Shown: in pieces, positions 1 through 64,000 of the stretch
Layout of the letters: each line of letters starts with the position of its first letter
Numbering within the stretch: the stretch's first letter is position 1
Source of the DNA: Candidatus Portnoybacteria bacterium
GTDB taxonomy: Bacteria; Patescibacteriota; Minisyncoccia; Portnoybacterales; GWB1-42-6
Assembly: GCA_016208745.1 (NCBI GenBank)
Contig: JACQXN010000020.1
Coordinates: 9,062 to 73,061 of the forward strand
Length of the DNA stretch: 64,000 nt
Direction of reading: 5' to 3'
Position numbers and translations under genes: made by a program
Notes under the pieces: generated by a model
The model's database searches: none
Told to the model about the DNA's origin: nothing
What the model saw: the letters and a program-made list of their open reading frames with translations, nothing else

Positions 1-1
1 G

Positions 2-1438
2 ACGAGCCTGGAGGTTGCCCTTTGGAATTATCTTAAAGAAAAAAATGAGTTTGACCATAAAAAAATTCCCGAGCTTTATCCCCGTCTTTTTGAGGAGCCT
101 TTTGATAGCGAGAAAAAATATTCTATGACCATTAATCAGGTTGACGGGCATAAAATGGCTTTGATCCTGGGAGCGCCAGAAATTGTTTTGTCTTTTTGTG
201 ATATCGGAGCCGAGCAAAAAACCCAAGCTTTGGCCAAAATTGACAACTGGGCTGAGCAGGGATTAAGGGTTTTGGGCGTGGCTTTCAAGGAAAAAGAAGA
301 TTTAAGAGAAAAAATAAATTATTCCTGGGTGGGGTTGGTTGGGATTGAAGACCCGATCAGAGAATCAGCCAAAGAAACGATTTTAAAAACGCAGGAAGCG
401 GGCATAAAAATAAAAATTGTTACGGGCGACTATAACAAAACCGCCCAGAATGTTGCTAGGCGTCTTGGTTTTAAAATAAATCCGGAAAATATTATGGAGG
501 GGGCGGAGCTTGAAAAAATAAGTCAAGATGAGCTAGAACAAAAAATCGACAACATTTTTTTATTTGCCAGAGTTCTACCCCATCAGAAATTAAAAATTGT
601 TAAAGCCTTACAGGCCAAAGGAGAAACAGTCGCTATGACTGGTGACGGCGTTAATGACGCGCCAGCGCTTAAAGCGGCTGATATCGGGGTGGCAGTTGGC
701 AGTGGTTCGGAAGTGGCCAAAGAGGCTGGCGATTTGATTTTGCTTGATAATAATTTTAAAACGATTGCCGCAGCAGTAGAAGAAGGCCGGTTAATTTATG
801 CCAACATTAAAAAAGTGGTCGGTTATGTATTATCTAATTCATTTGTTGAAATTATTTTAATTTTTGGCGCGATAATGGCTGGTCTGCCTGCGCCTTTAAC
901 CATTGTCCAGATTTTATGGATTCATTTAATTTGCGATGGGCCGCCTGATATTATGCTTGGTTTTGAGCACAAAGAAAAAGGGCTCATGCAGGAAAAACCA
1001 AAAGACATAAAAAAGGACGAGATTTTATCAGGTTACATGAAATTTTTAATTTTCAGTATTAGTTTGACGGCTGGTTTGGCAGCGCTAATGTTTTTCTGGT
1101 ATTTTATGGATAAAACCGGCAATTTAGAGTTAGCCCGAACTATTGCCTTTGCCACAATTGCTACGGTGGATCTGGTCTATGTTTTTTCTTTCAAAAATCT
1201 TAAAAGTTCGCTTATCAAAGCAGGAAAATTCTTTGACAATAAATTATTGATATTGGGAGTGATATACGGTTTTATTTTGATCTTTGCTGCTATTTATTTG
1301 CCCTTTCTTAATCGGATTTTGGGGACGACGCCGATTTTGGCCTGGCATTGGTTAATTGTTTTTGGCGTGGCCTTTGGCGTTACAGCAATGATAGAAATAG
1401 TTAAAGCGCTGGCTAATAATAATGCAAACCATCATTGA
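2..1438 (+). CDS. Cation-transporting P-type ATPase, C-terminal part. The reading frame is open from window position 2, so the gene is truncated by the window edge.
   Basis: The frame is open upstream of the ORF-track start (TSLEVALWNYLKEKNEFDHKKIPELYPRLFEEPFDSEKKYSMT...), which matches the P-type ATPase EPFDSERKRM-like segment. It has the hinge motif MTGDGVNDAPALKAADIGVAVG and the C-terminal TM10 region. Confidence 0.85.
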   Translation, partial: TSLEVALWNYLKEKNEFDHKKIPELYPRLFEEPFDSEKKYSMTINQVDGHKMALILGAPEIVLSFCDIGAEQKTQALAKIDNWAEQGLRVLGVAFKEKEDLREKINYSWVGLVGIEDPIRESAKETILKTQEAGIKIKIVTGDYNKTAQNVARRLGFKINPENIMEGAELEKISQDELEQKIDNIFLFARVLPHQKLKIVKALQAKGETVAMTGDGVNDAPALKAADIGVAVGSGSEVAKEAGDLILLDNNFKTIAAAVEEGRLIYANIKKVVGYVLSNSFVEIILIFGAIMAGLPAPLTIVQILWIHLICDGPPDIMLGFEHKEKGLMQEKPKDIKKDEILSGYMKFLIFSISLTAGLAALMFFWYFMDKTGNLELARTIAFATIATVDLVYVFSFKNLKSSLIKAGKFFDNKLLILGVIYGFILIFAAIYLPFLNRILGTTPILAWHWLIVFGVAFGVTAMIEIVKALANNNANHH

Positions 1439-1495
1439 TTTTTAAAATAAAAAAAATACATCAGATAGCTATTTTATCATTAGGCAGTCAAAAAA

Positions 1496-2053
1496 ATGCC
1501 AAAGCAAAAAAATAATAATATAGTGCGGGATCTTATACTGATTACTTTAAGCGTTATTATTGCTGTTATTCTGGCTAAAACCGGAGCGCTGGAAGGCTTT
1601 TTGGCCGGCGCAAAAGAATACGGATTTTTAGGCAGTCTGATAGCGGGCATGTTTTTTGTTTCAATATTCACTGCGGCGCCAGCAGGCGTTGTTCTTTTTG
1701 AGATTGCTGCTGCTGGTTCTATGTGGGAAGTGGCGCTTTTGGGCGCAATAGGCGCCATGATCGGCGATCTTTTGATTTTCCGATTTATCAAAGTCAGAAT
1801 ATCTAAAGATGTCAGCTGGCTTATCAGAAAAACGAAACAAGAACGATTGGCCTCTATATTTAGGCTTAAGCTTTTTAGGTGGCTGGTGCCGTTTTTTGGC
1901 GCCTTGATTATTGTTTCTCCATTACCAGACGAATTAGGGCTGGCTATGATGGGGCTGTCAAAGATGAAAACAGCGATATTTATGCCAATGTCATTTGTGC
2001 TAAATTTTTTGGGGATACTGATAATTGGTTTGTTTGCCAAAGATCTGCTTTAA
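1496..2053 (+). CDS. Hypothetical polytopic membrane protein
   Basis: 185-aa ORF that is strongly hydrophobic with multiple predicted TM segments. The antisense ORF 1480..2040 is less plausible. Confidence 0.45.
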   Translation: MPKQKNNNIVRDLILITLSVIIAVILAKTGALEGFLAGAKEYGFLGSLIAGMFFVSIFTAAPAGVVLFEIAAAGSMWEVALLGAIGAMIGDLLIFRFIKVRISKDVSWLIRKTKQERLASIFRLKLFRWLVPFFGALIIVSPLPDELGLAMMGLSKMKTAIFMPMSFVLNFLGILIIGLFAKDLL

Positions 2054-2077
2054 TTTTCTCTGTTGATAACTTTCCCC

Positions 2078-2106
2078 TTGACAAGCTTTTTGGATTTTAT
2101 ATAATA
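2078..2106 (+). promoter_or_regulatory. Sigma70-like promoter, TTGACA-17-ATAATA
   Basis: TTGACA at 2078-2083, a 17-nt spacer, then ATAATA at 2101-2106. Read directly from the sequence. Confidence 0.4.
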
Positions 2107-2329
2107 GAAGTAGTTAGATTCTTTCTAACATCAAAAAAAGCGACACCTTAGTGTCAAAAATCATATAGCTCTTTCTCCATCAACCCATTCAAAAGCCCAT
2201 ACCTCGGTATGGGCTTCAATCTTTTTACAGATCTTTATAGTTATTTTTTGTTTGTAGTTTTCAAAGTTTATTACAACGTTGTTATATTGTTGCATTGAAT
2301 TTAACCCGGCATCCAGAAAAACAAATCTG

Positions 2330-2412
2330 GATTCCGGCTGGAGTTTACCCTCGATCTGGATTCCTGCTTTCGCAGGAATAACAGAGTCGGGGCGGGAATG
2401 ACAGAAAGGGGA
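2330..2412. mobile_element. Degenerate copy of the TGTCATTCCCGC-TIR MITE family
   Basis: ATCTGGATTCCTGCTTTCGCAGGAATAACAGAG...CGGGAATGACAGAA. The stem CTGC/GCAG replaces CCGC/GCGG, a compensatory change. Track ORF 2161..2514(-) overlaps it and is probably spurious. Confidence 0.45.
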
Positions 2413-2493
2413 AGCATTCTGCAGAGCCTTATCATAACGATTGCTGACGCTATTTAATCGCCATCTGGGCGGTTTTTTGTTAGAATAAAATAT

Positions 2494-3177
2494 ATGACCC
2501 AGTTGTCTTATCAATATGCCTATATTATTGCCTGTTTAATCCTCCTTATTTTTTGGCTCTTTATATTTCTAAAACGCAAGGATTTGCGAAAAGAAATGAT
2601 TTGGGCAAGTTTAGCTGGCCTGCCCTTTGGTTTTATTGACTGGTTTTTGGTGCCAGTTTATTGGCATCCAGAATCTCTGTTTGATTTAATAAAAAAATAC
2701 GGTGTGGGGATTGAGAGCTTTGTTTTCTTTTTCGCCATGGCCGGCATTGCGGCGGTGGCTTATGAATTTACTGAAAAAAGAAAGATAAAAAGGATAGGCC
2801 GGAGTAAAAAATTGCATCTTCTGCCTTTTTTTCTGGCTTTGGTTTCCTTTCTGATATTAACCATCGCTTCTCCTGAAAAAGCGGTTTATAATCTTATGGC
2901 TTCTGGCGCTATTGGCACTTTTTTAATAATTTTTTTCCGCCGCGATCTTTTAGAGCAGATTTTGGGGAGTGCTTTTATTTTTAGCTTTTTTTATTTTGTC
3001 GCCCTGTTTTTGGTCGGTCGGATTTTTAACGGGGTGATTGAAAGTTTCTATAACCTTTCAAGCATTTGGGGGATATTTATTGCCGGCGTGCCGCTGGAAG
3101 AAATATTGGTGGCATTTTTTGCCGGCGCTTTTTGGTCATGTGCCTATGAATACGCCAAGTCGTATCAAGAAAGATAA
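2494..3177 (+). CDS. Membrane protein, possibly lycopene-cyclase-domain (CrtYcd-like) family
   Basis: 227 aa with two internally similar hydrophobic halves. This resembles lycopene cyclase domain proteins that are common in small genomes. It is a weak family call. Confidence 0.4.
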   Translation: MTQLSYQYAYIIACLILLIFWLFIFLKRKDLRKEMIWASLAGLPFGFIDWFLVPVYWHPESLFDLIKKYGVGIESFVFFFAMAGIAAVAYEFTEKRKIKRIGRSKKLHLLPFFLALVSFLILTIASPEKAVYNLMASGAIGTFLIIFFRRDLLEQILGSAFIFSFFYFVALFLVGRIFNGVIESFYNLSSIWGIFIAGVPLEEILVAFFAGAFWSCAYEYAKSYQER

Positions 3178-3268
3178 TTAAGCCAGTTTAGCTATTATAG
3201 AACTCCCTGTCTATAAAACCCAAGGCATTATTTTAGAAAAGACCGATCTTTCGCCAACTGATCGGCTT

Positions 3269-3805
3269 TTGACTATTTACACTAAAAGCTTTGGCAAAAT
3301 TTTAGTTAGAGCCAAGGGGGTTGGCAAAAAAGAATCAAAGCTTAAATCTTTTCTGGAGCCGTTTAATTTATGCGAATTTTTACTGGCCAGAAGCAAAACC
3401 ATTGATGTTTTAACTGGCGTTGAATGTTTAAAAGAATTTATTCATTTGCGAAGCAATCTTGAGTCTCTGGCGCTCGCTTTTTATTTTTCGGAACTGATTG
3501 ATAAATTAGTTGTGGCGCCAGAACGAGATGAAAAAATTTGGACGTTATTGACAAGGGCGATGGAGGCGTTGGAAAAAGCATCATCCACAGAAGCAGAGCC
3601 AAAATTTTACCCTTCGACAAGCTCAGGGAATAAAATTTTAGCTCCAGGTTTACTCAAATTAAAATCAGCTTTTGAGGAAAAGCTGATTGAGTTTCTGGGA
3701 TATAAAATTGAAAAACCAAAAGATAATTTACGCTATATTCAATCTTTGGCTGGCGAAGAAATAAAATCAGCTAGATTTTTAAGGTCATTAAGTTTAAGCA
3801 AATAA
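3269..3805 (+). CDS. recO: DNA repair protein RecO. The true start is probably upstream, near 3182-3230, with a non-canonical start codon.
   Basis: The N-terminal OB-fold-like sequence continues in frame upstream of the TTG at 3269 (ASLAIIELPVYKTQGIILEKTDLSPTDRLLTIYTKSFGKI...), typical of a RecO N-terminus. No ATG, GTG or TTG lies between the upstream in-frame TAA (3179-3181) and 3269. Confidence 0.65.
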   Translation: MTIYTKSFGKILVRAKGVGKKESKLKSFLEPFNLCEFLLARSKTIDVLTGVECLKEFIHLRSNLESLALAFYFSELIDKLVVAPERDEKIWTLLTRAMEALEKASSTEAEPKFYPSTSSGNKILAPGLLKLKSAFEEKLIEFLGYKIEKPKDNLRYIQSLAGEEIKSARFLRSLSLSK

Positions 3806-5037
3806 GTCTCTTGGGCGTTTCTGGCTTTTAGTTCCATTGAGCTTTTGTCTAACGATTTTTGCGAAATAACAATTCGCCAAGGAATGCCGATTAAATCCGC
3901 TTCAGCAAATTTTTTGCCGGCAGTGGCGTCTCGGTCGTCATATAAAACAGCATATCCGCGGCTTATCAGTTTTTCATAAAGGGCCTCCGCCTCTTTTTTT
4001 ATTTTTTCATCTTCACCTAAAGCTAGAAGATGAATATCAAATGGCGCGACTTCTTTGGGCCAAATAAGGCCTTTTTCATCGTGCCAGACTTCGGCTATGG
4101 CGCCCATGATTCTGGCTGGGCCCATGCCATAGCAACCCATAATGACTAATTTCTCTTGGCCGTCTTTGTCGCGGAATTTTAAATCAAACGGCTCGGAATA
4201 CTTTGTTTTTAGTTTAAAGATATTGGCGATTTCAACGGCTTTGACTTCTTTGAAATCATTACTGCCGCAGTCAGGGCAAGTTGGATTTTCTGGTTTTATT
4301 TCTTCATTAATTGCTAAGTCGCATTGCTGGCAAATATGGATTTTATCCTCGCCGCCTTCGGTTATGGTTTGGAATTCATGGGAATATTTGGAAAAACTGC
4401 CGCCCGAAGCCGCAGTTAAATAAGTTTGTTCATCTAATCCGCAGCGCTCAATGATTTTAAAATAAGCATCGGTTATTTTTTCGTAATAGCTATCAAGGTC
4501 TTTTTCGTCGGCATGAAAGGAATAAAGATCTTTCATGGAAAATTCGCGGGTGCGCAAGAGGCCGGATTTGGCGCGGATTTCATTGCGGAATTTGGTTTGA
4601 ATCTGAAAAATATATAGCGGGAGATCCTTGTAAGATAAAATAAATTTTTGCGCCAAAGGCACAACAATTTCTTCGTGTGTCGCGCCAAGCGCATATTCTT
4701 TTTCATCAGCCCCTTTTATTTTAAAAAGCGCATCAAAATTCTCCCAGCGGCCGGTTTTCTGCCAGTTTTCTTTGGGGTTTAACGCCGGCATCAAAATTTC
4801 TTGTCCGTCAACCGCAACCATTTCCTCACGGACAATGTTTTCTATTTTCCGCAAAACTTTCAAGCCCAGTGGCAGAAAAGAAAAAATTCCAGCTGAAAGC
4901 TTGTCAATAAAACCGCCCCGCGTTAGCAATTTGGCATTGACGCTTATTTCGTCTTTGGGCGCCTCTTTTTGAGTTTTGGTAAAAAGTTGCGATTGATGCA
5001 TTAACTTTAGTATAATAGCTGAAAGTCTATTTTGCAA
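3739..5037 (-). CDS. proS: Prolyl-tRNA synthetase, archaeal/eukaryal-like short form without an editing insertion. It starts with TTG.
   Basis: Class II aaRS motifs (LTRGGFIDKLSAGIFSFLPLGLKV, REFSMKDLYSFH) and a Cys cluster CQQCD...CPDCG. It is 432 aa. Its 3' end overlaps the recO 3' end by about 67 bp. Confidence 0.85.
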   Translation of the reverse strand: MQNRLSAIILKLMHQSQLFTKTQKEAPKDEISVNAKLLTRGGFIDKLSAGIFSFLPLGLKVLRKIENIVREEMVAVDGQEILMPALNPKENWQKTGRWENFDALFKIKGADEKEYALGATHEEIVVPLAQKFILSYKDLPLYIFQIQTKFRNEIRAKSGLLRTREFSMKDLYSFHADEKDLDSYYEKITDAYFKIIERCGLDEQTYLTAASGGSFSKYSHEFQTITEGGEDKIHICQQCDLAINEEIKPENPTCPDCGSNDFKEVKAVEIANIFKLKTKYSEPFDLKFRDKDGQEKLVIMGCYGMGPARIMGAIAEVWHDEKGLIWPKEVAPFDIHLLALGEDEKIKKEAEALYEKLISRGYAVLYDDRDATAGKKFAEADLIGIPWRIVISQKSLDKSSMELKARNAQETYLLKLNDLKNLADFISSPAKD

Positions 5038-5097
5038 TAATCCGATTTTATTGTAGAATACAGAAAGGAGGGTTTTTAGTTTTAAACTTCTAATAAT

Positions 5098-8275
<3,178 letters not shown>

Positions 8276-8483
8276 TTCTTATTATTGGTATTTATACGAA
8301 ATAAAAAAGCGCCGTTTTATTAGCGCTTAAAGAGATGGGCGCGACAGAGAAAGGAAAGGAGAAATAGTTTTTTGCAGTTGGGGCCGGTTTCCCCTTCTGC
8401 AAAATCCTACCCTGTCGCGCCCGGCAAATTGGAAATTAGAAATTAGGGTACTATATTGCAATAATAGGTTAACTCAAATAACT

Positions 8484-8512
8484 TGTCAAGAGACAGGCGA
8501 AATATTATACTA
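8484..8512 (+). promoter_or_regulatory. Sigma70-like promoter, TTGTCA-17-TATACT, upstream of glyQS
   Basis: TTGTCA at 8484-8489, a 17-nt spacer, then TATACT at 8507-8512. Confidence 0.4.
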
Positions 8513-8654
8513 AGTTTAGTTATCGTAGCAGATTTTTACGTTTTTTGATTATTTAACTTTCAACCATGCAAGAAAACAATCTTATGGATAAAATAGTGAG
8601 TCTTTGTAAAAGGCGGGCCGCCCCTTTGGCGAGCCTCGCCTGACTTTTTAACAT

Positions 8655-9968
8655 ATGAAAGAAAATAATACAAACAATCAATCTGTGATGGATAAAATAG
8701 TAAGTTTATGCAAAAGGCGGGGTTTTATTTTTCCGGGTTCGGAAATTTATGGCGGTTTGGCCAATACTTATGATTATGGTCCGCTTGGCGTTGAACTTAA
8801 AAATAATATCAAGAATCTTTGGTGGAAATATTTTGTTCAGACTCGAGATGACATGGTTGGTTTGGACGGCGGGATAATTTCTAATGCCAAAATATGGGAA
8901 GCTTCAGGCCATATTAAAAATTTTAAAGACCCATTGGTAGAATGCAAAAAATGTCATCATCGCTTCCGGCCTGATAAATTAATAGATCCTTCAAAATGTC
9001 CTGACTGCGGCGGAGAATTTACCGAATCAAAAATGTTTAGCGGTTTATTCAAAACAACCATTGGGCCAGTTGAAGAAGAAGGAGAAATTGCTTATTTGCG
9101 GCCTGAAACCGCCCAGAATATGTTTGTGAATTTTAAAAATATTCTTGATTCATCGGGCAAAAAATTGCCGTTTGGCATTGGGCAAATGGGCAAGGCGTTT
9201 CGCAACGAAATAACGACCGGCAATTTTATTTTTCGGACTTTAGAATTTGAGCAAATGGAAATAGAATATTTCATTGCGCCCCAAAGCGATTGGAATAAAA
9301 TTTTTGAAAGTTGGCTGGAATATATTTATGGCTACGCTGATTTAATCGGGCTGGCGCGCGATAATTTCTTTAACCACGAAATTCCGGATGAAGAACGCGC
9401 TTTTTATTCCAAAAGAACAATTGACATAGAATATAAATTTCCTTTCGGCCAAGATGAACTTTGGGCAATTGCCTATCGGACAGATTATGATTTATCAGCG
9501 CATCAAAAAGCATCAAGCAGGAATCTTGAATATTTTGATGAAGAAACTAAGAAAAGATTTATTCCCCATGTGATTGAGCCGACTTTTGGCGTTGATAGAA
9601 CACTACTAGCTCTTTTATCAGAAAGTTACAGCGAAGAAGAAGGTAGAGTTGTTCTAAAGTTAAATCCTAAAGTCGCGCCATATAAAGCGGCGATATTTCC
9701 ATTATTGGCCAATAAGCCGCAATTGGTTGAGTCGGCACGTAAAATTTATGAGGATTTGCGGAAAGAATTTAATGTGGCTTTTGACGATCGCGGCAATATT
9801 GGCAAGCGTTATTTTTCTCAAGATGAAATCGGAACGCCTTTTTGTATTACAATTGATTTTGATAGCCTAGAGAAAAGCGATGTCACAGTACGCGATAGAG
9901 ATACAATGAAGCAGGAAAGGATTAAGATAGAGGACTTGAAGAGTTATTTTGAGAAGAAGCTGAATTAA
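8655..9968 (+). CDS. glyQS: Glycyl-tRNA synthetase, dimeric archaeal/eukaryal-type
   Basis: The N-terminus DKIVSLCKRRGFIFPGSEIYGGLANTYDYGPLG is diagnostic of alpha2 GlyRS, and class II motifs are present. Confidence 0.9.
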   Translation: MKENNTNNQSVMDKIVSLCKRRGFIFPGSEIYGGLANTYDYGPLGVELKNNIKNLWWKYFVQTRDDMVGLDGGIISNAKIWEASGHIKNFKDPLVECKKCHHRFRPDKLIDPSKCPDCGGEFTESKMFSGLFKTTIGPVEEEGEIAYLRPETAQNMFVNFKNILDSSGKKLPFGIGQMGKAFRNEITTGNFIFRTLEFEQMEIEYFIAPQSDWNKIFESWLEYIYGYADLIGLARDNFFNHEIPDEERAFYSKRTIDIEYKFPFGQDELWAIAYRTDYDLSAHQKASSRNLEYFDEETKKRFIPHVIEPTFGVDRTLLALLSESYSEEEGRVVLKLNPKVAPYKAAIFPLLANKPQLVESARKIYEDLRKEFNVAFDDRGNIGKRYFSQDEIGTPFCITIDFDSLEKSDVTVRDRDTMKQERIKIEDLKSYFEKKLN

Positions 9969-9978
9969 TTTTCTTTAA

Positions 9979-10168
9979 GCCACTTTTTGTGCCGACAAAA
10001 AGTGGCCAAAAAACTCTCGCCACGCGTAAAAAATAAAGAAAAATCGGGCTCGCTTCGCTAAATTTGCTATGCCCAGCGCTTCGCGCTGACAACCACAACA
10101 CGCAAATTTTTAACGCTCGGCTCGTCTCGATTTTCTAGTTATTTTTTCGCGATGGCGAATAAATTTTA
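9979..10168 (+). repeat. Copy 1 of a ~190-bp structured intergenic repeat, glyQS to M16 peptidase
   Basis: A 5' hairpin CCACTTTTTGTGCCGACAAAAAGTGG, conserved blocks AAAAAACTCTCGCCA, ATCGGGCTCGCTTCGCTAAATTTGCTATGC and ACGCAAATTTTTAACGCTCGGCTCG, and a variable apical hairpin. Confidence 0.65.
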
Positions 10169-10172
10169 GGCC

Positions 10173-11441
10173 ATGTTTAAAAAATATACTTTACCAAATG
10201 GTTTGAGAATTATTACGGCGCCGATTGAAGGAAGTAAATCGGTGACGGTTTTAGTTTTGGTTGGAACCGGCTCAAAATATGAGACAAAAGAGAATAATGG
10301 CTTATCTCATTTTTTAGAACACATGTTTTTTAAGGGGACAAAAAAGCGGCCGACCACCTTGGAAATTTCTTCTGATTTAGACGCGGTTGGCGGATCATAC
10401 AATGCCTTTACTTCAAAAGAGATGACTGGTTATTGGGCTAAGGTTGATGCTTCCCATTTTGATCTGGCGCTTGATTGGGTCTCAGATATATTTTTAAATT
10501 CAAAATTAGAAGAAGAAGAAATTGAGCGGGAAAAAGGCGTGATTTTGGAAGAAGTTAATATGTATTTGGATACGCCAATGACCGATATCTGGCATATTTG
10601 GGAGAAACTTTTATACGGCGATCAGCCAGCCGGTTGGCTGACGCTTGGCGAAAGAGAAATTATAAAATCAATGCGGCGCGAGCAGTTTTTGCAGTATCTT
10701 AAAAATCAATATGTCGCTAAAAACACAATGGTCGTTGTGGCCGGAAGCGAAAAAATAATTCAAAATTCAAAATCTAAAATTCAAAATTGTTTCAAAGATA
10801 TAAGAAAAGGGAGTTTTAAAAATAAACAAAAGGCCGTTGAGAAACAAAAAACACCGCAGGTTTTAATCCGTTTTAAAGAAACCGACCAGACACATTTAGT
10901 TTTGGGCGGGCGAAGTTATGATATTTTTCATAGAGACAGATTTGCTGCGGCTCTTTTAAATACGATCCTTGGCGGCTATATGAGTTCGCGTTTATGGATT
11001 GAAATTAGGGAGCGCCGGGGTCTAGCTTATTATGTCCGTTCAATCAATGAGACATATACTGACACAGGATATTTAGTGGCCAACGCCGGGCTTGATATTT
11101 CAAGAATCGACGAAGCGATAAAGGTTATTTTGGGAGAATTTAAAAAAATTAAAGAAGAGAAAGTTCCCGATAAGGAGCTTAAGAAAGCTAAAGATCATAT
11201 TAGGGGCGCGACTTTATTGGCTTTGGAATCATCTGATGAAATGGCCTCATATTTGGGCATGCAAGAAGTGATCAAAAAACAAATCTTGACACCAGAGCAA
11301 TTTTTCAGTAAAATAGAGAAAGTAACTCCTAATGATTTACAGCGAGTGGCTAAAGAAATTTTCCGACCTGAAAAATTAAATTTGGCCTTAATCGGGCCAT
11401 TTAAAGATAAGCAGAAGTTTGAGCGGTTGATTAAGATCTAA
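10173..11441 (+). CDS. M16 family zinc peptidase (insulinase-like)
   Basis: It has the inverted zinc motif HFLEHMFFKGT and the N-terminus MFKKYTLPNGLRII typical of M16B. Confidence 0.8.
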   Translation: MFKKYTLPNGLRIITAPIEGSKSVTVLVLVGTGSKYETKENNGLSHFLEHMFFKGTKKRPTTLEISSDLDAVGGSYNAFTSKEMTGYWAKVDASHFDLALDWVSDIFLNSKLEEEEIEREKGVILEEVNMYLDTPMTDIWHIWEKLLYGDQPAGWLTLGEREIIKSMRREQFLQYLKNQYVAKNTMVVVAGSEKIIQNSKSKIQNCFKDIRKGSFKNKQKAVEKQKTPQVLIRFKETDQTHLVLGGRSYDIFHRDRFAAALLNTILGGYMSSRLWIEIRERRGLAYYVRSINETYTDTGYLVANAGLDISRIDEAIKVILGEFKKIKEEKVPDKELKKAKDHIRGATLLALESSDEMASYLGMQEVIKKQILTPEQFFSKIEKVTPNDLQRVAKEIFRPEKLNLALIGPFKDKQKFERLIKI

Positions 11442-11578
11442 AAAGTAGCGTAAAATTGTTCGGTAGAAATAATCATATTTTTCCGCACGCCTCTGTTATA
11501 TTGGCGCTCGCGCCAAAATCAATGAACCCACGGCCAGCCCGATGCAGAAAAATATGATTATTTCCACGCCTTAAAGCG

Positions 11579-12598
11579 ATGAATCAAACAATAAATATTT
11601 CAAGTTCTACTATCTGGCGCGCTATTTTCATAGTGATTTTTATTTTGCTTCTCTATTTTGTGCGCGATATTTTAATCTTGGTTTTCACTTCTTTAATTTT
11701 GGCGGCAGCGCTTGACCGGCCGATTGATCGTCTGCAAAAACATAAAATTCCCCGTGCTTTGAGCGCAATTTTAATATATGTTATCGCCCTCTCTGTTTCA
11801 GGCTTGATTATCTATTTAATAGTTCCGCCTCTGGTTTCTGAGGTTAAGGCTTTTGCTTCCAATTACTCTTTCTATCTTGATAAAATTAGCGATTGGTCAA
11901 AAAATACAGCTTCAATTGATTTTAGCGGTTTGTTAAAAGATTTGCCCGGCCAGCTGGCCGGCGGAGTGCAACCGGTTTTGACGGTGATTTCTAATATTTT
12001 TGGCGGGTTTGTTTCTTTTATCGTTATTTTCTTTTTGGCGCTATTTTTCAATATTCAAGAAAACGGCGTTAAAAAATTTATTTATTATTTAACGCCCAAT
12101 AAAAACCGCGAATATATTTTGGAGCTTTTCGGAAAAATCCAGCAAAAGATGAGCGCTTGGCTCTGGGGAAAAATTCTAATTGCTTTTTCTTTGGCGATTT
12201 TAACTTCAGCCGGATTGTATTTTATGGGAATAAAATACGCCCTGACTTTGGGCGTTTTGGCTGGTTTGCTAAATTTTATTCCTTATATCGGCGTGATTAT
12301 CGCCGCCATTCCGGCCATATTTTTGGGATTAGTTGAATCGCCTTTAATGGCATTAATCGTGGCGGCTTTTTATACTTTTCTTAACGCGGTGGTGGAGTCT
12401 TTTTTCTTAACGCCGCTTTTAATGAGAAAGGTGACCGGGCTTAATGCCGGGCTTTTGATATTAGTTGTTTTAATCGGCGCCAAACTCGCGGGAGTTTTGG
12501 GCATTATTTTGGCAATTCCTACAGCGGTTATTGTTTCTGTCTTAATTGATGAGTATATCAGAGGAAAACAGGTTGTCGGGAAAGAAACTGAACTCTAG
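11579..12598 (+). CDS. AI-2E family transporter (PerM/YdiK-like)
   Basis: 339 aa with a 7-8 TM architecture and a conserved C-terminal region like AI-2E permeases. Confidence 0.65.
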   Translation: MNQTINISSSTIWRAIFIVIFILLLYFVRDILILVFTSLILAAALDRPIDRLQKHKIPRALSAILIYVIALSVSGLIIYLIVPPLVSEVKAFASNYSFYLDKISDWSKNTASIDFSGLLKDLPGQLAGGVQPVLTVISNIFGGFVSFIVIFFLALFFNIQENGVKKFIYYLTPNKNREYILELFGKIQQKMSAWLWGKILIAFSLAILTSAGLYFMGIKYALTLGVLAGLLNFIPYIGVIIAAIPAIFLGLVESPLMALIVAAFYTFLNAVVESFFLTPLLMRKVTGLNAGLLILVVLIGAKLAGVLGIILAIPTAVIVSVLIDEYIRGKQVVGKETEL

Positions 12599-12633
12599 TT
12601 AACGTTTGCGCTTTCCAATCAGGCGATTAGAGA

Positions 12634-13107
12634 TTAATTTAAGGAAAAAAGCAACGCGATAGTAATAATCGTTACAGATGTTTGAAAGACCAGGCCGAAC
12701 CAATTGGGGCCCGGTTTTTCTTTTTGAAGATGAACAGTTTCGTGTATAAGCGCCAATACCTTAAGAATTTTTTGTTTTGGCATGCGCCAGTATAAAAATG
12801 TGAGTCCGTCAGGGATTATTGATCCAAGCATTGCCCAAGTTATCGGTGAATTTAAAGAAGGCGTGCCAAGAATCCAGAAAACAATGACTACGCCTGCGGC
12901 CAAATCCAAGAAGACTTTTAGCATTTGGGACAGAAATTTTTCATTGAATTTTGAATTGACCCTTTTTAAATAATAGATGGGATAATCGTAATGAGGAAAT
13001 AGATCCAAGAAATAATGTCCCAAAACACCAAGGGCAAAAGCGGTCGCGCTTGAACTAACTTGCGAGCCAATTAGTGCACCGGCAAGAATATGGGGGGCTA
13101 GAGTCAT
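12634..13107 (-). CDS. Membrane-bound metal-dependent hydrolase-like protein (DUF457/YdjM-like)
   Basis: 157 aa, hydrophobic, with His-rich motifs (LGHYFLDLFPHYD). A similar protein is at 17308..17847. Confidence 0.45.
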   Translation of the reverse strand: MTLAPHILAGALIGSQVSSSATAFALGVLGHYFLDLFPHYDYPIYYLKRVNSKFNEKFLSQMLKVFLDLAAGVVIVFWILGTPSLNSPITWAMLGSIIPDGLTFLYWRMPKQKILKVLALIHETVHLQKEKPGPNWFGLVFQTSVTIITIALLFSLN

Positions 13108-13151
13108 AAAACGACTTTAAACTTTAAACTTGTTACTTTATACTTCATAAT

Positions 13152-13835
13152 ATGGGTATATTATACATTATTGCGACGCCCATTGGCAATTTGGAGGATT
13201 TAAGCTTTCGGGCTTTGCGGGTCTTAAAGGAGGTTGATTTAATTGTTTGCGAAGATACGCGCCAGACTATAAAATTATTAAATCATTATAATATCCAAAA
13301 ACCGCTGGTTAGTTATTTTCAGCATAGTAAATTATCAAAAATAGAATATATCGGGGAACAGTTGGCGCAGGGCAAAAATATCGCGCTTGTTACAGATGCT
13401 GGCACGCCCGGGATTTCGGATCCAGGAGGCATGCTAGTTAACAAGTTAACAGGTGAACAGGTGAACAAGGAAGAATTTAAAATCGTGCCAATTCCTGGTC
13501 CAAACGCAGCGATTGCGGCTTTAAGCATTTCTGGCTTACCGGCTGACAAATTTATTTTTATGGGTTTCCCGCCGCACAAAAAGGGGAGAAATAAATTTTT
13601 TGATGAAGTCTTAGCTGCAAAATACACGGTCGTATTTTACGAATCAACGCATCGGATTTTGAAAACATTGGGACAATTGAATAAAGTCGCGCCGCAAAAA
13701 AATATTGTAGTTTGTCGTGAGCTAACCAAGCAATTTGAATCTATATATCGGGGTAGTGCACAAGAAATAATTAAAATTTTGGAAAGCGATAAAAATAATT
13801 TAAAAGGGGAATTTGTGATTGTAATCGGGAAATAA
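13152..13835 (+). CDS. rsmI: 16S rRNA (cytidine1402-2'-O)-methyltransferase RsmI
   Basis: N-terminus MGILYIIATPIGNLEDLSFRALRVLKEVDLIVCEDTR matches tetrapyrrole-methylase-fold RsmI. It contains a small tandem duplication, (AACAGGTG)x2. Confidence 0.85.
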   Translation: MGILYIIATPIGNLEDLSFRALRVLKEVDLIVCEDTRQTIKLLNHYNIQKPLVSYFQHSKLSKIEYIGEQLAQGKNIALVTDAGTPGISDPGGMLVNKLTGEQVNKEEFKIVPIPGPNAAIAALSISGLPADKFIFMGFPPHKKGRNKFFDEVLAAKYTVVFYESTHRILKTLGQLNKVAPQKNIVVCRELTKQFESIYRGSAQEIIKILESDKNNLKGEFVIVIGK

Positions 13836-13863
13836 AAAAAGCAGAGCGTTTAATTTGCTCTGC
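13834..13863. terminator. Bidirectional hairpin terminator, GCAGAGC-N10-GCTCTGC, with a flanking A/T run
   Basis: Perfect 7-bp stem at 13841-13863 preceded by A7. It lies between the convergent rsmI gene and the lipoprotein gene. Confidence 0.5.
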
Positions 13864-13894
13864 CATTAGGATAGGATGTAATAGGTGGTGGTTG

Positions 13895-14251
13895 CTATTT
13901 CTTTTGAGTTTCGCCGCCGATGTCGATATTTTTGACAATTTTTGGCGGCCGGTCGTCGTCAAGAAGGACCAACGCGTATTTCTCTTCGCCTTTCTTTTTG
14001 TATATTATTTCATGAACGATTACGGAGCTTTCTTCTGTGATCATGGGGTTGCTTCCTCCTATAAATGGATCATTTGGCGTATCAATGGCCCTGCCAGAAC
14101 GGATATTCAGGTACTGGATTATTCTGTCACAGTCGGAGAGCGAAGACACCACAAACCTAGCTTCCTCTTCGGAAGAACTCTGTAAGTTGGTGCATGCCAA
14201 AATTAAAGCAGAAAGCGATAGTAATACAATAAAAAGTGCTATCTTTTTCAT
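13895..14251 (-). CDS. Putative lipoprotein
   Basis: It has a signal peptide with a lipobox-like LILAC (MKKIALFIVLLSLSALILAC) and is 118 aa. Confidence 0.55.
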   Translation of the reverse strand: MKKIALFIVLLSLSALILACTNLQSSSEEEARFVVSSLSDCDRIIQYLNIRSGRAIDTPNDPFIGGSNPMITEESSVIVHEIIYKKKGEEKYALVLLDDDRPPKIVKNIDIGGETQKK

Positions 14252-14320
14252 TCCATCCTCCCTATTTTCATTATTCCGCTAGAATTCGCGGTTAAATTAA
14301 TATAGTATATATAGATAAAA

Positions 14321-15775
14321 ATGTCAAAATTTTATATCACCACAACCCTGCCTTATATCAACGCTGACCCGCATATCGGTTTTGCGATGGAAATAATTCA
14401 AGCGGATGTTTTGGCGCGGTTTTATCGAAAACAAGGCGCTGAAGTTTTTTTTAACACTGGCACAGACGAGCACGGTTTAAAAGTTTTTCGCAAAGCGCAG
14501 GAATTGGGCATCGAGCCGCAGGTATATTGTGATCAAAAAGTTGAGGTCTGGAAAAACTTAAAAGAGCTTTTAAATTTAAGCTTTGATAATTTTATTAGGA
14601 CAACCGATAAGCATCATATAGAAGCGGCGCAGGAACTTTGGCGGCGCTGTAAGCAAAACGGTTATCTTGATAAGAAAAAGTACAAAATTAAATATTGCGT
14701 TGGCTGTGAATTGGAAAAAACAGAGTCGGAATTAATTAATGGCTGCTGCCCTTTGCATCCCGACCAAAAACTTGAAATTATTGAAGAGGAAAATTATTTT
14801 TTCGCTTTTTCCAAATTTCAAAAAGAGCTCCTTTCTCTTTATGAGGCAAATCCATCTTTTGTTTATCCGCCTAAAAAATTTAACGAGATAAAAAAATTTG
14901 TCCAAATGGGGCTGGAAGATTTTAGCGTCTCACGTCTTAAAGCTAAGATGCCTTGGGGCATTGACGCGCCAGATGACAAGGAGCACGTAATGTATGTTTG
15001 GTTTGATGCGCTGGTTAATTATATTTCCGCCCTTGGCTGGCCAAAAGATTTGGAAAACTTTAACCAATGGTGGCCGGGAAGCCAAATCGCCGGCAAGGAT
15101 AATTTAAGACAGCAGACAGCTATGTGGCAAGCAATGCTTTTGGCCGCTGGCTTGCCAAATTCAAAGCAGATTTTTATCGGCGGCTTTATCACCGTCGCTG
15201 GCCAGAAAATGAGCAAAAGTCTGGGAAATGTTATCAGCCCCAAAGATATGGTGGATAAATTTGGCGCAGACGGCACGCGTTATTTACTCTTAACTTTGGG
15301 AGCTTTTGGCGAAGATGTGGATGTGACAATGGAAAGATTAACGGAAAAATATAATGCCGATTTGGCGAATGGACTAGGAAACTTAATTTCGCGGGTGATA
15401 AAATTGTCTCAAAATTATTCTTCGACCAAGCTCCGACCGAAGGTCGGAGCGCGTGGAGAAGTTCTCGACTCGTCCCGCTTGGCGGGACTCGCTCGAACAA
15501 TAAATGAAAGAATGCGGGAAATGAAATTTAAAGAAATTTTAGATGAAATCTGGGCGCAAGTGGCTTGGGCGAATAAATATATTGAGGAGAAAAAATTGTG
15601 GGAATTGGTAAAAAATGATCCGGAAGAAGGAGAGAAGGTTTTAGCAGAGTTACTTTCTTTAATTTCTGAAATTTCAGATGCCCTTACTCCTTTTATGCCC
15701 GAAACCGCGGAGAAAATTAAAAATATTTTATCTGGCGGCGAGTCGGGAGAAATATTATTTCCGAGGGTAAAATAA
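14321..15775 (+). CDS. metG: Methionyl-tRNA synthetase (short form) with a GC-rich hairpin insertion in the anticodon-binding region
   Basis: Class I motifs are present (PYINADPHIGFA as HIGH-like, KMSKSLGN). The segment KLRPKVGARGEVLDSSRLAGLARTIN is encoded by three GC-rich hairpins at 15428-15495. Confidence 0.9.
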   Translation: MSKFYITTTLPYINADPHIGFAMEIIQADVLARFYRKQGAEVFFNTGTDEHGLKVFRKAQELGIEPQVYCDQKVEVWKNLKELLNLSFDNFIRTTDKHHIEAAQELWRRCKQNGYLDKKKYKIKYCVGCELEKTESELINGCCPLHPDQKLEIIEEENYFFAFSKFQKELLSLYEANPSFVYPPKKFNEIKKFVQMGLEDFSVSRLKAKMPWGIDAPDDKEHVMYVWFDALVNYISALGWPKDLENFNQWWPGSQIAGKDNLRQQTAMWQAMLLAAGLPNSKQIFIGGFITVAGQKMSKSLGNVISPKDMVDKFGADGTRYLLLTLGAFGEDVDVTMERLTEKYNADLANGLGNLISRVIKLSQNYSSTKLRPKVGARGEVLDSSRLAGLARTINERMREMKFKEILDEIWAQVAWANKYIEEKKLWELVKNDPEEGEKVLAELLSLISEISDALTPFMPETAEKIKNILSGGESGEILFPRVK

Positions 15776-15811
15776 TAAATATAAGCGTCATGGATTGCAG
15801 GAGTTAATAAT

Positions 15812-16330
15812 ATGGATGTAAAATCATATTTGTCGCCCAAAATAAAAATAGGCCAAAGCAAGGTACAGGGGCTTGGGTTGTTTGCGGTCGAAAATATAAA
15901 AAAAGACGAAATTATTGGTATAAAAGCGGGGTATATAATTAATAGAGAAACCCTAGAGAGAATAGGAGGATTAAAGAGCGATATAGGGCAAAGTATGCTG
16001 CAGGTTAGCGATGAATTTTTCATCGGTCCGTTAACCGCGGATGATATTGGAGATAGCATGATGTATGTTAATCACTCATGCGAGCCCAATATTGGAATGC
16101 TGGGCGATGTCATTAATGTAGCGATGAGAGACATAGTTATAGGTGAGGAGTTAACCGCGGATTATGCCGTTGCATTGATCCATCCCTCTCTTTTAATGGA
16201 ATGCAATTGTGGGGCTATAAATTGCCGTAAGATAATTACTGGCGAAGATTGGAAGCGACCAGAATTACAAGGCAGATATAAAGGATATTTTTCGGCTTAT
16301 ATTCAAAAAAAGATAAAGGAAGAAAAATGA
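15812..16330 (+). CDS. SET-domain protein (putative lysine methyltransferase)
   Basis: SET signature MYVNHSCEPNIGM and the post-SET Cys cluster CNCGAINC are present. Confidence 0.75.
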   Translation: MDVKSYLSPKIKIGQSKVQGLGLFAVENIKKDEIIGIKAGYIINRETLERIGGLKSDIGQSMLQVSDEFFIGPLTADDIGDSMMYVNHSCEPNIGMLGDVINVAMRDIVIGEELTADYAVALIHPSLLMECNCGAINCRKIITGEDWKRPELQGRYKGYFSAYIQKKIKEEK

Positions 16331-16331
16331 C

Positions 16332-16598
16332 ATGGCAACCATTAAGAAAAAAATTTGGCCGGAATATTTTGATGATGTAGCTTCGGGGAAAAAGAAATAC
16401 GAGCTACGTTTAAATGATTTTAAAGTTAAAGAAGGGGATACATTAATCCTTGAAGAATGGGATCCAAGAACTAAAAAATATACAGGCAGAAAAACTGAGA
16501 AGAAAGTAACTTATGTCGGGAAATTTAAGGTTGATAGATTATTCTGGCCGGAAGAAGAGATAAAAGAAAAAGGAATACAGATTATATCATTGGAATAA
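16332..16598 (+). CDS. Small ASCH/DUF3850-like protein
   Basis: 88 aa. The pattern KIWPEYFDDVASGKKKYELRLNDFKVKEGD resembles DUF3850/ASCH-fold proteins. Confidence 0.5.
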   Translation: MATIKKKIWPEYFDDVASGKKKYELRLNDFKVKEGDTLILEEWDPRTKKYTGRKTEKKVTYVGKFKVDRLFWPEEEIKEKGIQIISLE

Positions 16599-16602
16599 TT
16601 TT

Positions 16603-17151
16603 ATGAGTTTTGAATCTAGCAAAGAAAATATAAAAGAGTCGGAGAAAGAGATAAAGTGGCGCCAGGCCGAACAAGAAATTGAGGGTATCGGAGACAAGCG
16701 GAGGAAAGGAATTGATGAGGGGATAAAATTTACAGTGGTTTCTCTTAGGGTAAATGGTTTTGGAACTACGGCCTCCTGCGAGGGTCATTTAGATCGTGGC
16801 CTCCCTTGGCCATGGGTTGATGTGGAGTCTAAATTAGCGGAAAGTTTGATTGGCAGTCCCCATTATAATGAATTACGAGAAAAGGCCGGAAGCATGTTAA
16901 GGAGAGAAGGGAAAATGATTGAGGAAGAGAAATCAGAATACCAGAGTTTAGTTAGCGCGCAAATAGAAGAGAACGAGAAAGAATATAGGCGGCTTAGCGG
17001 TTTACTGGAAGAGTTTTACGGGCAAGAATCTCAAAAAAAAGAAGAGGGTCTTGTGGGGGTCGCTCATCTAAAAATCAAAAAATTTCCGTGGAACCAAAGC
17101 CGGCTTCAACCGGAAGACGTTCCTGAAAATTTAATGCCGCGGGAAGCCTAG
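16603..17151 (+). CDS. Hypothetical protein
   Basis: 182-aa ORF with good coding periodicity and no recognised motif. Confidence 0.45.
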   Translation: MSFESSKENIKESEKEIKWRQAEQEIEGIGDKRRKGIDEGIKFTVVSLRVNGFGTTASCEGHLDRGLPWPWVDVESKLAESLIGSPHYNELREKAGSMLRREGKMIEEEKSEYQSLVSAQIEENEKEYRRLSGLLEEFYGQESQKKEEGLVGVAHLKIKKFPWNQSRLQPEDVPENLMPREA

Positions 17152-17307
17152 AAATTATGGACCAAGGAAGAAAAATCAAAAAAACTTATGGTATACAGAC
17201 AAGAGATGGAAAGATTTGCCGATTTTCTTAAAGAGAAATTTTTAACGCAGGGAGTATAAATGATGCTTCAAAGCGCAGGGGCAGATAATTAGTAAGTAAG
17301 TAATTCT

Positions 17308-17847
17308 ATGGACATCTTTTCTCACGGCCTTTGGGCCGGTGCGCTTTATAAGGCGATAAATTTAAAGAAGGAAAAGCCTAAATTGAAGGTTTGGCTGGCG
17401 GCTCTTTGGTCAGTGGCGCCGGATATTTTTTCTTTCGCGCCTGTTTTTATATGGGTTTTTGCGGGTGTCATTTTTGGCGGAATGAGTTTTTCTGATTTGC
17501 CGGGCCCTGATTCAGTTGAGCCAATGGCCAGAAATTCGCTGGCAATTTTTCGGTTCACCGACACGCTTTATAATATCACGCACAGCTTAACGATTTTTCT
17601 TATCGCCGCTGGCTTGGTTGGCTTTTTTGGCAAACGCATTCCTTGGGAAGCAGGCGGTTGGCTATTCCATATTCTAATTGATATTCCAACCCATTCTTAT
17701 AAATTCTATCCAACGCCATTTTTATGGCCTTTTTCTGAATGGAAATTTGACGGATTCGCTTGGGGAAATTGGTGGTTTATGATAATTAATTATTCTTTGT
17801 TAATTTTGGTTTTTTTGGCGTTGAGGTCGGCGCGTAAAAAAGGTTAA
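17308..17847 (+). CDS. Membrane-bound metal-dependent hydrolase-like protein (DUF457-like)
   Basis: 179 aa, hydrophobic and His-rich (HILIDIPTHSYKF). It is a paralogue-like relative of the 12634..13107 product. Confidence 0.45.
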   Translation: MDIFSHGLWAGALYKAINLKKEKPKLKVWLAALWSVAPDIFSFAPVFIWVFAGVIFGGMSFSDLPGPDSVEPMARNSLAIFRFTDTLYNITHSLTIFLIAAGLVGFFGKRIPWEAGGWLFHILIDIPTHSYKFYPTPFLWPFSEWKFDGFAWGNWWFMIINYSLLILVFLALRSARKKG

Positions 17848-17932
17848 TTGTGCAACCGGTAACTTGATCAATCGTTGCACAGTCTATTAAATCTCCCCTA
17901 GCCCCTCCTAAAGGAGGGGAATTACTCCTTAT

Positions 17933-18763
17933 ATGCTTATTGATACTCACGCTCACATTAACTTTATTGCCTACAAAGAAGATGGCGGGGAAGTTATAAA
18001 AAGGGCATTAGAAAATAATACCTGGATAATTAATGTCGGCTCGCAATGGGATACTAGCCGCCGGGCAGTTGAATACGCCAAAAAATATGAAGAAGGCATA
18101 TTTGCGGCTGTGGGCTTGCATCCTATTCATTTAAGAAGCATAAAAATAAAAGAGGAATTTGATGAACAGGAATTATTAGAATTTGAAACGCAGGAAGAAA
18201 AATTTGATTATGAAAAATATAAAACATTAGCCAGTGAGTCGGGCGCCATAGCTATAGGCGAAACAGGATTGGACTATTACCGTATTAATGAGGAAGACAA
18301 GGAAAATCAAATAAAACTTCAAAAAGAAAATTTTTTAGCGCATATTAAATTGGCGCAAGAAATTAGCAAACCTTTGATTGTCCATTGCCGCGAGGCGCAT
18401 AACGAGGTTTTGGAAATATTAAAGTCGCAAGTGACAAGTGACAAGTTGCAAGGAGTAATTCATTCTTTCTCGGGCCGGTTGAGCCAGGCAGAGCAATATT
18501 TAGAAATGGGATTTTATTTAGGATTTAATGGTATCATTACTTTTGCGCGGGATTATGATAAAGTAATAAAGGAAATACCGCTTGAGAGAATTTTGGTTGA
18601 AACCGACTGCCCTTATTTAACGCCGATTCCTTTCCGCGGAAAAAGAAACGAGCCTTTATATGTTAAATATGTGGCGGAGAAGATAGCGGAAATAAAAGGA
18701 GTTTCGTTTGATGAGGTGTCAGAAGTGACAACGGATAATGCGAGAGGACTATTCTATATATAA
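17933..18763 (+). CDS. tatD: TatD-family Mg-dependent DNase/hydrolase
   Basis: Contains MLIDTHAHINF, then GLHPIH, and further HS/D motifs. It also contains a heptad-like duplication, (CAAGTGA)x2. Confidence 0.85.
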   Translation: MLIDTHAHINFIAYKEDGGEVIKRALENNTWIINVGSQWDTSRRAVEYAKKYEEGIFAAVGLHPIHLRSIKIKEEFDEQELLEFETQEEKFDYEKYKTLASESGAIAIGETGLDYYRINEEDKENQIKLQKENFLAHIKLAQEISKPLIVHCREAHNEVLEILKSQVTSDKLQGVIHSFSGRLSQAEQYLEMGFYLGFNGIITFARDYDKVIKEIPLERILVETDCPYLTPIPFRGKRNEPLYVKYVAEKIAEIKGVSFDEVSEVTTDNARGLFYI

Positions 18764-18784
18764 TGCAAATATCATGCGAATCTT

Positions 18785-19180
18785 ATGCAAATGCCGCAAA
18801 TAGATAAGATGATCTATCCGGAATTATCATATAAGGTCTGTGGTCTATGTTTTTATATTCATAACCGACTGGGTCGATATAGGAACGAAAAGCAATATGG
18901 CGATGCACTAGAAGTTGCTTTTGATGAAGCGGGCATCATTCACAAAAGAGAAAAAAGGTTGCCAGCATCTTTTGTCGGAGAGAAAAGCTATAGGAATATA
19001 CCGGACTTTATCATTGAAGATAAGCTGATTGTTGATTTGAAAGCCAAAACCATAATCACAAAAGATGATTATTTCCAGATGAGGCGCTATCTAGTCTCTT
19101 ATAAAAAGAGGCTGGGTCTCATTATTAATTTCCGTCAAAAATATTTGAGACCAAAAAGAATCCTAAATAAATTTGCTTGA
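18785..19180 (+). CDS. GxxExxY family protein
   Basis: 131 aa. The N-terminal region IYPELSYKVCGLCFYIHNRLGRYRNEKQYGDALEVAF is typical of the GxxExxY family, which is often mobile or intron-associated. Confidence 0.65.
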   Translation: MQMPQIDKMIYPELSYKVCGLCFYIHNRLGRYRNEKQYGDALEVAFDEAGIIHKREKRLPASFVGEKSYRNIPDFIIEDKLIVDLKAKTIITKDDYFQMRRYLVSYKKRLGLIINFRQKYLRPKRILNKFA

Positions 19181-19228
19181 TTTATTCGCATCATTTGAAT
19201 ATCATTCGCATTTATTTGAATTATATTT

Positions 19229-19705
19229 ATGCTTGAGATCAAAAAATACGGCGAGCCGATTTTAAGGAAAAAAGCTAAACCGGTTGGAAAAATAGACCCG
19301 GAGATTTTGAAATTGATAGATTATATGATTCAGGCCATGCGGCAGAATCAGGGAGTCGGCGTGGCGGCAAATCAAATTGGCATTGATTTGAGAATCGCGG
19401 TTGTCGACGCGGGCAATGGTTTAAAAATTTTAATTAATCCCGAAATTATTAAAGCAAGGGGAAAAAGCGTTAAGGATGAAGGATGTTTGAGTTTCCCGGG
19501 AATATATTTTAAAATCGCGCGGCCAGAAATCGTGGAAATGAAAACTTTAAATAAAAAAGGCGAGGAGGTTATTTTAAAAGCCCAGGGCTTGGAAGCCCGG
19601 GCTTTTTGTCATGAGATAGACCATTTAAACGGGAAATTAATTATAGACCATTTAAGTTTTTGGCAGAAATTAAAGTTTAAAAAGGGTCGGCTATCTAATC
19701 GTTGA
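19229..19705 (+). CDS. def: Peptide deformylase
   Basis: All three Def motifs are present: GVGVAANQIG, EGCLSFPG and HEIDHLNG. Confidence 0.9.
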   Translation: MLEIKKYGEPILRKKAKPVGKIDPEILKLIDYMIQAMRQNQGVGVAANQIGIDLRIAVVDAGNGLKILINPEIIKARGKSVKDEGCLSFPGIYFKIARPEIVEMKTLNKKGEEVILKAQGLEARAFCHEIDHLNGKLIIDHLSFWQKLKFKKGRLSNR

Positions 19706-19721
19706 TAAAGGTAAGCAAAAA

Positions 19722-19748
19722 GAAAAAGGGCATAGCGCCCTTTTTAAG
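19722..19748. terminator. Bidirectional intrinsic terminator, AAAGGGC-ATAGC-GCCCTTTTT
   Basis: Perfect 7-bp stem flanked by an A-run and a T-run. It lies between def (+) and the convergent - strand gene. Confidence 0.6.
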
Positions 19749-19766
19749 TTTGAGATTTAATCTCCT

Positions 19767-20198
19767 TCATCTTTTCTCCCTGTATATTAGTCGCAAGACG
19801 AAGAACGTTACCCCAATTACAACCAGAGAAAAAACTAATTCTGCTGCGCTATTTACTATCAAAGATTTCCACCCTATTTTTCGTGAGAGATCCAAAACAA
19901 AGCCTGCCAATCCAAAAGACATATTTGCTATCAGGATTGTAATTGCCCAGAGCGCCAATTTTTGATTGAGGTCCATTTTATTTCTTTCGTTTCTTTTTGT
20001 CGCTTTATTAAGAAGTCGCGCTCCGAAGAAGGCGAGGATGCAGGCTGCAATAGCGCAGATCAGGATATCTGTTTTTGAAATAAGCGGTATAGTTTGATAA
20101 TTTCCGGTCGCGGCTAATGCGTTTAAGAATATAAGCATAAACCACATACAAAATATGGGTAATGCTTTTTCAAAGCGGGTCAATTCCATTTCTGCCAT
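19767..20198 (-). CDS. Hypothetical membrane protein
   Basis: 143 aa with four predicted TM segments. It is more plausible than the overlapping + ORF 19702..19965. Confidence 0.45.
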   Translation of the reverse strand: MAEMELTRFEKALPIFCMWFMLIFLNALAATGNYQTIPLISKTDILICAIAACILAFFGARLLNKATKRNERNKMDLNQKLALWAITILIANMSFGLAGFVLDLSRKIGWKSLIVNSAAELVFSLVVIGVTFFVLRLIYREKR

Positions 20199-20228
20199 AA
20201 GCCCCCTCCTTTTTTAAGATAAAATTTG

Positions 20229-20423
20229 TTAGTATTTTCTAATGTAAATGAACTTCCATAGCTGTTTATACTCTCTTGGTTCAACAAATCCACCTTTCAT
20301 TGCTCGCCGGTCAAGCCACGGGTTAATAACGAATGCCCATGCCATATCAGCGATAATCGCTGTCAGAATTAAAGGCCACCATTCTTTCAGAAATCCCATC
20401 ATTAATTCTATCAAGGCAATCAC
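20229..20423 (-). CDS. Small hypothetical protein of 64 aa, downstream of ccdA
   Basis: Small ORF co-oriented with ccdA with no motif. This is a weak call. Confidence 0.25.
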   Translation of the reverse strand: MIALIELMMGFLKEWWPLILTAIIADMAWAFVINPWLDRRAMKGGFVEPREYKQLWKFIYIRKY

Positions 20424-20438
20424 CCCCTCAATATTTTT

Positions 20439-21236
20439 TTATAACCATCCTCCCAACATAACAATTCCCAAGCCAATTAATATTACGCCGGCGATTAAAT
20501 GCAGAAGCCGGATTTTTTGTTTACGCCAATTTTCAGCGCGCTCTGGAGCAAGGCCCCAATACATCGCAAAAACTATAACTAACATTGGTAAAACAAAAAT
20601 TAAGTTGTAAATAATAAGATATAAAATCGCTTTGATAAACGAAACCTTGCTGGCTAGCATTCCAAGAATTACTACATAGGGCCCAGAAGTGCAGGGCAGT
20701 AAAAACAGGCTGATTAAAAGACCAATGGCAAATGCGCCAACGGGATTGGTTACCCTTTTTATCATGGATTTCATTTTTGGCCGCCAGCTTTGCGGAACTT
20801 CCATTAAAAAACCCTTGCCATACCAAAAATAATCCTTGATATTTAAAAGCCCAATAATTATGGCTAAAATGCCAATAACTTTATAAAAAACTCCTGAAAA
20901 AGAAAGAGTATATTGCCGGATAACAGCGAAAAGCCCGACGCCCATTAGGAAATAGGCAAGAAAAATTGCTGTGGTAAACGCCAGCCCCGCCCAAAGCGCC
21001 TTTTTCCTATTACTTTCATCAATTAGCATCGAGGCCATTAAAAGTATTAAAATAGCAAATTCACAGGGATTAATTGCATCAACCGCCGCGCCACAAATAA
21101 CTGCCACAGGCGTTAAATGCAGCGATTGAAGGCCTGTATGGCAGGCGGCTTCATCCGCAGAGGCAAATTCAGGCAATAAAAAAACAGCTGCAATAAGTAT
21201 TGATAAAGCTATCTTTACGGCTAAGTGTTTATTCAT
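20439..21236 (-). CDS. ccdA: Cytochrome c biogenesis / thiol-disulfide transporter CcdA (DsbD-family) membrane protein
   Basis: It has two conserved Cys in TM segments (NPCEF and LLPCTSGP), a signal peptide, and 6 TM segments. Confidence 0.7.
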   Translation of the reverse strand: MNKHLAVKIALSILIAAVFLLPEFASADEAACHTGLQSLHLTPVAVICGAAVDAINPCEFAILILLMASMLIDESNRKKALWAGLAFTTAIFLAYFLMGVGLFAVIRQYTLSFSGVFYKVIGILAIIIGLLNIKDYFWYGKGFLMEVPQSWRPKMKSMIKRVTNPVGAFAIGLLISLFLLPCTSGPYVVILGMLASKVSFIKAILYLIIYNLIFVLPMLVIVFAMYWGLAPERAENWRKQKIRLLHLIAGVILIGLGIVMLGGWL

Positions 21237-21365
21237 ATAGTCTTTGGATATAGTAGATCATATTTGAAAAAAAAGCAAAATTGAGGTAGAGTAAAATAAA
21301 AATCCACCCCGACCCTCCTTTTCCAAAGGAGGGGATATTCCTTCTTTCGAAAAAGGGAGGCCAAG

Positions 21366-21488
21366 ATGGATTTGGAATATATGGATAAATATGACCCGAA
21401 AAAAGTAGAGCCCAAATGGCAGAAGTTTTGGGAGGAACATCCCGAGCTTTTTTCAGCCAAAGAAGATTCCAAGGGAAAAAAGGAATAG
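21366..21488 (+). other. leuS: N-terminal 40 codons of leuS, separated from the main ORF by an in-frame TAG at 21486-21488
   Basis: The translation MDLEYMDKYDPKKVEPKWQKFWEEHPELFSAKEDSKGKKE is followed by TAG, then ILDMFPYPSGDG. This is the canonical LeuS N-terminus (YNPKEIExKWQKxW...). Confidence 0.8.
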
Positions 21489-21491
21489 ATT

Positions 21492-23987
21492 TTGGATATG
21501 TTTCCATATCCTTCAGGCGATGGTTTGCATACCGGGCATGTTGAAAGCTATACCGCAACAGATATCATTTCCCGTTATTGGCGTATGAAGGGAAAAAATG
21601 TTTTGCATCCGCAGGGCTTTGACGCTTTTGGTTTGCCGGCAGAAAACTTTGCCATTAAAACAAAGATTCATCCTTCGCAAACCACTCAAAAAGCAATTGC
21701 CACTTTCAAGCAGCAAATGAATATGCTCGGATTTTCCTATGATTGGTCGCGGGAAGTTAATTCGTCTGACCCAAAATATTATAAGTGGACACAATGGTTT
21801 TTTCTTTTACTTTACAAAAATGGTCTGGCATATAGGGGTAAAGCAAAAGTTAATTGGTGCAATTCTTGTCAAACGGTTTTGGCCAACGAACAGGCCGAAG
21901 GCGGAGTTTGCGAGCGATGCGGCAGTCCGGTTGTGCAAAAGGATTTGGAGCAGTGGTTTTTTAAAATTACTGATCTTATTGAATCCAAGGGCGCTACTTC
22001 CGGATTGCTACAGGGTCTTGATAAAATTGACTGGCCAGAATCAACCAAAGCCGGCCAGCGCAACTGGATAGGGAAGTCAGAGGGAGCGCAGTTTAAAATG
22101 GAAATTATAACCAGTACCACCCCGGCCTCCGGCCACCCCTCCTCAGCTGAGGAGGGGACGAAAGGGGAGGTGTTGGATTATATTGAAGTTTTTACAACGC
22201 GATTGGACACGGTTTTTGGGATGACTTTTGCCCTTATCGCTCCGGAACATAAGATTATCAACGAGCTTAAATCGCAAATTGAGAATTGGAGTGAGGTTGA
22301 AAAATATATTGAAGAGGCCAGGAAAAAATCAGAGTTGCAAAGAATTTCTGAAACCAAAGAAAAAACAGGAGTGGAAATAAAAGGCGTAAAAGTTATTAAT
22401 CCTTTTACCGAGCAGGAAATTCCGGTTTTTATTTCCGACTTTGTTTTAGCGCATTATGGAACAGGCGCTGTTATGGCCGTTCCCGGACACGACCAGCGCG
22501 ATTACGAATTTGCTAAAAAATTTAACCTGCCGATTATTGAAGTGATAAAAAGCGAGGACAGAAAATCATCAATTGAAAAGGAGGCATTTATAGAAGATGG
22601 GGTATTGGCTAATTCGCGCGAATACGACAATACAACTTCTGCAAAAGCACGCGAAAAATTAATTGAGTGGATCCAGAAAAATAATCTGGGCGAAAAGAAA
22701 ATTAATTACAAAATGCGCGATTGGTTGGTTTCGCGGCAAAGATATTGGGGCGCGCCAATCCCGATAATTTATTGTCCGCAATGTTGTCATTCCCGCCCCG
22801 CATCGCAGTACGGGGCGAATCTAGAAAACGAAAAATCTGGATCCCGGATCAAGTCCGGGATGACAGAATTTGAAATTACAGAGATTGACGGAAAAAAATA
22901 TGCGATGGTCCCCATTCCAGAAAAAGATTTACCAGTGCTTTTGCCTGATGATGTTGATTTTATGCCGCATGGCGAATCCCCTCTTTCAAAATCAAAAAAA
23001 TTTCACGATGTTTCGTGTCCAAAATGCGGAGAGAAGGCGAAAAGGGAGTCAGACACAATGGACACATTTGTCTGTTCCTCCTGGTATCATTTCCGTTATG
23101 CTGATCCGAAAAACGAAAAAGAATTTGCCAGCAAAGAGAAAATAGAGAAATGGTTGCCAGTTGATTTGTATGTTGGGGGCGCGGAGCATACGGTTTTACA
23201 TCTTTTGTATTCCCGTTTTTTTACCAAGGCCTTGCATAATCTCGGCTACATTGATTTTGACGAGCCGTTTTTAAAAATGCGGCATCAAGGAATAATTTTG
23301 GCTGAAGACGGCCAAAAAATGTCAAAGTCGCTCGGCAATGTTATCAATCCTGATTCGGTGGTGGCACAATATGGCGCCGATGCCTTACGGATGTTTGAAA
23401 TGTTTATGGGGCCGCTGGAAGATGCAAAACCTTGGAATACTAAGGGGATCACCGGGATCTATAGGTTTTTGGAGAAAGCATGGAGGATAAGCTTAAAGTT
23501 TAAAGTTAAAAGTGAAAAGTCAGGGCTAGAAGTTAAAAGTTTAATACATAAAACAATTAAGAAAGTTAGTGAAGACATAGAAAAATTAAAATTTAATACA
23601 GCTATCAGCGCATTAATGGTTTTGCTAAATGAGATTGAAAAAAACGAAGAAATGCCCATCGAGGTTTTTGAAAAGTTTTTAATTCTCCTTTCGCCCTTTG
23701 CGCCGCATATCTCAGAGGAGATTTGGTCACAGTTAGGTCATGAAGAAAGTATTTTTAAAGAAAAATGGCCTGAATATAATCCCGAATTAATTAAAGAAGA
23801 GATAATTGAGTTGATCATTCAGATTAACGGCAAGGTGCGCGATACGATTTCTGTGGCGGTTGATATTTCGGAAACTGACGCTAAAAAACTCGCGCTTGAA
23901 AGCGAGAAGATAAAAAAATATCTTTTGGGCAGAGAGCCAAAGAAAATTATTTTTGTTAAAGAGAAACTAATAAATATTGTATTGTGA
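21492..23987 (+). CDS. leuS: Leucyl-tRNA synthetase main ORF (TTG or ATG restart just after the TAG). It carries at least three in-frame repeat insertions.
   Basis: Contains MFPYPSGDGLHTGH (HIGH), KMSKSLGN, the editing domain and a Zn knuckle CPQC...CPKCG. The insertions are at 22118-22175, 22785-22865 and 23492-23547. Confidence 0.9.
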   Translation: MDMFPYPSGDGLHTGHVESYTATDIISRYWRMKGKNVLHPQGFDAFGLPAENFAIKTKIHPSQTTQKAIATFKQQMNMLGFSYDWSREVNSSDPKYYKWTQWFFLLLYKNGLAYRGKAKVNWCNSCQTVLANEQAEGGVCERCGSPVVQKDLEQWFFKITDLIESKGATSGLLQGLDKIDWPESTKAGQRNWIGKSEGAQFKMEIITSTTPASGHPSSAEEGTKGEVLDYIEVFTTRLDTVFGMTFALIAPEHKIINELKSQIENWSEVEKYIEEARKKSELQRISETKEKTGVEIKGVKVINPFTEQEIPVFISDFVLAHYGTGAVMAVPGHDQRDYEFAKKFNLPIIEVIKSEDRKSSIEKEAFIEDGVLANSREYDNTTSAKAREKLIEWIQKNNLGEKKINYKMRDWLVSRQRYWGAPIPIIYCPQCCHSRPASQYGANLENEKSGSRIKSGMTEFEITEIDGKKYAMVPIPEKDLPVLLPDDVDFMPHGESPLSKSKKFHDVSCPKCGEKAKRESDTMDTFVCSSWYHFRYADPKNEKEFASKEKIEKWLPVDLYVGGAEHTVLHLLYSRFFTKALHNLGYIDFDEPFLKMRHQGIILAEDGQKMSKSLGNVINPDSVVAQYGADALRMFEMFMGPLEDAKPWNTKGITGIYRFLEKAWRISLKFKVKSEKSGLEVKSLIHKTIKKVSEDIEKLKFNTAISALMVLLNEIEKNEEMPIEVFEKFLILLSPFAPHISEEIWSQLGHEESIFKEKWPEYNPELIKEEIIELIIQINGKVRDTISVAVDISETDAKKLALESEKIKKYLLGREPKKIIFVKEKLINIVL
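22785..22865. mobile_element. TGTCATTCCCGC-TIR MITE inserted in-frame (81 bp, 27 codons) inside leuS
   Basis: TGTCATTCCCGCCCCGCATCGCAGTACGGGGCGAATCTAG...ATCTGGATCCCGGATCAAGTCCGGGATGACA encodes the extra segment between CPQCC and EFEITEIDGKKY in the LeuS Zn-knuckle region. Confidence 0.65.
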
Positions 23988-24011
23988 TTTTCAGTTTTTT
24001 ATATAAAAAGA

Positions 24012-24040
24012 TTGACTTTAAAGTGCTATTGCGATAGATA
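24012..24040 (+). promoter_or_regulatory. Sigma70-like promoter, TTGACT-17-TAGATA
   Basis: TTGACT at 24012-24017, a 17-nt spacer, then TAGATA at 24035-24040. Confidence 0.35.
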
Positions 24041-24302
24041 TAACATAAAGGGAGCAAAAATCGGTATCTGTTGCATGGGGCGTGTGGAAATAAGCAAAAT
24101 GAGAAGTCCCGGGCTAGTATCGTTTTGCAAAACTTCCATAATCTTGCTGGAGGCCAGGCGCATTTATTGCGGCTGTTGCCGAAAAAAAGAGTGCATGAAA
24201 GATTTTGCCGGTTAATCTCCTCTCTCCCTTCCCCCTTGCATCAACAAGGGGGATTTTCATTTGTATTTTTAGCGAGATTGAGGATATAATTGATTTAAAG
24301 AT

Positions 24303-24947
24303 ATGGACGTTATTAAAATCAACCCCGAAAATTTAAGGCCTTCGCGATACGGCATAGAAAAAGCCGCCGAAATTATTTTGCGCGGCGGGGTAGTTGTAAT
24401 TCCTACAGACACTGTTTATGGTTTGGCGGCTGACGCGACAAAAGAGTATGCTGTCAAAAAGATTTTTAAAATAAAAAAAAGACCGGAAACCAAGCCTGTG
24501 CCTTTGATTGTCCGCGACTTAGAAATGGCAAAAAAACTGGCGTTTGTCGATAAAAGGCTTGAAAGAATTTTAAACCTTATCTGGCCGGGCGCCATCACGG
24601 CTATTTTGCAAAAAAAATTTAATTTGCCAGAAATTGTGACAGCCGGGAAAAGAACGATTGGCCTGCGGATTCCAGATTATAAACTAATTCATTTTTTGAT
24701 TGAAGAGATTGGCCGGCCTCTTACTGCCACTTCCGCTAATATTTCCAGTCAGCCGCCATCAAATAAAATTGAGGATGTTTTAAGCCAATTTCGAAACGAA
24801 TTTTTTCGGCCGGATTTGGTTTTGGATGCTGGCGATTTGAAATGTTGTGAACCTTCAACTGTTCTTGATTTATCAACTGATCAGCCAAAAATTATCAGAA
24901 TTGGGCCAGCTAGCCCTAAGAAGTTGATGGAGATACTTTCAATATGA
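24303..24947 (+). CDS. tsaC: L-threonylcarbamoyladenylate synthase (TsaC/Sua5/YrdC family)
   Basis: Contains GGVVVIPTDTVYGLAADA and KIFKIKKRPETKPVPLIV, the YrdC-domain signature. Confidence 0.85.
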   Translation: MDVIKINPENLRPSRYGIEKAAEIILRGGVVVIPTDTVYGLAADATKEYAVKKIFKIKKRPETKPVPLIVRDLEMAKKLAFVDKRLERILNLIWPGAITAILQKKFNLPEIVTAGKRTIGLRIPDYKLIHFLIEEIGRPLTATSANISSQPPSNKIEDVLSQFRNEFFRPDLVLDAGDLKCCEPSTVLDLSTDQPKIIRIGPASPKKLMEILSI

Positions 24948-24954
24948 TTTTCAT

Positions 24955-25150
24955 GCCGCTTTTTTGGCAGCAAAAAAGCGGCGGAAAAAACTGCGCCCAG
25001 AGCGTAAAAATTTAATAAAATCGGATTCGCCTCGCTAAATTTGCTATCCACAACGCCCCAACCTTACGGTCGGGGCCCCACCACAGCACGCAAATTTTAC
25101 GCTTGGCTCATCGCGATTTTATTAATAAATTTTTCGCTATAGGCGGTGAA
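24955..25150 (+). repeat. Copy 2 of the ~190-bp structured intergenic repeat, tsaC to PAP2
   Basis: Same block order. The 5' hairpin is CCGCTTTTTTGGCAGCAAAAAAGCGG, a different sequence with the same fold. Confidence 0.65.
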
Positions 25151-25154
25151 TTAA

Positions 25155-25697
25155 TTGGATTATTTAATCTTTCAGTATTTCAACAATCTTGCTGGGCAAT
25201 ATAAGATAGTCGCTGATTTGGCGATTTTTTTTGCTCGCTTTTTCCAATATTTTTTAATTGGCGGAGCGATTCTATTTTTGCTGGCGAGGAAAAATAAACT
25301 AGGCAGGATAAAAAGTTTTAAAATTATCATTTTGTCTTTTGCGGCGGCCTTAGTTTCCCGTTTTATTTTCGCCGAAATTATTCATCTTTTTTGGTCTAGG
25401 CCCCGACCATTTTTAAGCCACGAAGTTTATAAATTAATTCCTGTTTTAACGGACGTCTCTTTTCCTTCGGGCCATATGTCGTTTTTATTCGCTTTTAGCG
25501 TTGCCGCATATTTATTAATTAAAAAAACCGACCCCTCAATTAAATGGGTCGGCTGGCTGCTTTTTTCAGGCAGTTTTTTAATCGGCATTGCCAGAATTTT
25601 TTCTGGAGTCCACTATCCTTCAGATATTCTAGCAGGCATTATTTTAGGGATTCTGGTGGGGTGGGGAAGCTATGTAATATTCAAAAAATGGTGGTAG
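25155..25697 (+). CDS. PAP2-family membrane phosphatase (undecaprenyl-diphosphatase-like)
   Basis: PAP2 motifs PSGH and SGVHYPSD are present and the protein is membrane-embedded. Confidence 0.8.
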   Translation: MDYLIFQYFNNLAGQYKIVADLAIFFARFFQYFLIGGAILFLLARKNKLGRIKSFKIIILSFAAALVSRFIFAEIIHLFWSRPRPFLSHEVYKLIPVLTDVSFPSGHMSFLFAFSVAAYLLIKKTDPSIKWVGWLLFSGSFLIGIARIFSGVHYPSDILAGIILGILVGWGSYVIFKKWW

Positions 25698-25717
25698 GGG
25701 ATTAATATGTTAGCTTT

Positions 25718-26863
25718 CTATCCAAAGAGTAACTTTTTCAAAATAACATCCGGCCTGAGCCGTTTTTTTAATTCAAAAAATGTTTTATCGCCTCGAATCA
25801 CCCGGCAGAATGTATTCCAGGAGCGATCGTTATTTTTTAAGACATTAAAGACAAACGAAGATATAGGCATAAGTATTCCAGAAAGTTTTTTTGAAGCTTT
25901 AAGTTCCGGCATAATCTGTTGGTTGATGTCGGTTTCGTAATCCCCGATAGCTTTTTTATGTCCTTCAAAAAATCTTTTTATTTGTTTGGCCGCGATTTTG
26001 GCGCTTTTAATAGCATAAAAAATTCCTTCGCCCGTCCAATAATCTACTAACCCCGCTGCTTCGCCAACCAAAAGCGCCTGTTTGGCAGTAATGGGTTTTC
26101 CGCTTGTGCGGTGATTAAATAAGTGGCCAGTTAGATTCAGGTTATCCGTTTTGACTCCTAGATATTTTAATAGTTCAAAAAGATACAATTTTAATTGCTG
26201 GCCGGAAGTTATTGGTCCGCCAACGCCAATTGAGAATAAATCGCTTTTTGGAAATACCCAGCCATAGCAATGCTTTATGGTCCCCAAATCAAGGAAAATC
26301 GTTTGGGCGTTAAGGGCAGAATAATTTTTTGCTAGACTGGCCGGAATTTCAACCTGGATGGCCACTCCCATAAAATCAATTGGGTTTAACCCAATGTTTT
26401 TGGCAACGAAACTATCTGCGCCGTCAGCGCCAACTAAAATTTTTCCTTGAAAAAAGTTAGTAGATGTGTTTATTTGCCAATTATCTTTTTCAAAAAATAT
26501 GTTTTCTATCCTCTGGCCATCAAAAAATTCAGCACCAGCCTCTTTTGCCTTTTGAACTAAAAAATCATCAAATTTTTCCCGTTTAATCATAGCAACCAGG
26601 CGCTTATCGTAGCTTCTTGTAAATTCTTTTTTAAGGCCATGAGCTAGGGTAATTTTGGAAATTTCGCATTCAATAATCGAGCTAATATCAAAGGGGAGGA
26701 CACTAAAGACCCTGTTGCTTAATCCGCCGGCGCAAACTTTTTTTCTCGGAAATTTTTCTTCATCAATAAGCGCGACTTTGAGTTTTGATTGCGCGAGATA
26801 AAAAGCCAGCGAAGATCCTGCTGGCCCAGCGCCGACGATTACTATGTCGTAATTTTTGTCCAT
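25718..26863 (-). CDS. FAD-dependent oxidoreductase of the geranylgeranyl reductase family
   Basis: N-terminal dinucleotide fold DIVIVGAGPAGSSLAFYLA and CAGG present; 381 aa. Confidence 0.8.
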   Translation of the reverse strand: MDKNYDIVIVGAGPAGSSLAFYLAQSKLKVALIDEEKFPRKKVCAGGLSNRVFSVLPFDISSIIECEISKITLAHGLKKEFTRSYDKRLVAMIKREKFDDFLVQKAKEAGAEFFDGQRIENIFFEKDNWQINTSTNFFQGKILVGADGADSFVAKNIGLNPIDFMGVAIQVEIPASLAKNYSALNAQTIFLDLGTIKHCYGWVFPKSDLFSIGVGGPITSGQQLKLYLFELLKYLGVKTDNLNLTGHLFNHRTSGKPITAKQALLVGEAAGLVDYWTGEGIFYAIKSAKIAAKQIKRFFEGHKKAIGDYETDINQQIMPELKASKKLSGILMPISSFVFNVLKNNDRSWNTFCRVIRGDKTFFELKKRLRPDVILKKLLFG

Positions 26864-26879
26864 TGAGGAATGAAGCTAG

Positions 26880-26963
26880 TGCCGCTGGTCGGAGTCGAAC
26901 CGACATGAGCTTGCGCTCACAGCATTTTGAGTGCTGCGTGTCTGCCAGTTTCACCACAGCGGC
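26880..26963 (-). tRNA. tRNA-Leu (anticodon CAA), class II with a long variable arm
   Basis: Folded by hand from the reverse complement. Acceptor GCCGCTG/CAGCGGC, D-stem GTG/CAC, anticodon stem CAGCA/TGCTG with loop CTCAAAA, variable arm TGAGCGCAAGCTCAT, T-arm GTCGG-TTCGACT-CCGAC, discriminator A. CCA is not encoded. Confidence 0.85.
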
Positions 26964-27003
26964 GCGACCTTCTTTAGATTTATCTTATTTGGATAACTGC
27001 TAT

Positions 27004-27031
27004 TTGTCAATTTGGATAGTTGAAGTATAAT
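27004..27031 (+). promoter_or_regulatory. Sigma70-like promoter, TTGTCA-16-TATAAT, upstream of parA
   Basis: TTGTCA at 27004-27009 and TATAAT at 27026-27031. Confidence 0.45.
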
Positions 27032-27039
27032 AGACTTAA

Positions 27040-27804
27040 ATGGCCAAAATTATTTCATTTATCAATCAAAAGGGAGGCGTTGGGAAAACGACCTCGGCTG
27101 TTAATTTGGCAAGTTATTTAGCCGCGCTTGGTAAATATGTTTTGTTAGTTGATTTAGATCCGCAAGCCAATGCTACAGCTGGTCTTGGTTTTGAGCCAGA
27201 AAGCCTGGAAAGAAGTCTTTATCATAGCTTGCTTGGCCAGGCACACCCTTTGGAATTAGTTAAAAAGACCAATCTTTTCGGTTATGAGTTGATGCCTTCT
27301 TCTTCGGATTTGGCCGGAGCGGCAGTGGAGCTAGTTTCTATTCCCAATCGAGAGTTTAGGCTTTACGAACTTTTAAATAGCATCCGGACTAACTATGATT
27401 ATATAATAATTGATTCGCCGCCAAGTCTGGGACTTTTAACAATTAATGGTTTGGTAGCGGCAGATGAGGTTATCGTTCCGGTGCAGTGCGAATATTATGC
27501 TTTGGAAGGGTTAGGGCAACTTTTAAAAACCGTTAATTTAATTCAGGAAAATTTAGGCAAGGATTTAAAGATTAAGGGCGCGCTCTTAACGATGTTTGAT
27601 AAACGTAATAAACTTGCTCAACAAGTAGCTAAAGAAGTGCGTTTGCATTTTCCCGGCTATGTTTTTGAATCAGTTATTCCCCGTTGTATCAGACTGACCG
27701 AAGCGCCGAGTTTTGGCCGAACAATCCTGCAATACGATCCATCTTCCAAGGGCGGAAAAGCATATAGGCAACTAGCAGAAGAATTTTTGAGAATGGAAAG
27801 TTAA
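27040..27804 (+). CDS. parA: Chromosome partitioning ATPase ParA/Soj
   Basis: Deviant Walker A KGGVGKTT and the N-terminus MAKIISFINQKGGVGKTTSAVNLA. Confidence 0.9.
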   Translation: MAKIISFINQKGGVGKTTSAVNLASYLAALGKYVLLVDLDPQANATAGLGFEPESLERSLYHSLLGQAHPLELVKKTNLFGYELMPSSSDLAGAAVELVSIPNREFRLYELLNSIRTNYDYIIIDSPPSLGLLTINGLVAADEVIVPVQCEYYALEGLGQLLKTVNLIQENLGKDLKIKGALLTMFDKRNKLAQQVAKEVRLHFPGYVFESVIPRCIRLTEAPSFGRTILQYDPSSKGGKAYRQLAEEFLRMES

Positions 27805-27810
27805 ATTTTG

Positions 27811-27963
27811 CTACGGAATACAGATAAGTACAGATATACGGATAAAAACAAAATCCACCCCGCCCCTCCTTTAAAAAGGAGGGAGATTCCTCCCTTTGAA
27901 AAAGGGAGGGTAGGAGGGATTTGGATTTAATCTGTATATCTGTAATAAATCCATAATCCGTAG
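27811..27963. mobile_element. MITE-like element. It has roughly 35-bp terminal inverted repeats (CTACGGAATACAGATAAGTACAGATATACGGAT) and a CCTCC-family palindromic core.
   Basis: The left end 27811-27845 and the reverse complement of the right end 27925-27963 match. A second copy with the same TIRs and a different core is at 44658-44858. Confidence 0.6.
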
Positions 27964-27970
27964 AGAAATC

Positions 27971-28867
27971 ATGCAAAATATCGGCAAAGGCCTTCATTCA
28001 TTAATTCCGCCAAAATCAGCTTCCGGCGAAGTTTCTTTTCCGAAAATCTCCCAGCCTCTAAGGTCAAAAAAAGAGAGCGTTTTTAATGTCGAAACGAATA
28101 AAATTAAACCTAATCCCATGCAGCCGCGTCAGGAAATGGACAGAGAAGATTTGCAGGATTTAGCGGAATCAATAAAAGAACACGGCATTTTGCAGCCTTT
28201 GATTGTTACCAAATCTGTCAAGGATTTAGCCAAGGGGCAAGACGTTGAGTATACATTAATTGCCGGCCACAGGCGATGGGAGGCGGCTAAAATGATCGGT
28301 TTGCCGCATGTGCCAGTTATTATCAGGGACTCCACGGAGCAGCAAAAATTAGAATTGGCTTTAGTTGAAAATCTACAAAGGAGCGATCTAAATGGCCTTG
28401 ATAAGGCCAAAGCATTTAAGCGCTTAAGCGAGGAATTTGATTTAACGCATCAGGAAATCGCGCAGAAAGTTGGCAAAAGCCGAGAGCTGGTAACAAATAC
28501 CATCAGGCTTTTAAATCTTCCCCAGGAGATTAAAGATGGAATGATGGCGGGAAAAATTTCCGATGGTCATGCCAGAACCCTAGCTGGCATAAAAAGCCCG
28601 CAAGCGCAGAAGGCGCTTTATGACGAGATTATCAAAAACAATATGAATGTCAGGCAGGTTGAGCAGAGAGTGAGAGAAATTTCCGTTAAAGCTCATAGGC
28701 GGAAAGTATTTTTGGACCCGGAAATTAAAAAAATCGCCGGGGAATTAACGGCGTTTTTGGGAAACAAAACTGAAGTTAGGCGGGCGGGTATTGGCGGGAA
28801 AATAGTTATTGAATTTTCAGATAAAGGGGACTTAGAAAAAGTGATTAAAAAGATTTTAAAATCGTAG
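27971..28867 (+). CDS. parB: Chromosome partitioning protein ParB/Spo0J
   Basis: ParB box ILQPLIVTK...GHRRWEAAKMIGLPHVPVIIRD and an HTH region are present. Confidence 0.9.
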   Translation: MQNIGKGLHSLIPPKSASGEVSFPKISQPLRSKKESVFNVETNKIKPNPMQPRQEMDREDLQDLAESIKEHGILQPLIVTKSVKDLAKGQDVEYTLIAGHRRWEAAKMIGLPHVPVIIRDSTEQQKLELALVENLQRSDLNGLDKAKAFKRLSEEFDLTHQEIAQKVGKSRELVTNTIRLLNLPQEIKDGMMAGKISDGHARTLAGIKSPQAQKALYDEIIKNNMNVRQVEQRVREISVKAHRRKVFLDPEIKKIAGELTAFLGNKTEVRRAGIGGKIVIEFSDKGDLEKVIKKILKS

Positions 28868-28971
28868 AAGCCAATTCACGCAAGGCCGAATTCTAGAAGC
28901 CAATTCACGCCAAATTGGCGTTTCGTCTGGCTTATAGTATTTTATTTTGGCGTTTTGTTTATTGGCCTCTA

Positions 28972-30714
28972 CTATTTCCTCCACGACACCGGAATTAATC
29001 TTTCGGTGTTTTTTAGCTTTTTGATATTTGAACAGCTGATTTTGTGGACGGATATGCCGCGGTTTAAGGTTATATAACCAATTATTTCGTCGCCTACTTG
29101 AGGATGGCAGCATTTAGCAAAATTGGTTAAGATTCTTGTCTCGCCTTTGATTTCAACGGCTTGCAGAGGAAGTCTTTTTTTGCGAATGGGCGGCGGTTGA
29201 ATAATTTTAGGCGTTGGTTTAGCTTCTTCTATTTCTGGCTCCTGTAGCCCAATTATTTCGACTCTATTTCTCTTAAACCAATTTTTTATTTTGTTTCTGG
29301 CAAAATTTGTTTTAACAAAATTTAGCCAGTCGCGAGAGGGCTTTTCTTTGTTTTGGGTAACAATTTCCACAACCTGTCCATTATTAAGCGGCTGGTCTAA
29401 AGAAACAAGCTTTCCTTCAATTTTTGCGCCGACACACCGATGGCCAATGGCTGTATGGACGCGATAGGCAAAATCAATCGGCGTGGCTCCTTCTGGCAAA
29501 TCAATCAGGTCGCCCTTGGGGGTAAAAACAAAAATCTGGTCTTTGAATAAATCAATTTTTAGCGATTGAATAAATTGGGGGTCGGCTTCCTGCTCTTTCT
29601 GCCACTCCTGCAATTCCTTTACCCAAGTGAGCTCCTTTTCGGGCGGTTTATAAAAAAGCCGTTTGATATAAGCCATAAGCCCCTTTTGCTCTGAATAATA
29701 CCAATGAGCGGCGATGCCGTATTCGGCTTCTTTGTGCATTTCGGGCGTTCTAATTTGAAATTCCGTAATTTTTCCGCCCGGACAAAAGACGGTTGTGTGA
29801 AGCGATCGATAGCCATTCGGTTTTGGCAGAGCAATATAATCTTTTATTCTGCCGGGCAACGGCCGCCATAATTTATGGATAACGCCAAGCGCGGCATAGC
29901 AGTCATCTATATCTTTGACAAGAATTCGCAGCGCCACTAAATCATATATTTTATTTAAATCCATATCATAGCGCTGGAGTTTTTTAAAAAGACTAAAATA
30001 TCTCTTGGCGCGGGAATGAATTTCCAGCGGTACAACATTAATTTTTTCAAGCTCCCTTTTAATTATTGGCATCAATCTATTCAAATATCTATCCCGTTCT
30101 TGATATTTGTCTTTCACCTGATTAAGCAGCCATTTGTATTCCTGCGGGTAGACCAAAGGAAAAGCCGCATCTTCCAGCTCGCCGGAAATTTTCCGCATAC
30201 TTAAGCGGTAGGCAATAGGTGCATAAATTTCCAATGTCTCCTGGGCCAGCCTTCTTTGCTTTTCTTTATCAAAAACTGAAATTGTCTTTAAGCCATGCAG
30301 CCGATTAATTAATTTAATAATCACCACCCGGATATCTTTGGCGGTGGCCAAAAACAATTTTCTTAAATTTTCCATGCTGCGCTTAACTCCTTTATGCTCA
30401 ACCTTCCCAACATTGGTTACGCCCTCAACTAAAAACACAACTTCTTCTCCAAACTCTTTTTTTAGTTCCAGCCGGTTGACATCAGTTTTTTCCAAGGCTT
30501 CGTGAAGAAGGCCGGTTATGACAGAGGGAGAGCCTAAATTTATTTCTGCTAATTCCAAAGCGATTTCAGCACAATGGTCAATCATAGTTTGTCCGGAGAG
30601 CCTTTTTTTCTCATTGTAGATTTTTTTGGCATAATTAAAAGCCCGGCCGAGCTGGTCTTTGCTAAGCCTGGGATTTATCTGCTCTATTCGCATTAAAAAT
30701 TCTTCTTTTTCCAT
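28972..30714 (-). CDS. RelA/SpoT-family bifunctional (p)ppGpp synthetase/hydrolase, short 580-aa form
   Basis: HD-domain N-terminus (MIDHCAEIALELAEINL...LLHEALE), synthetase motif RSLHTTV, and a TGS-like C-terminus. Confidence 0.85.
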   Translation of the reverse strand: MEKEEFLMRIEQINPRLSKDQLGRAFNYAKKIYNEKKRLSGQTMIDHCAEIALELAEINLGSPSVITGLLHEALEKTDVNRLELKKEFGEEVVFLVEGVTNVGKVEHKGVKRSMENLRKLFLATAKDIRVVIIKLINRLHGLKTISVFDKEKQRRLAQETLEIYAPIAYRLSMRKISGELEDAAFPLVYPQEYKWLLNQVKDKYQERDRYLNRLMPIIKRELEKINVVPLEIHSRAKRYFSLFKKLQRYDMDLNKIYDLVALRILVKDIDDCYAALGVIHKLWRPLPGRIKDYIALPKPNGYRSLHTTVFCPGGKITEFQIRTPEMHKEAEYGIAAHWYYSEQKGLMAYIKRLFYKPPEKELTWVKELQEWQKEQEADPQFIQSLKIDLFKDQIFVFTPKGDLIDLPEGATPIDFAYRVHTAIGHRCVGAKIEGKLVSLDQPLNNGQVVEIVTQNKEKPSRDWLNFVKTNFARNKIKNWFKRNRVEIIGLQEPEIEEAKPTPKIIQPPPIRKKRLPLQAVEIKGETRILTNFAKCCHPQVGDEIIGYITLNRGISVHKISCSNIKKLKNTERLIPVSWRK

Positions 30715-30847
30715 GGCATATTAATAGTGTAAAATTCTTAACCTGCCCGCTAAAGCTTGTTTGGCGCATGCGGGCGAGTTCGCCCATGCGAATAAAATCC
30801 GAGTCATCCGGGTGTAATCCGGATAATCAGGGTCGCCTTGAAAAACA

Positions 30848-30875
30848 TTGACAATCTTGACGAAAAGCCTATAAT
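30848..30875 (+). promoter_or_regulatory. Near-consensus sigma70 promoter, TTGACA-16-TATAAT, upstream of the NUDIX gene
   Basis: TTGACA at 30848-30853 and TATAAT at 30870-30875. Confidence 0.5.
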
Positions 30876-30953
30876 TATATGATAAAAGAGAGTCAGTTCC
30901 TTTCAAAAAACTTAAAAATTGCTGATAAAGAAGTATAACACGGAGGTGTAAAA

Positions 30954-31469
30954 ATGGGCAAAGAAAGGGTTTCTGCTGCTCCTGTGGCAGTAGGATTTAT
31001 TAGAAATCCCAAAAGCGAATTATTGCTTGTTGGAAGATTGAATTTATTAACGCTTCCGACCGGCCATATGAAGCCGGGCGAAAAAAGCTTAAAAGAAACA
31101 CTCGTGCGGGAAATGGTTGAAGAACTAAGCATAAAACCTGATCAGATTAAAATTACAGAATCTCTCGGAACACTCTTTCGTGACAATGGCAGTGGACTAA
31201 AGGTCTTTGAGATTTTTTCTTGTAAAATAGGGCAAGGAACAGCGGATGAGGTTAGATACAAGGAAGATGGAGAAGTAATTCATATGTGGCTGACTCCGGC
31301 ACAAGCTATAAGATCTAGCGCATTAGATCCGCTGGCAAGAGAAGCCATCAGTATGTTTATCAAGAAATATCCAAGATACACAGGTCCGCAGAGCAATAAG
31401 GAGGGGTCATGGAGAAAGAGAGATTTACAAGATCAGGGAGCAAGAGGCCAGAGAGCCGTCAATTTTTAA
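30954..31469 (+). CDS. NUDIX hydrolase
   Basis: Nudix box GHMKPGEKSLKETLVREMVEELSI, which fits Gx5Ex7REUxEExGU. Confidence 0.7.
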   Translation: MGKERVSAAPVAVGFIRNPKSELLLVGRLNLLTLPTGHMKPGEKSLKETLVREMVEELSIKPDQIKITESLGTLFRDNGSGLKVFEIFSCKIGQGTADEVRYKEDGEVIHMWLTPAQAIRSSALDPLAREAISMFIKKYPRYTGPQSNKEGSWRKRDLQDQGARGQRAVNF

Positions 31470-31483
31470 AACTTTATCAGCAA

Positions 31484-31530
31484 AAAACAGGGCCTCGATT
31501 AATTTTAAAATCGAGGCCTTTTATTTTTCT
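31484..31530. terminator. Bidirectional intrinsic terminator, GGCCTCGAT-N10-ATCGAGGCC plus a T-run
   Basis: Perfect 9-bp stem at 31491-31518 with an A-run before and a T-run after. It lies between the convergent NUDIX gene and topA. Confidence 0.6.
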
Positions 31531-33557
31531 TCTTTTTGGATAAAGCCGCATTCTTTGTTTGAGCATTTAATTCGGCCTTTTTTATCAGAGATCAACAGGG
31601 AGCCGCATTTGGGGCAGGTTTCGCCGGTTGGCTTGTCCCAGAGAGCGAATTTGCAGTCGGGATAATTTGAGCAAGCATAGAAAATTTTTCCCTTTCTGGT
31701 TCTTTTTTCATTGATTTTTCCCTGTTTACATTCCGGGCAAGTCACGCCGGTTGAATTGGCAATGTTTTCAGTATAACGGCATTCAGGAAAACCGGAGCAA
31801 GCATAGAATTTTCCAAAACGGCTGGTCCTAATTACTAGCGGCTTGCCGCATTGGGGGCAAGTTTTGTCTGTCGGCTCAACAGGCGCTTTTTGTTTTTTTA
31901 CTTCTTCGTATTTTTGGTCTAAGTTTTCTTTAAAGGGATCATAAAATTCTTTAATAACTGGTTGCCATTTTATTTGGCCTTCAGCTATTTTGTCTAAATC
32001 CTCTTCCATATGCGCGGTGAATTTTAAATCAACAATTACGGGAAAATGTTCAACTAATAAATCGTTAACCGTAAAACCAATATCAGTCGGGAAAAATTTT
32101 CGCGCCTCATCTTTTTGGATATAATTTCGGTCTTGGATGGTGGAAATAATCGGCGCATAGGTTGATGGCCGGCCAATGCCGTCTTCTTCCAAAGCCTTAA
32201 TCAGTGTTGCTTCTGAGTATCTTGGCGGTGGTTGGGTGAAATGCTGGCTAGAAATTAATTTTATCAATTCCAAAATTTCTTTTTCTTGGAGCGACGGCAA
32301 ATCCATTTCTTGAAATTTTATCGGATAGACCCTTAGAAAGCCATCAAATTTCATCATTGAACCATTGGCGCGGAAAATGTGATTATTCGCTTCAATATCA
32401 ATACTAGTTGAATCAAAAATTGCGCTTGACATCTGGGAAGCCAAAAATCGCGACCAGATAAGTTGATAGAGTTTTGCTTGGCTTGCATCTAGTTTAAGAT
32501 TCTCCGGCTCAGCTTCCGGAGAAGTTGGCCTAATTGCTTCGTGCGCTTCCTGCGCGCCTTTTGATTTTGTTTTGTATGTTTTAGAAAACCCCGGCCAATA
32601 AGTAGCCCCAAATTTTTCTAAAATAAATTTTTTAGCAGCGTCCAAAGCTATTTGGGAAATATTTAAAGAATCGGTTCGGTGATAAGTTATATGACCTTCT
32701 TCATAGAGTCTTTGCGCCAAACTCATTGTCATCTTGGCCGAAAAATGGAATTTTTGCCAAGCAGCCTGTTGAAGAGTGCTGGTGGTAAATGGCGGCAGGG
32801 GATTTCTCTTCGTTTCTTTTTTCTCTATTTTTGCAATCTGATATTTTGCACCTTCAAGATCTTTTAAAATTTTATCGGCGTTTTCCTTAGTTCCAATATC
32901 AAGCTTGCCGATTGGTATTTCTCCTCTTTTGATAAGGGTCGCGGTGAATTCTTTTTCCGACTCAGCTTTTTTAAGCAGCGCTTCTATGCTCCAGTATTCT
33001 TCCGGTTTAAAATTTTGGATTTCCCGTTCTCTCTCAACAATTAAGCGCACAGCCACTGATTGCACTCGTCCAGCTGAAAGGCCCTTGGCTATTTTACGCC
33101 ATAAAAAAGGCGAAAGCTGATAGCCAACAATTCTATCTAAAATTCTGCGCGCTTGCTGGGAATCAACCAAATCCATATCTATTCTTCGGGGATTTTTGAG
33201 CGCCTCTTGAATCGCACTTTTGGTTATTTCATGAAAAACAATTCTGTCTGATTTTTCGGCATCCAGTTTTAAGGCCTGCGTTAAATGCCAGGCAATGGCT
33301 TCGCCTTCGCGGTCTTCGTCAGTTGCCAGAATAACTTTGTCTGCTTTCTCTAAAGATTTTTTTATCGGCGTCAACTTTTTTCTGGATAGCATTGGCACAA
33401 CATATTTTGGCTCAAAATTATTTTCAATATCAATGCCGAGCTCCTTTTTTGGCAGATCGCGGATATGGCCAAAAGAAGACACGACCGAATATTCCTTGTT
33501 CAGGAATTTTTGGATTGTTCGGGCTTTAGTTGGGGATTCAACGATGATAAGATCCAT
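31521..33557 (-). CDS. topA: DNA topoisomerase I with C-terminal zinc ribbons
   Basis: TOPRIM N-terminus MDLIIVESPTKARTIQKFL, an active-site Tyr region, and four C4 zinc-finger repeats. Confidence 0.95.
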   Translation of the reverse strand: MDLIIVESPTKARTIQKFLNKEYSVVSSFGHIRDLPKKELGIDIENNFEPKYVVPMLSRKKLTPIKKSLEKADKVILATDEDREGEAIAWHLTQALKLDAEKSDRIVFHEITKSAIQEALKNPRRIDMDLVDSQQARRILDRIVGYQLSPFLWRKIAKGLSAGRVQSVAVRLIVEREREIQNFKPEEYWSIEALLKKAESEKEFTATLIKRGEIPIGKLDIGTKENADKILKDLEGAKYQIAKIEKKETKRNPLPPFTTSTLQQAAWQKFHFSAKMTMSLAQRLYEEGHITYHRTDSLNISQIALDAAKKFILEKFGATYWPGFSKTYKTKSKGAQEAHEAIRPTSPEAEPENLKLDASQAKLYQLIWSRFLASQMSSAIFDSTSIDIEANNHIFRANGSMMKFDGFLRVYPIKFQEMDLPSLQEKEILELIKLISSQHFTQPPPRYSEATLIKALEEDGIGRPSTYAPIISTIQDRNYIQKDEARKFFPTDIGFTVNDLLVEHFPVIVDLKFTAHMEEDLDKIAEGQIKWQPVIKEFYDPFKENLDQKYEEVKKQKAPVEPTDKTCPQCGKPLVIRTSRFGKFYACSGFPECRYTENIANSTGVTCPECKQGKINEKRTRKGKIFYACSNYPDCKFALWDKPTGETCPKCGSLLISDKKGRIKCSNKECGFIQKEEK

Positions 33558-33683
33558 AAATAGTTAGAAGGTTTAAGTTAAAAGTTCAAAGTCAAAGTTG
33601 AAAGTTTAAAATTTATTGCGCAAAGCGCGATGCCAAAATTTTTCATTTTCAACTTTTAATTTTTAACTTAGTTCTTTCGAGAT

Positions 33684-34778
33684 CTATCTTGAAAGAACGT
33701 AATTCATTCCTCCTAAATTTCTAATCTTTCCTTTTATCTCCATCAAGGCAATCGTGGCGTTAATTGTCGCGGTGTCTATTTTAGTTTCAATTACGATTTT
33801 GTCAATATGCGTTGGCTCGTCTCCGAGTATTTCTAAAATTTTTGCCTCCTCTTCGTTGTCAGGCAGAATTTGTCGAATTTCAATCTGCTCAGTTAGCGCT
33901 TTCAGGTTTAATTCTTCTAAAATATCATTGGTGCCAAGAACTAGCTTTGCCCCCATTTTTATTAAGTTATTTGGCCCAATTGAAGTTTGAGAATATATGG
34001 GGCCGGGGATAGCAAAGACTTCGCGGTTTTGTTCTAAAGCATGCTTGGCAGTAATTAAGGCGCCGGATTTTTCTTTTGCTTCAATAACTAATGTGCCAAG
34101 CGATAAACCACTGATAATGCGATTTCGGGCATGAAAATGGTGTTTCAAAGCCGGCGTGCCGGGCGGATATTCTGAAATCACCGCGCCGTTTTCTGAAATT
34201 TGCTGGGCTAATCGGCGATTTGATGGCGGATAAACGCTCTGTTCGTCAATGCCAGAGCCGACAACTGCGATTGTCCGTTTTTTATCCTGCAGGGCCGCCA
34301 TATGCGCCAGTGAATCAATTCCGCGCGCCAGGCCCGAAACAATAGTTAAACTAGCTTGGCTTATTTGATTAGCTAAATGCGAAGCAACCTGTTGGCCATA
34401 GAGAGTCGGTATTCTTGTTCCGACTATTGCCAGCGCCCTTTCGTCTTGAGGCATAATTTTCCCTCTAACATATAATAGCGGAGGCGGGTCGTAGATTTCT
34501 TTTAAAAGCGAGGGATAGTTTTCGTCTGAAATTGTAATAACATCAATGTTGTGCGCTTTTAATTCTTCAAGTTTTTTATCCGGATTAATAGTTATCCTTC
34601 GGCTGCAAAATTCTTTGATAATATTTTCATCAAGCCCGGCGTTTAAAAGCTCCAATTCTTCTGCTTTCCAGGCGTTTTCCAAATTTCCAAAATAATTCAA
34701 TAGCCGCTTGATTCTTTGCGGCCCGATTTTTTCGTGGAATTGGTTGAAGGCGATAAAGTATTTTGTTTGGTCGCTCAT
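33684..34778 (-). CDS. dprA: DNA processing protein DprA/Smf
   Basis: Rossmann-like core ALAIVGTRIPTLYGQQVASHLANQISQASLTIVSGLARGIDSLAH. Confidence 0.9.
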   Translation of the reverse strand: MSDQTKYFIAFNQFHEKIGPQRIKRLLNYFGNLENAWKAEELELLNAGLDENIIKEFCSRRITINPDKKLEELKAHNIDVITISDENYPSLLKEIYDPPPLLYVRGKIMPQDERALAIVGTRIPTLYGQQVASHLANQISQASLTIVSGLARGIDSLAHMAALQDKKRTIAVVGSGIDEQSVYPPSNRRLAQQISENGAVISEYPPGTPALKHHFHARNRIISGLSLGTLVIEAKEKSGALITAKHALEQNREVFAIPGPIYSQTSIGPNNLIKMGAKLVLGTNDILEELNLKALTEQIEIRQILPDNEEEAKILEILGDEPTHIDKIVIETKIDTATINATIALMEIKGKIRNLGGMNYVLSR

Positions 34779-34783
34779 CCTTT

Positions 34784-34856
34784 TGTCATTCTGGGCCCCT
34801 ACCCGTCCGGCAGACGGGAACCCGCAATCTAGATTCCCGTTTTCACGGGAATGACA
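34784..34856. mobile_element. MITE of the TGTCATTCCCGC-TIR family (REP-like hairpin pair)
   Basis: It starts TGTCATTC and ends GGGAATGACA, with internal hairpins CCCGTCCGGCAGACGGG and TTCCCGTTTTCACGGGAA. Related copies are at 2330-2412, 22785-22865 and 52780-52849. Confidence 0.55.
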
Positions 34857-34913
34857 GAATAGAAATTAAACAACTTGTATTTAATATAACACTTAGAATA
34901 AATCGCGACAAAT

Positions 34914-34942
34914 TTGACAGATTAACGGCCCAGCTGTATATT
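34914..34942 (+). promoter_or_regulatory. Sigma70-like promoter, TTGACA-17-TATATT
   Basis: TTGACA at 34914-34919 and TATATT at 34937-34942. A strong RBS AAAGGAGG follows before the ATG at 34980. Confidence 0.45.
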
Positions 34943-34979
34943 AAAATTAAAATTTGTTTTTTAAAAAAAGGAGGCAGTT

Positions 34980-35441
34980 ATGTTCCCGAATATTTCTGAA
35001 AAGCAAAAGAATACCCTTGGATCGTTTGTTGAGCTTTTATGCCTGTATTTTAAAGGAAAAGAGATCCCTCTAAAATATTACATGGATAGATCTTGGTTTA
35101 TTGAGAATCGACAGCGAATTGGGTGTTTGCCTAATACTCCTGGCGCAGAAGAAAAGTTCGGCGGTTGGTTTAATTCTTTGGAGAAAGGCGACAAGAATAT
35201 TTGGGCTCGGTTCCTCGGCGATCTTTCGGACGCCGGGGTAAGCGAACATATGTATGCAGAAGTAAAAAAATATTCGCCCTTTGCAGATGAGCTTATTGTT
35301 GTCAAGCGAGGCGCAGGCGAAATTTATTTGTCTAAGCACGAGGGGCATGCGTTGATGAAAAATGTTTTTCCTGTTGAGTGCGGAGAAACATTTTTGGTTT
35401 TTTCAATCGATAGACGACAGATTATCTATCCAAGGCCATGA
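34980..35441 (+). CDS. Hypothetical protein
   Basis: 153-aa ORF with a good RBS and promoter and no recognised motif. Confidence 0.5.
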   Translation: MFPNISEKQKNTLGSFVELLCLYFKGKEIPLKYYMDRSWFIENRQRIGCLPNTPGAEEKFGGWFNSLEKGDKNIWARFLGDLSDAGVSEHMYAEVKKYSPFADELIVVKRGAGEIYLSKHEGHALMKNVFPVECGETFLVFSIDRRQIIYPRP

Positions 35442-35577
35442 TTAAGGTTATAAGCCCGAGCCATTTTTAGGATTCGGGTTTTTTATTTCTTCATTTCCTC
35501 CACCCCGTTAGAAATTACTGCGATTAATCGTATGAGGCAAAATTATCTTTTTGCGTTATAAGTATACTTATTTATGT

Positions 35578-37695
35578 TTATACGTTCTCATAATTTCTAA
35601 CGAGGTCCACCGCTTCATTCAGCATCTGGATATATAGATTAAGCCCCACGGCGTTGATTTGGCCTGATTGTTCGCGGCCCAAGATATTGCCTGCCCCGCG
35701 GATTTCCAAATCGCGCAGAGCGATTTGATAGCCAGAACCAAGCGCTTGCGCTTCTTTTAGCGCGTCTAATCTTTGTTGCGCAATGTCGGTCAGATTTTTT
35801 TCATTATACAAAAAATAGGCATAGGCCTGTTTATCAGAGCGCCCAATTCTGCCTCGCAATTGATAGCTTTGGGCCAGGCCAAGTTTTGTCGCGTTTGCAA
35901 CAATTAGAGTATTAACATTGGGAAAATCCAAGCCGTTTTCAATAATTGTTGTGGCCACTAGAATATCAATCTTTTTTTCGCCAAAATCATCCATCACTTT
36001 TATCAATTGTTTTTCGTTCATGCGGCCGTGAGCAATAGCAATATAAATTTTCCCCCCCTCCTTTTTAAAGCCTGCCTGTCCGGTAGGCAGGGAGGGGTGG
36101 GGTGGATTTTTTGAATTATCTCCATCCGTAGAATAAATCCCTCCCAGCCTCCCTTTAAAAAGGGAGGAGTTTTTTAGTAATTTCTCAATCTGCTTCTTTG
36201 CCAGTTCAATTGTTTCAATCCGATTATGCAGATAATAAATTTGTCCGCCTCGCTTTAATTCAAATTCAATCGCTTTTTTAATTGTTTTTGGTGAATAGGG
36301 TTCAATAAATGTTTTAACTGCCAATCGGCCGGGCGGCGCGGTTTGAATTAAACTGATATCGCGCAAGCCGGTTAAAGATAAATGCATTGTTCTTGGGATA
36401 GGCGTGGCGCTCAAACTTAAAATATCTATGTTGGCGCGCATTTCTTTAAATCGCTCTTTTTGTTTAACGCCAAATCTTTGTTCCTCATCTATTATAACTA
36501 GTCCAAGACTTGGAAACTCTACGTCTTTTTGAATGAGACGATGGGTGCCAATAACAATATCAGTCTGGCTGTCTTTAATTTGTTTTATGGTTTGAGCCTG
36601 ATTCTTTTTTGATTCCAATCTTGAAAGCAGCGCGATATTAATTGGAAATTTTTTAAGCCGGTTTAAAAAATTATGATAATGCTGGTGGGCTAAAATGGTT
36701 GTTGGCGTGATTAAAGCTACCTGTTTGCCAGCAGTTACTGCTTTAAAAGCCGCGCGCAAAGCGATCTCTGTTTTGCCAAAACCAACATCCCCGCAAATTA
36801 ATCTGTCCATTGGTTTTTCCGATTCCATATCTTTTTTAACGTCTCTCATAGCAGACAATTGATCTTCGGTTTCAATATATAAAAAAGAATCTTCCAGCTC
36901 TTTTTGCAAAGCGTCATCTGGCGGAAATTTAAAACCAGAAACTGCTGCGCGCTTGGCATAAATCTCCAATAATTCTTTAGCCAGATTCAAGGCGCTTTCT
37001 TTGATTTTTCTTTTGGTTTTATACCAGAGCGTTCCGCCAAGGCGATGCACAATCGGCGTTTCAAAGCCAATGTATCTGGTTAATTTTTCTTCCAGTTCAA
37101 GCGGCACATAAAGCCGGTCATTTTTGGCGTATTCTAAAACGAAATATTTTTCTTGACTCTCGGGCGTCGGCGAGTTAAAAGAAAGCTCGCCACCTAGTTC
37201 TTTGGCAAAGCCCTTAAAAATGCCAATGCCATGGTCCAGATGAACCAGATATTCATTCGGTTTTAAATTTGCCAGAAGTTGCGAAGGCGCTTGTTTTTTA
37301 AGGGCTTTCTTGATTGTTTCTGGCTTTTCGTCGATTTTAATTTCAAGAGAAAAAATTTCAGCCAGCTCATTGCCGGAAAATTCAAGGCGCAAGGCCGAAT
37401 CCATATTTATCGGAAAAATATCTAAGATCCCGCCGCGTTGGGAGAGCTCGCCGGGTCTAGCCAATGTTTGCACGCGCTCATAACCAAAATTAGTCAGTTT
37501 TCTTAATAGCTCAAATAGATTTATTCTCTGATTTTTTTCTAAAAAGATCGTATTATCCTTCCACCAGATCTGGGTTTTAGCTACTTCTTCTATTTTTTTT
37601 TGGTTTTCGGAGAACCAAAAGATATCCCGATCTAGGAAATACGGCGACAAGCTTGCAATTAGAATTTTAGTTGGATTTTTACTTTCTGATATCAT
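35578..37695 (-). CDS. mfd: Transcription-repair coupling factor Mfd, compact 705-aa form, carrying an in-frame palindromic-repeat insertion
   Basis: UvrB-homology region (ARPGELSQRGGILDIFP), SF2 helicase motifs (GDVGFGKTEIALRA, DEEQRFGV) and the TRG motif. The insertion ...KGRLGGIYSTDGDNSKNPPHPSLPTGQAGFKKEGG... is encoded by a CCTCC-family element at about 36050-36172. Confidence 0.8.
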   Translation of the reverse strand: MISESKNPTKILIASLSPYFLDRDIFWFSENQKKIEEVAKTQIWWKDNTIFLEKNQRINLFELLRKLTNFGYERVQTLARPGELSQRGGILDIFPINMDSALRLEFSGNELAEIFSLEIKIDEKPETIKKALKKQAPSQLLANLKPNEYLVHLDHGIGIFKGFAKELGGELSFNSPTPESQEKYFVLEYAKNDRLYVPLELEEKLTRYIGFETPIVHRLGGTLWYKTKRKIKESALNLAKELLEIYAKRAAVSGFKFPPDDALQKELEDSFLYIETEDQLSAMRDVKKDMESEKPMDRLICGDVGFGKTEIALRAAFKAVTAGKQVALITPTTILAHQHYHNFLNRLKKFPINIALLSRLESKKNQAQTIKQIKDSQTDIVIGTHRLIQKDVEFPSLGLVIIDEEQRFGVKQKERFKEMRANIDILSLSATPIPRTMHLSLTGLRDISLIQTAPPGRLAVKTFIEPYSPKTIKKAIEFELKRGGQIYYLHNRIETIELAKKQIEKLLKNSSLFKGRLGGIYSTDGDNSKNPPHPSLPTGQAGFKKEGGKIYIAIAHGRMNEKQLIKVMDDFGEKKIDILVATTIIENGLDFPNVNTLIVANATKLGLAQSYQLRGRIGRSDKQAYAYFLYNEKNLTDIAQQRLDALKEAQALGSGYQIALRDLEIRGAGNILGREQSGQINAVGLNLYIQMLNEAVDLVRNYENV

Positions 37696-38134
37696 AGCGA
37701 AAGGGATATCTTTTCAGAAGGGGCGACGGGGAAACTGGGTGTTTCCCCGTGGTGGAAATATTAAAACCGCAAGGTTTTAAGGAGTGAGCCTAAAAAGGCG
37801 AACGACAAAATATCCCGCTCTAAAAAATAGGGGGTAAGGCTGGCAATTAAAATTTTTTCTTTTTCACTTGACAAGCCCATTAAACCAGATAATAATAACC
37901 TATTCTGGATAAATGGTCAAAAAGCATCCGAATAGCGCAAAATTCTACACGAATGCGTCCATACGAATAAAAATTCTTTCTACCATCCTATCTGTGAGTG
38001 GCCAAAGCCAAAGTTAACCCTCCTAAACTTTGGTGAGTAACCTCAAGTATCAAGGGCGAATCCTTTTGGAATCTGCTCTTGTCACTCGCAGGTAGGATGG
38101 TGGATGGGATTAAGTTCTTTTAAAAAGGAGAAGT

Positions 38135-38344
38135 TTGATGAGCAAAATTTTTAAGCATTTCTCTGCATTCGGGCTATTTTTGCTTCTGTGTTTAGGAAGT
38201 TACTCGTTTTCGGATCTAATCCAAGCAATAATAGGAATAGTTGTTGGACTTTTCTTGACTTTTTGTTTTTTACCTTCCGGGTATTTGATAAAAAAGGGTT
38301 CTTCATGTGGGGGAGAGAAGCTCTTAAAAAAAGGAGAATTCTGA
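38135..38344 (+). CDS. Small membrane protein of 69 aa with 2 TM
   Basis: RBS AAGGAG 8 nt upstream; hydrophobic. It shares the leader AAGTTCTTT(T)AAAAAGGAG with the downstream cassette ORFs. Confidence 0.45.
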   Translation: MMSKIFKHFSAFGLFLLLCLGSYSFSDLIQAIIGIVVGLFLTFCFLPSGYLIKKGSSCGGEKLLKKGEF

Positions 38345-38757
38345 TGGGTTTTAAAATTTTTGGAGCGATCTCTATTGTCATCGGATTATTGCTGGTATGG
38401 TATTGGTGTGCGAATCGCGAAGCGATAAAGGGGGGTTCGTCAATGAATTCGTTTTTATTTTTAAGCAGTCCTCTGCTGGCCATAATAGCCGGGATTATTT
38501 TTATTGTCTCCTCGCCATCGTATTGGTTAAACTTGTTTGCTGCGAACAATTTAAAGAGTGGCAGTGTGACGCTTGGCGAAGCTATGAGCGCTACACTATT
38601 CTTTGCCACGTCGGTATTTTTAGCAGGATCGCTTTTCTGCGTGGTCTGGAAACGGATTTTCAAAGAAGACAGAAGAAGATTCGCGGTTATCGTTGGGTCG
38701 TCTACCTTCTTTGCTGTTACGATTATTCTCTGGCTGAAATATTTTAAGGTGTTTTGA
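38344..38757 (+). CDS. Small membrane protein of 138 aa with about 4 TM
   Basis: The start overlaps the upstream stop (TGATG), which suggests translational coupling. RBS AAGGAG is present. It is the same frame as track ORF 38188..38757. Confidence 0.5.
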   Translation: MGFKIFGAISIVIGLLLVWYWCANREAIKGGSSMNSFLFLSSPLLAIIAGIIFIVSSPSYWLNLFAANNLKSGSVTLGEAMSATLFFATSVFLAGSLFCVVWKRIFKEDRRRFAVIVGSSTFFAVTIILWLKYFKVF

Positions 38758-38813
38758 CCAATTGGTGGGCAAGGATGGTGGATGGGACTAAGTTCTTTAA
38801 AAAGGAGGTTTGT

Positions 38814-39053
38814 ATGAGGCCGGAAGCATATTCTGTACTCGCTACTATAGCTGTTTGGGCCGTAATTTTAATCTTTATGTATATTTTTCGCCCCATGGCT
38901 TTTTGGTGTTTGCGTGGATTATTAGAGCAGAGGGAATTGGAAGACGCCGTAAATGCAGTGCAGGTATTTTCATTAGTAACCCTACACGCCGTTTTTTTCT
39001 TAACGTTGATCGGTATAGGGGTATATTATCAAATACTAATACAGGTTAATTAA
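38814..39053 (+). CDS. Small membrane protein of 79 aa
   Basis: The ATG at 38814 is preceded by the duplicated leader GGATGGTGGATGGGACTAAGTTCTTTAAAAAGGAGG. The product is hydrophobic. Confidence 0.45.
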   Translation: MRPEAYSVLATIAVWAVILIFMYIFRPMAFWCLRGLLEQRELEDAVNAVQVFSLVTLHAVFFLTLIGIGVYYQILIQVN

Positions 39054-39100
39054 ACCGATTCGCGGTTTAATTAAAAACAAGTTCTTTATAAGGAGGAAAT

Positions 39101-39328
39101 ATGAAGCTAGCAGTGAGTGGCGGTATACAATCGGTTGGCGGTAAAATTATGGGAGATTCTTTTGATATAATCCCGGACGATCCCATGGCTCCTGTAGTTC
39201 TCTATTTGCACCCGGGCGAACATCTAGAGGTGGCTTATGAGCTTGACGGAAGAGGGGCAAAGAAATGCATTTTTATTGATGAGAATAGCAATCTTGTAAT
39301 GGCAAATAAATTTCCCGGCCAAGATTAA
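39101..39328 (+). CDS. Small soluble protein of 75 aa
   Basis: RBS TAAGGAGG is present. It has GG-containing N-terminus MKLAVSGGIQSVGGK. No family assignment. Confidence 0.4.
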   Translation: MKLAVSGGIQSVGGKIMGDSFDIIPDDPMAPVVLYLHPGEHLEVAYELDGRGAKKCIFIDENSNLVMANKFPGQD

Positions 39329-39912
39329 TTAAATCGATTCATCGCGGATTCAATGCCGCTTTCGCATGCCGTCTCAATCGCTTGAGCGGCTTTTTTTATT
39401 GTTTCTTGAACCGCCGGTATTTCCTCTTTTGAAAAATTTTTGAGAACGAATTTTTCAAGCGATGTAATTTTTTGCATTATAGTTGAAATGAAAGTTTTTC
39501 CAATAGGATGGATACCAAGACGGAAGCGGATAAATTCTTTATTGCCAAGAGCCTCAATAATTGATTTAACGCCATTATGGCCGCCGCCAGAAGAATTTTT
39601 ACTGATTCTAATGAGTCCCAAAGGCAAATCAAAATCATCATGGATTATCCAAATATCTTCTGGCTGCGTTCTGTAAAAATCAGCTAATTCTTTGACTGCG
39701 GAACCAGAAAGATTCATAAAAGTCTGGGGTTTGGCTAGAATGATTTGCTCGCCTTTTATCTGGCCTTCGGCGATTTGAGATTTGTCTTTTTCCCGCCAAC
39801 CAGAAAATCCGCCCAGATTTTTCTGGATATAATCTAGAGCCATAAAACCAAAATTATGGCGCGTCCTTTCGTATTTTTGGCCCGGATTGCCAAGACCGAA
39901 GATAATTTTCAT
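39325..39912 (-). CDS. pth: Peptidyl-tRNA hydrolase
   Basis: N-terminus MKIIFGLGNPGQKYERTRHNFGF and the HNG region GGGHNGVKS. Confidence 0.9.
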   Translation of the reverse strand: MKIIFGLGNPGQKYERTRHNFGFMALDYIQKNLGGFSGWREKDKSQIAEGQIKGEQIILAKPQTFMNLSGSAVKELADFYRTQPEDIWIIHDDFDLPLGLIRISKNSSGGGHNGVKSIIEALGNKEFIRFRLGIHPIGKTFISTIMQKITSLEKFVLKNFSKEEIPAVQETIKKAAQAIETACESGIESAMNRFN

Positions 39913-40052
39913 AATTTCTAATTGATCTAATTGCTCTAATTAACCTAATCAATACTCAATGCCCAACGGCAAAATTATTAAAAATTTTTAGACATTGGAT
40001 ATTCAAAAAATTGGGATTTGATTAGAAATTAGGAATTAGAAATTAGATATTT

Positions 40053-41138
40053 CTATTGGTTTTTATCAATAAATTCCTGTATCTCCTCATAGTTTTCCAA
40101 TCCCGCTTTCGGTTTTAAAATTGATGCCTGTTCGTTGCCTAGCCAAATTTGTCCGGAGGCTAGCAGGTTATTTTCGTCTCTGTCAATTACAATATTTTTA
40201 ATATTATCCGGCGAAATATTTTTGGCGATTTGCCAAAATTGCGGCACTTCTGTTAAGGGGAGATTGGTTTTTGTCTGGCTCCAAATATTATTTAAAACCT
40301 TTAGCAACGAAGGCAAATCCCAAACAGGATGGAGGCCAGCCACTTTTTGTTTTAAAGCTTCAAGCACTTGTTGTTGGCGTCCGATTCGGTCGAAATCTCC
40401 AGCGACGCTGTGCCTTGTCCGGACATATTTTGAGGCGGTTTCGCCGTCCATATACCGCCAGCCAGCCTGAATTTGGAAAGTTTGATAAGAATGATTCGGA
40501 CCGGGAAATTGCGGGTCGTAGATATCTTTTTCCACCCAGACATTAATTCCGCCCAAACTATCAATCACTTTTTTGACAACCGACAAATCAACAAAAACAT
40601 AATAATCAATTTTTTGGCCGGTTATCTCTTCTACTTCTTGTTTTACAAGTTCTAGTCCATAATTTTCATCTTTGGAGTTTTTCCCTAAAGCATACAGCGA
40701 GTTAATTTTAGCATAAAAATTAGTTTCTGGAACTTTAACCCAAAGATCGCGGGGGATTGAAATTAAGGTGGCGTCGTTTGAGGAGCTGGGATTAATTTTT
40801 GCCAGAACAATTGTATCAGTCAAATCCGGCGCGTCATTGCCCGGACCAGCCGCGCCCAAAAGCAAAATGTTAATTTCTTCTTGAGACGACGAAAAACTGG
40901 ATGGCAGAAAAGAGGCCGCTAATTTTTTAAAACTTGTCTGGCTAGCCTTTTCTTTGTTGGCGAGGTTCTTTCCTTGTGATCGAGAAACGTCTTTAACGAA
41001 AAATTTTGGCAGAAAGAAAAATAGAGCGACAAGAGTAATAAAGACAAGAAGCCAGAGCCAGATTTTTTTGGATTTGGTCGATTGGCTTCCTAGGTCGCCT
41101 TGTACTATTTGATTAAATTGGTTTAGATAATCAGCCAT
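40053..41138 (-). CDS. LytR-CpsA-Psr (LCP) family cell-envelope glycopolymer transferase
   Basis: An N-terminal TM followed by the LCP core (ILLLGAAGPGNDAPDLTDTIVLAKIN...ISIPRDLWV...YVRTRH...DFDRIGRQQQVL). Confidence 0.85.
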   Translation of the reverse strand: MADYLNQFNQIVQGDLGSQSTKSKKIWLWLLVFITLVALFFFLPKFFVKDVSRSQGKNLANKEKASQTSFKKLAASFLPSSFSSSQEEINILLLGAAGPGNDAPDLTDTIVLAKINPSSSNDATLISIPRDLWVKVPETNFYAKINSLYALGKNSKDENYGLELVKQEVEEITGQKIDYYVFVDLSVVKKVIDSLGGINVWVEKDIYDPQFPGPNHSYQTFQIQAGWRYMDGETASKYVRTRHSVAGDFDRIGRQQQVLEALKQKVAGLHPVWDLPSLLKVLNNIWSQTKTNLPLTEVPQFWQIAKNISPDNIKNIVIDRDENNLLASGQIWLGNEQASILKPKAGLENYEEIQEFIDKNQ

Positions 41139-41250
41139 TGGTTCTATTATAAATAATATTGCGGATTTTAGAAACAGGCCGCTCTAGATTCGGGCTTGAC
41201 AGCGCGGGTAGCAAACGTTATGCTTTTTATAAAAAACGAGGAGGGAAAAT

Positions 41251-41835
41251 ATGTTTAGTTCTCTAAAAAAAGAAAATAAAAAAACAGAAGGGGAAACCCA
41301 GAGAGCGGTTCTTAGCCTAGTTAGGCCAATTGCTTCTTTGCCCAAAACAGAGAATGCGCCGCTGGATGATTACGAAGCTCTCGCAGGAGAATTGGGCTTC
41401 AGGCCTGCGCAGCTTTTAAAAGAGCAGGTATTGCGATTTTTGGCCGAGCAAGGGATTCCAATTTTTGATTATGGCGAAGTTGATCGATATTTAACCAACA
41501 CAGTCAAGCAGACAGAAGAGAACTGGATTTGGAGGCCGCTTCGTGAACAGGACAAGCTGGAACATGGATGGAGCGGCCATTGCCCCGAGGGTACTATTCT
41601 TACGCGTGGTCACGGAAGCTATCATAATGAATGGGGATACCGCCCCTACGATAAGGCGGTGCCACTGCCTATTTTGAAGCAAGTTAAAACTATTCAAGAT
41701 CGCTTAGGGGATCAAGTCTCATTCTTTGTCAGCGACTATGCTGCTGTGAATCCTGATCCTTTCATTATGCTCACCGCTGTTGACTTGGGAATAATCGTCT
41801 TCGGCGTTTGGGACGAGCCGGGATTTGGAGTATAG
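41251..41835 (+). CDS. Hypothetical protein
   Basis: 194-aa ORF with an RBS GAGGAGGG and locally higher GC. No recognised motif. Confidence 0.5.
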   Translation: MFSSLKKENKKTEGETQRAVLSLVRPIASLPKTENAPLDDYEALAGELGFRPAQLLKEQVLRFLAEQGIPIFDYGEVDRYLTNTVKQTEENWIWRPLREQDKLEHGWSGHCPEGTILTRGHGSYHNEWGYRPYDKAVPLPILKQVKTIQDRLGDQVSFFVSDYAAVNPDPFIMLTAVDLGIIVFGVWDEPGFGV

Positions 41836-41967
41836 GGGGTCGCTTGCTCCCGTGTGTTAAGTTGAATATTCTTTATCGCCGCTTAGATTTCCTAGGCGGC
41901 TCTTTTATTTAAAATTGGGAGACAGGACTAGCTTAAAAGCCTTTCTACTGATAAAATAAACGAATAT

Positions 41968-42570
41968 ATGACAAATCAAATATTCCAAAAAATAGTTAAA
42001 GAATCTCAGTCAATATTAGAGGGGCTCGCCAAGAAAAACGGTTGGTCGTGGTTTATTAATATGCATCAGAAAGAAGTGATAAAGTATGCAAGTAGACTAT
42101 TGAAAATTTATAAAAAAGCAGACAGGAAAATAGTTTTAATTTCATGTTGGTTGCATGATATCGCCCATTTATATGCTAAAGATGGTGAAGAAATTACAAT
42201 GGTTAAAAAGGATCATCATATAAATAGCGCTAAAATAGCCGAACAAATTTTAAAAAAATACAATATTGAGGAGAAGGAAATCGACAGAATTAAAAATTGT
42301 ATTTTAAGACATAGAAACGCAGGTTTGCATAAGGCAAGAAGTTTAGAGGAAAAAGTTGTTGCTGTAGCCGATACTTTATCGCATTTTGGAAGCATTTTTT
42401 ATTTTACCTATTTTAAATTTCATCCCCATCGTTCCCTAGAGAGAATGGTGAAAGACGACCTGGCAAAATTGGAGAGGGATTGGCGGGATTTACAGCTTTT
42501 GCCGGGCGCAAGGGAGTTGGTTGAGGCTGAATACAAAGTCTTAAAAAGACTGCTAGGAAATTATAAGTAA
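41968..42570 (+). CDS. HD-domain phosphohydrolase-like protein
   Basis: Contains H...HD (WLHDIAH) and a later D. This is a weak family call. Confidence 0.45.
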   Translation: MTNQIFQKIVKESQSILEGLAKKNGWSWFINMHQKEVIKYASRLLKIYKKADRKIVLISCWLHDIAHLYAKDGEEITMVKKDHHINSAKIAEQILKKYNIEEKEIDRIKNCILRHRNAGLHKARSLEEKVVAVADTLSHFGSIFYFTYFKFHPHRSLERMVKDDLAKLERDWRDLQLLPGARELVEAEYKVLKRLLGNYK

Positions 42571-42682
42571 AATAGTCCTAATCTATTTGTGAATCATAGT
42601 CTCGATTAAATAGATGACCCCTTGCGGCAAGCCTAAAAATGTTTTAATATATATTTAATCCGTTTAATGCTAATATTATTTT

Positions 42683-43231
42683 ATGAAAACCTTTGGACTT
42701 TTTGTGTGGGAAATATTTAAGATAGTGATTATTTCTTTGGCGATCATTATCCCGATTCGTTATTTTTTGGTTCAGCCGTTTTTCGTCAAAGGCGCCTCAA
42801 TGGAGCCAAATTTTGAGGATAATCAGTATCTGCTAATTGATGAGATATCGTATAGGTTTAGAGAGCCGCAGAGAGGAGAAGTGGTAGTTTTTAAATACCC
42901 GCTTAAGCCATCGGAATTTTATATCAAAAGAATTATTGCTTTGCCCGGAGAATCAGTCCAGATAAAAGATAGCAAGATTTCTGTTTACAACAAAGAACAT
43001 CCGGATGGTTTTTCCCTAGATGAATCCAGCTACCTTGGGACTATTCCTATGTCTGACGAGCCCAAAATTACCTTAAAGGAAAATGAGTTTTTCGTTTTGG
43101 GCGACAATCGCCAAGCCAGTTATGATTCAAGGCGCTGGGGGCCTTTGCCCCGCGAAGATTTAATCGGGCGAGTTTGGATAAGAGTTTGGCCACTAGCCCA
43201 AGCGCAGGCGATCGGAGCGCCGGCATATTAA
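42683..43231 (+). CDS. lepB: Signal peptidase I
   Basis: Catalytic Ser box GASMEPNF, the Lys box YIKRIIALPGE, and GDNRQASYDSRRWG. Confidence 0.9.
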   Translation: MKTFGLFVWEIFKIVIISLAIIIPIRYFLVQPFFVKGASMEPNFEDNQYLLIDEISYRFREPQRGEVVVFKYPLKPSEFYIKRIIALPGESVQIKDSKISVYNKEHPDGFSLDESSYLGTIPMSDEPKITLKENEFFVLGDNRQASYDSRRWGPLPREDLIGRVWIRVWPLAQAQAIGAPAY

Positions 43232-43327
43232 TAAATTAAAAATTAAAATTTAAGAATTAAAAACGACATTTAAAAAATAAAAACAGAAAAATCCTAATTT
43301 TTTACTTTTTCATTTTTACTTTTTAAA

Positions 43328-44644
43328 TTGAGCGGAGCGAACGTGCCGCGAAAAAAAACAAAACTTTTGCAGGCGCCGCGAGGCACCTACGATATTCTAC
43401 CCGAAGACCAAATTTATTGGGAGCGGGTTTTTCGGGTGGTTAAAGAATTAGCCAATGATTATGGTTTTGAAAAAATTGACACGCCTATTATTGAAGACAC
43501 AGAGCTTTTTATTAAAGGCACAGGCCAGACGACCGATATAGTTGAAAAGCAAATGTACACTTTAAAAACAAAAGGCGGCTCCAGCCTTACCCTGCGGCCC
43601 GAAGGCACGCCGGGCATTATCCGCGCGTATCTTCAAAACGGCCTTTTTAACCTTCCTCAACCCTTAAAGCTTTTTTATTTTGGTCCGATGTTTCGCCATG
43701 AGCATCCTCAAGCCGGCCGCTTCAGGCAGTTTTATCAATTTGGTTTTGAAACGATTGGCGGGACCGAACCGGTTTTGGATGTTCAGATCTTGCAGCTTTT
43801 TTTGCATATTTTAAAAGACTTAGGCCTAAAGAAGATAGGTGTCCAAATCAATAGCCTCGGCTGTCCCAAATGCCGACCAGCTTTCAGGCGCGCTTTAATA
43901 GACTATTATAAAAACAAAAAACAGAAAATTTGTCCGGATTGCGAGCGGCGTCTAAAAATAAATCCATTGCGCCTGCTTGATTGCAAAGAAGAAAAATGCC
44001 AGCCGATTAAAGTCGGCGCGCCTTTATTTCTTGATTATTTATGCCAAGAATGCCATAATCATTTCAAAAGCGTCTTGGAATTTCTGGATGAGTTGGAAAT
44101 GCCGTATTTTTTAAATAATCATCTGGTTCGGGGATTGGATTATTACACTAAGACGGTTTTTGAGGTTTGGTTTGACGAGAAAAAAGATGAGGCTTCTCAA
44201 GCCCCTCTTGCTTTGGGCGCTGGCGGCCGTTACGATGATTTGGTAAAGCAGCTGGGCGGCAAAGCAACGCCGGCAGTAGGCATGGCAGCTGGCATTGAGC
44301 GGATAATTGCTTTAATGAAAGAGCAAGAAGTTAAAATTTCTCCTCGTTTGGCCCCGAAAGTATTTTTAGTTCAGCTTGGCGAGCTTGGCCAGAGAAAAGT
44401 CCTAAAGCTTTTTGAAGAATTGCATCAGGCAAATATCTCGGTCGCCGAATCAATTAGCAAGCCCAGCATTAAATCGCAATTAAAAATCGCTGATCGGCTC
44501 GGCTCTAAATTTTCTTTGATTTTGGGCCAGCAGGAAGCACTTGATGGCTCGGTGATAATCAGAGATATGGAGAGCGGCGTTCAGGAAACACTGCCTAAAG
44601 ATAGGGTTATTAATGAACTTAAAAAGAGATTAGCGAAGAAGTAA
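43328..44644 (+). CDS. hisS: Histidyl-tRNA synthetase
   Basis: Class II motifs (RGTYDILPED, LRPEGT, GGRYD) and a Cys-rich insertion (CPKC...CPDC...C...C). Confidence 0.9.
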   Translation: MSGANVPRKKTKLLQAPRGTYDILPEDQIYWERVFRVVKELANDYGFEKIDTPIIEDTELFIKGTGQTTDIVEKQMYTLKTKGGSSLTLRPEGTPGIIRAYLQNGLFNLPQPLKLFYFGPMFRHEHPQAGRFRQFYQFGFETIGGTEPVLDVQILQLFLHILKDLGLKKIGVQINSLGCPKCRPAFRRALIDYYKNKKQKICPDCERRLKINPLRLLDCKEEKCQPIKVGAPLFLDYLCQECHNHFKSVLEFLDELEMPYFLNNHLVRGLDYYTKTVFEVWFDEKKDEASQAPLALGAGGRYDDLVKQLGGKATPAVGMAAGIERIIALMKEQEVKISPRLAPKVFLVQLGELGQRKVLKLFEELHQANISVAESISKPSIKSQLKIADRLGSKFSLILGQQEALDGSVIIRDMESGVQETLPKDRVINELKKRLAKK

Positions 44645-44657
44645 TTATAGAAAATAG

Positions 44658-44858
44658 CTACAGAATACAGATTTTATACAGATATACGGATAAATGCCGA
44701 CTGGCGGTTAAGATTACGAGGCTCGTTTTGCCAAGCGGTTAGGTTTTACGTCTTTTTGACGAATGACGCTTGACGCTAAACGATACGAGCTTTGTAACCG
44801 ATAGACGTTAAACGAATGACCAAGTATCTGTATATCTGTACTTATCTGTAATCCGTAG
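44658..44858. mobile_element. Second MITE-like element with the CTACRGAATACAGAT...TIRs and a different internal sequence
   Basis: The left end CTACAGAATACAGATTTTATACAGATATACGGATAAA matches the reverse complement of the right end (GGCTACGGATTACAGATAAGTACAGATATACAGATAC). It shares TIRs with 27811-27963. Confidence 0.55.
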
Positions 44859-44865
44859 CCAGATC

Positions 44866-45216
44866 ATGGCTTGTATTTTTTGCAAAATCGCCAGCAAAGA
44901 AATCCCGGCCGATATTTTATATGAGGACGAATTAGTAGTGGCATTTAAAGATGCTAAACCCATTGCGCCGGTGCATATTTTAGTTATTCCCAAAGAGCAC
45001 ATAGAGAGTGTCGCGGATTTGAAAGATAATCACGAAGTATTAGCTGGCCGAATGATTATGGTTGCCAGGAGATTGGCCGAGGAATTAGGAATTTCAGAAA
45101 ACGGCTACAAATTGCTTTTTAGAGTGAGAAAATATGGTGGCCAAGAAGTGCCGCATATTCATTTGCATCTTTTGGGCGGGGCGAGATTGAGCGAGAATAT
45201 TAAACCAGTAGAATAA
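44866..45216 (+). CDS. HIT-family (histidine triad) nucleotide hydrolase
   Basis: Histidine triad HIHLHLLGG is present, with N-terminus MACIFCKIASKEIPADILYEDE. Confidence 0.9.
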   Translation: MACIFCKIASKEIPADILYEDELVVAFKDAKPIAPVHILVIPKEHIESVADLKDNHEVLAGRMIMVARRLAEELGISENGYKLLFRVRKYGGQEVPHIHLHLLGGARLSENIKPVE

Positions 45217-45312
45217 TAGGGCGGCCCGCCTTCGCCCCGCAAATGCGGGGCTTCGGCGAGGCGCTAAATTTTCTAACAAAATTAAAATTTTGAGAAAATT
45301 TGCGAAAGGAGG

Positions 45313-45585
45313 TTGATTATATTGGCAATTGAAGTAAGAAAAAAACAAAAAGAATCAACAGGATCATTATTAAGACGCTTTTCAAGGCGAGTCCAGCAAA
45401 GCGGGGTTTTGTTGCGTGCCAGACGCCAGAGATTTTACAAAAAGCCAAAAACCAAACTTCAGGAAAAACAAAGCGCCCTGCGCGCTACGCAGCTGCGCCG
45501 GCAAAGAGTAAAATTGATGAAGCTGGGGCTGCTTGAAGAGGGCCAGCTGATTCCAAAGGAATTATTAAAGTTTGAGAAAAAATAA
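45313..45585 (+). CDS. rpsU: 30S ribosomal protein S21. The start is probably TTG at about 45322.
   Basis: AIEVRKKQKESTGSLLRRFSRRVQQSGVLLRARRQRFYKKPKTK matches the S21 core. AGGAGG lies upstream. Confidence 0.7.
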   Translation: MIILAIEVRKKQKESTGSLLRRFSRRVQQSGVLLRARRQRFYKKPKTKLQEKQSALRATQLRRQRVKLMKLGLLEEGQLIPKELLKFEKK

Positions 45586-45667
45586 ATTTTCAGCTGCAAG
45601 AAGAAATTAAAAATCAGGCATCAGAATTTTTATTTTTTACTTCTGATTTTTTACTTTTAACTTTTTT

Positions 45668-46159
45668 ATGACTCTTCGCGAAAAAATTGATCAAGATTTC
45701 AAGGAAGCGTTTAAGGCCCAGAAAGAGGCGCAGGTTTCAACCTTGCGTCTTCTTTTGTCGTCTATAAAAAACAGAGAGGTTGAGAAAAGAACAAAATTGA
45801 GCAAGACAGAAGCAGCAGAAAAATTAGAAGAGTTAAGTAAGCTTGGCGACGAGGAAATCATAGGGGTTATTTCTTCAGAAGTTAAAAAACGAAAGGATTC
45901 AGCCGAGCAATATAAGGCAGGCAATCGCAATGAACTAGCCGAGAAAGAAGAAGCAGAAATCAAAATTCTATCAGTCTATCTGCCCGAGCAATTGGGCGAA
46001 GATGAAATCCGAAAAATGGTCAAGGAAGCAATTCAAAAATCAGGCGCGCAAAGCCAGAAAGAAATGGGAAAAGTGATGGGAATTTTAGCGCCGCAGATAA
46101 AAGGCAAGGCGGATGGCGGCTTGGTGAGTGGGATTGTTAAAGAAGAACTTTACGGTTAG
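45668..46159 (+). CDS. GatB/YqeY-domain protein
   Basis: N-terminus MTLREKIDQDFKEAFKAQKEAQVSTLRLLLSSIKNREVEKR with a YqeY-like C-terminus. Confidence 0.8.
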   Translation: MTLREKIDQDFKEAFKAQKEAQVSTLRLLLSSIKNREVEKRTKLSKTEAAEKLEELSKLGDEEIIGVISSEVKKRKDSAEQYKAGNRNELAEKEEAEIKILSVYLPEQLGEDEIRKMVKEAIQKSGAQSQKEMGKVMGILAPQIKGKADGGLVSGIVKEELYG

Positions 46160-46200
46160 CACTTTTATTTTTCGGCATATCCCTTAGTGAATTTTTTAAA

Positions 46201-46390
46201 CCTACTTTTTGTACCGACAAAAAGTAGGCAAAAAACTCTCGCCAAGCATAAAATTTTGATAAAATCAGACTCGGCTCGCTAAAATTGCTATGCACCCCGC
46301 ATTCTGCGGGGCCCAAAGGCACAGCACGCAATTTTTTAACGCTCGTCTTGCCTCGATTTTATTGCAAAATTTTTGCTATGGCGAAGAGGG
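46201..46390 (+). repeat. Copy 3 of the ~190-bp structured intergenic repeat, yqeY to ybeY
   Basis: Same block order. Hairpin CCTACTTTTTGTACCGACAAAAAGTAGG. The long-stem pairing AAAATTGC/GCAATTTT differs from AAATTTGC/GCAAATTT in copies 1 and 2 in a compensatory way. Confidence 0.65.
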
Positions 46391-46423
46391 TATTAAAAAT
46401 GCAGAGGCCTGAACTCTAGATTT

Positions 46424-46816
46424 ATGTTGGAAATCACCAATCTTACAAGGCATAAGATATATGGACGGGAATTAATAGAGGTAGCTCAAAAAGTTTTAAA
46501 AATTGTTGGCAGCGAAAATCTTAAAGAGATTAGCCTGGTTTTCGTTGACGAGAAAAAGATTCAGGAAATCAATAAAAAATACCGCCGTAAAAATAAGCCG
46601 ACTGATGTTTTAAGCTTTGAGGGTTTAAATGAAGTTTTCATTTGTCCTCAGGTAGTCGCAAAACAAGCGCGAGAGCTTGGAGTTAGTTTTGAAAGTGAAT
46701 TGATGAGAGTTTTGGTTCATGGTATATTACATTTAATAGGGCATGACCACGAAAAAAGCGCGAAAGAAGCGGAGAAGATGAGAAAAATAGAAGAGAAAAT
46801 TTTGAGACAGGATTAA
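46424..46816 (+). CDS. ybeY: rRNA maturation endoribonuclease YbeY
   Basis: Zinc motif HGILHLIGHDHE. Confidence 0.9.
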   Translation: MLEITNLTRHKIYGRELIEVAQKVLKIVGSENLKEISLVFVDEKKIQEINKKYRRKNKPTDVLSFEGLNEVFICPQVVAKQARELGVSFESELMRVLVHGILHLIGHDHEKSAKEAEKMRKIEEKILRQD

Positions 46817-46875
46817 TGATGGTAAGCTAATTTTTTAATTTCTTCGCCCACTAAGATAGGCGGGCTGAAATTTTT

Positions 46876-48141
46876 TTGATGTCCAGACAAAAAATCATCG
46901 TGGGCCTTGATATAGGCTCATCTAATATTAAAGTGGCGGTAGCTCAGCAAAGAGAGCAGGCAGAGCAGGCTTTTCAGATTTTAGGCGTGGGGCAGGCAAA
47001 ATCTTCTGGCATAAGGCGGGGGGTGGTGGTTGATTTGGAAGAAACGATAAGAAATATTAGAGAAGCCGTTATTTGCGCTGAGCGAACCAGCGGCATGCAG
47101 ATTGAAAACGCCATCATCAGTCTTGGCGGCGGTCATTTGGGTTGTCGCCAGAGCAAGGGCGTGATTGCTGTTTCCAGAGCCGATGGGGAAGTTTCAAGAG
47201 AAGATACAGACAGGGCAGTTAGCGCGGCTTCGGCCATTTCTTTGGGCGCTAATCGCGAAATCATTCAGATTATTCCCAAGCAATTTAATGTTGACAATCA
47301 GGGCGCGATAAAAGACCCGGTTGGAATGAGCGGGGTCAGGCTTGAGGTAGATGTTTTAATTGTTGACGGCTCAACGCCTTTTATCAAAAATTTAGTTAAA
47401 TGCCTTTCTGAGGCGGAGGTTGGGATTGAAGGTTTGGTGCCTTCTTCCTTGGCGGCTGCCCGTTCGGTTTTGGATAGACGCCAAAAGGAACTTGGCGTTT
47501 TAGTTTTGGATTTAGGCGGCGGCACGACCGGTTTTACGGTTTTTGAAGAAGGAGAGGTTTTGGATACCTGCGTTTTGCCGGTGGGTTCCGGCCATATAAC
47601 TAATGATTTGGCTATCGGCCTTAGAACTTCTATTGATGTGGCTGAAAAGATTAAATTAGAATACGGTTCTGTTTTGCCTGAGGAAATCAATAAAAGGGAA
47701 ATGATAAATTTAGAAAAATTAGGCGGTGAAGCAGGAGAAATTTCCCGCCAGAAGGTGGCGGAAATTATTGAAGCCAGGATCAGCGAAATTTTTGATTTAG
47801 CGTTGAAGCGCCTAAAGCAAATTGACCGGGCGGGACTTTTGCCGGCTGGCGTTGTCTTGGTTGGCGGCGGAGCTAAATTGCCCGGCTTGGTTGATTTGGC
47901 AAAAGAGAAGTTGAGGCTGCCGGCTCAGGTTGGTTTTCCGATTCAATTTGAAGGGATAGTTGAGCAAATAGATGATCCAAGCTTTGCGACAGTTTTGGGT
48001 TTAGTTTTGTGGAGCGAGGATGAAAGCGGCGAATTTAAAGCGCCAAAAATGCCTTTGGCAAATTTGTCGCGCAATCTTTCAAAAAAGATGAGTCCGCTGA
48101 TGAAAAAATTTAGAAGTTTGATTAAGGGAATAATACCGTAG
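46876..48141 (+). CDS. ftsA: Cell division protein FtsA
   Basis: Actin-fold N-terminus IIVGLDIGSSNIKVAV and a GGG motif VLVLDLGGGTTG. Confidence 0.9.
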   Translation: MMSRQKIIVGLDIGSSNIKVAVAQQREQAEQAFQILGVGQAKSSGIRRGVVVDLEETIRNIREAVICAERTSGMQIENAIISLGGGHLGCRQSKGVIAVSRADGEVSREDTDRAVSAASAISLGANREIIQIIPKQFNVDNQGAIKDPVGMSGVRLEVDVLIVDGSTPFIKNLVKCLSEAEVGIEGLVPSSLAAARSVLDRRQKELGVLVLDLGGGTTGFTVFEEGEVLDTCVLPVGSGHITNDLAIGLRTSIDVAEKIKLEYGSVLPEEINKREMINLEKLGGEAGEISRQKVAEIIEARISEIFDLALKRLKQIDRAGLLPAGVVLVGGGAKLPGLVDLAKEKLRLPAQVGFPIQFEGIVEQIDDPSFATVLGLVLWSEDESGEFKAPKMPLANLSRNLSKKMSPLMKKFRSLIKGIIP

Positions 48142-48437
48142 AATTTTTAATTAACCTAATTATTCTAATTTCTAATCAAATCCCAAAATCCCAATACCTA
48201 ATTTAATTTTAAAACAGGGATATCCGGTATTTTATTAGAAATTGGAATTTGGGAATTATTTAGGTCAATTAGAAATTAGGTTAATTAGAAATTCTCCTCC
48301 TGCCTCTTGACAGCTTTCGCCCTTTTGACCTATCCTGATATAATCTTTACATAAAGAAAAATTTCTCAATTTTTTCAAAATCTTTCCCTTCGACAAGCTC
48401 GGGGCAAACTAAGCCCGGGGTATAATTATAAAATATT

Positions 48438-49568
48438 ATGGCGCAAATTAAACCAAACATAGAAACATTTGCTAAAATAAAAGTAGTGGGAGTTGGCGGC
48501 GGCGGCGGCAATGCGGTTTCGCGAATGGCCGATTGCAAAATTCAAGGCGTGGAATTAATTGCTATTAATGCCGACGCGCAGGATTTGCATAGCTGTCTTG
48601 CTCCTCAAAAAGTTCTTATCGGAAAAAATTTAACCAGAGGTCTTGGCGCGGGAATGAATCCAGACATCGGCCGCCAGGCAGCTGAAGAAAACCGCGATGA
48701 AATCCACGAAGTTGTTAAAGGCGCGGATTTGGTTTTTGTTACCTATGGTTTGGGCGGCGGTGTTGGCACAGGAGCCGGGCCGGTGGTGGCCGAAGCAGCC
48801 AGAGATGCAAGCGCTTTAACTGTTGGCGTTGTTACCAGGCCTTTTTCTTTTGAAGGAAATCAGAGGTCTCGTTTAGCTGAAGAGGGCTTAAAGTCGCTGG
48901 CTGATAAGGTTGATGCTTTAATCACTATCCCCAATGACAAACTTCTTTCTATAATTGACCGCAACACTTCTTTATTGGATGCGTTCAAGGTGGTTGATGA
49001 TGTTTTGCGACAAGGCGTTCAGGGGATTTCCGATATAATCGTTACGCCCGGAATTGTTAATGTTGACTTTGCTGATTTGAAGGCGATATTGCAGGGAGCC
49101 GGCTCCGCGCTTATGGGCATTGGATTTGGTTCGGGCGACGATAGAGCAGCCGAAGCCGCGCGTCAGGCAGTAAATTCTCCTTTGCTTGAGGCTTCAATTG
49201 AGGGGGCAAGGGGAGTCGTGTTTAATGTTAGCGGCGGTTCTGATTTAACAATGGCTGAAATCAACGAAGCAGCTAAAATTATTACAGATGCTATTGACCC
49301 GCAGGCCAAAGTCATTTTTGGCGCGGTGACAGATGATAAATTAAAGAAAGGCGAAATAAAGATAACGGTTATTGCGGCTGGTTTTGGCGAACGCCAGGCC
49401 AAAAAAGAGGAAGCGACAACGCGTCTGCCGCTTGATGAAAGAATGATGTCTGCGGCAGCAAAAACTAAAAAACAGCCCGCTTTCACCACATCTCAGGTGA
49501 ATCCTACAGAAGGTCAGGAAGAAGACGAATGGGATATACCGGCTTTTATTAGGAAGAAGATGAAATAA
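48438..49568 (+). CDS. ftsZ: Cell division GTPase FtsZ
   Basis: Tubulin signature GVGGGGGNAV, a T7 loop and a C-terminal tail. Confidence 0.95.
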   Translation: MAQIKPNIETFAKIKVVGVGGGGGNAVSRMADCKIQGVELIAINADAQDLHSCLAPQKVLIGKNLTRGLGAGMNPDIGRQAAEENRDEIHEVVKGADLVFVTYGLGGGVGTGAGPVVAEAARDASALTVGVVTRPFSFEGNQRSRLAEEGLKSLADKVDALITIPNDKLLSIIDRNTSLLDAFKVVDDVLRQGVQGISDIIVTPGIVNVDFADLKAILQGAGSALMGIGFGSGDDRAAEAARQAVNSPLLEASIEGARGVVFNVSGGSDLTMAEINEAAKIITDAIDPQAKVIFGAVTDDKLKKGEIKITVIAAGFGERQAKKEEATTRLPLDERMMSAAAKTKKQPAFTTSQVNPTEGQEEDEWDIPAFIRKKMK

Positions 49569-49587
49569 TCCCAATCCATTTTTTAAA

Positions 49588-49622
49588 AAAGAGCCCATAA
49601 TTACAGGGCTCTTTTAGTTTTT
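49588..49622 (+). terminator. Intrinsic terminator downstream of ftsZ
   Basis: AGAGCCC-ATAATTACA-GGGCTCT followed by TTTTAGTTTTT. Confidence 0.55.
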
Positions 49623-49798
49623 AATCTCAGTTTTAGCATTAACTGGTTTAATTTATGAGGCATTATCTCTTTTTGCCTCAGTAATATCAGGCGTTCTTTG
49701 AGCCTTGAGAAGATAAAAATATTGACAAACTATCTATTATGTGGTAGCCTAAATAATCCAAAAATAAGGGGGAAAATCCCTTTAACCTACCCATAAAT

Positions 49799-50842
49799 AT
49801 GAGAATTTCTATTCTGATTCCTTGCCACAACGAAGAGCGGTCAATAGAAAGATGCGTCAAATCGTGTTTGGAGCAGACGAGAAAACCCGATGAGATTATC
49901 GTTGTGAACGACGGCAGCACCGATAAAACCGCCCAGATTCTGGCGGGTTTTGGCGACCAAATAAAAGTGGCTAATATTGAAAAGGCGACCGGCAATAAAA
50001 GCTATGCCCAGGAATTTGGGTTGCAATTTATAACCGGCGACATATTTATTGCCACAGACGGGGACACTTTTCTAGACAAAGATTTTGTCAAAACGATTGA
50101 GGAAGATTTTCTTGCCGAGCCCAAGCTGGCGGCAGTTGGTGGCTATGTCAGAAGTTTAAAGTATAATTGGTTGACCGCCTGTCGGGAAATGGATTATATC
50201 CTTGGGCAGGATTTATATAAAGTGGCCCAGGCAAGCATTGATTTCCTTTTTGTTATTCCCGGATGCGCCGGCGCTTTTAAGACGGATATTTTCAGACAAT
50301 ATATTAAATTTGATCACGACACCCTAACCGAAGATTTGGATTTTACATACAAGCTTCATCTTAATTATTTCAAGATTAAATATAACAAAAAGGCGATTTG
50401 CTATACGCAAGACCCCTTTACGCTTGGAGCCTATATTAATCAGATGAGGCGCTGGTTTGGCGGCGGCTGGCAGAATTTGATTAAGAACTTTCGGATTGCT
50501 AACCGGCCGGCCAACGCGCTTGAGCTTTCTTTAATGTATATTGAGGGGCTCATCTTTTCTTCCTGCCTCTTTATTTTCCCTTTGGTTAATATCCTCTTTT
50601 TTGAGCGGTTTATGAGCGCCTATTGCGTTTTTGTGCTTATGCTGGGTCTTTACTGCTCAATTAAAAGAAAAAGAATTGATCTTCTGCTTTTCTCCCCGCT
50701 TTATCTTGTTTTGGTTTTTATAAATTCATGGGTGTTTTTAGAGCAGTTTGTTAAAGAAGTTGTCTTGGGGCGAAAAAATCTGGATTGGTTTAAGCCGGAG
50801 AGATTTAAAAACGAGGAAATGAATCTAGCGCAGAAAATTTAA
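49799..50842 (+). CDS. Processive family-2 glycosyltransferase (PgaC/IcaA/NodC-like; QxxRW motif)
   Basis: GT-A N-terminus ISILIPCHNEERSIERCVKSCLEQT, DxD (TDGDT), and QMRRWFGGGW (QxxRW), with C-terminal TM helices. Confidence 0.8.
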   Translation: MRISILIPCHNEERSIERCVKSCLEQTRKPDEIIVVNDGSTDKTAQILAGFGDQIKVANIEKATGNKSYAQEFGLQFITGDIFIATDGDTFLDKDFVKTIEEDFLAEPKLAAVGGYVRSLKYNWLTACREMDYILGQDLYKVAQASIDFLFVIPGCAGAFKTDIFRQYIKFDHDTLTEDLDFTYKLHLNYFKIKYNKKAICYTQDPFTLGAYINQMRRWFGGGWQNLIKNFRIANRPANALELSLMYIEGLIFSSCLFIFPLVNILFFERFMSAYCVFVLMLGLYCSIKRKRIDLLLFSPLYLVLVFINSWVFLEQFVKEVVLGRKNLDWFKPERFKNEEMNLAQKI

Positions 50843-50861
50843 TTTTAAAGGGCAAACTTAT

Positions 50862-51347
50862 ATGCTTCCAAACGGATTATCGCTTATCGTGCATTTACTG
50901 ATTTTATTTTTAGTCTTTCTTAAAAGAACGATTGATTTGGCTATTCAAAAATTAGGATGGTATATTTTAAGATTTAAAATAAGTTTCTGGTTTAGAAAAA
51001 AATTGATTGTTTTTTTAATTGGCCAGCCGGGGAATATATTGTCCAGAAAAATCCTTTCTTATGCGATAGTGCTGTTTGTTTTTTCCGCTATTTCTTCTTT
51101 GATGATAATTTCAATGTGGCCGCGCTTAAGCACAGATTCAAACATAGAGCTTGTTGGGAGCGTATTAAAAAATAATTTTGCGGTTGCTGATGAAAGGGCC
51201 GCGGAAGTCTTTATCAAAGATGATTTTGATGTGGAGTATATCAATGTTTTGCCTTCATCTGATGACATTTCTTATCCGGAGCAAGACGTTTTTGTAGCGC
51301 TCCTGCCGGTTTCTGAAGATATCAAAGAGCCGATTAATAATAATTAA
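50862..51347 (+). CDS. Small membrane protein, possibly PgaD/IcaD-like accessory subunit of the GT2
   Basis: 161 aa with 2-3 TM, immediately downstream of the GT2 gene. The functional link is inferred from position only. Confidence 0.4.
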   Translation: MLPNGLSLIVHLLILFLVFLKRTIDLAIQKLGWYILRFKISFWFRKKLIVFLIGQPGNILSRKILSYAIVLFVFSAISSLMIISMWPRLSTDSNIELVGSVLKNNFAVADERAAEVFIKDDFDVEYINVLPSSDDISYPEQDVFVALLPVSEDIKEPINNN

Positions 51348-51393
51348 ACCAACGCTCAAGCCCGGCGCTAGACGCTAATCAACTGACCAAAAA

Positions 51394-52749
51394 ATGAAAA
51401 AAATTTATTTAATTCCAATTTATATCCTCTGTGTAAGCCTAATCTTTTCGCCGCTTAATTTCTTGTTGGCGGCCGATAAAGTTGATTTGGCCGGATACGC
51501 AATGAGCCGTTTGAGCGGTCTGTCTTTTGGCTTGTTTAATCAAGACCAAAATCAGTCAGAAGAACTAATCTTGTTAGACGGGGATATCTCTGAAGAATTT
51601 TCCTTGCTTTCGCCCGGCGCGCCATTTGGCCCCAATCTTATTAAAAATCCCTCGCTGGAGACAGCCGGCCTTTTAAGCGGTTTGCCGGAGTTTTGGTCCC
51701 ACGGAAGTTGGGACAAAAATAATCCAGTTCCAAGCTACCCGGTTTCTGGATTTGACGAAGAAAGAGCGGTTAGGATAGATATTGATAAATACGTTGGCGG
51801 AGACAGCAAATGGTATTTTGAAGACGTGGAGATTGCCGCTGGCAAGCATTATCTTTTTTCGGATTCATTTAAGTCTACAATTCCCAGCGTTTTAACTGCC
51901 AGATTCCTTTTAGCCGATAATACTTATCGATATTTTGATGTTGCTAATTTGCCTGCTTCATTTATTTGGCAGACAGCCTCGCAAATGATAACCGCGCCTT
52001 ATAACGCAAAATCGCTGACAATTTTCCATTCAATAAGAGGTAATGGTTCGTTGACTACTGATAACTTTTCTTTAAGAGAAATACCGGTCAGCGGCGGATT
52101 TTCTCAAGGTTTTGTTTCTTTGGATTTTGATGATGGTTGGGCGCTTACCTATAAAAACGCTTTGCCGATTTTAAACAAAGCGGGTCTAAAAAGCACGCAG
52201 AGCATAATCAGCGGTAGCATAAAAGATTGGCATTATGTTAATAAATCTCAGATTTTAGATATGCAAAATTCCGGACACGAAATTGCTTCGCATACAAAAA
52301 CGCACGCAGACTTAACTCGATTTTCAGCGAGCCGGGTGAAAGATGAAGTAGCCGGCTCAAAGAAAGCTTTATTATCGCTTGGCGTGGAGGCAATCAATTC
52401 ATTTGTGTATGCTCACGGAAAATACAATAACCAAGCAGAGGAAGCCGTAAAGGATGCTGGCTTCATAAATGCAAGAACCATTGATATTGGTTACAATACA
52501 AAAACATCCAATCCATATTTATTGAAAAGTCAGGTAATCGCATTAAACACTAGTTTTGATGAAGTAAAATTCTGGATTGACAGAGCGATTGCCGATAAAA
52601 CTTGGGTGATTTTGGTTTTTCATCAGATAGATTATAGCGGTCAAACATATAGCGCTACCCCAGAAATGTTGCAGCAAATTGTTGATTATCTAGTTTTACA
52701 GAATGTTTCGGTTTTGACCAATTCGCAAGGCGCGGCATTGCTTGAATAG
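51394..52749 (+). CDS. Secreted polysaccharide deacetylase (NodB homology) with an N-terminal CBM-like domain
   Basis: Signal peptide, a CBM-like segment (NLIKNPSLE...), then NodB motifs VSLDFDDGW and HEIASHTKTH. Confidence 0.75.
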   Translation: MKKIYLIPIYILCVSLIFSPLNFLLAADKVDLAGYAMSRLSGLSFGLFNQDQNQSEELILLDGDISEEFSLLSPGAPFGPNLIKNPSLETAGLLSGLPEFWSHGSWDKNNPVPSYPVSGFDEERAVRIDIDKYVGGDSKWYFEDVEIAAGKHYLFSDSFKSTIPSVLTARFLLADNTYRYFDVANLPASFIWQTASQMITAPYNAKSLTIFHSIRGNGSLTTDNFSLREIPVSGGFSQGFVSLDFDDGWALTYKNALPILNKAGLKSTQSIISGSIKDWHYVNKSQILDMQNSGHEIASHTKTHADLTRFSASRVKDEVAGSKKALLSLGVEAINSFVYAHGKYNNQAEEAVKDAGFINARTIDIGYNTKTSNPYLLKSQVIALNTSFDEVKFWIDRAIADKTWVILVFHQIDYSGQTYSATPEMLQQIVDYLVLQNVSVLTNSQGAALLE

Positions 52750-52779
52750 TTTTTGAATTGAATCATAGGCTCTGTTATT

Positions 52780-52849
52780 TGTCATTCCCGCGAAAGCGGG
52801 AATCCAGGCTCTTTTTTGAATCTAGATTCCCGCTTTCGCGGGAATGACA
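52780..52849. mobile_element. MITE of the TGTCATTCCCGC-TIR family (inverted pair of REP-like hairpins)
   Basis: TGTCATTCCCGCGAAAGCGGGAATCCAG...ATCTAGATTCCCGCTTTCGCGGGAATGACA. The two halves are reverse complements of each other. Confidence 0.6.
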
Positions 52850-52923
52850 AGACTGAGTATTATGTAATTCAAGCAGGAAGTTTTTTAAAAACAAAATAAA
52901 ACAAAAACATAAGGAGGCAAAAG

Positions 52924-54162
52924 ATGAAAGCAAGATTGAACGGTGTTTTTTTGGTGGCTTGTGCGGTTTTTTTCTTATTAACCTTAACCAGCGCGAGTTT
53001 CGCGTATGAACTGCCAAAGATGGTCGGCATTACCTGTGATGACGGGCAAGCCGATTCTTTGGAAAGAATGCTGTCTGTCACGATCCCTCTTGGGCTCAAG
53101 GTTGACCTTTTTTTGGTTACTGATTTCCTTGATGAAGGGGATTGGTCTATTGACTGGGCCAGGGCGAAAGAGCTCCAAACTCTTTATCCCGGCCTAGTTA
53201 AAATCAATAGTCACTCAAGGACTCATCCCTACTTTACGTCGCTTACCAATGCGCGATTGATTGATGAGACGCGCGGCTCAAAGCTTCAGTTCTCGGCTCA
53301 CGGCATTAATACAGATGACATGGGGATCGCCACGCCGTATGGCGACTTCAACCTTAAGGTCTTGTCTTTTGTGGCAAGATATTATCCTTGGCATCGGGCG
53401 GCTTGGGATTATGATGGTGATGGCGTGATCAACAAATGGCCTTTAAATGATTGTCAGTTGGAGATCTTTGAGCCGACACCGAATATGCCGGGCGAAGAAG
53501 TGATTGCCCGGGTCCAAGAAGACATAGCGCAAGGTGGACTTCCATTGCTTTTATTCCACGAATTTACGCCGGCTGGCGTTGTGCCGGGAGATTGGCAATA
53601 TCCAATTGAGGAATTCAAAAAAATTGTAAATTGGATTGCCGCAAACAGTGACACGATTAAATCTGTCACGATTTCGGAGGCACTGCATCTAACCGACGCC
53701 CCAAATTTGGTGAAAAACTATTCTTTTACTAACCGGAATGTTAATGGTTGGGCGAAGAATTGGTCGCGGAGCGGCGCGGGAGTTACGATCAATACGGCTC
53801 ACCAGGGCAATTTTCCTGAATTTACAAACAGCTTGCGAATTGTCGGTGGTTCTGTGGAGCGCAAAGCCTGGAACGATCAGGTGCCAGTGGATGAGGGCTC
53901 CGAATACATTATCAAGATGTATCAGAGCTGCCAGAATTGGGTCGCGGGCGGTTGGTGCGTCTGGGTTGATGAATTTAACTTAGACGGATATTATATTGGC
54001 GGCCAACGGTTAGGAGGCAACTACTGGAACTTCGTTGGCTGGCGGTATTATCAATATCAGCCTTCACCCGGAACCGCCAAAGCTTCTATCCAACCTTATG
54101 TAGAGGCGGGCAGTCGGTTGACTCTGTTCGTTGATTCAGTGGAGATGAGGAAGCTGCCATAG
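52924..54162 (+). CDS. Secreted polysaccharide deacetylase (NodB) with a C-terminal CBM-like domain; paralogue A
   Basis: Signal peptide, NodB motifs (ITCDDGQAD, NSHSRTHP), and a C-terminal CBM-like domain (NLVKNYSFTN...FVDSVEMRKL). Confidence 0.75.
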   Translation: MKARLNGVFLVACAVFFLLTLTSASFAYELPKMVGITCDDGQADSLERMLSVTIPLGLKVDLFLVTDFLDEGDWSIDWARAKELQTLYPGLVKINSHSRTHPYFTSLTNARLIDETRGSKLQFSAHGINTDDMGIATPYGDFNLKVLSFVARYYPWHRAAWDYDGDGVINKWPLNDCQLEIFEPTPNMPGEEVIARVQEDIAQGGLPLLLFHEFTPAGVVPGDWQYPIEEFKKIVNWIAANSDTIKSVTISEALHLTDAPNLVKNYSFTNRNVNGWAKNWSRSGAGVTINTAHQGNFPEFTNSLRIVGGSVERKAWNDQVPVDEGSEYIIKMYQSCQNWVAGGWCVWVDEFNLDGYYIGGQRLGGNYWNFVGWRYYQYQPSPGTAKASIQPYVEAGSRLTLFVDSVEMRKLP

Positions 54163-54257
54163 ATAATTATTTCCCCCTTTATAAAAGGGGGATTCAGGGG
54201 GATTTTTAAAATCCCTCCCAGCCTCCTTTTTTCAAGGGAGGAGTAAGAAAACAAATA

Positions 54258-54294
54258 CACCCGACGCAAAATAAAGCGTCGGGTTTTTAATTTT
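54258..54294 (+). terminator. Intrinsic terminator, CACCCGACGC-N8-GCGTCGGGT plus T5
   Basis: Perfect stem plus TTTTT. It is duplicated after the next paralogue at 55685-55718. Confidence 0.6.
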
Positions 54295-54397
54295 AGCAGC
54301 ACAAAAAACTTGACAACATTATTGTTGTGTGTTAGATTGGTTGATTCAAAGAGTGAGGAGAAATTCCTTAAAAACAAAACAAAAACGGAGGTAAAAA

Positions 54398-55621
54398 ATG
54401 GAAACAAGAAAGGTAGTAAGTATTTGGATGATTATTTTAGCGGTAACTTTTATGGTAACCGCGAATTCGGCCGCTTATGAGCCGCCGGCCAAGTGTACAA
54501 TCTTTTTTGATGATGGTCAGAGGTCAATTTATGACATCGCCTTGCCTATAATGGCGGCGAGAAACCTTAAGGCCGTAATTTGCCCTAGGGCCGATTGGAT
54601 GGGTTTGGGAGAAGGCTGGGTGATGAACTGGGAAGAGGTCTCGACTCTGAAGACGCAATATAAGTGGGAAGTTACCAGCCATGGAATAGACCATCCAGAT
54701 TTCACCACATTGTCAGACCCGGATCTGGAATGGCAGATGATAGGTTCCAAGGATGCATTTGCCGACCACAATATTATTGTTAGGGGCATCGCAACGCCTT
54801 TTGGTGCTTACAATGGCAAGGTTTTGTCGGCTATCGCCAGAAACTATTTTTGGCATCGCACAGCAGACGCAGGGGTGGATTCTTGGCCCTATAATGACTA
54901 TATGCTTAAGGTTATAGAGCCAAAAAGGGACACGCCGCCTGAAGATGTAATTACGCAACTTCAGGACGCCTTTGCTCAAGGCCAATGGCCTAAGCTTTTG
55001 TTTCACAATCTCGTGGATGGGGTGCCGTTGGATTATCAATACAACTCGGCGGACTTCGCCCAGATTATGGACTTTATCCAAGCAGAGAGAGACCGGGGAG
55101 CCGTTAAGGTTGTGACGGTTACGCAAGGTTTGAGGTTGCCTGCTGGCAACAACTTGGTGCCAAACAGCAGCTTTGAGAATTTAAAACCCAACGGTTGGCC
55201 AAAAAATTGGTGGCTGAATGATGGGGCTGATTCAAGCAAAGTCTTCTTGGACAACGCTAATCACGGTAATTTTCCAAAGCCGAAAAACTCCATCAAGATT
55301 ATTGGTGATGCTCTGCCGCAAGGCATCCAATCAGCCAAAATCGCAGTCAGCAGTAATTCTGAGTATATCGTCAAGATGTTTCAGAATGTTCAAGATCTTG
55401 TTGCTGGTGGTTGGAGCGTCCATGTAGACGAATTTGACTCATCTGGCGCTTATATCGGGACTCGGTGCCTTGGCAACAACTGGGATAATTTCTTTGACTG
55501 CCGGTATTATGAATATCAGCCATCTGTCAAAGCCGTGAAAACGGCTATCATAATTTCAACTTGGGAAAACAGCGAGTTGACGCTACGTGTTGACTCGGTT
55601 GAATTCCGGAGATTAAATTAG
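54398..55621 (+). CDS. Secreted polysaccharide deacetylase (NodB) with a C-terminal CBM-like domain; paralogue B
   Basis: Same architecture as 52924..54162 (IFFDDGQRS, SHGIDHP, C-terminal ...VDSVEFRRLN). This is a tandem duplicate that includes the downstream repeat and terminator. Confidence 0.75.
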   Translation: METRKVVSIWMIILAVTFMVTANSAAYEPPAKCTIFFDDGQRSIYDIALPIMAARNLKAVICPRADWMGLGEGWVMNWEEVSTLKTQYKWEVTSHGIDHPDFTTLSDPDLEWQMIGSKDAFADHNIIVRGIATPFGAYNGKVLSAIARNYFWHRTADAGVDSWPYNDYMLKVIEPKRDTPPEDVITQLQDAFAQGQWPKLLFHNLVDGVPLDYQYNSADFAQIMDFIQAERDRGAVKVVTVTQGLRLPAGNNLVPNSSFENLKPNGWPKNWWLNDGADSSKVFLDNANHGNFPKPKNSIKIIGDALPQGIQSAKIAVSSNSEYIVKMFQNVQDLVAGGWSVHVDEFDSSGAYIGTRCLGNNWDNFFDCRYYEYQPSVKAVKTAIIISTWENSELTLRVDSVEFRRLN

Positions 55622-55684
55622 CAAAAAGGGGAATAAATCCACCCCACCCCTCCTTTTTCAAAGGAGGGAGTAAAAAAACAAATA

Positions 55685-55718
55685 TACCCGGCGCAAAGCA
55701 ATGCGTCGGGTTTTTAAT
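55685..55718 (+). terminator. Intrinsic terminator (duplicate of 54258-54294)
   Basis: ACCCGGCGC-N9-GCGTCGGGT plus TTTTT. Confidence 0.55.
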
Positions 55719-55768
55719 TTGTCCGGCCTTTATTTTCAGGAAGTTATCCACAATAAACTTTTGACGTC

Positions 55769-56240
55769 TTGACAGCATTTTACTATTTGCTAAACTAATA
55801 TAACGCCTTAAAAAGGCGCTAAAAAACCATAGATTAAAATTAGAAAACAAAATTAGAATTTAGATTTAAACCACCTACGGAGGGTAGCGAGAATCGTAAT
55901 GCAAGAGCCCGATAAGCTCACACATTACATACTGATTGACTAGAAGGGTGGTTTTTTTATTTTCTCGTCAAAAATTTCAAGTGTTAACGCAGAAATTTTT
56001 GTAACGAGAAAATAACCCCGCATTTATTCTTACCAAAGGGCAAGAAGACCAGTAAACGAAGGCGCAGGTCTCAAGGCCGGAGCCGTTTCGCGCAATAATA
56101 CAGAAATAGATAAACTTGGCTGGAATAAGTGCGGGGTTGAAAACAGAATTTATTGTCCGCATACCCGCCGTCGCCAAGGCTTTGGCGGGCAGGCGCGGGA
56201 GATTCTTCTCCGTCCGCAAATGCGGACGGAGAAGAATGAC
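55769..56240 (+). ncRNA. Copy A of a conserved promoter plus structured non-coding element of unknown class
   Basis: Promoter TTGACA-16-TAAACT, then hairpin H1 (AAACCACC...GGTGGTTT plus T-run), hairpin H2 (16-bp stem), a domain H3 closed by a 15-bp stem ACCCCGCAYTTATTC/GAATAAGTGCGGGGT, and a 17-bp perfect hairpin at 56195-56236. It is homologous to 62808-63205 with compensatory changes. Confidence 0.5.
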
Positions 56241-56548
56241 AGAAGAAAGTTAATCCAAATTTTAACATCCGATTGTTAATCTGGCGCATAGGGGGCGAAG
56301 TTCTATAAATAATTTTTTTATAAATCCCTCCCAACCTCCCCTAAAGGGGAGGAGTAAAAAATTCCCCTCCTTTAGGAGGGGTTAGGGGAGATTTAGTAAA
56401 AGGTCGACATTGCCTGCTTTCCGCTTTTAGCGGTTTTCTGCCAAAAGCAGGGCAGTGAACTAGCACATTTTAAAAATAAAGGCAGAAAACAGATATTAAC
56501 GAATTGCGGATTAACGAATTTTAACGCGTTAGTTCGTTAATTCATAAA

Positions 56549-57412
56549 ATGATACAAAAATCTATGAAAAAAGTTTTCGTTACCTTAACAGTTTTATCGT
56601 TAATGGTATTGACGGCGGCTCCTGCTTTGGCTGGTCATCGTCCTTCAAGACACCAAATGCCAGCTAATGACAGCGATATCACAATTAATATTGATAATGA
56701 GGCGACTGTTACCAACATCGTTTCTGTCGGAGCTTACACCGGCGGCAATACCTCTAAAGGCGATGACGGCGGCGACGGCGGCGACAGCGGCGAAGCAGAA
56801 GTTGAAGGAGCTAAAGGCACTGCCACTTCCGGCGACGGCGGCGACGGCGGCGACGGCGGCAATGGCGGCACAATCACCTCTGGTGATGCAGATGCGAGCG
56901 CCTATATTGCTAACGTAGTTAATACCAATTTGACTTCAGTTGATGCTTGCGGTTGCGAAGAAGGAGAAGAGGAAGATGGCTGTGGATGTGAAGATCCTTG
57001 CGGCTGTCAGTCTCGCTGCGGCGGCTCTCAACAAGGGGATGACTGTGGTTGCATTGATGACATCAAAGTTGACATAGAAAACAAAAAGACTGATGTTAAC
57101 AACAATGCAGGAGTTATGGCCGACACAGGTTTAAATGAATCCAAAGGCGATGACGGCGGCAATGGCGGCGACAGCGGCGAAGCAGAAGTTGAAGACCAAG
57201 ACAAAGACAGAGACAACAGATGGCATCGCGGCGGCTGCAATACTTGCGGCAGTGATTCAGAAGACAGCGAATGCTGCCCTGAAGCCACTTCAGGTGATGC
57301 AGGCGATGGCGGCGACGGCGGCAATGGTGGTGAAATCACCAGCGGCGCAGCTGCGGCTACAGCCAAAGTATTTAATCTGGTTAACACCACTGTTACCAGA
57401 GTTCGCAGATAA
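56549..57412 (+). CDS. Secreted Gly/Asp/Cys-rich repeat protein
   Basis: Signal peptide, two internal repeats (SKGDDGGxGGDSGEAEVE...TSGDAxxxAxxxNxVNTxxT), and a CGC-rich metal-binding-like segment. The antisense ORFs are spurious. Confidence 0.6.
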   Translation: MIQKSMKKVFVTLTVLSLMVLTAAPALAGHRPSRHQMPANDSDITINIDNEATVTNIVSVGAYTGGNTSKGDDGGDGGDSGEAEVEGAKGTATSGDGGDGGDGGNGGTITSGDADASAYIANVVNTNLTSVDACGCEEGEEEDGCGCEDPCGCQSRCGGSQQGDDCGCIDDIKVDIENKKTDVNNNAGVMADTGLNESKGDDGGNGGDSGEAEVEDQDKDRDNRWHRGGCNTCGSDSEDSECCPEATSGDAGDGGDGGNGGEITSGAAAATAKVFNLVNTTVTRVRR

Positions 57413-57737
57413 CTATTTTTTGCGAAACGAGCAGGAGAAGCTTTCGGGCTTCTCCTCTCGGATAAGCTCTTAATTTATTTCCCCCTTTTTAAAGGGGGAT
57501 AAAGGGGGATTTAAAAAGACAAATCTAAATCCACCCCTCCCCTCCTTTAAAAAGGAGGGGAGGAATATCGATTGATAGCTTATGCGAGGGAAAAATGCCA
57601 GAATTTCTAATTACTCCGCCCAAGGCGGATCCGCCTCTGGCGGATAATTCAATCCCAATGCCCAATGTCAAGATTTAAAAATTAGACATTTGGGAACTAA
57701 ATATTTTATTGGAAATTAGGAATTATTTAAGAAATTT

Positions 57738-58346
57738 ATGGAGGTAAAGACGAGAAAAATTTTAAAAGTTATTTTACTTTTTTCATTAGTTTTGCCTCTG
57801 TCAGCCCAAGCGGCGTTGTTTGACGATTTTGTTAGCGGGATTGAAGATTGGGTTTCTGAACAAACAGGCAGTCAAACAAATAGTTCGGGCAATGTCCAGA
57901 TAAAAAACGAAGTAAAAGTTGAAGCTTCAACCGGCGGAAATTCTGTTGGTTCAGGCGGGGAAATTAAACAGGGCGAACAAAAAACCGAAATTGAAATAAA
58001 AAACATTATCAACGGACAGGAAATAGAGCCGGTTAATATTAATTCTTCAAGCAGCAAGGCAAAAGTGGAAATAAAAATAGAGGCCAATGATGGAAAAATT
58101 GAAGTTGAAAGAGAAATTGAAGTTGATTCGGAAAAAAGCGAGCAGAATTACCAGATTAATGCGGATAATCAAAATTCCCAAGATGATGCAAGCTCGCAAG
58201 AGTCTGCTGGCGCAGGCACAGATAGCGGCGTAGAAACGGAAAAGGAAAATATATTGGAAAAAACCGCAACAACAACTTCGGATTTCTTTTCAGCGATTTT
58301 TGAAAGCATAAAATCTTTTTTTGAAAATATATTTAGTATTTTTTAG
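57738..58346 (+). CDS. Secreted hypothetical protein sharing the (S/T)GGNS motif
   Basis: Signal peptide with a cleavage site ...LSAQA; acidic with low complexity. Confidence 0.5.
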   Translation: MEVKTRKILKVILLFSLVLPLSAQAALFDDFVSGIEDWVSEQTGSQTNSSGNVQIKNEVKVEASTGGNSVGSGGEIKQGEQKTEIEIKNIINGQEIEPVNINSSSSKAKVEIKIEANDGKIEVEREIEVDSEKSEQNYQINADNQNSQDDASSQESAGAGTDSGVETEKENILEKTATTTSDFFSAIFESIKSFFENIFSIF

Positions 58347-58544
58347 ATTCACTGAATCATAAAGCGGGCATTTTTTGCCTCCCCTCCTCAGATGAGGAGG
58401 GGAATTAAAGGGGTGGTGGTGACCTTAATAATTCAACACCCCACCCTACCCCTCCCCTCATCTGAGGGGAGGGAAGACGCCTATTTTATAATTCAATGTT
58501 AAGCCAATATTTTAATCTAACTCCGGAGGGAAGTTATATCGGTT

Positions 58545-61349
58545 ATGAAAGCCAAACAGAGCAGGAGGGGAGATAATTGTTTTTTAACTAATTTAACTCG
58601 GGGAAAACAGAAAAACTTTATTTTAATTCCCTTACTGGTTATCAGTTTGGTGGTTTTTAATTTTCCCGCCATATCGGTTTTAGCCGAAGAAGTCCCGACT
58701 GACGCGCCAGCAGACACAACTTTAAGCCAAGATGCGCCAGCGCCTGCAGAAACTCCTGCGCCAACGGAAAATCCTGCTCCGCCGGAAGATGTGGTTATTG
58801 ACACCGGGGACGCCAATGGCGGCATTGAGGTTGAAAACTCTGTTAACACCAATATCGCCCAGCTTGGCGATCCGGCAGAAAGCCAGACAGACTGGTCAGA
58901 GCTTGAAGGAGAAGTCCAAGGACAGGCTGATGAAGCCGCTCAAACAGAGGCTGAAGAAACCGGTGAAACTGAAACTCAAGAGACCGCAGAAACTTTAGGC
59001 GACAATCCTCCAGCCGAGCCAGAAGAAGAATTGGCTCAAGGCGTTGACAATAGCAATGACGAGGAAAATAATGACGGCCAAAACACACTCGATATTACAA
59101 ATGATAATCAGGCTGATGTTGGAAACGACGTTGTTGGAGTCGGCTCAACCGGCGACAATCAAGCAGAGGGCGAAGCTTGCGACGTTGATATTAATACCGG
59201 CGCTGTCAATTTATACACCTATTTAATAAATATCGTTAACACCAATATTTTTGCCTCTGATTTCTCCCAGTTTTTGTTAAATCTTTTTGAGGGTTTGCAA
59301 GGCGATATTGATTTATCCAGCGAAATTGCTTCTTCGGCAGAAGGATGCCTAGGCGATGATTGCATAGACAATATTAATATCACCAATAATAACAACGGCA
59401 CAACGACCAACGATGTTTTGCTTGACGGCTCAAGCGGGGGAAACACCGCGCAAAGCAATGGCGGATCGGCAACTATTAACACCGGCGATGTTAATGTGGT
59501 GGCCAATGTTTTAAATATCTTAAACTCCAATATCGTTGGCGCAAACTGGACTCAATTTATCATCAATGTTTTTGGCGATTGGATGGGCGATTTGGTTTTG
59601 CCCGGCAAGGACCAGATGCAGGATCAATTTGGCAATAGCGGCTCTGCCTGCTGCGGCGATTTGTCCATTACCAATTCAAATCAAGGCCAGATAATAAATG
59701 ATGTTAGCGTTATTTCAGACACCGGTTTAAACACAACGCAAGGCGATGGCGGCTCAATTAACACCGGCGACGCGCAAGCGGATGTTAATGTTTTCAATAT
59801 CGCCAATACCAATATAACCGGCAATAATTTCTTTTTGATGAAGGTTAATAATTTTGGCGACTGGAACGGCAGTATTTTCAGTCTGCCGCCCGGATTTTTC
59901 ATTAGCCAAGACGGAATGGGCTTTGAAATTATAAACGCTGGTTCAAGCAGCGGCGTGGGAATTTCTGGCAGCGACTTAAATATCACCAACAATAACGCCG
60001 GCGCGATTATAAACAGAGTAATCATCAATGCCTTTACCGGCGGAAACACCGCTCAATCATCAGGCGGCTCTGCTTCAATTAATACCGGCGATGCCCAAGC
60101 GATAGTCAATTTGATGAATATTATGAATACCAATATCGTGGGCAATAATTTCCTTTTGGGCATGGTTAATATTTTTGGCAACTGGCAGGGCAATTTGGCC
60201 TTTGGCCGGCCAGACAACTGGATTGGTTCCTCTGCCGCCACCCTGCCTGATCCGGTCAGCCCGGGCGGCGAAATTGCCTATAACCTGGCCTACACTAACA
60301 AAGGCAATGCCGATGCGAGCAATGTTTTGGTCAAAGCCGGCTTCAATAAGGGGATTGTGGAAATCTTAAATAGCGGCGGCGGCTTTATTGACGAAGCAGC
60401 CGGCGAAATTATCTGGAATGTTGGCGATTTATCAATCGGCGAAACCGGCGCAGTTTCCTATGCTGTCCAGGTTAAAGATGATGTGCAAAATGACGTAAAA
60501 ACAATTGATACCACTTCTTCCATTTCAAGCCTTGAGAGCGACAATAACAGCCAAGACAACACAGACACTCTTTCGGTGGCTCTTTATCGCGGCAGTTCTT
60601 TGGGCGCTTTGGTTGGCGGGCCAAACGAAACTTTGCCGAATATGAAATTAACTCAAGCCAACAATGCTTATGATGGCGCCTGGCAAGGTGGCAGCATTAG
60701 TTTCTCTACCAAGCTTTTTAACGATAGTTCGGGCTCTTCTTATGACACGATTCTTTACAATAACATCCGATCAGTTTCTTCAACCGATATTCTAGACACC
60801 CAGCAATGGAATTTGGGCAAAGTTTTTCCCAATGAAGAGATAACAATTGATTTTGCCATTGTGGTTGGCGAAAATTTGCCGCCGGGCGAGTATCTAAGCT
60901 TTACCCAGGCGGCTGGCAAAGATGCTTCTGGCAACGCCAGCTATTCAACTATTGCTTCAAGCGTATTTAAAGTTGTAGAAGCTCCGGATACTGAAAATGT
61001 CGCGTCAGAAGAGGCAGCCGAGCTGAATGAAGAAGAGAATTCACAAAACAATATTGTGTCGGACATAAAAGATGTGGTTCAGGAAATATTAGCGCCTCTT
61101 AGACCAAAAACCATTAGCGCTTCGGATGAAAATGGGCCAGCAGTTGTTCGCGAAGTTTCAGCTTCAAACGAACAAGGTGGCGTTTTAGGGGATTTGCAAG
61201 AAGAGTCAAATAACAGACGCAGCTTAAATCTTTTTTCAGCGATTGGGTCTTTGGGCTGGTGGGGCTGGCTGATTATATTGGCTATCTTGGCAGCATTCTT
61301 GATTCTTCTGTTTTTGACAAAGAAAAGGAAAAAGGAAGAATCTTATTAG
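58545..61349 (+). CDS. Large cell-surface protein with four tandem ~60-aa repeats and a C-terminal TM anchor
   Basis: N-terminal TM/signal, an acidic Pro/Glu-rich linker, four copies of ...GGNTAQSxGGSAxINTGDxxAxVNxxNIxNTNIxGNNF..., and a C-terminal LGWWGWLIILAILAAFLILLFL-KKRKK anchor. Confidence 0.75.
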   Translation: MKAKQSRRGDNCFLTNLTRGKQKNFILIPLLVISLVVFNFPAISVLAEEVPTDAPADTTLSQDAPAPAETPAPTENPAPPEDVVIDTGDANGGIEVENSVNTNIAQLGDPAESQTDWSELEGEVQGQADEAAQTEAEETGETETQETAETLGDNPPAEPEEELAQGVDNSNDEENNDGQNTLDITNDNQADVGNDVVGVGSTGDNQAEGEACDVDINTGAVNLYTYLINIVNTNIFASDFSQFLLNLFEGLQGDIDLSSEIASSAEGCLGDDCIDNINITNNNNGTTTNDVLLDGSSGGNTAQSNGGSATINTGDVNVVANVLNILNSNIVGANWTQFIINVFGDWMGDLVLPGKDQMQDQFGNSGSACCGDLSITNSNQGQIINDVSVISDTGLNTTQGDGGSINTGDAQADVNVFNIANTNITGNNFFLMKVNNFGDWNGSIFSLPPGFFISQDGMGFEIINAGSSSGVGISGSDLNITNNNAGAIINRVIINAFTGGNTAQSSGGSASINTGDAQAIVNLMNIMNTNIVGNNFLLGMVNIFGNWQGNLAFGRPDNWIGSSAATLPDPVSPGGEIAYNLAYTNKGNADASNVLVKAGFNKGIVEILNSGGGFIDEAAGEIIWNVGDLSIGETGAVSYAVQVKDDVQNDVKTIDTTSSISSLESDNNSQDNTDTLSVALYRGSSLGALVGGPNETLPNMKLTQANNAYDGAWQGGSISFSTKLFNDSSGSSYDTILYNNIRSVSSTDILDTQQWNLGKVFPNEEITIDFAIVVGENLPPGEYLSFTQAAGKDASGNASYSTIASSVFKVVEAPDTENVASEEAAELNEEENSQNNIVSDIKDVVQEILAPLRPKTISASDENGPAVVREVSASNEQGGVLGDLQEESNNRRSLNLFSAIGSLGWWGWLIILAILAAFLILLFLTKKRKKEESY

Positions 61350-61691
61350 TTTTTTGAGGCTGAGTTTGTCTAATAATAACTTGATTAGCCACAAATCCTC
61401 CCTCGCCTCGCTTAAGCTCCGGCGAAGCGGGCCAGCCCTCCCCCGTATCAAGTACGGGGCAAGCTCTAAAGGGAGGGAGCAGGGATTATTCCCCTCCTTT
61501 AGGAGGGGTTAGGGGAGATTTAGATTGGTGTAAGAGTTAATTAATTTCAGGAACCATCGCAGATTACATTATTATTCATTAAACCCTAGGCTATTATTTG
61601 TTTGACAGGATTCCTTGAGGCGGTAAAATGATAAATAAACATCGCTTTTTTTGCAGCGGGCGAGTTTTAATAATTATTAAAACTATAAAAA

Positions 61692-62504
61692 ATGAATAAA
61701 AAATCGCTTCTCAATAATTTAATTGTTTTGCTGGCGGCCTTTGCTTTGCTTTTAAGCCCGGTTTTGGCTAAAAACGACAATGCCATAGAAGTTGATATTC
61801 CAGACCAAGATGGGATATATGACGTGCCCGGCCATCAGGAACTTAAACTAAGAGTTATTGTCCACAAAGAGAAACCGGCAAAAACCGATCCAGAGGCTTT
61901 GCAATCTTTTGTCTGCACTCTCTCCGATCCTGATTCTCTGTCATTTATTGGCGCAACCGGCTGGTATTTGGCAACAACAACACCTTTCGTTTATACCTTA
62001 AATCCAAGCAGTGTGCCCGCTTCCATTGGCGCCAGCAACTTGCCAAAAATAGCGGAAAATTCATTTAAGGTTTGGACGGATGCGATTGGCAATAAGGTGA
62101 CTATTTCAAGAAACCCGATAAACACTTTAATCGCCAAAAAAGCTCTTGATGGCAAAAATATTATTGCCTGGAACAGATTGTCAAAATCAATTTTAGGCGT
62201 TACCTACACTTGGTATTACACGAGCACCGGTTTAGTAGCGGAGATTGATACCATAATGAATAAAAGCGTTGCTTGGAGCTGGTCTAATCCGACAACCTGG
62301 CCCCTGCCCTATATTTGCGCTGATAAATATTCTTATGACGCGCAGAATATCCTAACTCATGAAATCGGCCATTGGTTTGGCCTGATTGATAGATATGAGA
62401 CTGATTATGCCGCAAACACAATGTATGGTTATGGTTCAAAAATGGAAACAAAGAAGGATACTCTAACTGAAGGCGATATTTTGGGGGTAGAGGCGATTTA
62501 TTAA
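61692..62504 (+). CDS. Secreted zincin-like metalloprotease
   Basis: Signal peptide and HEIGHWFGLID, which is HExxH followed by G, matrixin/metzincin-like. Confidence 0.6.
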   Translation: MNKKSLLNNLIVLLAAFALLLSPVLAKNDNAIEVDIPDQDGIYDVPGHQELKLRVIVHKEKPAKTDPEALQSFVCTLSDPDSLSFIGATGWYLATTTPFVYTLNPSSVPASIGASNLPKIAENSFKVWTDAIGNKVTISRNPINTLIAKKALDGKNIIAWNRLSKSILGVTYTWYYTSTGLVAEIDTIMNKSVAWSWSNPTTWPLPYICADKYSYDAQNILTHEIGHWFGLIDRYETDYAANTMYGYGSKMETKKDTLTEGDILGVEAIY

Positions 62505-62526
62505 AACAGAGAAGTATTTATTTCAA

Positions 62527-62566
62527 AAACAGTCCGTTCGTAAAGGCGATCGGGCTGTTTTTTATG
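62527..62566 (+). terminator. Intrinsic terminator downstream of the metalloprotease gene
   Basis: ACAGTCCG-N14-CGGGCTGT plus TTTTTT. Confidence 0.5.
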
Positions 62567-62807
62567 TCTTTTTTCCTCCTCTCAGACTTGCCCCGTTCAG
62601 CGGGGTGAAGGAGAGGTAGGGTGGGGTGTTGAAAAGACAAATTTTACAATAATTCCCTCTCCTCAGTTGAGGAGAGGGGAAGGGTGAGGTGATGTTTTCA
62701 AATCAACACCACCCCCAACCCCTCCTCATCTGAGGAGGGGAGGAATCATTTTAGGGTTTTCCACAGATTTCTCCACATTTGGTTCACTTTTCATAAACAG
62801 CGCGATT

Positions 62808-63205
62808 TTGACGCTGTTTTTTTGTTTGGTTAAACTGATATAACGGGCTGGAAAAAGCGAGATTTTTTTCATCTGAAATTAATCTTTGTTATTTTAGAAT
62901 GCGATTGGGACATGATTATTTTATTTTAATTTTTTCAATTAGTTAAAAAACCACCTAATTATCAATAACTATGCTGAGGGAAAAACCCAAAATTGCATTT
63001 ATAGTTAGCTGAAAAGAAAGGGTGGTTTTTATTTGTTTGTCAAAATTTTAGAACTCGCCGCAGCGAGCGATAAAAATTTTATAACAAACAAATAACCCCG
63101 CACTTATTCTTACCAAAGAGCAAGAATGTCAAAGAACAAAGGCGTAGCCGTTTCGTGCGATAAGACGGAAATAAGAATACTTGGCTGGAATAAGTGCGGG
63201 GTAAC
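62808..63205 (+). ncRNA. Copy B of the conserved promoter plus structured non-coding element
   Basis: Promoter TTGACG-17-TAAACT and H1/H2/H3 homologous to copy A. The H2 stem is TTTGTTTGT/ACAAACAAA where copy A has TTCTCGT/ACGAGAA, a compensatory change. Spurious ORFs are called over it. Confidence 0.5.
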
Positions 63206-63410
63206 TCCCGATAAATAATTGCTCTCTCTATCAGAAAGTCCTTGATAGGTGGGGGAAAAGGTCGAAAAGTGGCTTCCCTTGGTTCTGCAGAAACGGAGCT
63301 AAGGCGAGCCACTTTAAGTAAAAAATTAATAAATTAGTCAATTAACGAATTAAAGAATTAACGAATTAAATCCGTTAATCCGTTAATGCGTTAATAAATA
63401 ATAATTAATA

Positions 63411-64000
63411 TGAAGAAGATTATATTAAGTTTAAGCATTATCGCGGCGGCCGCGGCAGTGGTCATCGGCGTCACGACTTCATTTTTTTCCGACACCGAAA
63501 CTTCCAGCGGCAACACCTTTACCGCTGGCGACATTGATCTCCAGATTGATAATGAAAGTTATGTGACTAATGAAGACGGAATATTGGTTGCGAGCCCTAA
63601 TACGAGCTGGGATTTAGCAGATCTTACAATAGAAAAATTTTTTGATTTTGATGATCTAAAACCCGGCGACATTGGCGAGGATACAATTTCAATTCATATT
63701 GGCTCAAACGACGCATGGGTTTGCGCTGCGGCAAGAATTACCGCAGACGAAGATGTTACGTGTACTGAGCCAGAAGGCGATGACGATTCAAATTGCGCCG
63801 AGTCGGGCGCGGGGCTTGGAGAGTTAGATGAAGAAATAAATTTTGCATTTTGGGTAGACGATGGTGATAACGTGCTTGAGGATAATGAGGTTAGCTCTAT
63901 TTTTCTCGAAGGACCATTAAGCGGAATTGGCGCGCAGGGGCAAATTACCTTGGCGGATTTCGATGAATCGATTCTTCCAGACAAAGGTCCTATTCCGGGC
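63411..64000 (+). CDS. TasA/camelysin-like protein with a SipW-cognate-class signal peptide; 3' end truncated by the window edge
   Basis: MKKIILSLSIIAAAAAVVIGVTTSFFSDTETSSGNTFTAGDIDL matches the SipW-cognate N-terminal signature (FSDTETS...N.F.AG.LDL). No stop codon before the window ends. Confidence 0.7.

What the first reader, a model, noticed from the sequence alone, without database searches (positions are those of the whole stretch)
49799..55621. PNAG/ica-like exopolysaccharide locus: processive GT2 plus small membrane partner plus three tandem secreted deacetylase-CBM paralogues with domain order swapped in one
The GT2 at 49799 has a QxxRW motif (QMRRWFGGGW), diagnostic of processive beta-glycan synthases (cellulose/chitin/NodC/PgaC/IcaA). 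It is followed by a 161-aa 2-3 TM protein in the IcaD/PgaD position. Three NodB-type deacetylases follow. The first is CBM-NodB, while the second and third are NodB-CBM and are tandem duplicates. Each of those two is followed by the same CCTCC repeat and terminator, so the duplication unit included the 3' flank. This fits a surface polysaccharide that is synthesised and partially de-N-acetylated outside the cell.
Basis: partly seen in the sequence, partly recalled or inferred. Interest (0 to 1): 0.55.

Follow-up and report, generated by a model that had tools for sequence, protein, structure and literature searches.

The report
Conserved Patescibacteria surface-polysaccharide synthase locus
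This locus of a tiny uncultured bacterium (Candidatus Portnoybacteria) encodes a membrane sugar-polymer synthase, a small membrane partner and three secreted deacetylases; the same cassette recurs in every Patescibacteria lineage sampled here and probably coats the cell with a partly deacetylated chitin- or PNAG-like polymer, although it is not a true pga/ica operon.

Summary
All five + strand ORFs exist. The GT2 carries D, DxD, TED and QMRRW. The 161-aa protein has two TM helices. All three deacetylases are CE4 enzymes with intact catalytic residues and signal peptides. The CBM-like jelly-roll domain sits N-terminal in the first and C-terminal in the other two.

The GT2 folds like hyaluronan, cellulose and chitin synthases (TM-score 0.8). 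PgaC/IcaA is its closest named family, but at 143 bits against a 422-bit cutoff, and it lacks PgaC's N-terminal TM helices. The small protein is not homologous to PgaD. No PgaA or IcaC equivalent lies in the locus.

The locus is one instance of a cassette found across the sampled Patescibacteria:
- a GT2 (50-76% identical between classes);
- a mini-TM partner with a G-L-S-x-I-I-H motif;
- a CE4 or DUF2334 deacetylase;
- usually a GH26 (Lic26A-like) or GH18 hydrolase, which this window lacks.

The partner occurs whole, split into two mini-ORFs, or fused to the deacetylase. The nearest non-CPR relatives fuse GH18-like, CE4 and GT2 in one protein.

Best reading: a synthase-dependent, β-linked GlcNAc-type polymer that is deacetylated outside the cell; the linkage is unknown. 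DA2 and DA3 are old paralogues (40% identity), yet their 3' flanks are 84% identical.

The parts
49799..50842 (+). GT2 synthase, 347 aa. It has a GT-A domain, interface helices and three C-terminal TM helices (about residues 237-263, 265-290 and 299-322), and no N-terminal TM helix. Motifs: D38, D87xD89, TED177-179, QMRRW215-219.
   Evidence: Pfam and NCBIfam. Invariant motifs in 35 orthologues. AF2 model with pLDDT 91.6. Foldseek best matches are HAS, BcsA and Chs. 34% identity to E. coli PgaC starting at PgaC residue 77. 100% identical to a Candidatus Portnoybacteria MAG protein.
50862..51347 (+). Small 2-TM partner, 161 aa. TM1 carries the conserved motif G-L-S-L-I-V-H. A basic loop follows, then TM2, then a juxtamembrane S-N-I-E-L-V motif and an acidic C-terminal tail that is probably extracytoplasmic.
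   Evidence: No Pfam or NCBIfam family. Two hydrophobic segments. Homologues follow the GT2 in relatives: L093 at 33% and L094 at 32% identity. The TM1 motif starts just after the GT2 stop in 36 of 43 orthologous loci, against 3.7% of random windows. No homology to PgaD.
51394..52749 (+). DA1, 451 aa: signal or anchor, one CBM4/9-like jelly-roll domain (about residues 75-235), then a CE4 NodB domain (MT1 LDFDDGW at 243, MT2 HTKTH at 300, MT5 LVFHQI at 407). It is the orthologue of the large deacetylase of the cassette.
   Evidence: PF01522 at 82 bits and HfsH at 76 bits. 33-45% identity to the cassette deacetylases of L001, L003 and L005, in which the N-domain is repeated 2-5 times. Motifs. 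A gene caller elsewhere started it at an internal Met, giving 415 aa. The 451-aa form has the signal-like N-terminus.
52779..52850 (.). REP-like inverted repeat between DA1 and DA2, with 29-nt arms that are 97% complementary.
   Evidence: Related copies lie at 2360 and 34833.
52924..54162 (+). DA2, 412 aa: signal peptide, CE4 NodB domain (ITCDDGQ at 36, HSRTH at 97, LLFHEF at 209), then a C-terminal CBM-like jelly-roll domain.
   Evidence: PF01522 at 37 bits and CBM_4_9 at E 0.021. 40% identity to DA3. Family invariants.
54207..54293 (+). 3' flank unit after DA2: a CCTCC...GGAGG hairpin followed by an intrinsic-terminator hairpin (54259-54284) and a T-run.
54310..54338 (+). Promoter-like site TTGACA-17-TAGATT ahead of DA3. 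The DA2 and DA3 leaders are similar (52877-52901 against 54360-54384, 84%).
   Evidence: This is a consensus match only.
54398..55621 (+). DA3, 407 aa: signal peptide, CE4 NodB domain (IFFDDGQ at 35, HGIDH at 95, LLFHNL at 200), then a C-terminal CBM-like jelly-roll domain (about residues 250-407).
   Evidence: PF01522 at 45 bits. AF2 model with pLDDT 93.7. Foldseek matches the N-domain to CE4 structures (7ax7, PplD 6dq3, SpPgdA, PgaB-N) and the C-domain to CBM16, CBM4 and CBM70. 163 representative proteins show this full-length architecture at E<1e-30.
55634..55720 (+). 3' flank unit after DA3, the second copy of hairpin plus terminator (55686-55711). It is 84% identical to the unit after DA2.

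Best explanation
The locus is a synthase-dependent surface-polysaccharide system, and one instance of a cassette conserved across the sampled Patescibacteria.

Proposed mechanism:
1. The cytoplasm-facing GT2 polymerises a UDP-activated sugar, most likely UDP-GlcNAc, into a β-linked chain. It threads the chain through the membrane.
2. The GT2 has only three TM helices of its own. The small partner encoded directly downstream probably supplies the missing helices. Its TM1 carries a conserved G-L-S-x-I-I-H motif. This would parallel what PgaD and IcaD do for PgaC and IcaA, without homology to them.
3. Outside the cell, three membrane-tethered or secreted CE4 deacetylases, each with a CBM4/9/16-like chain-binding module, remove part of the N-acetyl groups. 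The product would be a partly cationic polymer.
4. In most relatives a GH26 (Lic26A-like) or GH18 hydrolase trims or releases the chain. That gene is not in this window.

Shown here: the folds, the catalytic motifs, secretion signals, synteny, and the gene fusions. Inferred: the sugar, the linkage, processivity, physical contact between GT2 and partner, and the biological role (a coat or adhesion polymer of an episymbiont).
For: GT2:
- D, DxD, TED and QxxRW are invariant in 35 orthologues.
- The AF2 model (pLDDT 91.6) matches hyaluronan synthases at TMq 0.78-0.80, then BcsA and chitin synthases.
- PgaC_IcaA is the best NCBIfam hit at 1e-41. Identity to E. coli PgaC is 34%.

Conservation:
- The top 120 homologues are 59-76% identical and about 340 aa long. 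All those carrying a taxon name are Patescibacteria.
- Saccharibacteria and Zambryskibacteria orthologues are 51-59% identical, while the next non-CPR hits are 36% or lower.

Synteny:
- GT2-small-deacetylase(-GH26) is seen in L001, L003, L005, L008, L010, L094, L097, L101 and others.
- Among 21 independent loci with at least 4 kb downstream, a CE4 deacetylase is adjacent in 16 and a GH26 in 14.
- Three further loci (L103, L117, L118) have a DUF2334-type deacetylase instead.

Partner:
- The TM1 motif lies directly after the GT2 stop in 36 of 43 loci, against 3.7% of control windows.
- The module is fused to the deacetylase N-terminus in L110, L114, L117 and L118, and split into two mini-ORFs in L007-L010.

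Coupling of the three activities:
- In Bryocella and Sphingomonas pituitosa the non-CPR homologue is a single GH18-like/CE4/GT2 polypeptide. A GH18-like segment lies about 1.2-2 kb upstream of the GT2 match in some 45 other non-CPR loci.
- L117 has TM-module/DUF2334/GH18 with a DLDWE motif.

Deacetylases:
- The catalytic Asp, the Asp-His-His triad and the catalytic His are conserved.
- All three have signal peptides.
- The CE4 and CBM folds are confirmed.
Against: - No biochemical data exist, so the sugar and the linkage are unknown.
- The GT2 scores far below the PgaC/IcaA equivalog cutoff (143 against 422 bits).
- Three TM helices plus one or two from the partner is fewer than in the characterised translocating synthases (the PgaC and PgaD comparison is partly from my own knowledge, partly). 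NodC, which has a similar helix count, makes short oligomers and is not known to export a polymer (own knowledge). Translocation is therefore not assured.
- QxxRW also occurs in non-processive membrane GT2/GT21 enzymes such as ceramide glucosyltransferase and HpnI (own knowledge; weak Glyco_transf_21 hit).
- This window has no hydrolase gene.
- The closest solved relative of the cassette GH26 is a β-1,3-1,4-glucanase, which does not obviously fit a GlcNAc polymer.
- The motif-3 Arg of CE4 is not evident in DA1-3.
Confidence: 0.7

Rival explanations
1. It is a genuine PNAG (β-1,6-GlcNAc) pga/ica-type system: the GT2 stands for PgaC/IcaA, the small protein for PgaD/IcaD and the deacetylases for PgaB/IcaB.
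For: PgaC_IcaA is by far the best named family (143 bits, against 61 for the next and 56 for NodC). Identity to E. coli PgaC is 34% over the whole GT domain. A small 2-TM gene follows the synthase, as in pga and ica. The DA3 NodB domain also matches PgaB-N (3vus).
Against: All equivalog cutoffs are missed by a wide margin: PgaC 143/422, IcaB 31/248, PgaB 28/322. The small protein has no homology to PgaD. There is no PgaA porin, no IcaC, and none of PgaC's N-terminal TM helices. The hydrolases associated in relatives are GH26 (Lic26A-like) or GH18, not GH153 or GH20. The CBM fold matches chain binders for β-1,4 and β-1,3 glycans.
Confidence: 0.3
2. It makes a chitin- or chitosan-like β-1,4-GlcNAc polymer: a bacterial chitin synthase plus chitin deacetylases.
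For: In some CPR orthologous loci a canonical GH18 (chitinase family) with DGIDLDFE or DLDWE catalytic motifs replaces the GH26 (L103, L117). The nearest non-CPR homologues examined are GH18-like/CE4/GT2 fusions. Weak Chitin_synth_1/2 hits are precomputed for most orthologues. A NodB-CBM homologue (P0126) directly follows a 494-aa GT2 with a Chitin_synth_2 hit. CBM16- and CBM4-like folds bind single β-1,4 chains (binding specificity from own knowledge).
Against: NodC and chitin synthase models score much lower than PgaC/IcaA (56 bits and E 0.013 against 143 bits). GH18 association is confirmed in only two CPR loci; GH26 is the usual partner. The GH18-like domains of the fusion proteins lack an obvious DxDxE motif inside the domain.
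Confidence: 0.35
3. The secreted deacetylases, and the hydrolases in relatives, are offensive or scavenging enzymes. They would act on host or environmental glycans such as peptidoglycan, chitin or β-glucan, and would be only loosely linked to an unrelated membrane GT2, for example a lipid or protein glycosyltransferase.
For: CPR bacteria are episymbionts with reduced metabolism (own knowledge). Orthologous deacetylases are giant multidomain surface proteins with Big_7, PKD, He_PIG and GSDH domains. The closest solved CE4 relatives include a xylan esterase and peptidoglycan deacetylases. The closest solved GH26 relative is a lichenase.
Against: The GT2 is linked to a deacetylase in at least 19 of 21 loci while the flanking genes differ. 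The synthase partner module is fused to the deacetylase. Hydrolase, deacetylase and synthase form one polypeptide in other phyla. The GT2 has the full synthase fold.
Confidence: 0.1

Closest known systems
E. coli PgaCD/PgaB and staphylococcal IcaAD/IcaB (PNAG systems)
   Same: A GT2 with D, DxD, TED and QxxRW that is 34% identical to PgaC over the GT domain. A small 2-TM gene lies immediately downstream. An extracytoplasmic CE4 deacetylase is encoded in the same locus. It is a synthase-dependent design with no Wzx/Wzy or ABC exporter in the locus.
   Different: The GT2 has no N-terminal TM helices. All equivalog cutoffs are missed. The partner is not homologous to PgaD, carries its own conserved GLSxIIH motif, and can be split or fused to the deacetylase. 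There is no PgaA or IcaC. The deacetylases carry CBM4/9/16-like modules. The hydrolase of the wider cassette is GH26 or GH18 rather than the GH153 fused in PgaB. No c-di-GMP module was seen.
Hyaluronan synthase (Cv-HAS, XlHAS1), BcsA and fungal or oomycete chitin synthases (membrane-embedded processive GT2)
   Same: These are the best structural matches over GT domain, interface helices and TM helices (TMq 0.7-0.8, E 1e-17 to 1e-11).
   Different: Sequence identity is 13-19%. The window protein is much smaller (347 aa) and has three TM helices rather than six to eight (helix counts for the known enzymes from own knowledge). It has no PilZ domain or other accessory domains.
NodC/NodB (chitooligosaccharide synthase and deacetylase)
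   Same: The pairing of GT2 with a CE4 NodB-fold enzyme, a small synthase with few TM helices, and the QxxRW motif.
   Different: NodC scores 56 bits against a 550 cutoff and NodB 32 bits against 240. NodB is cytoplasmic (own knowledge), whereas DA1-3 have signal peptides and CBMs.
GH18-like/CE4/GT2 tri-domain proteins of Acidobacteriota and Sphingomonas (uncharacterised as far as I could find)
   Same: They are the nearest non-CPR GT2 homologues (25-36% identity) and combine the same three activities.
   Different: All three activities are fused in one protein of 1100-1185 aa. In this locus they are separate genes, with a mini-TM partner, and the hydrolase is absent.
C. thermocellum CelH GH26 module (Lic26A, a β-1,3-1,4-glucanase)
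   Same: The GH26 of the cassette in relatives matches it over its full length at E 5e-39.
   Different: It is not encoded in this window. The substrate of the CPR enzyme is unknown.

Membership tests
Membrane-embedded processive GT2 synthases (BcsA/HAS/CHS/NodC/PgaC superfamily) | GT-A domain with the D, DxD, (T)ED and QxxRW motifs | tested here: met
   D38, D87xD89, T177-E178-D179 and Q215xRRW219 are invariant in 35 orthologues. PF00535, PF13641 and PF13632 all score above their cutoffs.
Membrane-embedded processive GT2 synthases (BcsA/HAS/CHS/NodC/PgaC superfamily) | Interface helices and a TM bundle packed on the GT domain, as in solved synthases | tested here: met
   The AF2 model (pLDDT 91.6) matches Cv-HAS and XlHAS1 at TMq 0.78-0.80, then BcsA and Chs1/2. 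The protein has only three TM helices of its own.
Membrane-embedded processive GT2 synthases (BcsA/HAS/CHS/NodC/PgaC superfamily) | Processive polymerisation coupled to translocation | not testable with these tools
   This needs an enzyme assay or detection of the product.
PgaC/IcaA equivalog (TIGR03937) | Score at or above the curated cutoff of 422.3 bits | tested here: not met
   143.2 bits.
PgaC/IcaA equivalog (TIGR03937) | N-terminal TM helices before the GT domain | tested here: not met
   The alignment starts at PgaC residue 77 and profile position 46. The ORF starts at the first β-strand of the GT domain, as in all orthologues. Longer homologues have soluble N-terminal extensions, not TM helices.
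PgaD / IcaD | Sequence homology to PgaD or IcaD | tested here: not met
   hhalign of the small-protein alignment against E. coli PgaD gives 0.15% probability. No Pfam or NCBIfam hit. IcaD was not compared directly.
PgaD / IcaD | A small 2-TM protein encoded directly after the synthase | tested here: met
   161 aa, two hydrophobic segments, a 19-nt gap after the GT2.
CE4 (NodB-fold) deacetylases | PF01522 above the gathering score | tested here: met
   82.1, 37.4 and 45.1 bits against 23.1. The CE4 fold is confirmed for DA3.
CE4 (NodB-fold) deacetylases | Catalytic Asp plus Asp-His-His metal triad (MT1 DD, MT2 HxxxH) and catalytic His (MT5) | tested here: met
   DA1 has FDDG at 243-248, HTKTH at 300 and FH at 409-410. 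DA2 and DA3 have the equivalents. In DA3 numbering, D38, H99 and H203 are invariant and D39 and H95 are at least 90% conserved across 32-34 family members.
CE4 (NodB-fold) deacetylases | Motif 3 Arg (RxPY) | tested here: inconclusive
   P-Y/F-G is conserved (P134 invariant), but the preceding residue is Thr or Ala, as in PplD 6dq3.
PgaB / IcaB equivalogs | Score at or above the curated cutoffs (321.9 and 248.35 bits) | tested here: not met
   The best scores are 27.9 and 31.5 bits, both for DA1.
pga / ica operons | Export or modification partner: PgaA porin or IcaC | tested here: not met
   No further ORF of at least 80 aa lies on the + strand between 49.8 and 55.6 kb. The rest of the window was not searched specifically for these genes.
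CBM4/9-type carbohydrate-binding modules | PF02018 above the gathering score of 25.9 bits | tested here: inconclusive
   Sub-threshold but recurrent: 15.6 bits in full-length DA2 and 18.2 bits on its isolated C-domain; 18-23.5 bits in four of ten domains tested, of both kinds. 28.5 bits in the L110 orthologue.
CBM4/9-type carbohydrate-binding modules | β-jelly-roll fold matching solved CBMs | tested here: met
   The DA3 C-domain matches CBM16 (2zew, 2zey; TMt 0.76-0.79), CBM4-2 (2y64) and CBM70 (4d0q). The DA1 N-domain is homologous to it by hhalign at 93.4%.
Patescibacteria GT2 / mini-TM / deacetylase / hydrolase cassette (defined here) | GT2 orthologue at least 50% identical, followed by an ORF with the G-[LI]-[ST]-x-[ILV]-[ILV]-H TM1 motif | tested here: met
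Patescibacteria GT2 / mini-TM / deacetylase / hydrolase cassette (defined here) | Adjacent CE4 or DUF2334 deacetylase | tested here: met
   DA1 is the orthologue of the cassette deacetylase. The DA2/DA3 type fills this position in L094 and L102.
Patescibacteria GT2 / mini-TM / deacetylase / hydrolase cassette (defined here) | Adjacent GH26 (or GH18) hydrolase | tested here: not met
   tblastn with three cassette GH26 proteins and with the L117 GH18 domain finds nothing in the 64-kb window at E<1e-3.

The most novel reading that the evidence does not exclude
Patescibacteria share a minimal, split synthase. A 340-aa GT2 has lost the N-terminal TM helices. It depends on a separately encoded mini-TM peptide with a buried His (G-L-S-x-I-I-H), which also tethers the deacetylase to the synthase. 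Together they would form a previously undescribed synthase-partner-deacetylase machine making a partly deacetylated β-GlcNAc-type coat. That coat would be a core envelope or attachment polymer of these episymbionts. The window would be a lineage variant that triplicated the deacetylase and lost or relocated the hydrolase.
Probability: 0.35. Interest if true: 0.75.

Novelty: new variant of a known kind. Interest (0 to 1): 0.55.

Why it matters
Very little is known about what covers the cells of Patescibacteria (CPR). They make up a large share of bacterial diversity and live attached to other microbes.

The GT2 is 50-76% identical across CPR classes, and the cassette is always wired the same way. 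That makes it a strong candidate for a core surface polymer. It could be tested directly in the few cultivated Saccharibacteria, whose orthologues are 51-53% identical.

The split and fused forms of the mini-TM partner are natural experiments on how small subunits complete synthase channels. The GH18-like/CE4/GT2 fusions in other phyla are another. Both bear on an open point for the PgaCD and IcaAD systems.

For the window itself the result is more modest: a correct but over-specific annotation ('PNAG/ica-like') is replaced by a better-delimited one.

Tried and rejected
- A word-index homologue search with DA3 returned only DA3 itself. The exhaustive profile search was needed.
- Longer GT2 homologues (400-470 aa) were checked as possible GT2-partner fusions. 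They carry soluble N-terminal extensions or mis-called starts, not the partner.
- Homology of the partner to PgaD was rejected.
- A GH26 or GH18 gene elsewhere in the window was not found.
- I tried to read the rest of the 82-kb source contig beyond the window. Only short Logan contigs were returned, so whether the genome has a GH26 elsewhere stays open.
- FtsZ adjacency as a functional link was rejected. It is shared only with the closest Portnoybacteria relative (L093), and the flanks differ in every other locus.
- Rfam found no credible family in 49.5-56.7 kb. All hits are far below gathering scores and lie on the hairpin repeats.
- Nine literature searches found no description of this cassette in CPR. 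PMC9530719 mentions PgaC only in non-CPR bins.

Full report
**1. Observation**

The five + strand ORFs are as described:
- GT2, 49799-50842, 347 aa
- small protein, 50862-51347, 161 aa
- DA1, 51394-52749, 451 aa
- DA2, 52924-54162, 412 aa
- DA3, 54398-55621, 407 aa

Upstream lie HisRS, HIT, S21, YqeY, YbeY, FtsA and FtsZ. The GT2 is 100% identical to a protein of a Candidatus Portnoybacteria MAG.

Pfam places the GT2 in Glycos_transf_2, Glyco_tranf_2_3 and Glyco_trans_2_3. It places all three downstream proteins in Polysacc_deac_1, above the gathering score. The small protein has no family and has two hydrophobic segments. All three deacetylases start with a signal-like hydrophobic segment.

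DA2 and DA3 are 40% identical over their full length. DA1 matches them only in the NodB part, at about 25%.

The 3' flanks of DA2 and DA3 share an 86-87-nt unit that is 80-84% identical. It consists of a CCTCC...GGAGG hairpin followed by a classical terminator.

One nuance: the CCTCC hairpin alone occurs at about 17 sites in the window. It is a dispersed element and not a private mark of the duplication.

**2. The GT2**

In an alignment of 35 orthologues, D38, D87xD89, T177-E178-D179 and Q215-x-R-R-W219 are invariant.

The AlphaFold model is confident (pLDDT 91.6). It shows a GT-A domain, interface helices and three C-terminal TM helices. Foldseek against the PDB ranks hyaluronan synthases first (TMq 0.78-0.80, E about 1e-17). 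Cellulose synthase BcsA and chitin synthases follow. The DPM-like PcManGT is lower, at 0.65.

The best named family is PgaC_IcaA, at 143 bits against a curated cutoff of 422. NodC scores 56 bits. Against E. coli PgaC the identity is 34% over 243 residues, and the alignment starts at PgaC residue 77. PgaC's N-terminal TM region thus has no counterpart here. Longer homologues carry soluble extensions, not TM helices.

**3. A conserved cassette**

The 120 best homologues are 59-76% identical and about 340 aa long. Every one that carries a taxon name is from Patescibacteria: Portnoy-, Pacebacteria or Minisyncoccia.

Scans of genome and metagenome contigs find orthologues at 50-59% identity in Saccharibacteria and Zambryskibacteria. 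Identity then drops sharply to 36% or less outside the CPR.

The flanking genes differ between loci, but the downstream genes do not. The order is GT2, a small no-family protein, a PF01522 deacetylase (often 800-2000 aa, with Big_7, PKD, He_PIG and CBM-like repeats), and a GH26 gene.

Among 21 independent CPR loci with at least 4 kb downstream:
- a CE4 deacetylase is adjacent in 16;
- a GH26 is adjacent in 14;
- three more (L103, L117, L118) carry a DUF2334-type deacetylase instead.

FtsZ adjacency is shared only with the nearest Portnoybacteria relative.

The window has no GH26 or GH18 homologue. DA1 is the orthologue of the usual cassette deacetylase (33-45% identity). DA2 and DA3 represent a second type. 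In a close relative (L094, GT2 75% identical) that type occupies the cassette alone, also as a tandem pair, followed by a GH26.

**4. The small partner**

Homology of the partner can be traced stepwise:
- window to L093 and L094, at 32-33% identity;
- L093 to L001;
- L001 to Saccharibacteria and Zambryskibacteria.

An ORF begins directly after the GT2 stop with M-x(1-12)-G-[LI]-[ST]-x-[ILV]-[ILV]-H in 36 of 43 orthologous loci. These comprise 28 distinct sequences, 24 of which have the His. Only 3.7% of random windows in the same loci match the pattern.

The module takes three forms:
- one 2-TM protein, as in the window;
- two mini-ORFs: a TM1 peptide of 29-39 aa, then TM2 with a DUF3597-like tail (L007, L008, L010; split likewise in L009 and L108);
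- the N-terminal anchor of the deacetylase itself (L110, L114, L117, L118).

It has no detectable homology to PgaD.

The positive-inside distribution in the window protein places the loop between the TM helices in the cytoplasm and the acidic tail outside the cell. This topology is inferred, not measured.

I infer that the partner completes the TM apparatus of a synthase that has only three helices of its own, and that it links the synthase to the deacetylase. The fusions show a functional link to the deacetylase. Contact with the GT2 is not shown.

**5. The deacetylases and CBM-like domains**

The CE4 motifs are present in all three proteins.

| Protein | MT1 | MT2 | MT5 |
|---|---|---|---|
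| DA1 | FDDG | HTKTH | FH |
| DA2 | CDDG | HSRTH | FH |
| DA3 | FDDG | HGIDH | FH |

Across 32-34 members of the DA2/3-type family (DA3 numbering), D38, H99, P134 and H203 are invariant. D39 and H95 are at least 90% conserved. The motif-3 Arg is not evident; PplD (6dq3), the closest solved relative, also lacks it.

The DA3 model (pLDDT 93.7) has two domains:
- an N-terminal CE4 domain matching 7ax7, PplD, ArCE4A, SpPgdA and PgaB-N;
- a C-terminal jelly-roll domain matching CBM16, CBM4-2 and CBM70.

The DA1 N-domain family and the DA2/3 C-domain family are homologous by profile comparison (93.4% probability, E 2.5e-7). Both give sub-threshold CBM_4_9 hits. The swapped domain order is therefore real.

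The NodB-CBM architecture is itself a sizeable family. It has 163 representatives at E<1e-30, most of them matching over the full length. Outside the CPR, members also sit next to a GH26 (L087) or directly after a chitin-synthase-like GT2 (L088).

**6. What polymer?**

The GT2 is an inverting enzyme that uses UDP-sugars, so it makes β-linkages (family knowledge). CE4 enzymes in a biosynthetic context remove N-acetyl groups. This points to GlcNAc, or another HexNAc.

The cassette GH26 is close to the C. thermocellum Lic26A lichenase (E 5e-39).

In two CPR loci a canonical GH18 takes the place of the GH26. Its catalytic motifs are DGIDLDFE and DLDWE. In L117 it is fused as TM-module/DUF2334/GH18, which recalls the deacetylase-hydrolase fusion PgaB.

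In the two non-CPR loci examined in detail (Bryocella, Sphingomonas pituitosa), the GT2 homologue is a single GH18-like/CE4/GT2 polypeptide. A GH18-like segment lies about 1.2-2 kb upstream of the GT2 match in some 45 other non-CPR loci.

These fusions argue strongly that hydrolase and deacetylase act on the synthase's own product. The GH18 mechanism needs a 2-acetamido sugar (own knowledge), which supports GlcNAc.

The linkage remains open. Sequence similarity favours PgaC/IcaA (β-1,6). The hydrolase and CBM context favours β-1,4.

**7. The duplication**

The DA2 and DA3 coding sequences are 52% identical at the nucleotide level, and 39% at third codon positions. Their 3' flank unit is 84% identical, and their leaders are also similar.

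DA2 and DA3 are no closer to each other than to homologues from other lineages: 39-42% identity to L087 and L088, and 35-37% to the L094 pair.

The duplication is therefore old, or the genes were acquired separately. The conserved flank needs another explanation: selection on the terminator, gene conversion, or later spread of a composite repeat. I could not decide between these.

**8. Verdict**

The locus is a synthase-dependent exopolysaccharide system that works like pga/ica. It fails every membership test for those families.

It belongs to a Patescibacteria-wide cassette with its own partner protein. Nine searches of the open literature library found no description of that cassette.

I rate it a new variant of a known kind, with moderate interest (0.55).

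Noticed in passing
L001:9618-13166, L003:9642-13757, L005:9376-15090, L008:13171-16752, L010:11514-13982: In the large orthologous deacetylases a CBM-like jelly-roll domain is inserted inside the NodB domain, between motif 1 (FDDG) and motif 2 (HTxxH). The spacing there is 180-215 aa, against 57 aa in the window's DA1. CBM-before, CBM-inside and CBM-after arrangements therefore all exist in this family.
   Followed up: partly
L007:5260-5800, L008:11002-11591, L009:1157-1500, L010:11005-11484, L108:10015-10371: In Saccharibacteria and Zambryskibacteria loci the small partner is split into two mini-ORFs: a 29-39-aa TM1 peptide with the GLSxxxH motif, then a TM2 protein that often has a DUF3597-like tail. 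The first mini-ORF was not in the called gene lists for L007-L010.
   Followed up: partly
L041:7589-11146 (Bryocella elongata), L026:7811-11125 (Sphingomonas pituitosa), and about 45 other non-CPR loci: In these two loci the non-CPR GT2 homologue is a tri-domain GH18-like/CE4/GT2 protein of 1100-1185 aa. The GH18-like part lacks an obvious DxDxE motif. tblastn finds a GH18-like segment at the equivalent upstream position in the other loci. No characterisation was found in the literature library.
   Followed up: partly
L099:9001-12388: A tandem duplication of the GT2-partner pair (GT2, small, GT2, small) in one metagenomic CPR contig.
   Followed up: no
window 52779-52850; also 2360-2380 and 34833-34853: A REP-like inverted repeat (TTGTCATTCCCGCGAAAGCGGGAATCCAG, 29-nt arms, 97% complementary) sits between DA1 and DA2. 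Degenerate single copies occur elsewhere in the window; none is expected by chance.
   Followed up: partly
window, about 17 sites, e.g. 17904, 21314, 27865, 27889, 36148, 54222, 55649, 56335, 57536, 58378, 61493, 62721: Dispersed CCTCC(C)...GGAGG hairpins occur across the window (all 17 start positions). They may be a genome-wide terminator-like or REP-like element of this MAG.
   Followed up: partly
window 55720-56548: An 830-nt stretch after DA3 has no + strand ORF of at least 80 aa. It holds a promoter-like site (TTGACA-16-TAAACT at 55769), several strong hairpins (for example a perfect 17-nt-arm palindrome at 56202-56237) and a hairpin plus T-run near 55870-55960. No Rfam family matches. 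It could encode small RNAs.
   Followed up: partly
window 56549-57412, 57738-58346, 58545-61349: Three secreted or surface proteins lie downstream: a Gly/Asp-rich protein with an internal repeat (GGNTSKGDDGGDGGDSGEAEVE...), a 202-aa acidic protein, and a 934-aa protein with repeated 'INTGD..NIxNTNI' units and a C-terminal TM anchor. They may be cell-surface components. None was analysed.
   Followed up: no
window 51394 vs 51502: A public gene call for DA1 starts at an internal Met and gives 415 aa (L091). The longer 451-aa ORF adds a signal-like N-terminus and seems the better start.
   Followed up: partly
L014, L015 (haloarchaea), L016, L017 (Nitrosarchaeum), L088: Archaeal loci with GT2 homologues (27-31% identity) have DUF2334-type deacetylase genes next to them. 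L088, whose host is unidentified (a TackOD1-domain neighbour hints at an archaeon), has a NodB-CBM deacetylase directly after a 494-aa chitin-synthase-like GT2. The synthase-deacetylase pairing may therefore span both domains of life.
   Followed up: no

What the first reader, a model, noticed from the sequence alone, without database searches (positions are those of the whole stretch)
55769..56548. Conserved promoter and ~400-nt structured non-coding element occurs twice, each upstream of a different secreted surface-protein gene
Two loci, 55769-56240 and 62808-63205, share the same architecture:
- A promoter TTGAC(A/G)-16/17-TAAACT followed by RATATAACG.
- H1, a hairpin closed by AAACCACC/GGTGGTTT with a T-run (terminator-like) and a large variable loop.
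- H2, a 16-18-bp stem whose sequence differs between copies but stays paired: TTCTCGTcAAAAATTT/AAATTTTTgtaACGAGAA in copy A and TTTGTTTGTcAAAATTTT/AAAATTTTataACAAACAAA in copy B.
- H3, a ~125-nt domain closed by a perfect 15-bp stem ACCCCGCAYTTATTC...GAATAAGTGCGGGGT, with conserved interior blocks TTACCAAAGRGCAAGAA, AAAGGCGYAG, GCCGTTTCGYGC and ACTTGGCTGG.

The compensatory base changes argue for selection on structure rather than a recent duplication. Each element lies about 250-400 bp upstream of a signal-peptide protein gene: the Gly/Asp/Cys-rich protein at 56549 and the TasA-like protein at 63411. These two downstream genes are not paralogues. I could not match the element to any RNA class I know (not RNase P, SRP, tmRNA, 6S by sequence, T-box, or a group I/II intron domain). 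It could be an sRNA, or a riboregulatory leader/attenuator (H1 looks like an intrinsic terminator) controlling surface-protein expression.
Basis: seen in the sequence. Interest (0 to 1): 0.85.

Follow-up and report, generated by a model that had tools for sequence, protein, structure and literature searches.

The report
Duplicated structured leader of surface-protein genes
Two unrelated secreted-protein genes in an uncultivated Portnoybacteria (CPR) genome are each preceded by the same 570-760-base promoter-plus-hairpin region, which matches no described RNA family and is most likely a cis-regulatory RNA leader with a built-in terminator; parts of it recur before surface-protein genes of other CPR bacteria.

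Summary
Copy A (55769-56137) and copy B (62808-63202) share a sigma-70-type promoter, a terminator-like hairpin H1, a hairpin H2 with 4 two-sided compensatory changes and no broken pair, and a 110-125-nt domain H3.

The shared architecture runs further than reported. Both copies continue, in the same order, to the start codon with an AAAAGGTCGA motif between hairpins and then a TTAACG/CGTTAA hairpin.

No Rfam family matches. H3 was found nowhere else: not in GTDB species representatives, JGI metagenomes, IMG/VR, phages, plasmids or 185 kb of related CPR loci.

One distant relative (L017) has a homologous promoter-H1 unit but a different hairpin in place of H3. The order promoter, intrinsic terminator, A(A/U)GGUCG(A/C) motif, start codon recurs in several independent CPR surface-protein leaders.

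Best reading (confidence about 0.45): a modular cis-acting 5' leader. H1 would act as an attenuator. H2, H3 and the proximal motif would act after transcription, and the role of H3 is unknown.

There are only two or three sequences and no transcript data, so the function is inferred. The element is a new, lineage-restricted member of a known kind.

The parts
55744..55752 (+). Copy A: TTATCCACA motif upstream of the -35 hexamer; candidate transcription-factor site.
   Evidence: Sequence. The same TTATCCACA-N5-TTGACA-N6-CTTGACAG arrangement precedes promoter P2 in L017.
55769..55805 (+). Copy A promoter: TTGACA-16-TAAACT plus the conserved start region AATATAACG.
   Evidence: Consensus scan 10/12 with TG before the -10 hexamer. 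71% identical to copy B across the block.
55868..55963 (+). Copy A H1: long irregular hairpin closed by AAACCACC/GGTGGTTT, followed by the U tract T7-A-T4. Intrinsic-terminator-like.
   Evidence: Folds. The base is 8/8 identical to copy B, while the interior is only 49% identical. A homologue exists in L017.
55960..56012 (+). Copy A H2: 9+8-bp hairpin with a conserved asymmetric internal loop (C opposite GUA).
   Evidence: versus copy B, 13 pairs identical, 4 compensated on both sides, 0 broken.
56015..56137 (+). Copy A H3: 16-bp closing stem (2 G.U pairs), a CCAA/UUGG helix, and a largely unpaired purine-rich interior with conserved blocks. Carries a 15-nt insert that extends a GGC/GCC hairpin.
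   Evidence: CM R1 scores 166.9 bits on + and 28.8 bits on -.
56138..56397 (+). Copy-A-specific insert between H3 and the proximal motif. Includes a 17-bp perfect hairpin (56201-56237) and REP-like CCCTCC/GGAGGG palindromes (56316-56401).
   Evidence: Alignment gap. Self-blast hits of the palindromes to 61466-61523, 17885-17923, 36133-36170 and 54203-54250..
56398..56407 (+). Copy A proximal motif AAAAGGTCGA, single-stranded between hairpins.
   Evidence: Exact 10-mer found only at the two loci in the window. The core A(A/T)GGTCG(A/C) is present in 7 independent CPR leaders.
56408..56457 (+). Copy A hairpin following the motif. Its sequence is unrelated to copy B's hairpin at the same place.
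   Evidence: Centroid fold; sequence.
56496..56540 (+). Copy A TTAACG x3 and CGTTAA x1 repeat hairpin. It ends 8 or 23 nt before the candidate start codons at 56549 and 56564.
   Evidence: Exact TTAACGAAT occurs only at the two loci in the window.
62760..62777 (+). Copy B: two TCCACA motifs upstream of the promoter.
62808..62845 (+). Copy B promoter: TTGACG-17-TAAACT plus GATATAACG.
   Evidence: Scan 9/12. No other + strand promoter-like site lies between H1 and the ATG at 63410; the only other + strand candidate (62873-62900) is upstream of H1.
62948..63035 (+). Copy B H1: long hairpin closed by AAACCACC/GGTGGTTT, followed by T5-A-T3.
63032..63092 (+). Copy B H2 hairpin (C opposite AUA internal loop).
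63095..63202 (+). Copy B H3 domain.
   Evidence: CM R1 scores 141.7 bits on + and 33.4 bits on -.
63222..63315 (+). Copy B proximal module: hairpin (63222-63255), AAAAGGTCGA (63256-63265), 21-pair hairpin (63266-63315).
   Evidence: Fold z = -6.0.
63342..63394 (+). Copy B TTAACG x2 and CGTTAA x3 repeat hairpin. It ends 15 nt before the ATG at 63410.
56564..57412 (+). Downstream gene of copy A: secreted Gly/Asp/Cys-rich repeat protein (HY764_03520). It is the first gene of a conserved three-gene cluster with a ~200-aa protein and a ~930-aa CLIPPER/DUF7927 protein.
63410..64000 (+). Downstream gene of copy B: TasA/camelysin-like (Peptidase_M73) secreted protein, cut off by the window end.

Best explanation
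The two loci are paralogous copies of a long promoter-plus-5'-leader region. The leader is about 760 nt in copy A and about 570 nt in copy B. Each copy drives a different secreted surface or matrix protein gene in a Candidatus Portnoybacteria genome.

Proposed mechanism:
1. A sigma-70-type promoter, with TCCACA-type sites upstream that may bind a transcription factor, starts a + strand transcript.
2. The first structured element, H1, is a long hairpin with a U tract and acts as an intrinsic terminator (attenuator). Only RNA polymerase that reads through it reaches the gene. Termination efficiency at H1 therefore sets, or regulates, the output.
3. Read-through transcripts carry two very stable hairpins, H2 and H3.
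4. They then carry a single-stranded (A)AAGGUCGA motif displayed between hairpins.
5. They end with a TTAACG/CGUUAA hairpin just before a start codon that lacks a Shine-Dalgarno sequence. I propose these later elements act after transcription, on processing, mRNA stability or translation, as in the long leaders of other abundant surface-protein mRNAs.
6. H3 is the only module conserved in sequence, unpaired interior included. I infer it is recognised by a common trans partner (protein, RNA or ligand), or is released as a leader-derived small RNA. Its role is unknown.

Shown here: the conservation pattern, the hairpins, the compensatory changes, the terminator features, the strand, the absence of a promoter-like site between H1 and the start codon in copy B, and homologous or analogous leaders in other CPR bacteria.

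Inferred: transcription itself, termination and its control, and the roles of H2, H3 and the motif.
For: - Collinear blocks run from the promoter to the start codon in both copies. Conserved blocks are 71-100% identical; intervening segments are 34-49% identical.
- H1 has A-run/CCACC...GGUGG/U-run terminator anatomy in window A, window B and L017.
- Strand evidence: G.U pairs in H3, a G.U pair in L017 H1 where the window has A-U, and two G.U pairs in the L017 second terminator all fit the + strand only. The U tract is consistently on the + strand. The covariance model (CM) R1 scores 142-167 bits on + and 29-33 bits on -.
- H2 has 4 two-sided compensatory changes and 0 disruptions in 17 pairs.
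- The 15-nt indel in H3 is a self-paired extension of a hairpin loop.
- Copy B has no + strand promoter-like site between H1 and the ATG. The upstream gene has its own terminator.
- The order promoter, + strand intrinsic terminator, A(A/U)GGUCG(A/C), ATG recurs in L017, L009 and L011.
- TasA-type operons in L004 and L006 also have a + strand terminator 49 and 20 nt before the first ATG.
- The motif lies 90-254 nt upstream of the ATG in 7 independent leaders.
- Both 900-nt intergenic regions are exceptional in an otherwise compact housekeeping region.
Against: - There are no transcript data, so the promoter, termination and read-through are all predictions.
- I found no conserved alternative (antiterminator) pairing for H1 by inspection.
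- The segment 5' of H1 is not conserved (42% identity) and is only about 13 nt in L017. If H1 is regulated, the sensor is not evident.
- H2 and H3 lie downstream of H1, so they cannot control it. The model leaves the best-conserved module without a defined role.
- Copy A has weak promoter-like sites nearer the gene, at 55936 and 56521.
- Many genes in this genome appear to be leaderless, with a -10 box just before the ATG. A gene-proximal, non-consensus promoter therefore cannot be excluded.
- Nearly all stem pairs are Watson-Crick, as a DNA palindrome would also show.
- There are only 2 sequences for H2/H3 and 3 for H1, so there is no statistical covariation test.
Confidence: 0.45

Rival explanations
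1. An independent small RNA gene. The conserved promoter and the H1 terminator delimit a 150-190-nt sRNA (about 90 nt in L017) encoded just upstream of its likely target gene. The protein genes would be transcribed from their own, unrecognised promoters. H2 and H3 would belong to the mRNA leader, or to a second RNA.
For: - A promoter followed by a canonical U-tract hairpin forms a complete small transcription unit in window A, window B and L017.
- L017 and L009 have two such units in tandem.
- The start region RATATAACG is conserved between the two copies.
Against: - The body of the putative sRNA is not conserved. The 5' segment is 42% identical and the H1 interior 49%, so there is no seed-like block.
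- No consensus promoter lies between H1 and the ATG in copy B.
- In L006 the leader terminator ends 20 nt before the ATG, which leaves no room for a promoter.
- This reading does not explain the conserved collinear blocks downstream of H1.
Confidence: 0.2
2. A constitutive stabilising or processing 5' UTR, without regulated termination. This is the pattern in S-layer genes and Bacillus thuringiensis cryIIIA (recalled knowledge: a long leader is processed to a stable 5' end near a Shine-Dalgarno-like STAB-SD element). H2 and H3 would be RNase III or 5'-end-protecting hairpins. AAAGGUCGA would be a processing, standby or STAB-SD-like site that gives long-lived mRNAs for abundant surface proteins.
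For: - H2 and H3 have long, nearly perfect helices of 17 and 16+4 pairs.
- The motif is 90-254 nt upstream of the ATG and single-stranded between hairpins in 7 leaders.
- Its AAAGG resembles the 5' part of a Shine-Dalgarno sequence.
- The downstream genes encode secreted structural proteins and lack their own Shine-Dalgarno sequence.
Against: - It does not explain why an intrinsic terminator sits between promoter and gene in every leader examined.
- Only 5 nt of the motif would match a canonical anti-Shine-Dalgarno sequence, and the 16S rRNA of this organism was not available.
- Sequence conservation of the unpaired H3 interior is not needed for a mere stabiliser.
Confidence: 0.2
3. A DNA-level element rather than an RNA. 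The inverted repeats would be protein-binding or cruciform sites, an invertible (phase-variation) segment flanked by the 16-bp H3 arms, or a MITE-like insertion.
For: - Stems are almost entirely Watson-Crick.
- H3 looks like 16-bp inverted repeats flanking about 95 bp, upstream of surface-protein genes, which is where invertons typically sit.
- The genome carries dispersed REP-like palindromes.
Against: - The G.U pairs would be A.C mismatches in DNA or on the opposite strand.
- No promoter-like site lies inside H3 in either orientation.
- No recombinase or transposase is among the 28 neighbouring genes annotated.
- There is no target-site duplication.
- H3 occurs only twice, both times in the same homologous context, and nowhere else.
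- The H3 interior has the same orientation in both copies.
Confidence: 0.07
4. A non-functional remnant of one segmental duplication of an intergenic region, with the apparent blocks kept alike by patchy gene conversion.
For: - Only two copies exist, 7 kb apart in direct orientation, in one genome.
- H3 has no homologues elsewhere.
Against: - The flanking genes are not paralogous.
- The sharply patchy conservation and the 4/4 compensated changes in H2 are not expected from neutral decay.
- The promoter/H1 unit and the proximal motif are conserved in relatives whose proteins are only 40-57% identical.
- CPR genomes are compact, and 900-nt spacers are exceptional in this window.
Confidence: 0.05

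Closest known systems
Transcription-attenuation leaders (intrinsic terminator between promoter and ORF, as in riboswitch, T-box and protein-mediated antitermination leaders such as bgl/sac, trp and pyr)
   Same: - A promoter, then a hairpin with a U tract, then the gene.
- No other recognisable promoter between H1 and the start codon in copy B.
- The same order in several related CPR leaders.
   Different: - No match to any Rfam leader or riboswitch.
- No conserved sensor 5' of the terminator and no conserved antiterminator alternative.
- The terminator hairpin is unusually long, with a 60-70-nt interior.
- 200-430 nt of further conserved structure lies between the terminator and the start codon.
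Long stabilising 5' UTRs of abundant surface or secreted-protein mRNAs (S-layer genes; B. thuringiensis cryIIIA STAB-SD; recalled knowledge, not tested here)
   Same: - Leaders of several hundred nucleotides with stable hairpins.
- A short purine-rich single-stranded motif (AAAGG...) about 100-250 nt upstream of the start codon.
- Downstream genes that encode secreted structural proteins.
   Different: - The motif is not a full Shine-Dalgarno complement.
- A terminator is present in the leader.
- No processing data exist.
RfaH ops / JUMPStart and other leader elements for processive antitermination (EAR RNA of the Bacillus eps operon, LoaP leaders; recalled knowledge)
   Same: - A short conserved motif in the long leader of operons for surface or extracellular structures.
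- The copy A operon contains hairpins between its genes (57540, 58382, 58450) that a processive antiterminator could bypass.
   Different: - The sequence is unrelated to ops (GGCGGTAG).
- There is no Rfam EAR hit.
- The motif lies downstream, not upstream, of the leader terminator.
- No NusG paralogue was seen among the 28 neighbouring genes checked.
REP/MITE-like dispersed palindromes
   Same: - H3 has 16-bp inverted arms.
- The genome does contain a dispersed palindrome family (CCCTCC-N3-12-GGAGGG, 11 copies against 0 expected), one of which sits inside copy A's insert.
   Different: - H3 occurs only twice, in homologous context.
- It has G.U pairs and a conserved non-palindromic interior.
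- It has no target-site duplication.

Membership tests
Any Rfam 15 RNA family (riboswitches, leaders, sRNAs, ribozymes, 6S, SRP, RNase P, tmRNA, EAR and others) | Covariance-model score at or above the family's gathering threshold. | tested here: not met
   - The whole window at gathering threshold gives only tRNA-Leu at 26880-26963.
- E-value mode on both loci gives only far-sub-threshold miRNA/sRNA noise, mostly on unrelated palindromes.
- Eight related loci give no hit.
Intrinsic-terminator attenuator leader | A stem directly followed by a U tract on the transcribed strand, located between promoter and ORF. | tested here: met
   - H1 in copy A: CCACC/GGUGG followed by U7AU4.
- H1 in copy B: the same stem followed by U5AU3.
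- H1 in L017: the same stem followed by U5GU4.
- Analogous leader terminators occur in L017, L009, L011, L004 and L006.
Intrinsic-terminator attenuator leader | No independent promoter between the terminator and the gene. | tested here: inconclusive
   - Copy B: none on the + strand by consensus scan.
- Copy A: two weak 9/12 sites, at 55936 and 56521, not conserved in copy B.
- Non-consensus promoters cannot be excluded.
Intrinsic-terminator attenuator leader | A mutually exclusive antiterminator structure, or a defined factor or ligand sensor. | tested here: not met
   - No conserved alternative pairing for either H1 arm was found by inspecting copies A, B and L017.
- The 5' segment is 42% identical and only about 13 nt long in L017.
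- This was inspection only, not an exhaustive computation.
Intrinsic-terminator attenuator leader | Demonstrated premature termination and conditional read-through. | not testable with these tools
   Needs Term-seq, RNA-seq or in vitro transcription.
Trans-acting small RNA gene | Own promoter and own terminator. | tested here: met
Trans-acting small RNA gene | A conserved single-stranded seed or body sequence. | tested here: not met
   The segment from transcription start to H1 is 42% identical and the H1 interior 49% identical between the copies. Both are unrelated in L017.
MITE / mobile insertion (H3) | Terminal inverted repeats, a target-site duplication, and dispersed copies in unrelated contexts. 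| tested here: not met
   - Inverted arms are present.
- There is no target-site duplication.
- Only two copies exist, in homologous context.
- No copy was found in GTDB representatives, JGI metagenomes, IMG/VR, phages or plasmids.
Invertible promoter (inverton) | Inverted repeats flanking a promoter-bearing segment, with a site-specific recombinase. | tested here: not met
   - No promoter-like site lies inside H3 on either strand.
- The interior has the same orientation in both copies.
- No recombinase is among the 28 annotated neighbours.
- Read-level inversion evidence is not testable here.
STAB-SD-type mRNA stabiliser | A leader sequence complementary to the 3' end of 16S rRNA, far upstream of the start codon. 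| tested here: inconclusive
   - The motif (U)AAAGGUCGA shares only AAAGG with a canonical Shine-Dalgarno sequence.
- The 16S rRNA gene is not in the window.
- Genes in the window that do have a Shine-Dalgarno sequence use GGAGG.
RfaH ops / JUMPStart | The GGCGGTAG core in the leader and a NusG paralogue in the genome. | tested here: not met
   - The core sequence is absent from both leaders.
- No NusG/KOW protein is among the annotated neighbours.
- The rest of the genome is not available.

The most novel reading that the evidence does not exclude
H3 would be a new class of structured RNA domain: ligand-binding, protein-binding, or released as a leader-derived sRNA. It would coordinate expression of unrelated surface-filament genes in a Portnoybacteria lineage. 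It would sit within a previously undescribed CPR-wide post-transcriptional control system for surface-protein operons. That system would be marked by a leader terminator plus the single-stranded A(A/U)GGUCG(A/C) motif, which would serve as a recruitment or processing site for an unknown factor.
Probability: 0.2. Interest if true: 0.7.

Novelty: new member of a known kind. Interest (0 to 1): 0.5.

Why it matters
Gene regulation in CPR/Patescibacteria is almost unexplored, because most of these bacteria are uncultivated. Their surface filaments and matrix proteins are thought to mediate attachment to host cells.

This is a 570-760-nt conserved leader in a compact genome, shared by two non-paralogous surface-protein genes. 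It has echoes in distant CPR lineages: a leader terminator and the AAAGGUCGA motif. Together these point to a dedicated regulatory layer for such genes.

If confirmed, it would provide a first candidate cis-regulatory RNA system specific to CPR bacteria. It would also give concrete sequence handles (H1, H3 and the motif) for metatranscriptomic and biochemical tests.

Tried and rejected
Searches for homologues of the element that found nothing:
- Rfam at gathering threshold and in E-value mode on the window, both loci and 8 related loci. No family matched.
- DNA pattern CCAAAGNGCAAGAAN{45,75}CTTGGCTGG against GTDB species representatives. It returned two hits, both inside coding sequence and judged to be chance.
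- The 21-nt H3 3' block against JGI metagenomes and IMG/VR. No hits.
- blastn (distant mode) against phages and plasmids. No hits.
- blastn and nhmmer of both copies against all fetched loci. Only the AAAAGGTCGA region matched.
- Covariance model R1 of H3 over 185 kb (the window plus 12 loci). Only the two known copies scored.

Lookups that gave little or nothing:
- A protein-alignment scan of JGI metagenomes for Gly-rich protein relatives returned nothing usable.
- Exact-protein lookups for the source contig gave only short Logan contigs (L001, L007) that stop before the element.
- The closest TasA homologues (L004-L006, 66-68% identity) have a VWA gene in front of TasA and no H1-H3.

Ideas considered and rejected:
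- A minus-strand ORF through H3 (77 and 87 aa). Only the H3-derived residues are shared, and the frames differ in where they start and stop.
- Small leader peptides after AAAGG. Start codons are inconsistent across the 7 leaders.
- AAAGGTCGA as part of an ECF, sigma-28 or class II activator promoter. There is no consistent partner hexamer (inspection and flanks).
- An attC-like or K-turn reading of the H2 internal loop. The defining sequences are absent.
- The AAGGTCGC immediately 5' of tRNA-Leu (26971, minus strand). Probably chance: about 6-7 background matches are expected in the DNA scanned.

A possible 'arm swap' homology between the L017 hairpin and the window H3 arms (CACTTAT...TCTT) was noted but is too weak to use.
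Full report
**Observation**

- Promoter. Copy A has TTGACA-16-TAAACT (55769-55796). Copy B has TTGACG-17-TAAACT (62808-62836). Each is followed by RATATAACG. The consensus scan picks up both (10/12 and 9/12).
- H1. It is closed by AAACCACC/GGTGGTTT (55868-55954; 62948-63028) and followed by T7AT4 or T5AT3.
- H2 (55960-56012; 63032-63092). It has 17 pairs: 13 identical, 4 changed on both sides and still paired, none broken. A conserved asymmetric internal loop puts C opposite GUA or AUA.
- H3 (56015-56137; 63095-63202).

The exact blocks occur only at these two loci in the 64-kb window. blastn between the copies gives E = 2e-24. Each copy folds about 6 sd better than shuffled sequence.

Small corrections apply. 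The H3 stem is not a perfect palindrome, because it contains G.U pairs. The TasA-like ORF starts at 63410. The deposited Gly-rich protein starts at 56564.

**The shared architecture is longer than reported**

MAFFT missed the continuation because copy A carries about 260 extra nucleotides (56138-56397). That insert holds a 17-bp hairpin and REP-like palindromes that recur elsewhere in the window.

After this insert, both copies continue collinearly:
- AAAAGGTCGA at 56398 and 63256. This is the only exact occurrence of the 10-mer in the window.
- A long hairpin of unrelated sequence in each copy.
- An A/U-rich stretch.
- A hairpin built from TTAACG direct and CGTTAA inverted repeats (56496-56540; 63342-63394). 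It ends 8-23 nt before a start codon that lacks a Shine-Dalgarno sequence.

The homologous unit is therefore the whole region from promoter to start codon. That is about 760 nt in copy A and about 570 nt in copy B.

Conservation is sharply patchy:

| Segment | Identity, copy A vs copy B |
|---|---|
| Promoter | 71% |
| H1 3' base + U tract + H2 5' arm | 82% |
| H3 (including a 15-nt indel) | 75% |
| Segment 5' of H1 | 42% |
| H1 interior | 49% |
| H2 loop | 34% |

This pattern is not that of a recent neutral duplication.

**Origin and context**

The metalloprotease between the copies and the Gly-rich protein are 100% identical to HY764_03535 and HY764_03520. These belong to a Candidatus Portnoybacteria bacterium MAG, on a contig of 82,099 nt.

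The next-best relatives are only 57%, 55% and 70% identical for the protease, the Gly-rich protein and TasA respectively. The databases therefore hold no close relative.

The neighbourhood is chromosomal. It includes Mfd, Pth, an LCP-family protein, signal peptidase I, HisRS, YbeY, FtsA, FtsZ, a GT2 glycosyltransferase and three polysaccharide deacetylases. No recombinase, transposase or NusG paralogue appears among the 28 genes annotated.

Downstream of copy A lies a conserved three-gene cluster: the Gly-rich repeat protein, a ~200-aa protein and a ~930-aa CLIPPER/DUF7927 protein. The same cluster occurs in other CPR contigs. Downstream of copy B lies a TasA/camelysin-like protein.

**Known families**

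Rfam 15 gives nothing for the element. This holds at gathering threshold and in permissive E-value mode, where only far-sub-threshold noise appears on unrelated palindromes. Rfam also finds nothing in eight related loci.

**Search for homologues of H3**

All of these were negative:
- A pattern joining two interior H3 blocks, scanned over GTDB species representatives, hit only two coding sequences, judged to be chance.
- The invariant 21-nt 3' block has no match in JGI metagenomes or IMG/VR.
- blastn against phages and plasmids found nothing.
- A covariance model of H3 (R1) found only the two copies in 185 kb of window plus related CPR loci. It scored 142-167 bits on the + strand and 29-33 bits on the - strand.

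On present evidence H3 is private to this genome.

**A partial homologue: L017**

L017 is a 2,967-nt ENA contig that carries a protease 57% identical to the window's. Downstream of that protease lies a 750-nt spacer before a signal-peptide ORF. In order, the spacer contains:
1. P1, CTTGACA-17-TAAATT.
2. An H1 homologue: AAAAGCCACCAAGG...CTTGGTGGTTTTTGTTTTCTCTCAAAATTTT. It has the same CCACC/GGUGG base, the same U tract and the same 3' flank as the window. One A-U pair of the window is replaced by G.U.
3. A different 22-bp hairpin at the position of H2/H3, with no H3 interior.
4. P2, TTATCCACA-N5-TTGACA-N6-CTTGACAGG-N16-TAAAAT, strikingly like the region upstream of copy A (11/12).
5. A canonical terminator with two G.U pairs.
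6. More hairpins, then TAAAGGTCGA.
7. A hairpin whose arms contain CCGTTAAAT/ATTTAACGG, and then the ATG.

The promoter-H1 unit and the gene-proximal modules are therefore older than H3.

**A wider pattern in CPR leaders**

The core A(A/T)GGTCG(A/C) lies on the + strand, 90-254 nt upstream of the start codon, and is unpaired between hairpins. It is present in seven independent leaders: window A, window B, L008, L009, L011, L014 and L017.

- Three of these loci were chosen only because they encode Gly-rich protein homologues (40-55% identity).
- By my own estimate the pattern has a per-position probability of 1/65,536. Three of three within 250 nt upstream is then about 6e-8 by chance.
- The nine other matches in the DNA scanned are consistent with the 6-7 expected by chance.

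In L017, L009 and L011 the best promoter-like site is followed by a + strand intrinsic terminator, then the motif, then the gene. TasA-type operons in L004 and L006 also carry a + strand terminator 49 and 20 nt before their first ATG. In L006 the upstream gene is on the other strand, so that terminator cannot serve it.

A terminator inside the leader thus seems to be a recurrent feature of CPR surface-protein operons.

**RNA or DNA, and which strand**

The evidence favours a + strand RNA:
- The U tract follows H1 on the + strand in all three H1 copies. On the - strand this holds clearly only for copy B.
- H3 has an invariant U.G pair, plus a U.G in copy A where copy B has C-G.
- The L017 H1 has a G.U pair where the window has A-U, and the second L017 terminator has two G.U pairs. 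All of these would be A.C mismatches on the other strand or in a DNA cruciform.
- The 15-nt indel in H3 is a self-paired extension (GGUC-UCAA-GGCC) of the GGC/GCC hairpin loop. This is how RNA helices typically grow.

The counter-argument is that nearly all pairs are Watson-Crick. With two or three sequences there is no statistical power, so an R-scape-type test was not possible.

**Mechanism**

I favour a cis-acting leader (confidence about 0.45).

The main argument is topological. In copy B no + strand promoter-like site lies between H1 and the start codon, and the upstream gene has its own terminator. Expression of the TasA-like gene would therefore require read-through of H1. The same topology recurs in unrelated-sequence leaders of homologous operons. 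That topology is the signature of attenuation.

What controls read-through is not visible:
- I found no conserved antiterminator.
- The segment 5' of H1 is neither conserved nor, in L017, long enough to hold a sensor.

Control would therefore have to come from a trans factor acting on H1 itself, or H1 may be a constitutive partial terminator.

H2 and H3 lie downstream of H1 and cannot control it. H2 and the proximal hairpins conserve only their pairing, which fits roles such as 5'-end protection or RNase III processing.

H3 conserves its sequence, unpaired interior included. This implies recognition by a shared partner, or release as a leader-derived RNA. Its function remains the main open point.

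The AAAGGUCGA motif could be a processing or standby site, a STAB-SD-like site or a factor-recruitment site. These analogies come from recalled knowledge and were not tested.

**Rivals**

| Rival reading | Confidence | Main objection |
|---|---|---|
| Independent sRNA from promoter to H1 | 0.2 | The RNA body is not conserved, and the gene lacks a downstream promoter |
| Constitutive stabilising leader | 0.2 | Does not explain the recurrent terminators |
| DNA-level inverton, MITE or operator | 0.07 | G.U pairs; no internal promoter, recombinase, target-site duplication or dispersed copies |
| Neutral duplication remnant | 0.05 | Patchy conservation, compensated changes, and conservation in distant relatives |

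**Verdict**

The finding is real and is more extensive than reported. It is best described as a new, lineage-restricted member of a known kind, a structured regulatory 5' leader, rather than a single 400-nt RNA.

It is moderately interesting. It offers testable handles on surface-protein regulation in CPR bacteria, and it exposes a wider leader motif. Function, however, rests on inference from very few sequences.

Noticed in passing
window 56398-56407 and 63256-63265; L008 ~49; L009 ~9871; L011 ~7948; L014 ~442; L017 ~2781: A short motif, consensus GGG-UAAAGGUCGAAAAG with core A(A/T)GGTCG(A/C). It is unpaired between hairpins, 90-254 nt upstream of the start codon, in seven independent leaders of secreted-protein genes from different CPR lineages. 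It matches no Rfam family, and I could not assign a function.
   Followed up: partly
window 56496-56540 and 63342-63394; L008 ~80-140; L017 ~2816-2868: TTAACG(A/G)AT direct repeats and CGTTAA inverted repeats form a hairpin that ends 8-25 nt before the start codon. Exact TTAACGAAT occurs only at the two loci in the window. They could be an RNA hairpin or operator half-sites.
   Followed up: partly
window 17903, 21313, 22137, 27864, 55648, 56365, 57540, 58382, 58450, 61492, 62720: A dispersed REP-like palindrome family, CCCTCC-N3-12-GGAGGG, with 11 copies against 0 expected in shuffles. All copies are intergenic and many sit just after genes, without a clear T-run. One lies inside copy A's insert, and several lie between the genes of the surface-protein cluster.
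   Followed up: partly
window, start regions of most genes (e.g. 48438, 40053-41138 on the minus strand, 27040, 13152): Most genes lack a Shine-Dalgarno sequence, and many have a TATAAT-like box 7-13 nt before the ATG. This suggests widespread leaderless or very short-leader mRNAs in this genome. A minority of genes use a canonical GGAGG.
   Followed up: no
window 55744-55752 and 62760-62777; L017 ~2167-2190 and 2432-2440; L009 9040-9125; L011 7510-7600: Repeated GTCC-type motifs lie around the leader promoters:
- TCCACA or TTATCCACA in the window.
- TGTGGAC-N7-GTCCACA in L017.
- TTGTCCTA/TAGGACAA arrays in L009.
- GTCC/GGAC arrays in L011.
They look like binding sites of a related family of transcription factors controlling these operons.
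   Followed up: no
L004 8328-8363; L006 8320-8343; L009 9681-9711; L011 7854-7867; L017 2616-2644: Plus-strand intrinsic terminators sit inside the leaders of surface-protein operons of other CPR bacteria. In L006 the terminator is only 20 nt before the first ATG. These operons are Gly-rich/CLIPPER clusters and VWA-TasA-LTD-sortase clusters.
   Followed up: partly
window 56564-61349; L009 10001-14519; L011 8038-11562: A conserved three-gene cluster: a secreted Gly/Asp-rich protein, a ~200-aa protein, and a 930-1017-aa CLIPPER/DUF7927 protein. The Gly-rich protein has an internal duplication (DIxVxNxNxAxVxN...GGDGGNGGxIxTGxAxA...VNTNxT), a Cys-rich linker and no Pfam match.
   Followed up: partly
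window 61602-61631: A strong promoter-like site, TTGACAGG-N15-TAAAAT, lies about 60 nt upstream of the metalloprotease gene. It has the same TTGACAG flavour as the leader promoters and L017 P2.
   Followed up: no
window 26964-26971 (minus strand): AAGGTCGC lies immediately 5' of the mature end of tRNA-Leu(CAA). It resembles the leader motif but is probably a coincidence.
   Followed up: no
L017 2860-2967: The gene called on the minus strand at the contig end is probably wrong. The plus strand has an ATG at 2885 followed by a typical signal peptide (MKKLIAVLMVLAVASW...) directly after the leader.
   Followed up: no
window 56201-56237: A perfect 17-bp hairpin, GATTCTTCTCCGTCCGC-AAAT-GCGGACGGAGAAGAAT, with no T-run on either strand, lies within the copy-A-specific insert.
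   Followed up: no

What the first reader, a model, noticed from the sequence alone, without database searches (positions are those of the whole stretch)
56549..64000. Cell-surface protein island: repeat proteins sharing an (S/T)GGN(T/S) / NTGD...NTNI module, a metzincin-like protease and a SipW-cognate (TasA-like) protein
Four consecutive + strand genes encode signal-peptide proteins:
- 56549, Gly/Asp/Cys-rich with CGC clusters.
- 57738, acidic.
- 58545, 934 aa with four ~60-aa repeats and a C-terminal TM and KKRKK anchor.
- 63411, with an FSDTETSSGNTFTAGDIDL N-terminus that is typical of TasA/camelysin-type SipW substrates.

These flank a HEIGHWFGL zinc protease at 61692. Short motifs recur across the non-homologous proteins: YTGGNTS, STGGNS, FTGGNTAQS and SSGNTFTAG. 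This suggests a shared sorting or processing signal, possibly SipW-dependent. The island is bracketed and interspersed by the densest concentration of palindromic repeats in the window.
Basis: partly seen in the sequence, partly recalled or inferred. Interest (0 to 1): 0.6.

Follow-up and report, generated by a model that had tools for sequence, protein, structure and literature searches.

The report
Three unrelated surface-protein units, juxtaposed
The "island" is three separate cell-surface gene sets sitting side by side in a tiny uncultured bacterium (Candidatus Portnoybacteria): a conserved three-gene set built from an undescribed ~70-residue beta module, a lone zinc protease, and the first gene of a TasA-like fibre locus. 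The recurring TGGNT motif is a turn inside that module, not a shared sorting signal.

Summary
All five genes and motifs exist as described. The palindrome enrichment is real.

- P5 (63410 to the window end) passes TIGR04088 (SipW-cognate signal, 32.7 bits against a cutoff of 19).
- In 6 of 6 related loci, tandem P5-like genes are followed by an archaeal-type SipW peptidase.
- P1 to P4 score about 0 bits against that signal and carry ordinary signal peptides. A LepB-type peptidase lies at 42683.

**YTGGNTS, STGGNS and FTGGNTAQS are one turn of one homologous module.**
- The module is about 70 residues: NxNxAxVxN…TGxN…IxTGDA…NTNI.
- P1 has two copies, P2 has one, and P3 has a half copy plus four.
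- A profile of the module finds only these three proteins in the six-frame window. It gives P5 0.9 bits.

**P1-P2-P3 is a conserved Patescibacteria gene set.** It appears in 10 loci, and the module occurs in about 2,800 50%-identity clusters. No Pfam family covers it and no significant PDB match was found. The AlphaFold2 model of the repeat region is confident (pLDDT 88).

**The three units are not linked elsewhere.** The metzincin P4 (HExxHxxGxxD plus a Met-turn) has none of the other units nearby in 18 related loci.

My proposal, by inference: P3 is an anchored scaffold, and P1-type two-module proteins dock onto it.

The parts
56549..57412 (+). P1: secreted 287-aa protein with two copies of the beta module. 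Each copy is split by a Gly/Asp-rich insert, and the two are joined by a CGC-rich linker. It ends in ...NTTVTRVRR.
   Evidence: ORF. The module HMM gives E 8.2e-17 as four half-hits. The ortholog in L002 is 171 aa with two uninterrupted modules. The C-terminal TR(I/V)RR motif recurs in 7 loci.
57738..58346 (+). P2: secreted acidic 202-aa protein with one degenerate module (residues about 46-95) and a hydrophobic C-terminus, ...FFENIFSIF.
   Evidence: ORF. Module HMM E 1.3e-5. Orthologs are 35-36% identical in L002 and L003. It is 100% identical to HY764_03525 of Candidatus Portnoybacteria.
58545..61349 (+). P3: 934-aa envelope-anchored protein. In order it has a signal peptide, a half module, an acidic disordered linker, four modules, two Ig-like (CLIPPER-type) domains, a disordered stalk, a TM helix and a basic tail.
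   Evidence: There are 240 homologs, named ones all Patescibacteria, and most carry PF01345.
58791..58862 (+). N-terminal half module of P3 (VVIDTGDANGGIEVENSVNTNIAQ, residues 83-106).
   Evidence: The module HMM matches positions 35-59 with i-E 3e-5. It is conserved as IxTGDA…NxVNTN in 50 homologs. Its pLDDT is about 92 although it is flanked by disordered segments.
59076..60182 (+). The four full beta modules of P3 (59076-59294, 59361-59579, 59652-59858, 59964-60182).
60216..60977 (+). Two Ig-like beta-sandwich domains of P3 (residues about 558-811), the CLIPPER/DUF11-type stalk.
   Evidence: DUF7927 scores 24 bits, below its cutoff. PF01345 and PF24346 are present in homologs. The AlphaFold2 strands have pLDDT above 90. 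Foldseek hits are to tandem Ig-like domains.
61257..61346 (+). C-terminal TM helix (WWGWLIILAILAAFLILLFL) and basic tail (TKKRKKEESY). There is no LPXTG motif.
   Evidence: TIGR01167 scores 10.7 against a cutoff of 15.9.
61692..62504 (+). P4: secreted 270-aa metzincin-type zinc protease. HEIGHWFGLID is at 62358-62390 and the Met-turn NTMYGYG is at 62415-62435.
   Evidence: Pfam Matrixin scores 24.5 against a cutoff of 24. The motifs are at least 90% conserved in 33 family members. None of the other units lies near it in 18 long related loci.
63410..64000 (+). P5 (partial, 197 aa): a SipW-substrate-type, TasA-like N-terminus (MKKIILSLSIIAAAAAVVIGVTTSFFSDTETSSGNTFTAGDIDL) followed by an acidic domain.
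   Evidence: TIGR04088 32.7 bits and PF12389 27.2 bits. A local profile of TasA-like N-termini gives 92.8 bits. Homologs in six Patescibacteria loci are 41-61% identical.
57480..57563 (.). Pair of polypyrimidine/polypurine palindromes after P1 (57480-57499 and 57536-57563). The same family follows P2 (58380-58403, 58450-58473), P3 (61488-61523) and P4 (62655-62678, 62719-62740), and precedes P1 (56335-56396).
   Evidence: In related genomes P2 and P3 overlap or lie 12 nt or less apart. Here they are 198 nt apart with two palindromes between them.
55940..56145 (+). Copy 1 of a ~190-nt intergenic element with a 16-18-bp long-range stem, about 400 nt upstream of P1. Copy 2 is at 63018-63210, about 200 nt upstream of P5.
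   Evidence: (D7, D11, I15, I16). The two copies are about 80% identical. They are the only copies in the window and none occurs in the related loci. No Rfam match.
42683..43231 (+). General bacterial-type signal peptidase I (LepB type), the likely processing enzyme for P1-P4.
   Evidence: TIGR02227 scores 143 bits against a cutoff of 47. TIGR02228 scores only 25 bits against a cutoff of 51.85.

Best explanation
The region is the end of a cell-envelope neighbourhood in a Candidatus Portnoybacteria (Patescibacteria/CPR) genome. It contains three evolutionarily independent units lying next to each other.

**Unit A: P1, P2 and P3**
- This is a conserved three-gene set specific to Patescibacteria. 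Its products all contain the same ~70-residue all-beta module, NxNxAxVxNxVxVxAxTGxNxA…GxAxIxTGDAxAxxNVxNxxNTNI.
- The 'TGGNT' motif is the tight turn after the module's long first strand.
- All three proteins have ordinary Sec/AxA-type signal peptides. They are presumably cut by the LepB-type peptidase at 42683.
- P3 is held on the cell by a C-terminal TM helix and basic tail. It displays a half module plus four modules on a stalk of two Ig-like (CLIPPER-type) domains.
- My inference: the free two-module protein P1 and the one-module protein P2 attach to the P3 module stack by like-with-like beta-sheet packing. P3 would then be a surface scaffold and the two-module unit a docking element that other genomes fuse to lectin-like cargo domains.

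**Unit B: P4.** A stand-alone secreted metzincin.

**Unit C: P5.** The first of what is probably a tandem set of TasA-like, SipW-processed fibre subunits, with the SipW gene expected just beyond the window end.

The palindromes are a genome-wide REP-like or terminator-like family that has filled the intergenic gaps here.

**Shown:** gene content, module homology, conservation of the gene set, independence of the three units, and the signal type of each protein.

**Inferred:** co-assembly of P1, P2 and P3; the presence of SipW in this genome; and fibre formation by P5.
For: **Module homology**
- The four repeats of P3 are recovered with domain scores of 66-75 bits. The same HMM, built only from repeats of the P3 family, hits P1 (E 8e-17) and P2 (E 1e-5) and nothing else in the six-frame window.
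- The module is also visible at DNA level (D3, D8).

**Conservation**
- One search found 240 P3 homologs. Every source name that identifies a taxon is Patescibacteria or CPR.
- The module profile finds 2,844 representative proteins. The top 150 each have 4-6 module stretches.
- The same gene order, P1-like then P2-like then P3-like, occurs in 10 loci. P2 and P3 overlap or nearly abut in five of them.

**Display on the envelope**
- P3-family C-termini alternate between a TM helix with a basic tail, LPATG, and a PG_binding_1 domain.
- A sortase gene is adjacent in two loci.

**Docking idea**
- The two-module unit is fused behind DUF642- or discoidin-like domains in L003 and L012.
- The half module at the P3 N-terminus has pLDDT about 92 although it is flanked by disorder.

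**Signals**
- TIGR04088 hits only P5. The reciprocal HMM tests are, and hhalign gives 0.08%.
- The LepB-type peptidase is at 42683.

**Unit C**
- In 6 of 6 related loci, 2-4 tandem genes with a SipW-type signal precede a SipW scoring 100-119 bits on TIGR02228.
- TasA homologs in Patescibacteria are already reported (PMC9245690).

**Independence**
- No loci centred on P5 homologs contain the module gene set. Two loci centred on P3 homologs were searched for P5-like proteins and had none; the gene tables of six more list no Peptidase_M73 or signal-peptidase family.
- 18 long loci with P4 homologs contain neither of the other units.
- In one Kaiserbacteria genome the two units sit on different contigs.
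Against: - Co-assembly of P1, P2 and P3 rests on conserved gene order, the shared module and the fusion architectures. No complex model or experiment supports it.
- I could not inspect model coordinates. How the modules pack, and where the half module docks, is therefore inferred from confidence values only.
- One locus (L058) has a TasA-like gene (PF12389) and an LTD gene directly beside the module gene set. Some functional link between units A and C cannot be excluded.
- The ~190-nt element shared upstream of P1 and P5 could mean local co-regulation.
- No SipW was seen in this genome.
- Similarity of P5 to TasA stops after about 48 N-terminal residues.
Confidence: 0.72

Rival explanations
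1. The recurring (S/T)GGN(T/S) and NTGD…NTNI motifs are a shared sorting or processing signal, possibly recognised by SipW, which unites otherwise non-homologous island proteins.
For: P5 really does have a SipW-type signal containing SSGNTFTAGD. The motifs look superficially alike. All the proteins are exported.
Against: - The motifs in P1-P3 are internal and repeated up to five times per protein. They sit in a 70-residue homologous module.
- P1-P4 give no TIGR04088 hit at E<=1.
- They score 0 bits or less on a Patescibacteria TasA-N profile, against 92.8 bits for P5.
- The module HMM gives P5 0.9 bits, and aligns residues 41-55 rather than the SSGNT stretch.
- hhalign gives 0.08% probability.
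- The module gene set occurs in eight other loci with no SipW or TasA gene in view.
Confidence: 0.03
2. P1, P2 and P3 are independent paralogous adhesins or binding proteins. They are clustered only because of tandem duplication. The module is itself a ligand-binding unit (for glycan or host surface), and the proteins do not assemble with one another.
For: - The P3 architecture, with a head, an Ig-like stalk and an anchor, matches fibrillar adhesins as described for CLIPPER proteins (PMC12617251).
- CPR bacteria are epibionts rich in surface proteins (PMC11665869).
Against: - The three proteins are not simple duplicates. Each has its own conserved architecture and C-terminal motif across 10 loci (TRVRR for P1-like, a hydrophobic tail for P2-like).
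- P2 and P3 overlap or abut in five loci, which suggests coupled expression.
- The conserved extra half module in P3 and the cargo fusions are easier to explain by module-module docking.
Confidence: 0.2
3. Unit A is a curli- or Fap-like functional amyloid system. P1 would be the polymerising subunit, P3 a membrane-anchored nucleator, and P2 a chaperone or cap.
For: - The only Foldseek PDB hits for the module stack are FapC and CsgA.
- The module is rich in N, G and T, with a GxN turn reminiscent of curlin repeats.
- The small-subunit, helper and anchored-protein arrangement is analogous.
Against: - Those Foldseek hits are not significant (E 0.035 and 0.43, probability 0.03 or less, TM below 0.1).
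- hhalign of the module against CsgA gives 0.1% probability.
- No Curlin_rpt Pfam hit.
- AlphaFold2 predicts a confident, closed monomeric fold for the four-module region.
Confidence: 0.08
4. The whole stretch is one co-regulated surface-remodelling island specific to this lineage. P4 would process P1-P3 or P5, and the shared ~190-nt upstream element would coordinate expression.
For: - All genes are on the same strand and all products are exported.
- The ~190-nt element is found only upstream of P1 and P5.
- L058 shows a TasA-like gene next to the module gene set.
- A subtilisin gene abuts the P3 homolog in L057.
Against: - P4 homologs are never next to either unit in 18 long loci.
- The element is absent from all related loci and could equally be a mobile MITE-like repeat.
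- Every gene is separated from the next by terminator-like palindromes.
Confidence: 0.1

Closest known systems
TasA/TapA/SipW biofilm-fibre operon of Bacillus (PF12389 Peptidase_M73; TIGR04088 cognate signal; TIGR02228 / NF046067 SipW)
   Same: P5 and its Patescibacteria homologs carry the SipW-type signal and the N-terminal segment that serves as donor strand in TasA. In related loci they lie in tandem next to an archaeal-type signal peptidase. The family's presence in Patescibacteria was already noted (PMC9245690).
   Different: - Sequence similarity to TasA ends after about 48 residues.
- The mature parts are longer (about 300-575 aa), acidic and variable. Some carry SpaA_2, discoidin-like or beta-helix domains.
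- Some SipW genes are fused to C-terminal domains that have their own internal SipW-type site.
- No SipW is visible in this window.
Fibrillar adhesins with CLIPPER (DUF11) stalks (PMC12617251)
   Same: P3 has a signal peptide, a distal head, Ig-like CLIPPER-type domains and an envelope anchor. Homologs are annotated as DUF11 proteins.
   Different: - The head is a stack of a half module plus four copies of an unannotated module, with a fixed copy number across the family.
- There are only two stalk domains.
- The gene is always accompanied by two small proteins built from the same module.
Curli (CsgA/CsgB) and Fap functional amyloids
   Same: Asn/Gly-rich beta-strand-turn repeats. A small secreted subunit is encoded with a cell-associated partner. 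These are the top, though non-significant, Foldseek neighbours.
   Different: No sequence or profile similarity. The repeat is much longer (70 aa against about 22 aa). No outer-membrane secretion partners are present. The organism is presumably monoderm.
Metzincins with an Asp third ligand (snapalysin M7; matrixin M10)
   Same: P4 has HExxHxxGxxD and a downstream Met-turn. It reaches the Pfam Matrixin threshold.
   Different: The N-terminal 200 residues have no family match. There is no PDB relative by sequence. The best NCBIfam match (myxosortase-dependent metalloprotease) scores 37.8 bits against a cutoff of 250.

Membership tests
SipW-cognate signal proteins (TIGR04088) | N-terminal signal region matches TIGR04088 above the curated cutoff (P5) | tested here: met
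   32.7 bits against a cutoff of 19, E 5.8e-8. A profile of 13 Patescibacteria homologs gives 92.8 bits.
SipW-cognate signal proteins (TIGR04088) | The same signal in P1, P2, P3 and P4 | tested here: not met
   No hit at E<=1. Scores are 0 bits or less on the local profile with filters off. hhalign of the module against the P5 family gives 0.08%.
TasA-SipW system | An archaeal-type signal peptidase (TIGR02228/SipW) encoded with the substrate | tested here: inconclusive
   None is present in the window. There is no SGSMEP motif in six frames, and the only peptidase is LepB-type. The window ends inside P5, and attempts to extend it failed. In 6 of 6 related loci a SipW lies less than 2 kb downstream of the last TasA-like gene.
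TasA/camelysin (PF12389) | Mature jelly-roll domain homologous to TasA | tested here: inconclusive
   The Pfam match covers only profile positions 6-53 of 196. The same is true in 11 of 13 homologs. hhalign to TasA aligns 48 N-terminal columns at 67% probability. No PDB sequence hit. No structure model was made for P5.
Metzincin zinc proteases | HExxHxxGxx(H/D) zinc site plus a Met-turn | tested here: met
   HEIGHWFGLID at residues 223-233 and NTMYGYG at 242-248. Both are at least 90% conserved in 33 homologs. Matrixin scores 24.5 against a cutoff of 24.
CLIPPER/DUF11 (PF01345) surface proteins | A PF01345-type domain above threshold, with a CnaA-like Ig fold | tested here: inconclusive
   The window's P3 hits only DUF7927, at 24 bits against a cutoff of 31. 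Most of the 120 listed homologs carry PF01345. AlphaFold2 gives two confident beta-sandwiches that match tandem Ig-like domains. Isopeptide residues were not examined.
LPXTG sortase substrates (TIGR01167) | LPXTG motif before the TM helix and basic tail | tested here: not met
   10.7 bits against a cutoff of 15.9. There is no LPXTG in the last 70 residues of P3. One homolog (P0106) has LPATG.
Curli/Fap functional amyloid repeats | Curlin-type repeats or a significant fold or profile match | tested here: not met
   No Pfam hit. hhalign to CsgA gives 0.1%. Foldseek gives E 0.035 and 0.43 with probability 0.03 or less.
RTX beta-roll Ca-binding repeats | GGxGxDxUx nonapeptide repeats (PF00353) | tested here: not met

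The most novel reading that the evidence does not exclude
P1, P2 and P3 form a previously undescribed, Patescibacteria-wide surface assembly system built from one new beta module. A membrane- or wall-anchored scaffold (P3, with a half module plus four modules) recruits small secreted proteins through a two-module docking unit. Those proteins are P1 and, in other genomes, the same unit fused to lectin-like cargo. P2 would act as an adaptor or cap. Functionally this would be a cohesin-dockerin-like or nucleated beta-stacking display system on the envelope of ultrasmall epibiotic bacteria.
Probability: 0.25. Interest if true: 0.65.

Novelty: new variant of a known kind. Interest (0 to 1): 0.38.

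Why it matters
Patescibacteria are a huge, mostly uncultured bacterial lineage. They live attached to other cells, so their surface proteins are central to their biology, yet most are unannotated.

This analysis removes a false lead: there is no common SipW-dependent signal across the island. It also confirms that this genome has an ordinary TasA-like locus of a type already reported for the phylum.

More usefully, it delimits a conserved three-gene surface set. That set is built on a ~70-residue module with no Pfam family and no solved structural relative, present in thousands of protein clusters. The module is a concrete target for domain annotation, for structural work, and for testing how these cells build or decorate their envelope.

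Tried and rejected
**Extending the window past P5 to look for SipW (all failed)**
- The exact-protein look-up of P4 gave only a 1.2-kb contig.
- An exact 39-mer from the window end had no match in metagenome contigs.
- The look-up of P2 gave only 3.8-kb Logan contigs, although an 82-kb NCBI contig exists.

**Searches that gave nothing useful**
- A word-indexed search with a 49-sequence module alignment returned nothing. The exhaustive profile search replaced it.
- Foldseek of the full P3 model against PDB was dominated by generic Ig-like tandems and was uninformative for the module.
- The afdb50 library was unavailable.
- Rfam on 51-64 kb gave only sub-threshold hairpin, miRNA-like hits.
- PDB sequence searches for P4, P5, the P5-family profile and the module profile found nothing significant.

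**Ideas considered and rejected**
- Curlin homology.
- An RTX beta-roll.
- P3 as an LPXTG substrate.
- The peptidase at 42683 being SipW.
- P4 as a conserved partner of either neighbouring unit.


Full report
**1. Observation**

The five + strand ORFs exist essentially as described.
- P1, 56549-57412, 287 aa. It is Gly/Asp/Cys-rich with four CGC triplets.
- P2, 57738-58346, 202 aa, acidic.
- P3, 58545-61349, 934 aa.
- P4, 61692-62504, 270 aa, containing HEIGHWFGLID.
- P5 starts at 63410 and runs off the window end with 197 aa visible.

Composition figures are and motif coordinates are. The palindrome claim also holds. Twelve of 30 perfect hairpins (stem at least 9 bp) lie in 54-64 kb. Nine of 15 CCCTCC…GGAGGG palindromes lie in 54-63 kb. 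They mostly sit just after stop codons.

**2. Organism and surroundings**

P2 is 100% identical to 'hypothetical protein HY764_03525 [Candidatus Portnoybacteria bacterium]' on an 82,099-bp contig. All named homologs of P3 and P5 are Patescibacteria/CPR.

Upstream lie envelope and division genes:
- LytR-CpsA-Psr (40053)
- a LepB-type signal peptidase I (42683-43231; TIGR02227 at 143 bits, TIGR02228 at only 25 bits)
- HisRS, FtsA and FtsZ
- a GT2 glycosyltransferase
- three polysaccharide deacetylases (51394-55621)

**3. The recurring motif is part of a homologous module, not a signal**

An alignment of P3 with 49 homologs shows a half unit followed by four conserved units. The consensus is NxNxAxVxNxVxVxAxTGxNxA…GxAxIxTGDAxAxANVxNxxNTNIxGxNW…NxFGDWxG.

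I built an HMM from 199 such units taken only from the P3 family and searched the six-frame translation of the whole window. It hit:
- P3, with five domains including residues 83-106;
- P1, at E 8.2e-17, as two modules each interrupted by a Gly/Asp-rich insert;
- P2, at E 1.3e-5, as one module;
- nothing else.

An eight-sequence alignment made only from window DNA shows the register directly. YTGGNTS, STGGNS and FTGGNTAQS all fall in the same TGxN turn. The similarity is visible even at DNA level (families D3 and D8).

P5's SSGNTFTAGD is different:
- the module HMM gives P5 0.9 bits, and aligns another stretch;
- profile-profile comparison of the module with the P5 family gives 0.08% probability.

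Conversely, TIGR04088 hits only P5 at E<=1. A profile of 13 Patescibacteria TasA-like N-termini gives P5 92.8 bits and P1-P4 0 bits or less. By inspection, P1-P4 have ordinary n-h-c signal peptides ending in ALA, AQA, VLA and VLA.

**4. Unit A is a conserved gene set**

P3 has 240 detected homologs of about 800-1,100 aa, most carrying CLIPPER/DUF11 domains. The window-only module profile finds 2,844 representative proteins at E<=1e-3 among 1.84 billion. Of these, 1,661 are at E<=1e-10, and the best 150 each have 4-6 module stretches.

In 10 independent loci the P3-like gene is immediately preceded by small module proteins. The loci are the window, L002, L003/L004, L011, L012, L013, L014, L056, L057 and L058.
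- One is a two-module P1-like protein, usually ending …NTN(I/V)TR(I/V)RR.
- In most loci there is also a one-module acidic P2-like protein with a hydrophobic C-terminus.

P2-like and P3-like genes overlap or lie 12 nt or less apart in L002, L003, L011, L013 and L056. In the window they are 198 nt apart with two palindromes between them.

P3-family C-termini vary between a TM helix with a basic tail, LPATG, and PG_binding_1 domains. A sortase gene is adjacent in two loci. This fits envelope display.

In L003 and L012 the two-module unit is fused behind DUF642- or discoidin-like domains.

No Pfam or NCBIfam model covers the module in 12 proteins tested. No PDB sequence matches its profile.

**5. 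Structure**

The AlphaFold2 model of full-length P3 has pLDDT 76.9. It shows confident all-beta repeats, two Ig-like sandwiches (residues about 558-811), a disordered acidic linker and stalk, and a C-terminal helix. The half module at 83-106 scores about 92 despite disordered flanks.

The cropped repeat region (residues 178-562) gives pLDDT 88.1 and pTM 0.82. Each module starts with a ~21-residue strand.

Comparison with solved structures:
- Foldseek gives no significant hit. The top entries are FapC (E 0.035) and CsgA (E 0.43) at negligible probability.
- hhalign to CsgA is negative.

The fold is therefore solenoid-like in flavour but has no close solved relative. I could not inspect the coordinates.

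**6. Unit C: P5**

P5 passes TIGR04088 and PF12389, but only over the signal and N-terminal strand.

Six related loci each show 2-4 tandem genes with FFSDTETSxGN-type signals, followed by a peptidase. They come from Woese-, Taylor- and Kaiserbacteria, Paceibacterota, Parcubacteria and one MAG whose record is titled 'uncultured Gammaproteobacteria bacterium'. The peptidase has the SGSMEP motif. Three were tested and score 100-119 bits on TIGR02228 against a cutoff of 51.85.

A TasA sequence, validated against 8AUR and 5OF1, aligns to the P5 family only over 48 N-terminal columns.

TasA homologs in Patescibacteria are already noted in PMC9245690. SipW in this genome is inferred, not seen.

**7. 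Unit B: P4**

HExxHxxGxxD and the TMYGYG Met-turn are conserved in 33 homologs. Matrixin just reaches its threshold. None of 18 long related loci has module, TasA-like or SipW genes within 8 kb.

**8. Are the units linked?**
- Loci centred on P5 homologs lack the module gene set. L002 and L003, centred on P3 homologs, had no P5-like ORF by BLAST, and the gene tables of six more such loci list no TasA-like or signal-peptidase family.
- In Kaiserbacteria GCA_020428795.1 the two units lie on different contigs.
- The one exception is L058, where a PF12389 gene and an LTD gene sit divergently next to the gene set.
- In the window, a ~190-nt element with a long stem occurs only upstream of P1 and of P5.

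I regard the juxtaposition as lineage-specific. Local co-regulation is not excluded.

**9. Mechanism and verdict**

Shown:
- three independent exported units;
- a homologous structural module that explains the motifs;
- a SipW-type signal on P5 only.

Inferred:
- P3 is an anchored scaffold. P1-type two-module proteins, and P2, dock onto it by module-module beta packing.
- P5 paralogs form SipW-processed fibres.
- The palindromes act as REP-like or terminator-like elements.

What remains is an ordinary TasA-like locus, an ordinary metzincin, and a widespread Patescibacteria surface gene set built on a domain with no Pfam or NCBIfam family. This last part is of moderate interest.

Noticed in passing
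window 55940-56145 and 63018-63210: Two copies, about 80% identical, of a ~190-nt intergenic element with a 16-18-bp long-range stem (MFE -44.7 and -39.5 kcal/mol). One lies upstream of P1 and one upstream of P5. There are no other copies in the window or in the related loci, and no Rfam match. It could be a MITE-like repeat or a shared leader or regulatory region.
   Followed up: partly
window 17903-62740 (for example 21313, 22137, 27864, 36148, 54173, 55648, 56365, 57481, 58382, 61492, 62655): A genome-wide family of polypyrimidine/polypurine palindromes (CCCTCC-loop-GGAGGG), often in pairs just after stop codons. A 36-nt unit is 100% identical at 56361-56396 and 61488-61523. They are probably REP-like or terminator elements.
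   Followed up: partly
window 52779-52850: A different, near-perfect 29-nt inverted repeat (TTGTCATTCCCGCGAAAGCGGGAATCCAG …) lies between the first and second deacetylase genes. It is not related to the CCCTCC family.
   Followed up: no
L005 10730-11986; L006 7801-8850; L008 11814-13496: The SipW-type peptidases in these loci are fused to long C-terminal extensions. The extensions contain a second TM segment and an internal SipW-type site (for example FYGDTETFSGN). This suggests self-processing fusions of peptidase and substrate.
   Followed up: no
L003 6456-7430 and 7505-8566; L012 3818-4984: The two-module unit typical of P1 is fused to the C-terminus of DUF642-, MAM- or discoidin-like domains. 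CC or CxC motifs precede each module.
   Followed up: partly
window 56950-57060 (P1 residues 134-170) and the Gly/Asp-rich inserts at about 56770-56880 and 57150-57340: Compared with its 171-aa ortholog in L002, P1 has an expanded Cys-rich linker (four CGC triplets) and GDGGDGG-type inserts inside both modules. This may be metal or Ca binding. One P3 homolog (P0001) carries a Cu-binding_MopE Pfam hit.
   Followed up: no
window 51394-55621: Three tandem polysaccharide deacetylase genes. The second and third are paralogs with a C-terminal CBM-like domain. Domains related to the first also flank TasA-like loci in L007 (3249-9440) and L008 (14839-18438).
   Followed up: partly
window 43328-49568 and L011 10267-14673: HisRS, FtsA and FtsZ lie within about 10 kb of the module gene set both in the window and in a Zambryskibacteria locus. 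This may be conserved synteny.
   Followed up: no
L057 7702-9609; L012 9137-9814; L014 8960-9505: A subtilisin-like (Peptidase_S8) gene overlaps the end of the P3 homolog in L057. Sortase genes are adjacent to the P3 homolog in L012 and L014. These are alternative processing or anchoring partners in other lineages.
   Followed up: no
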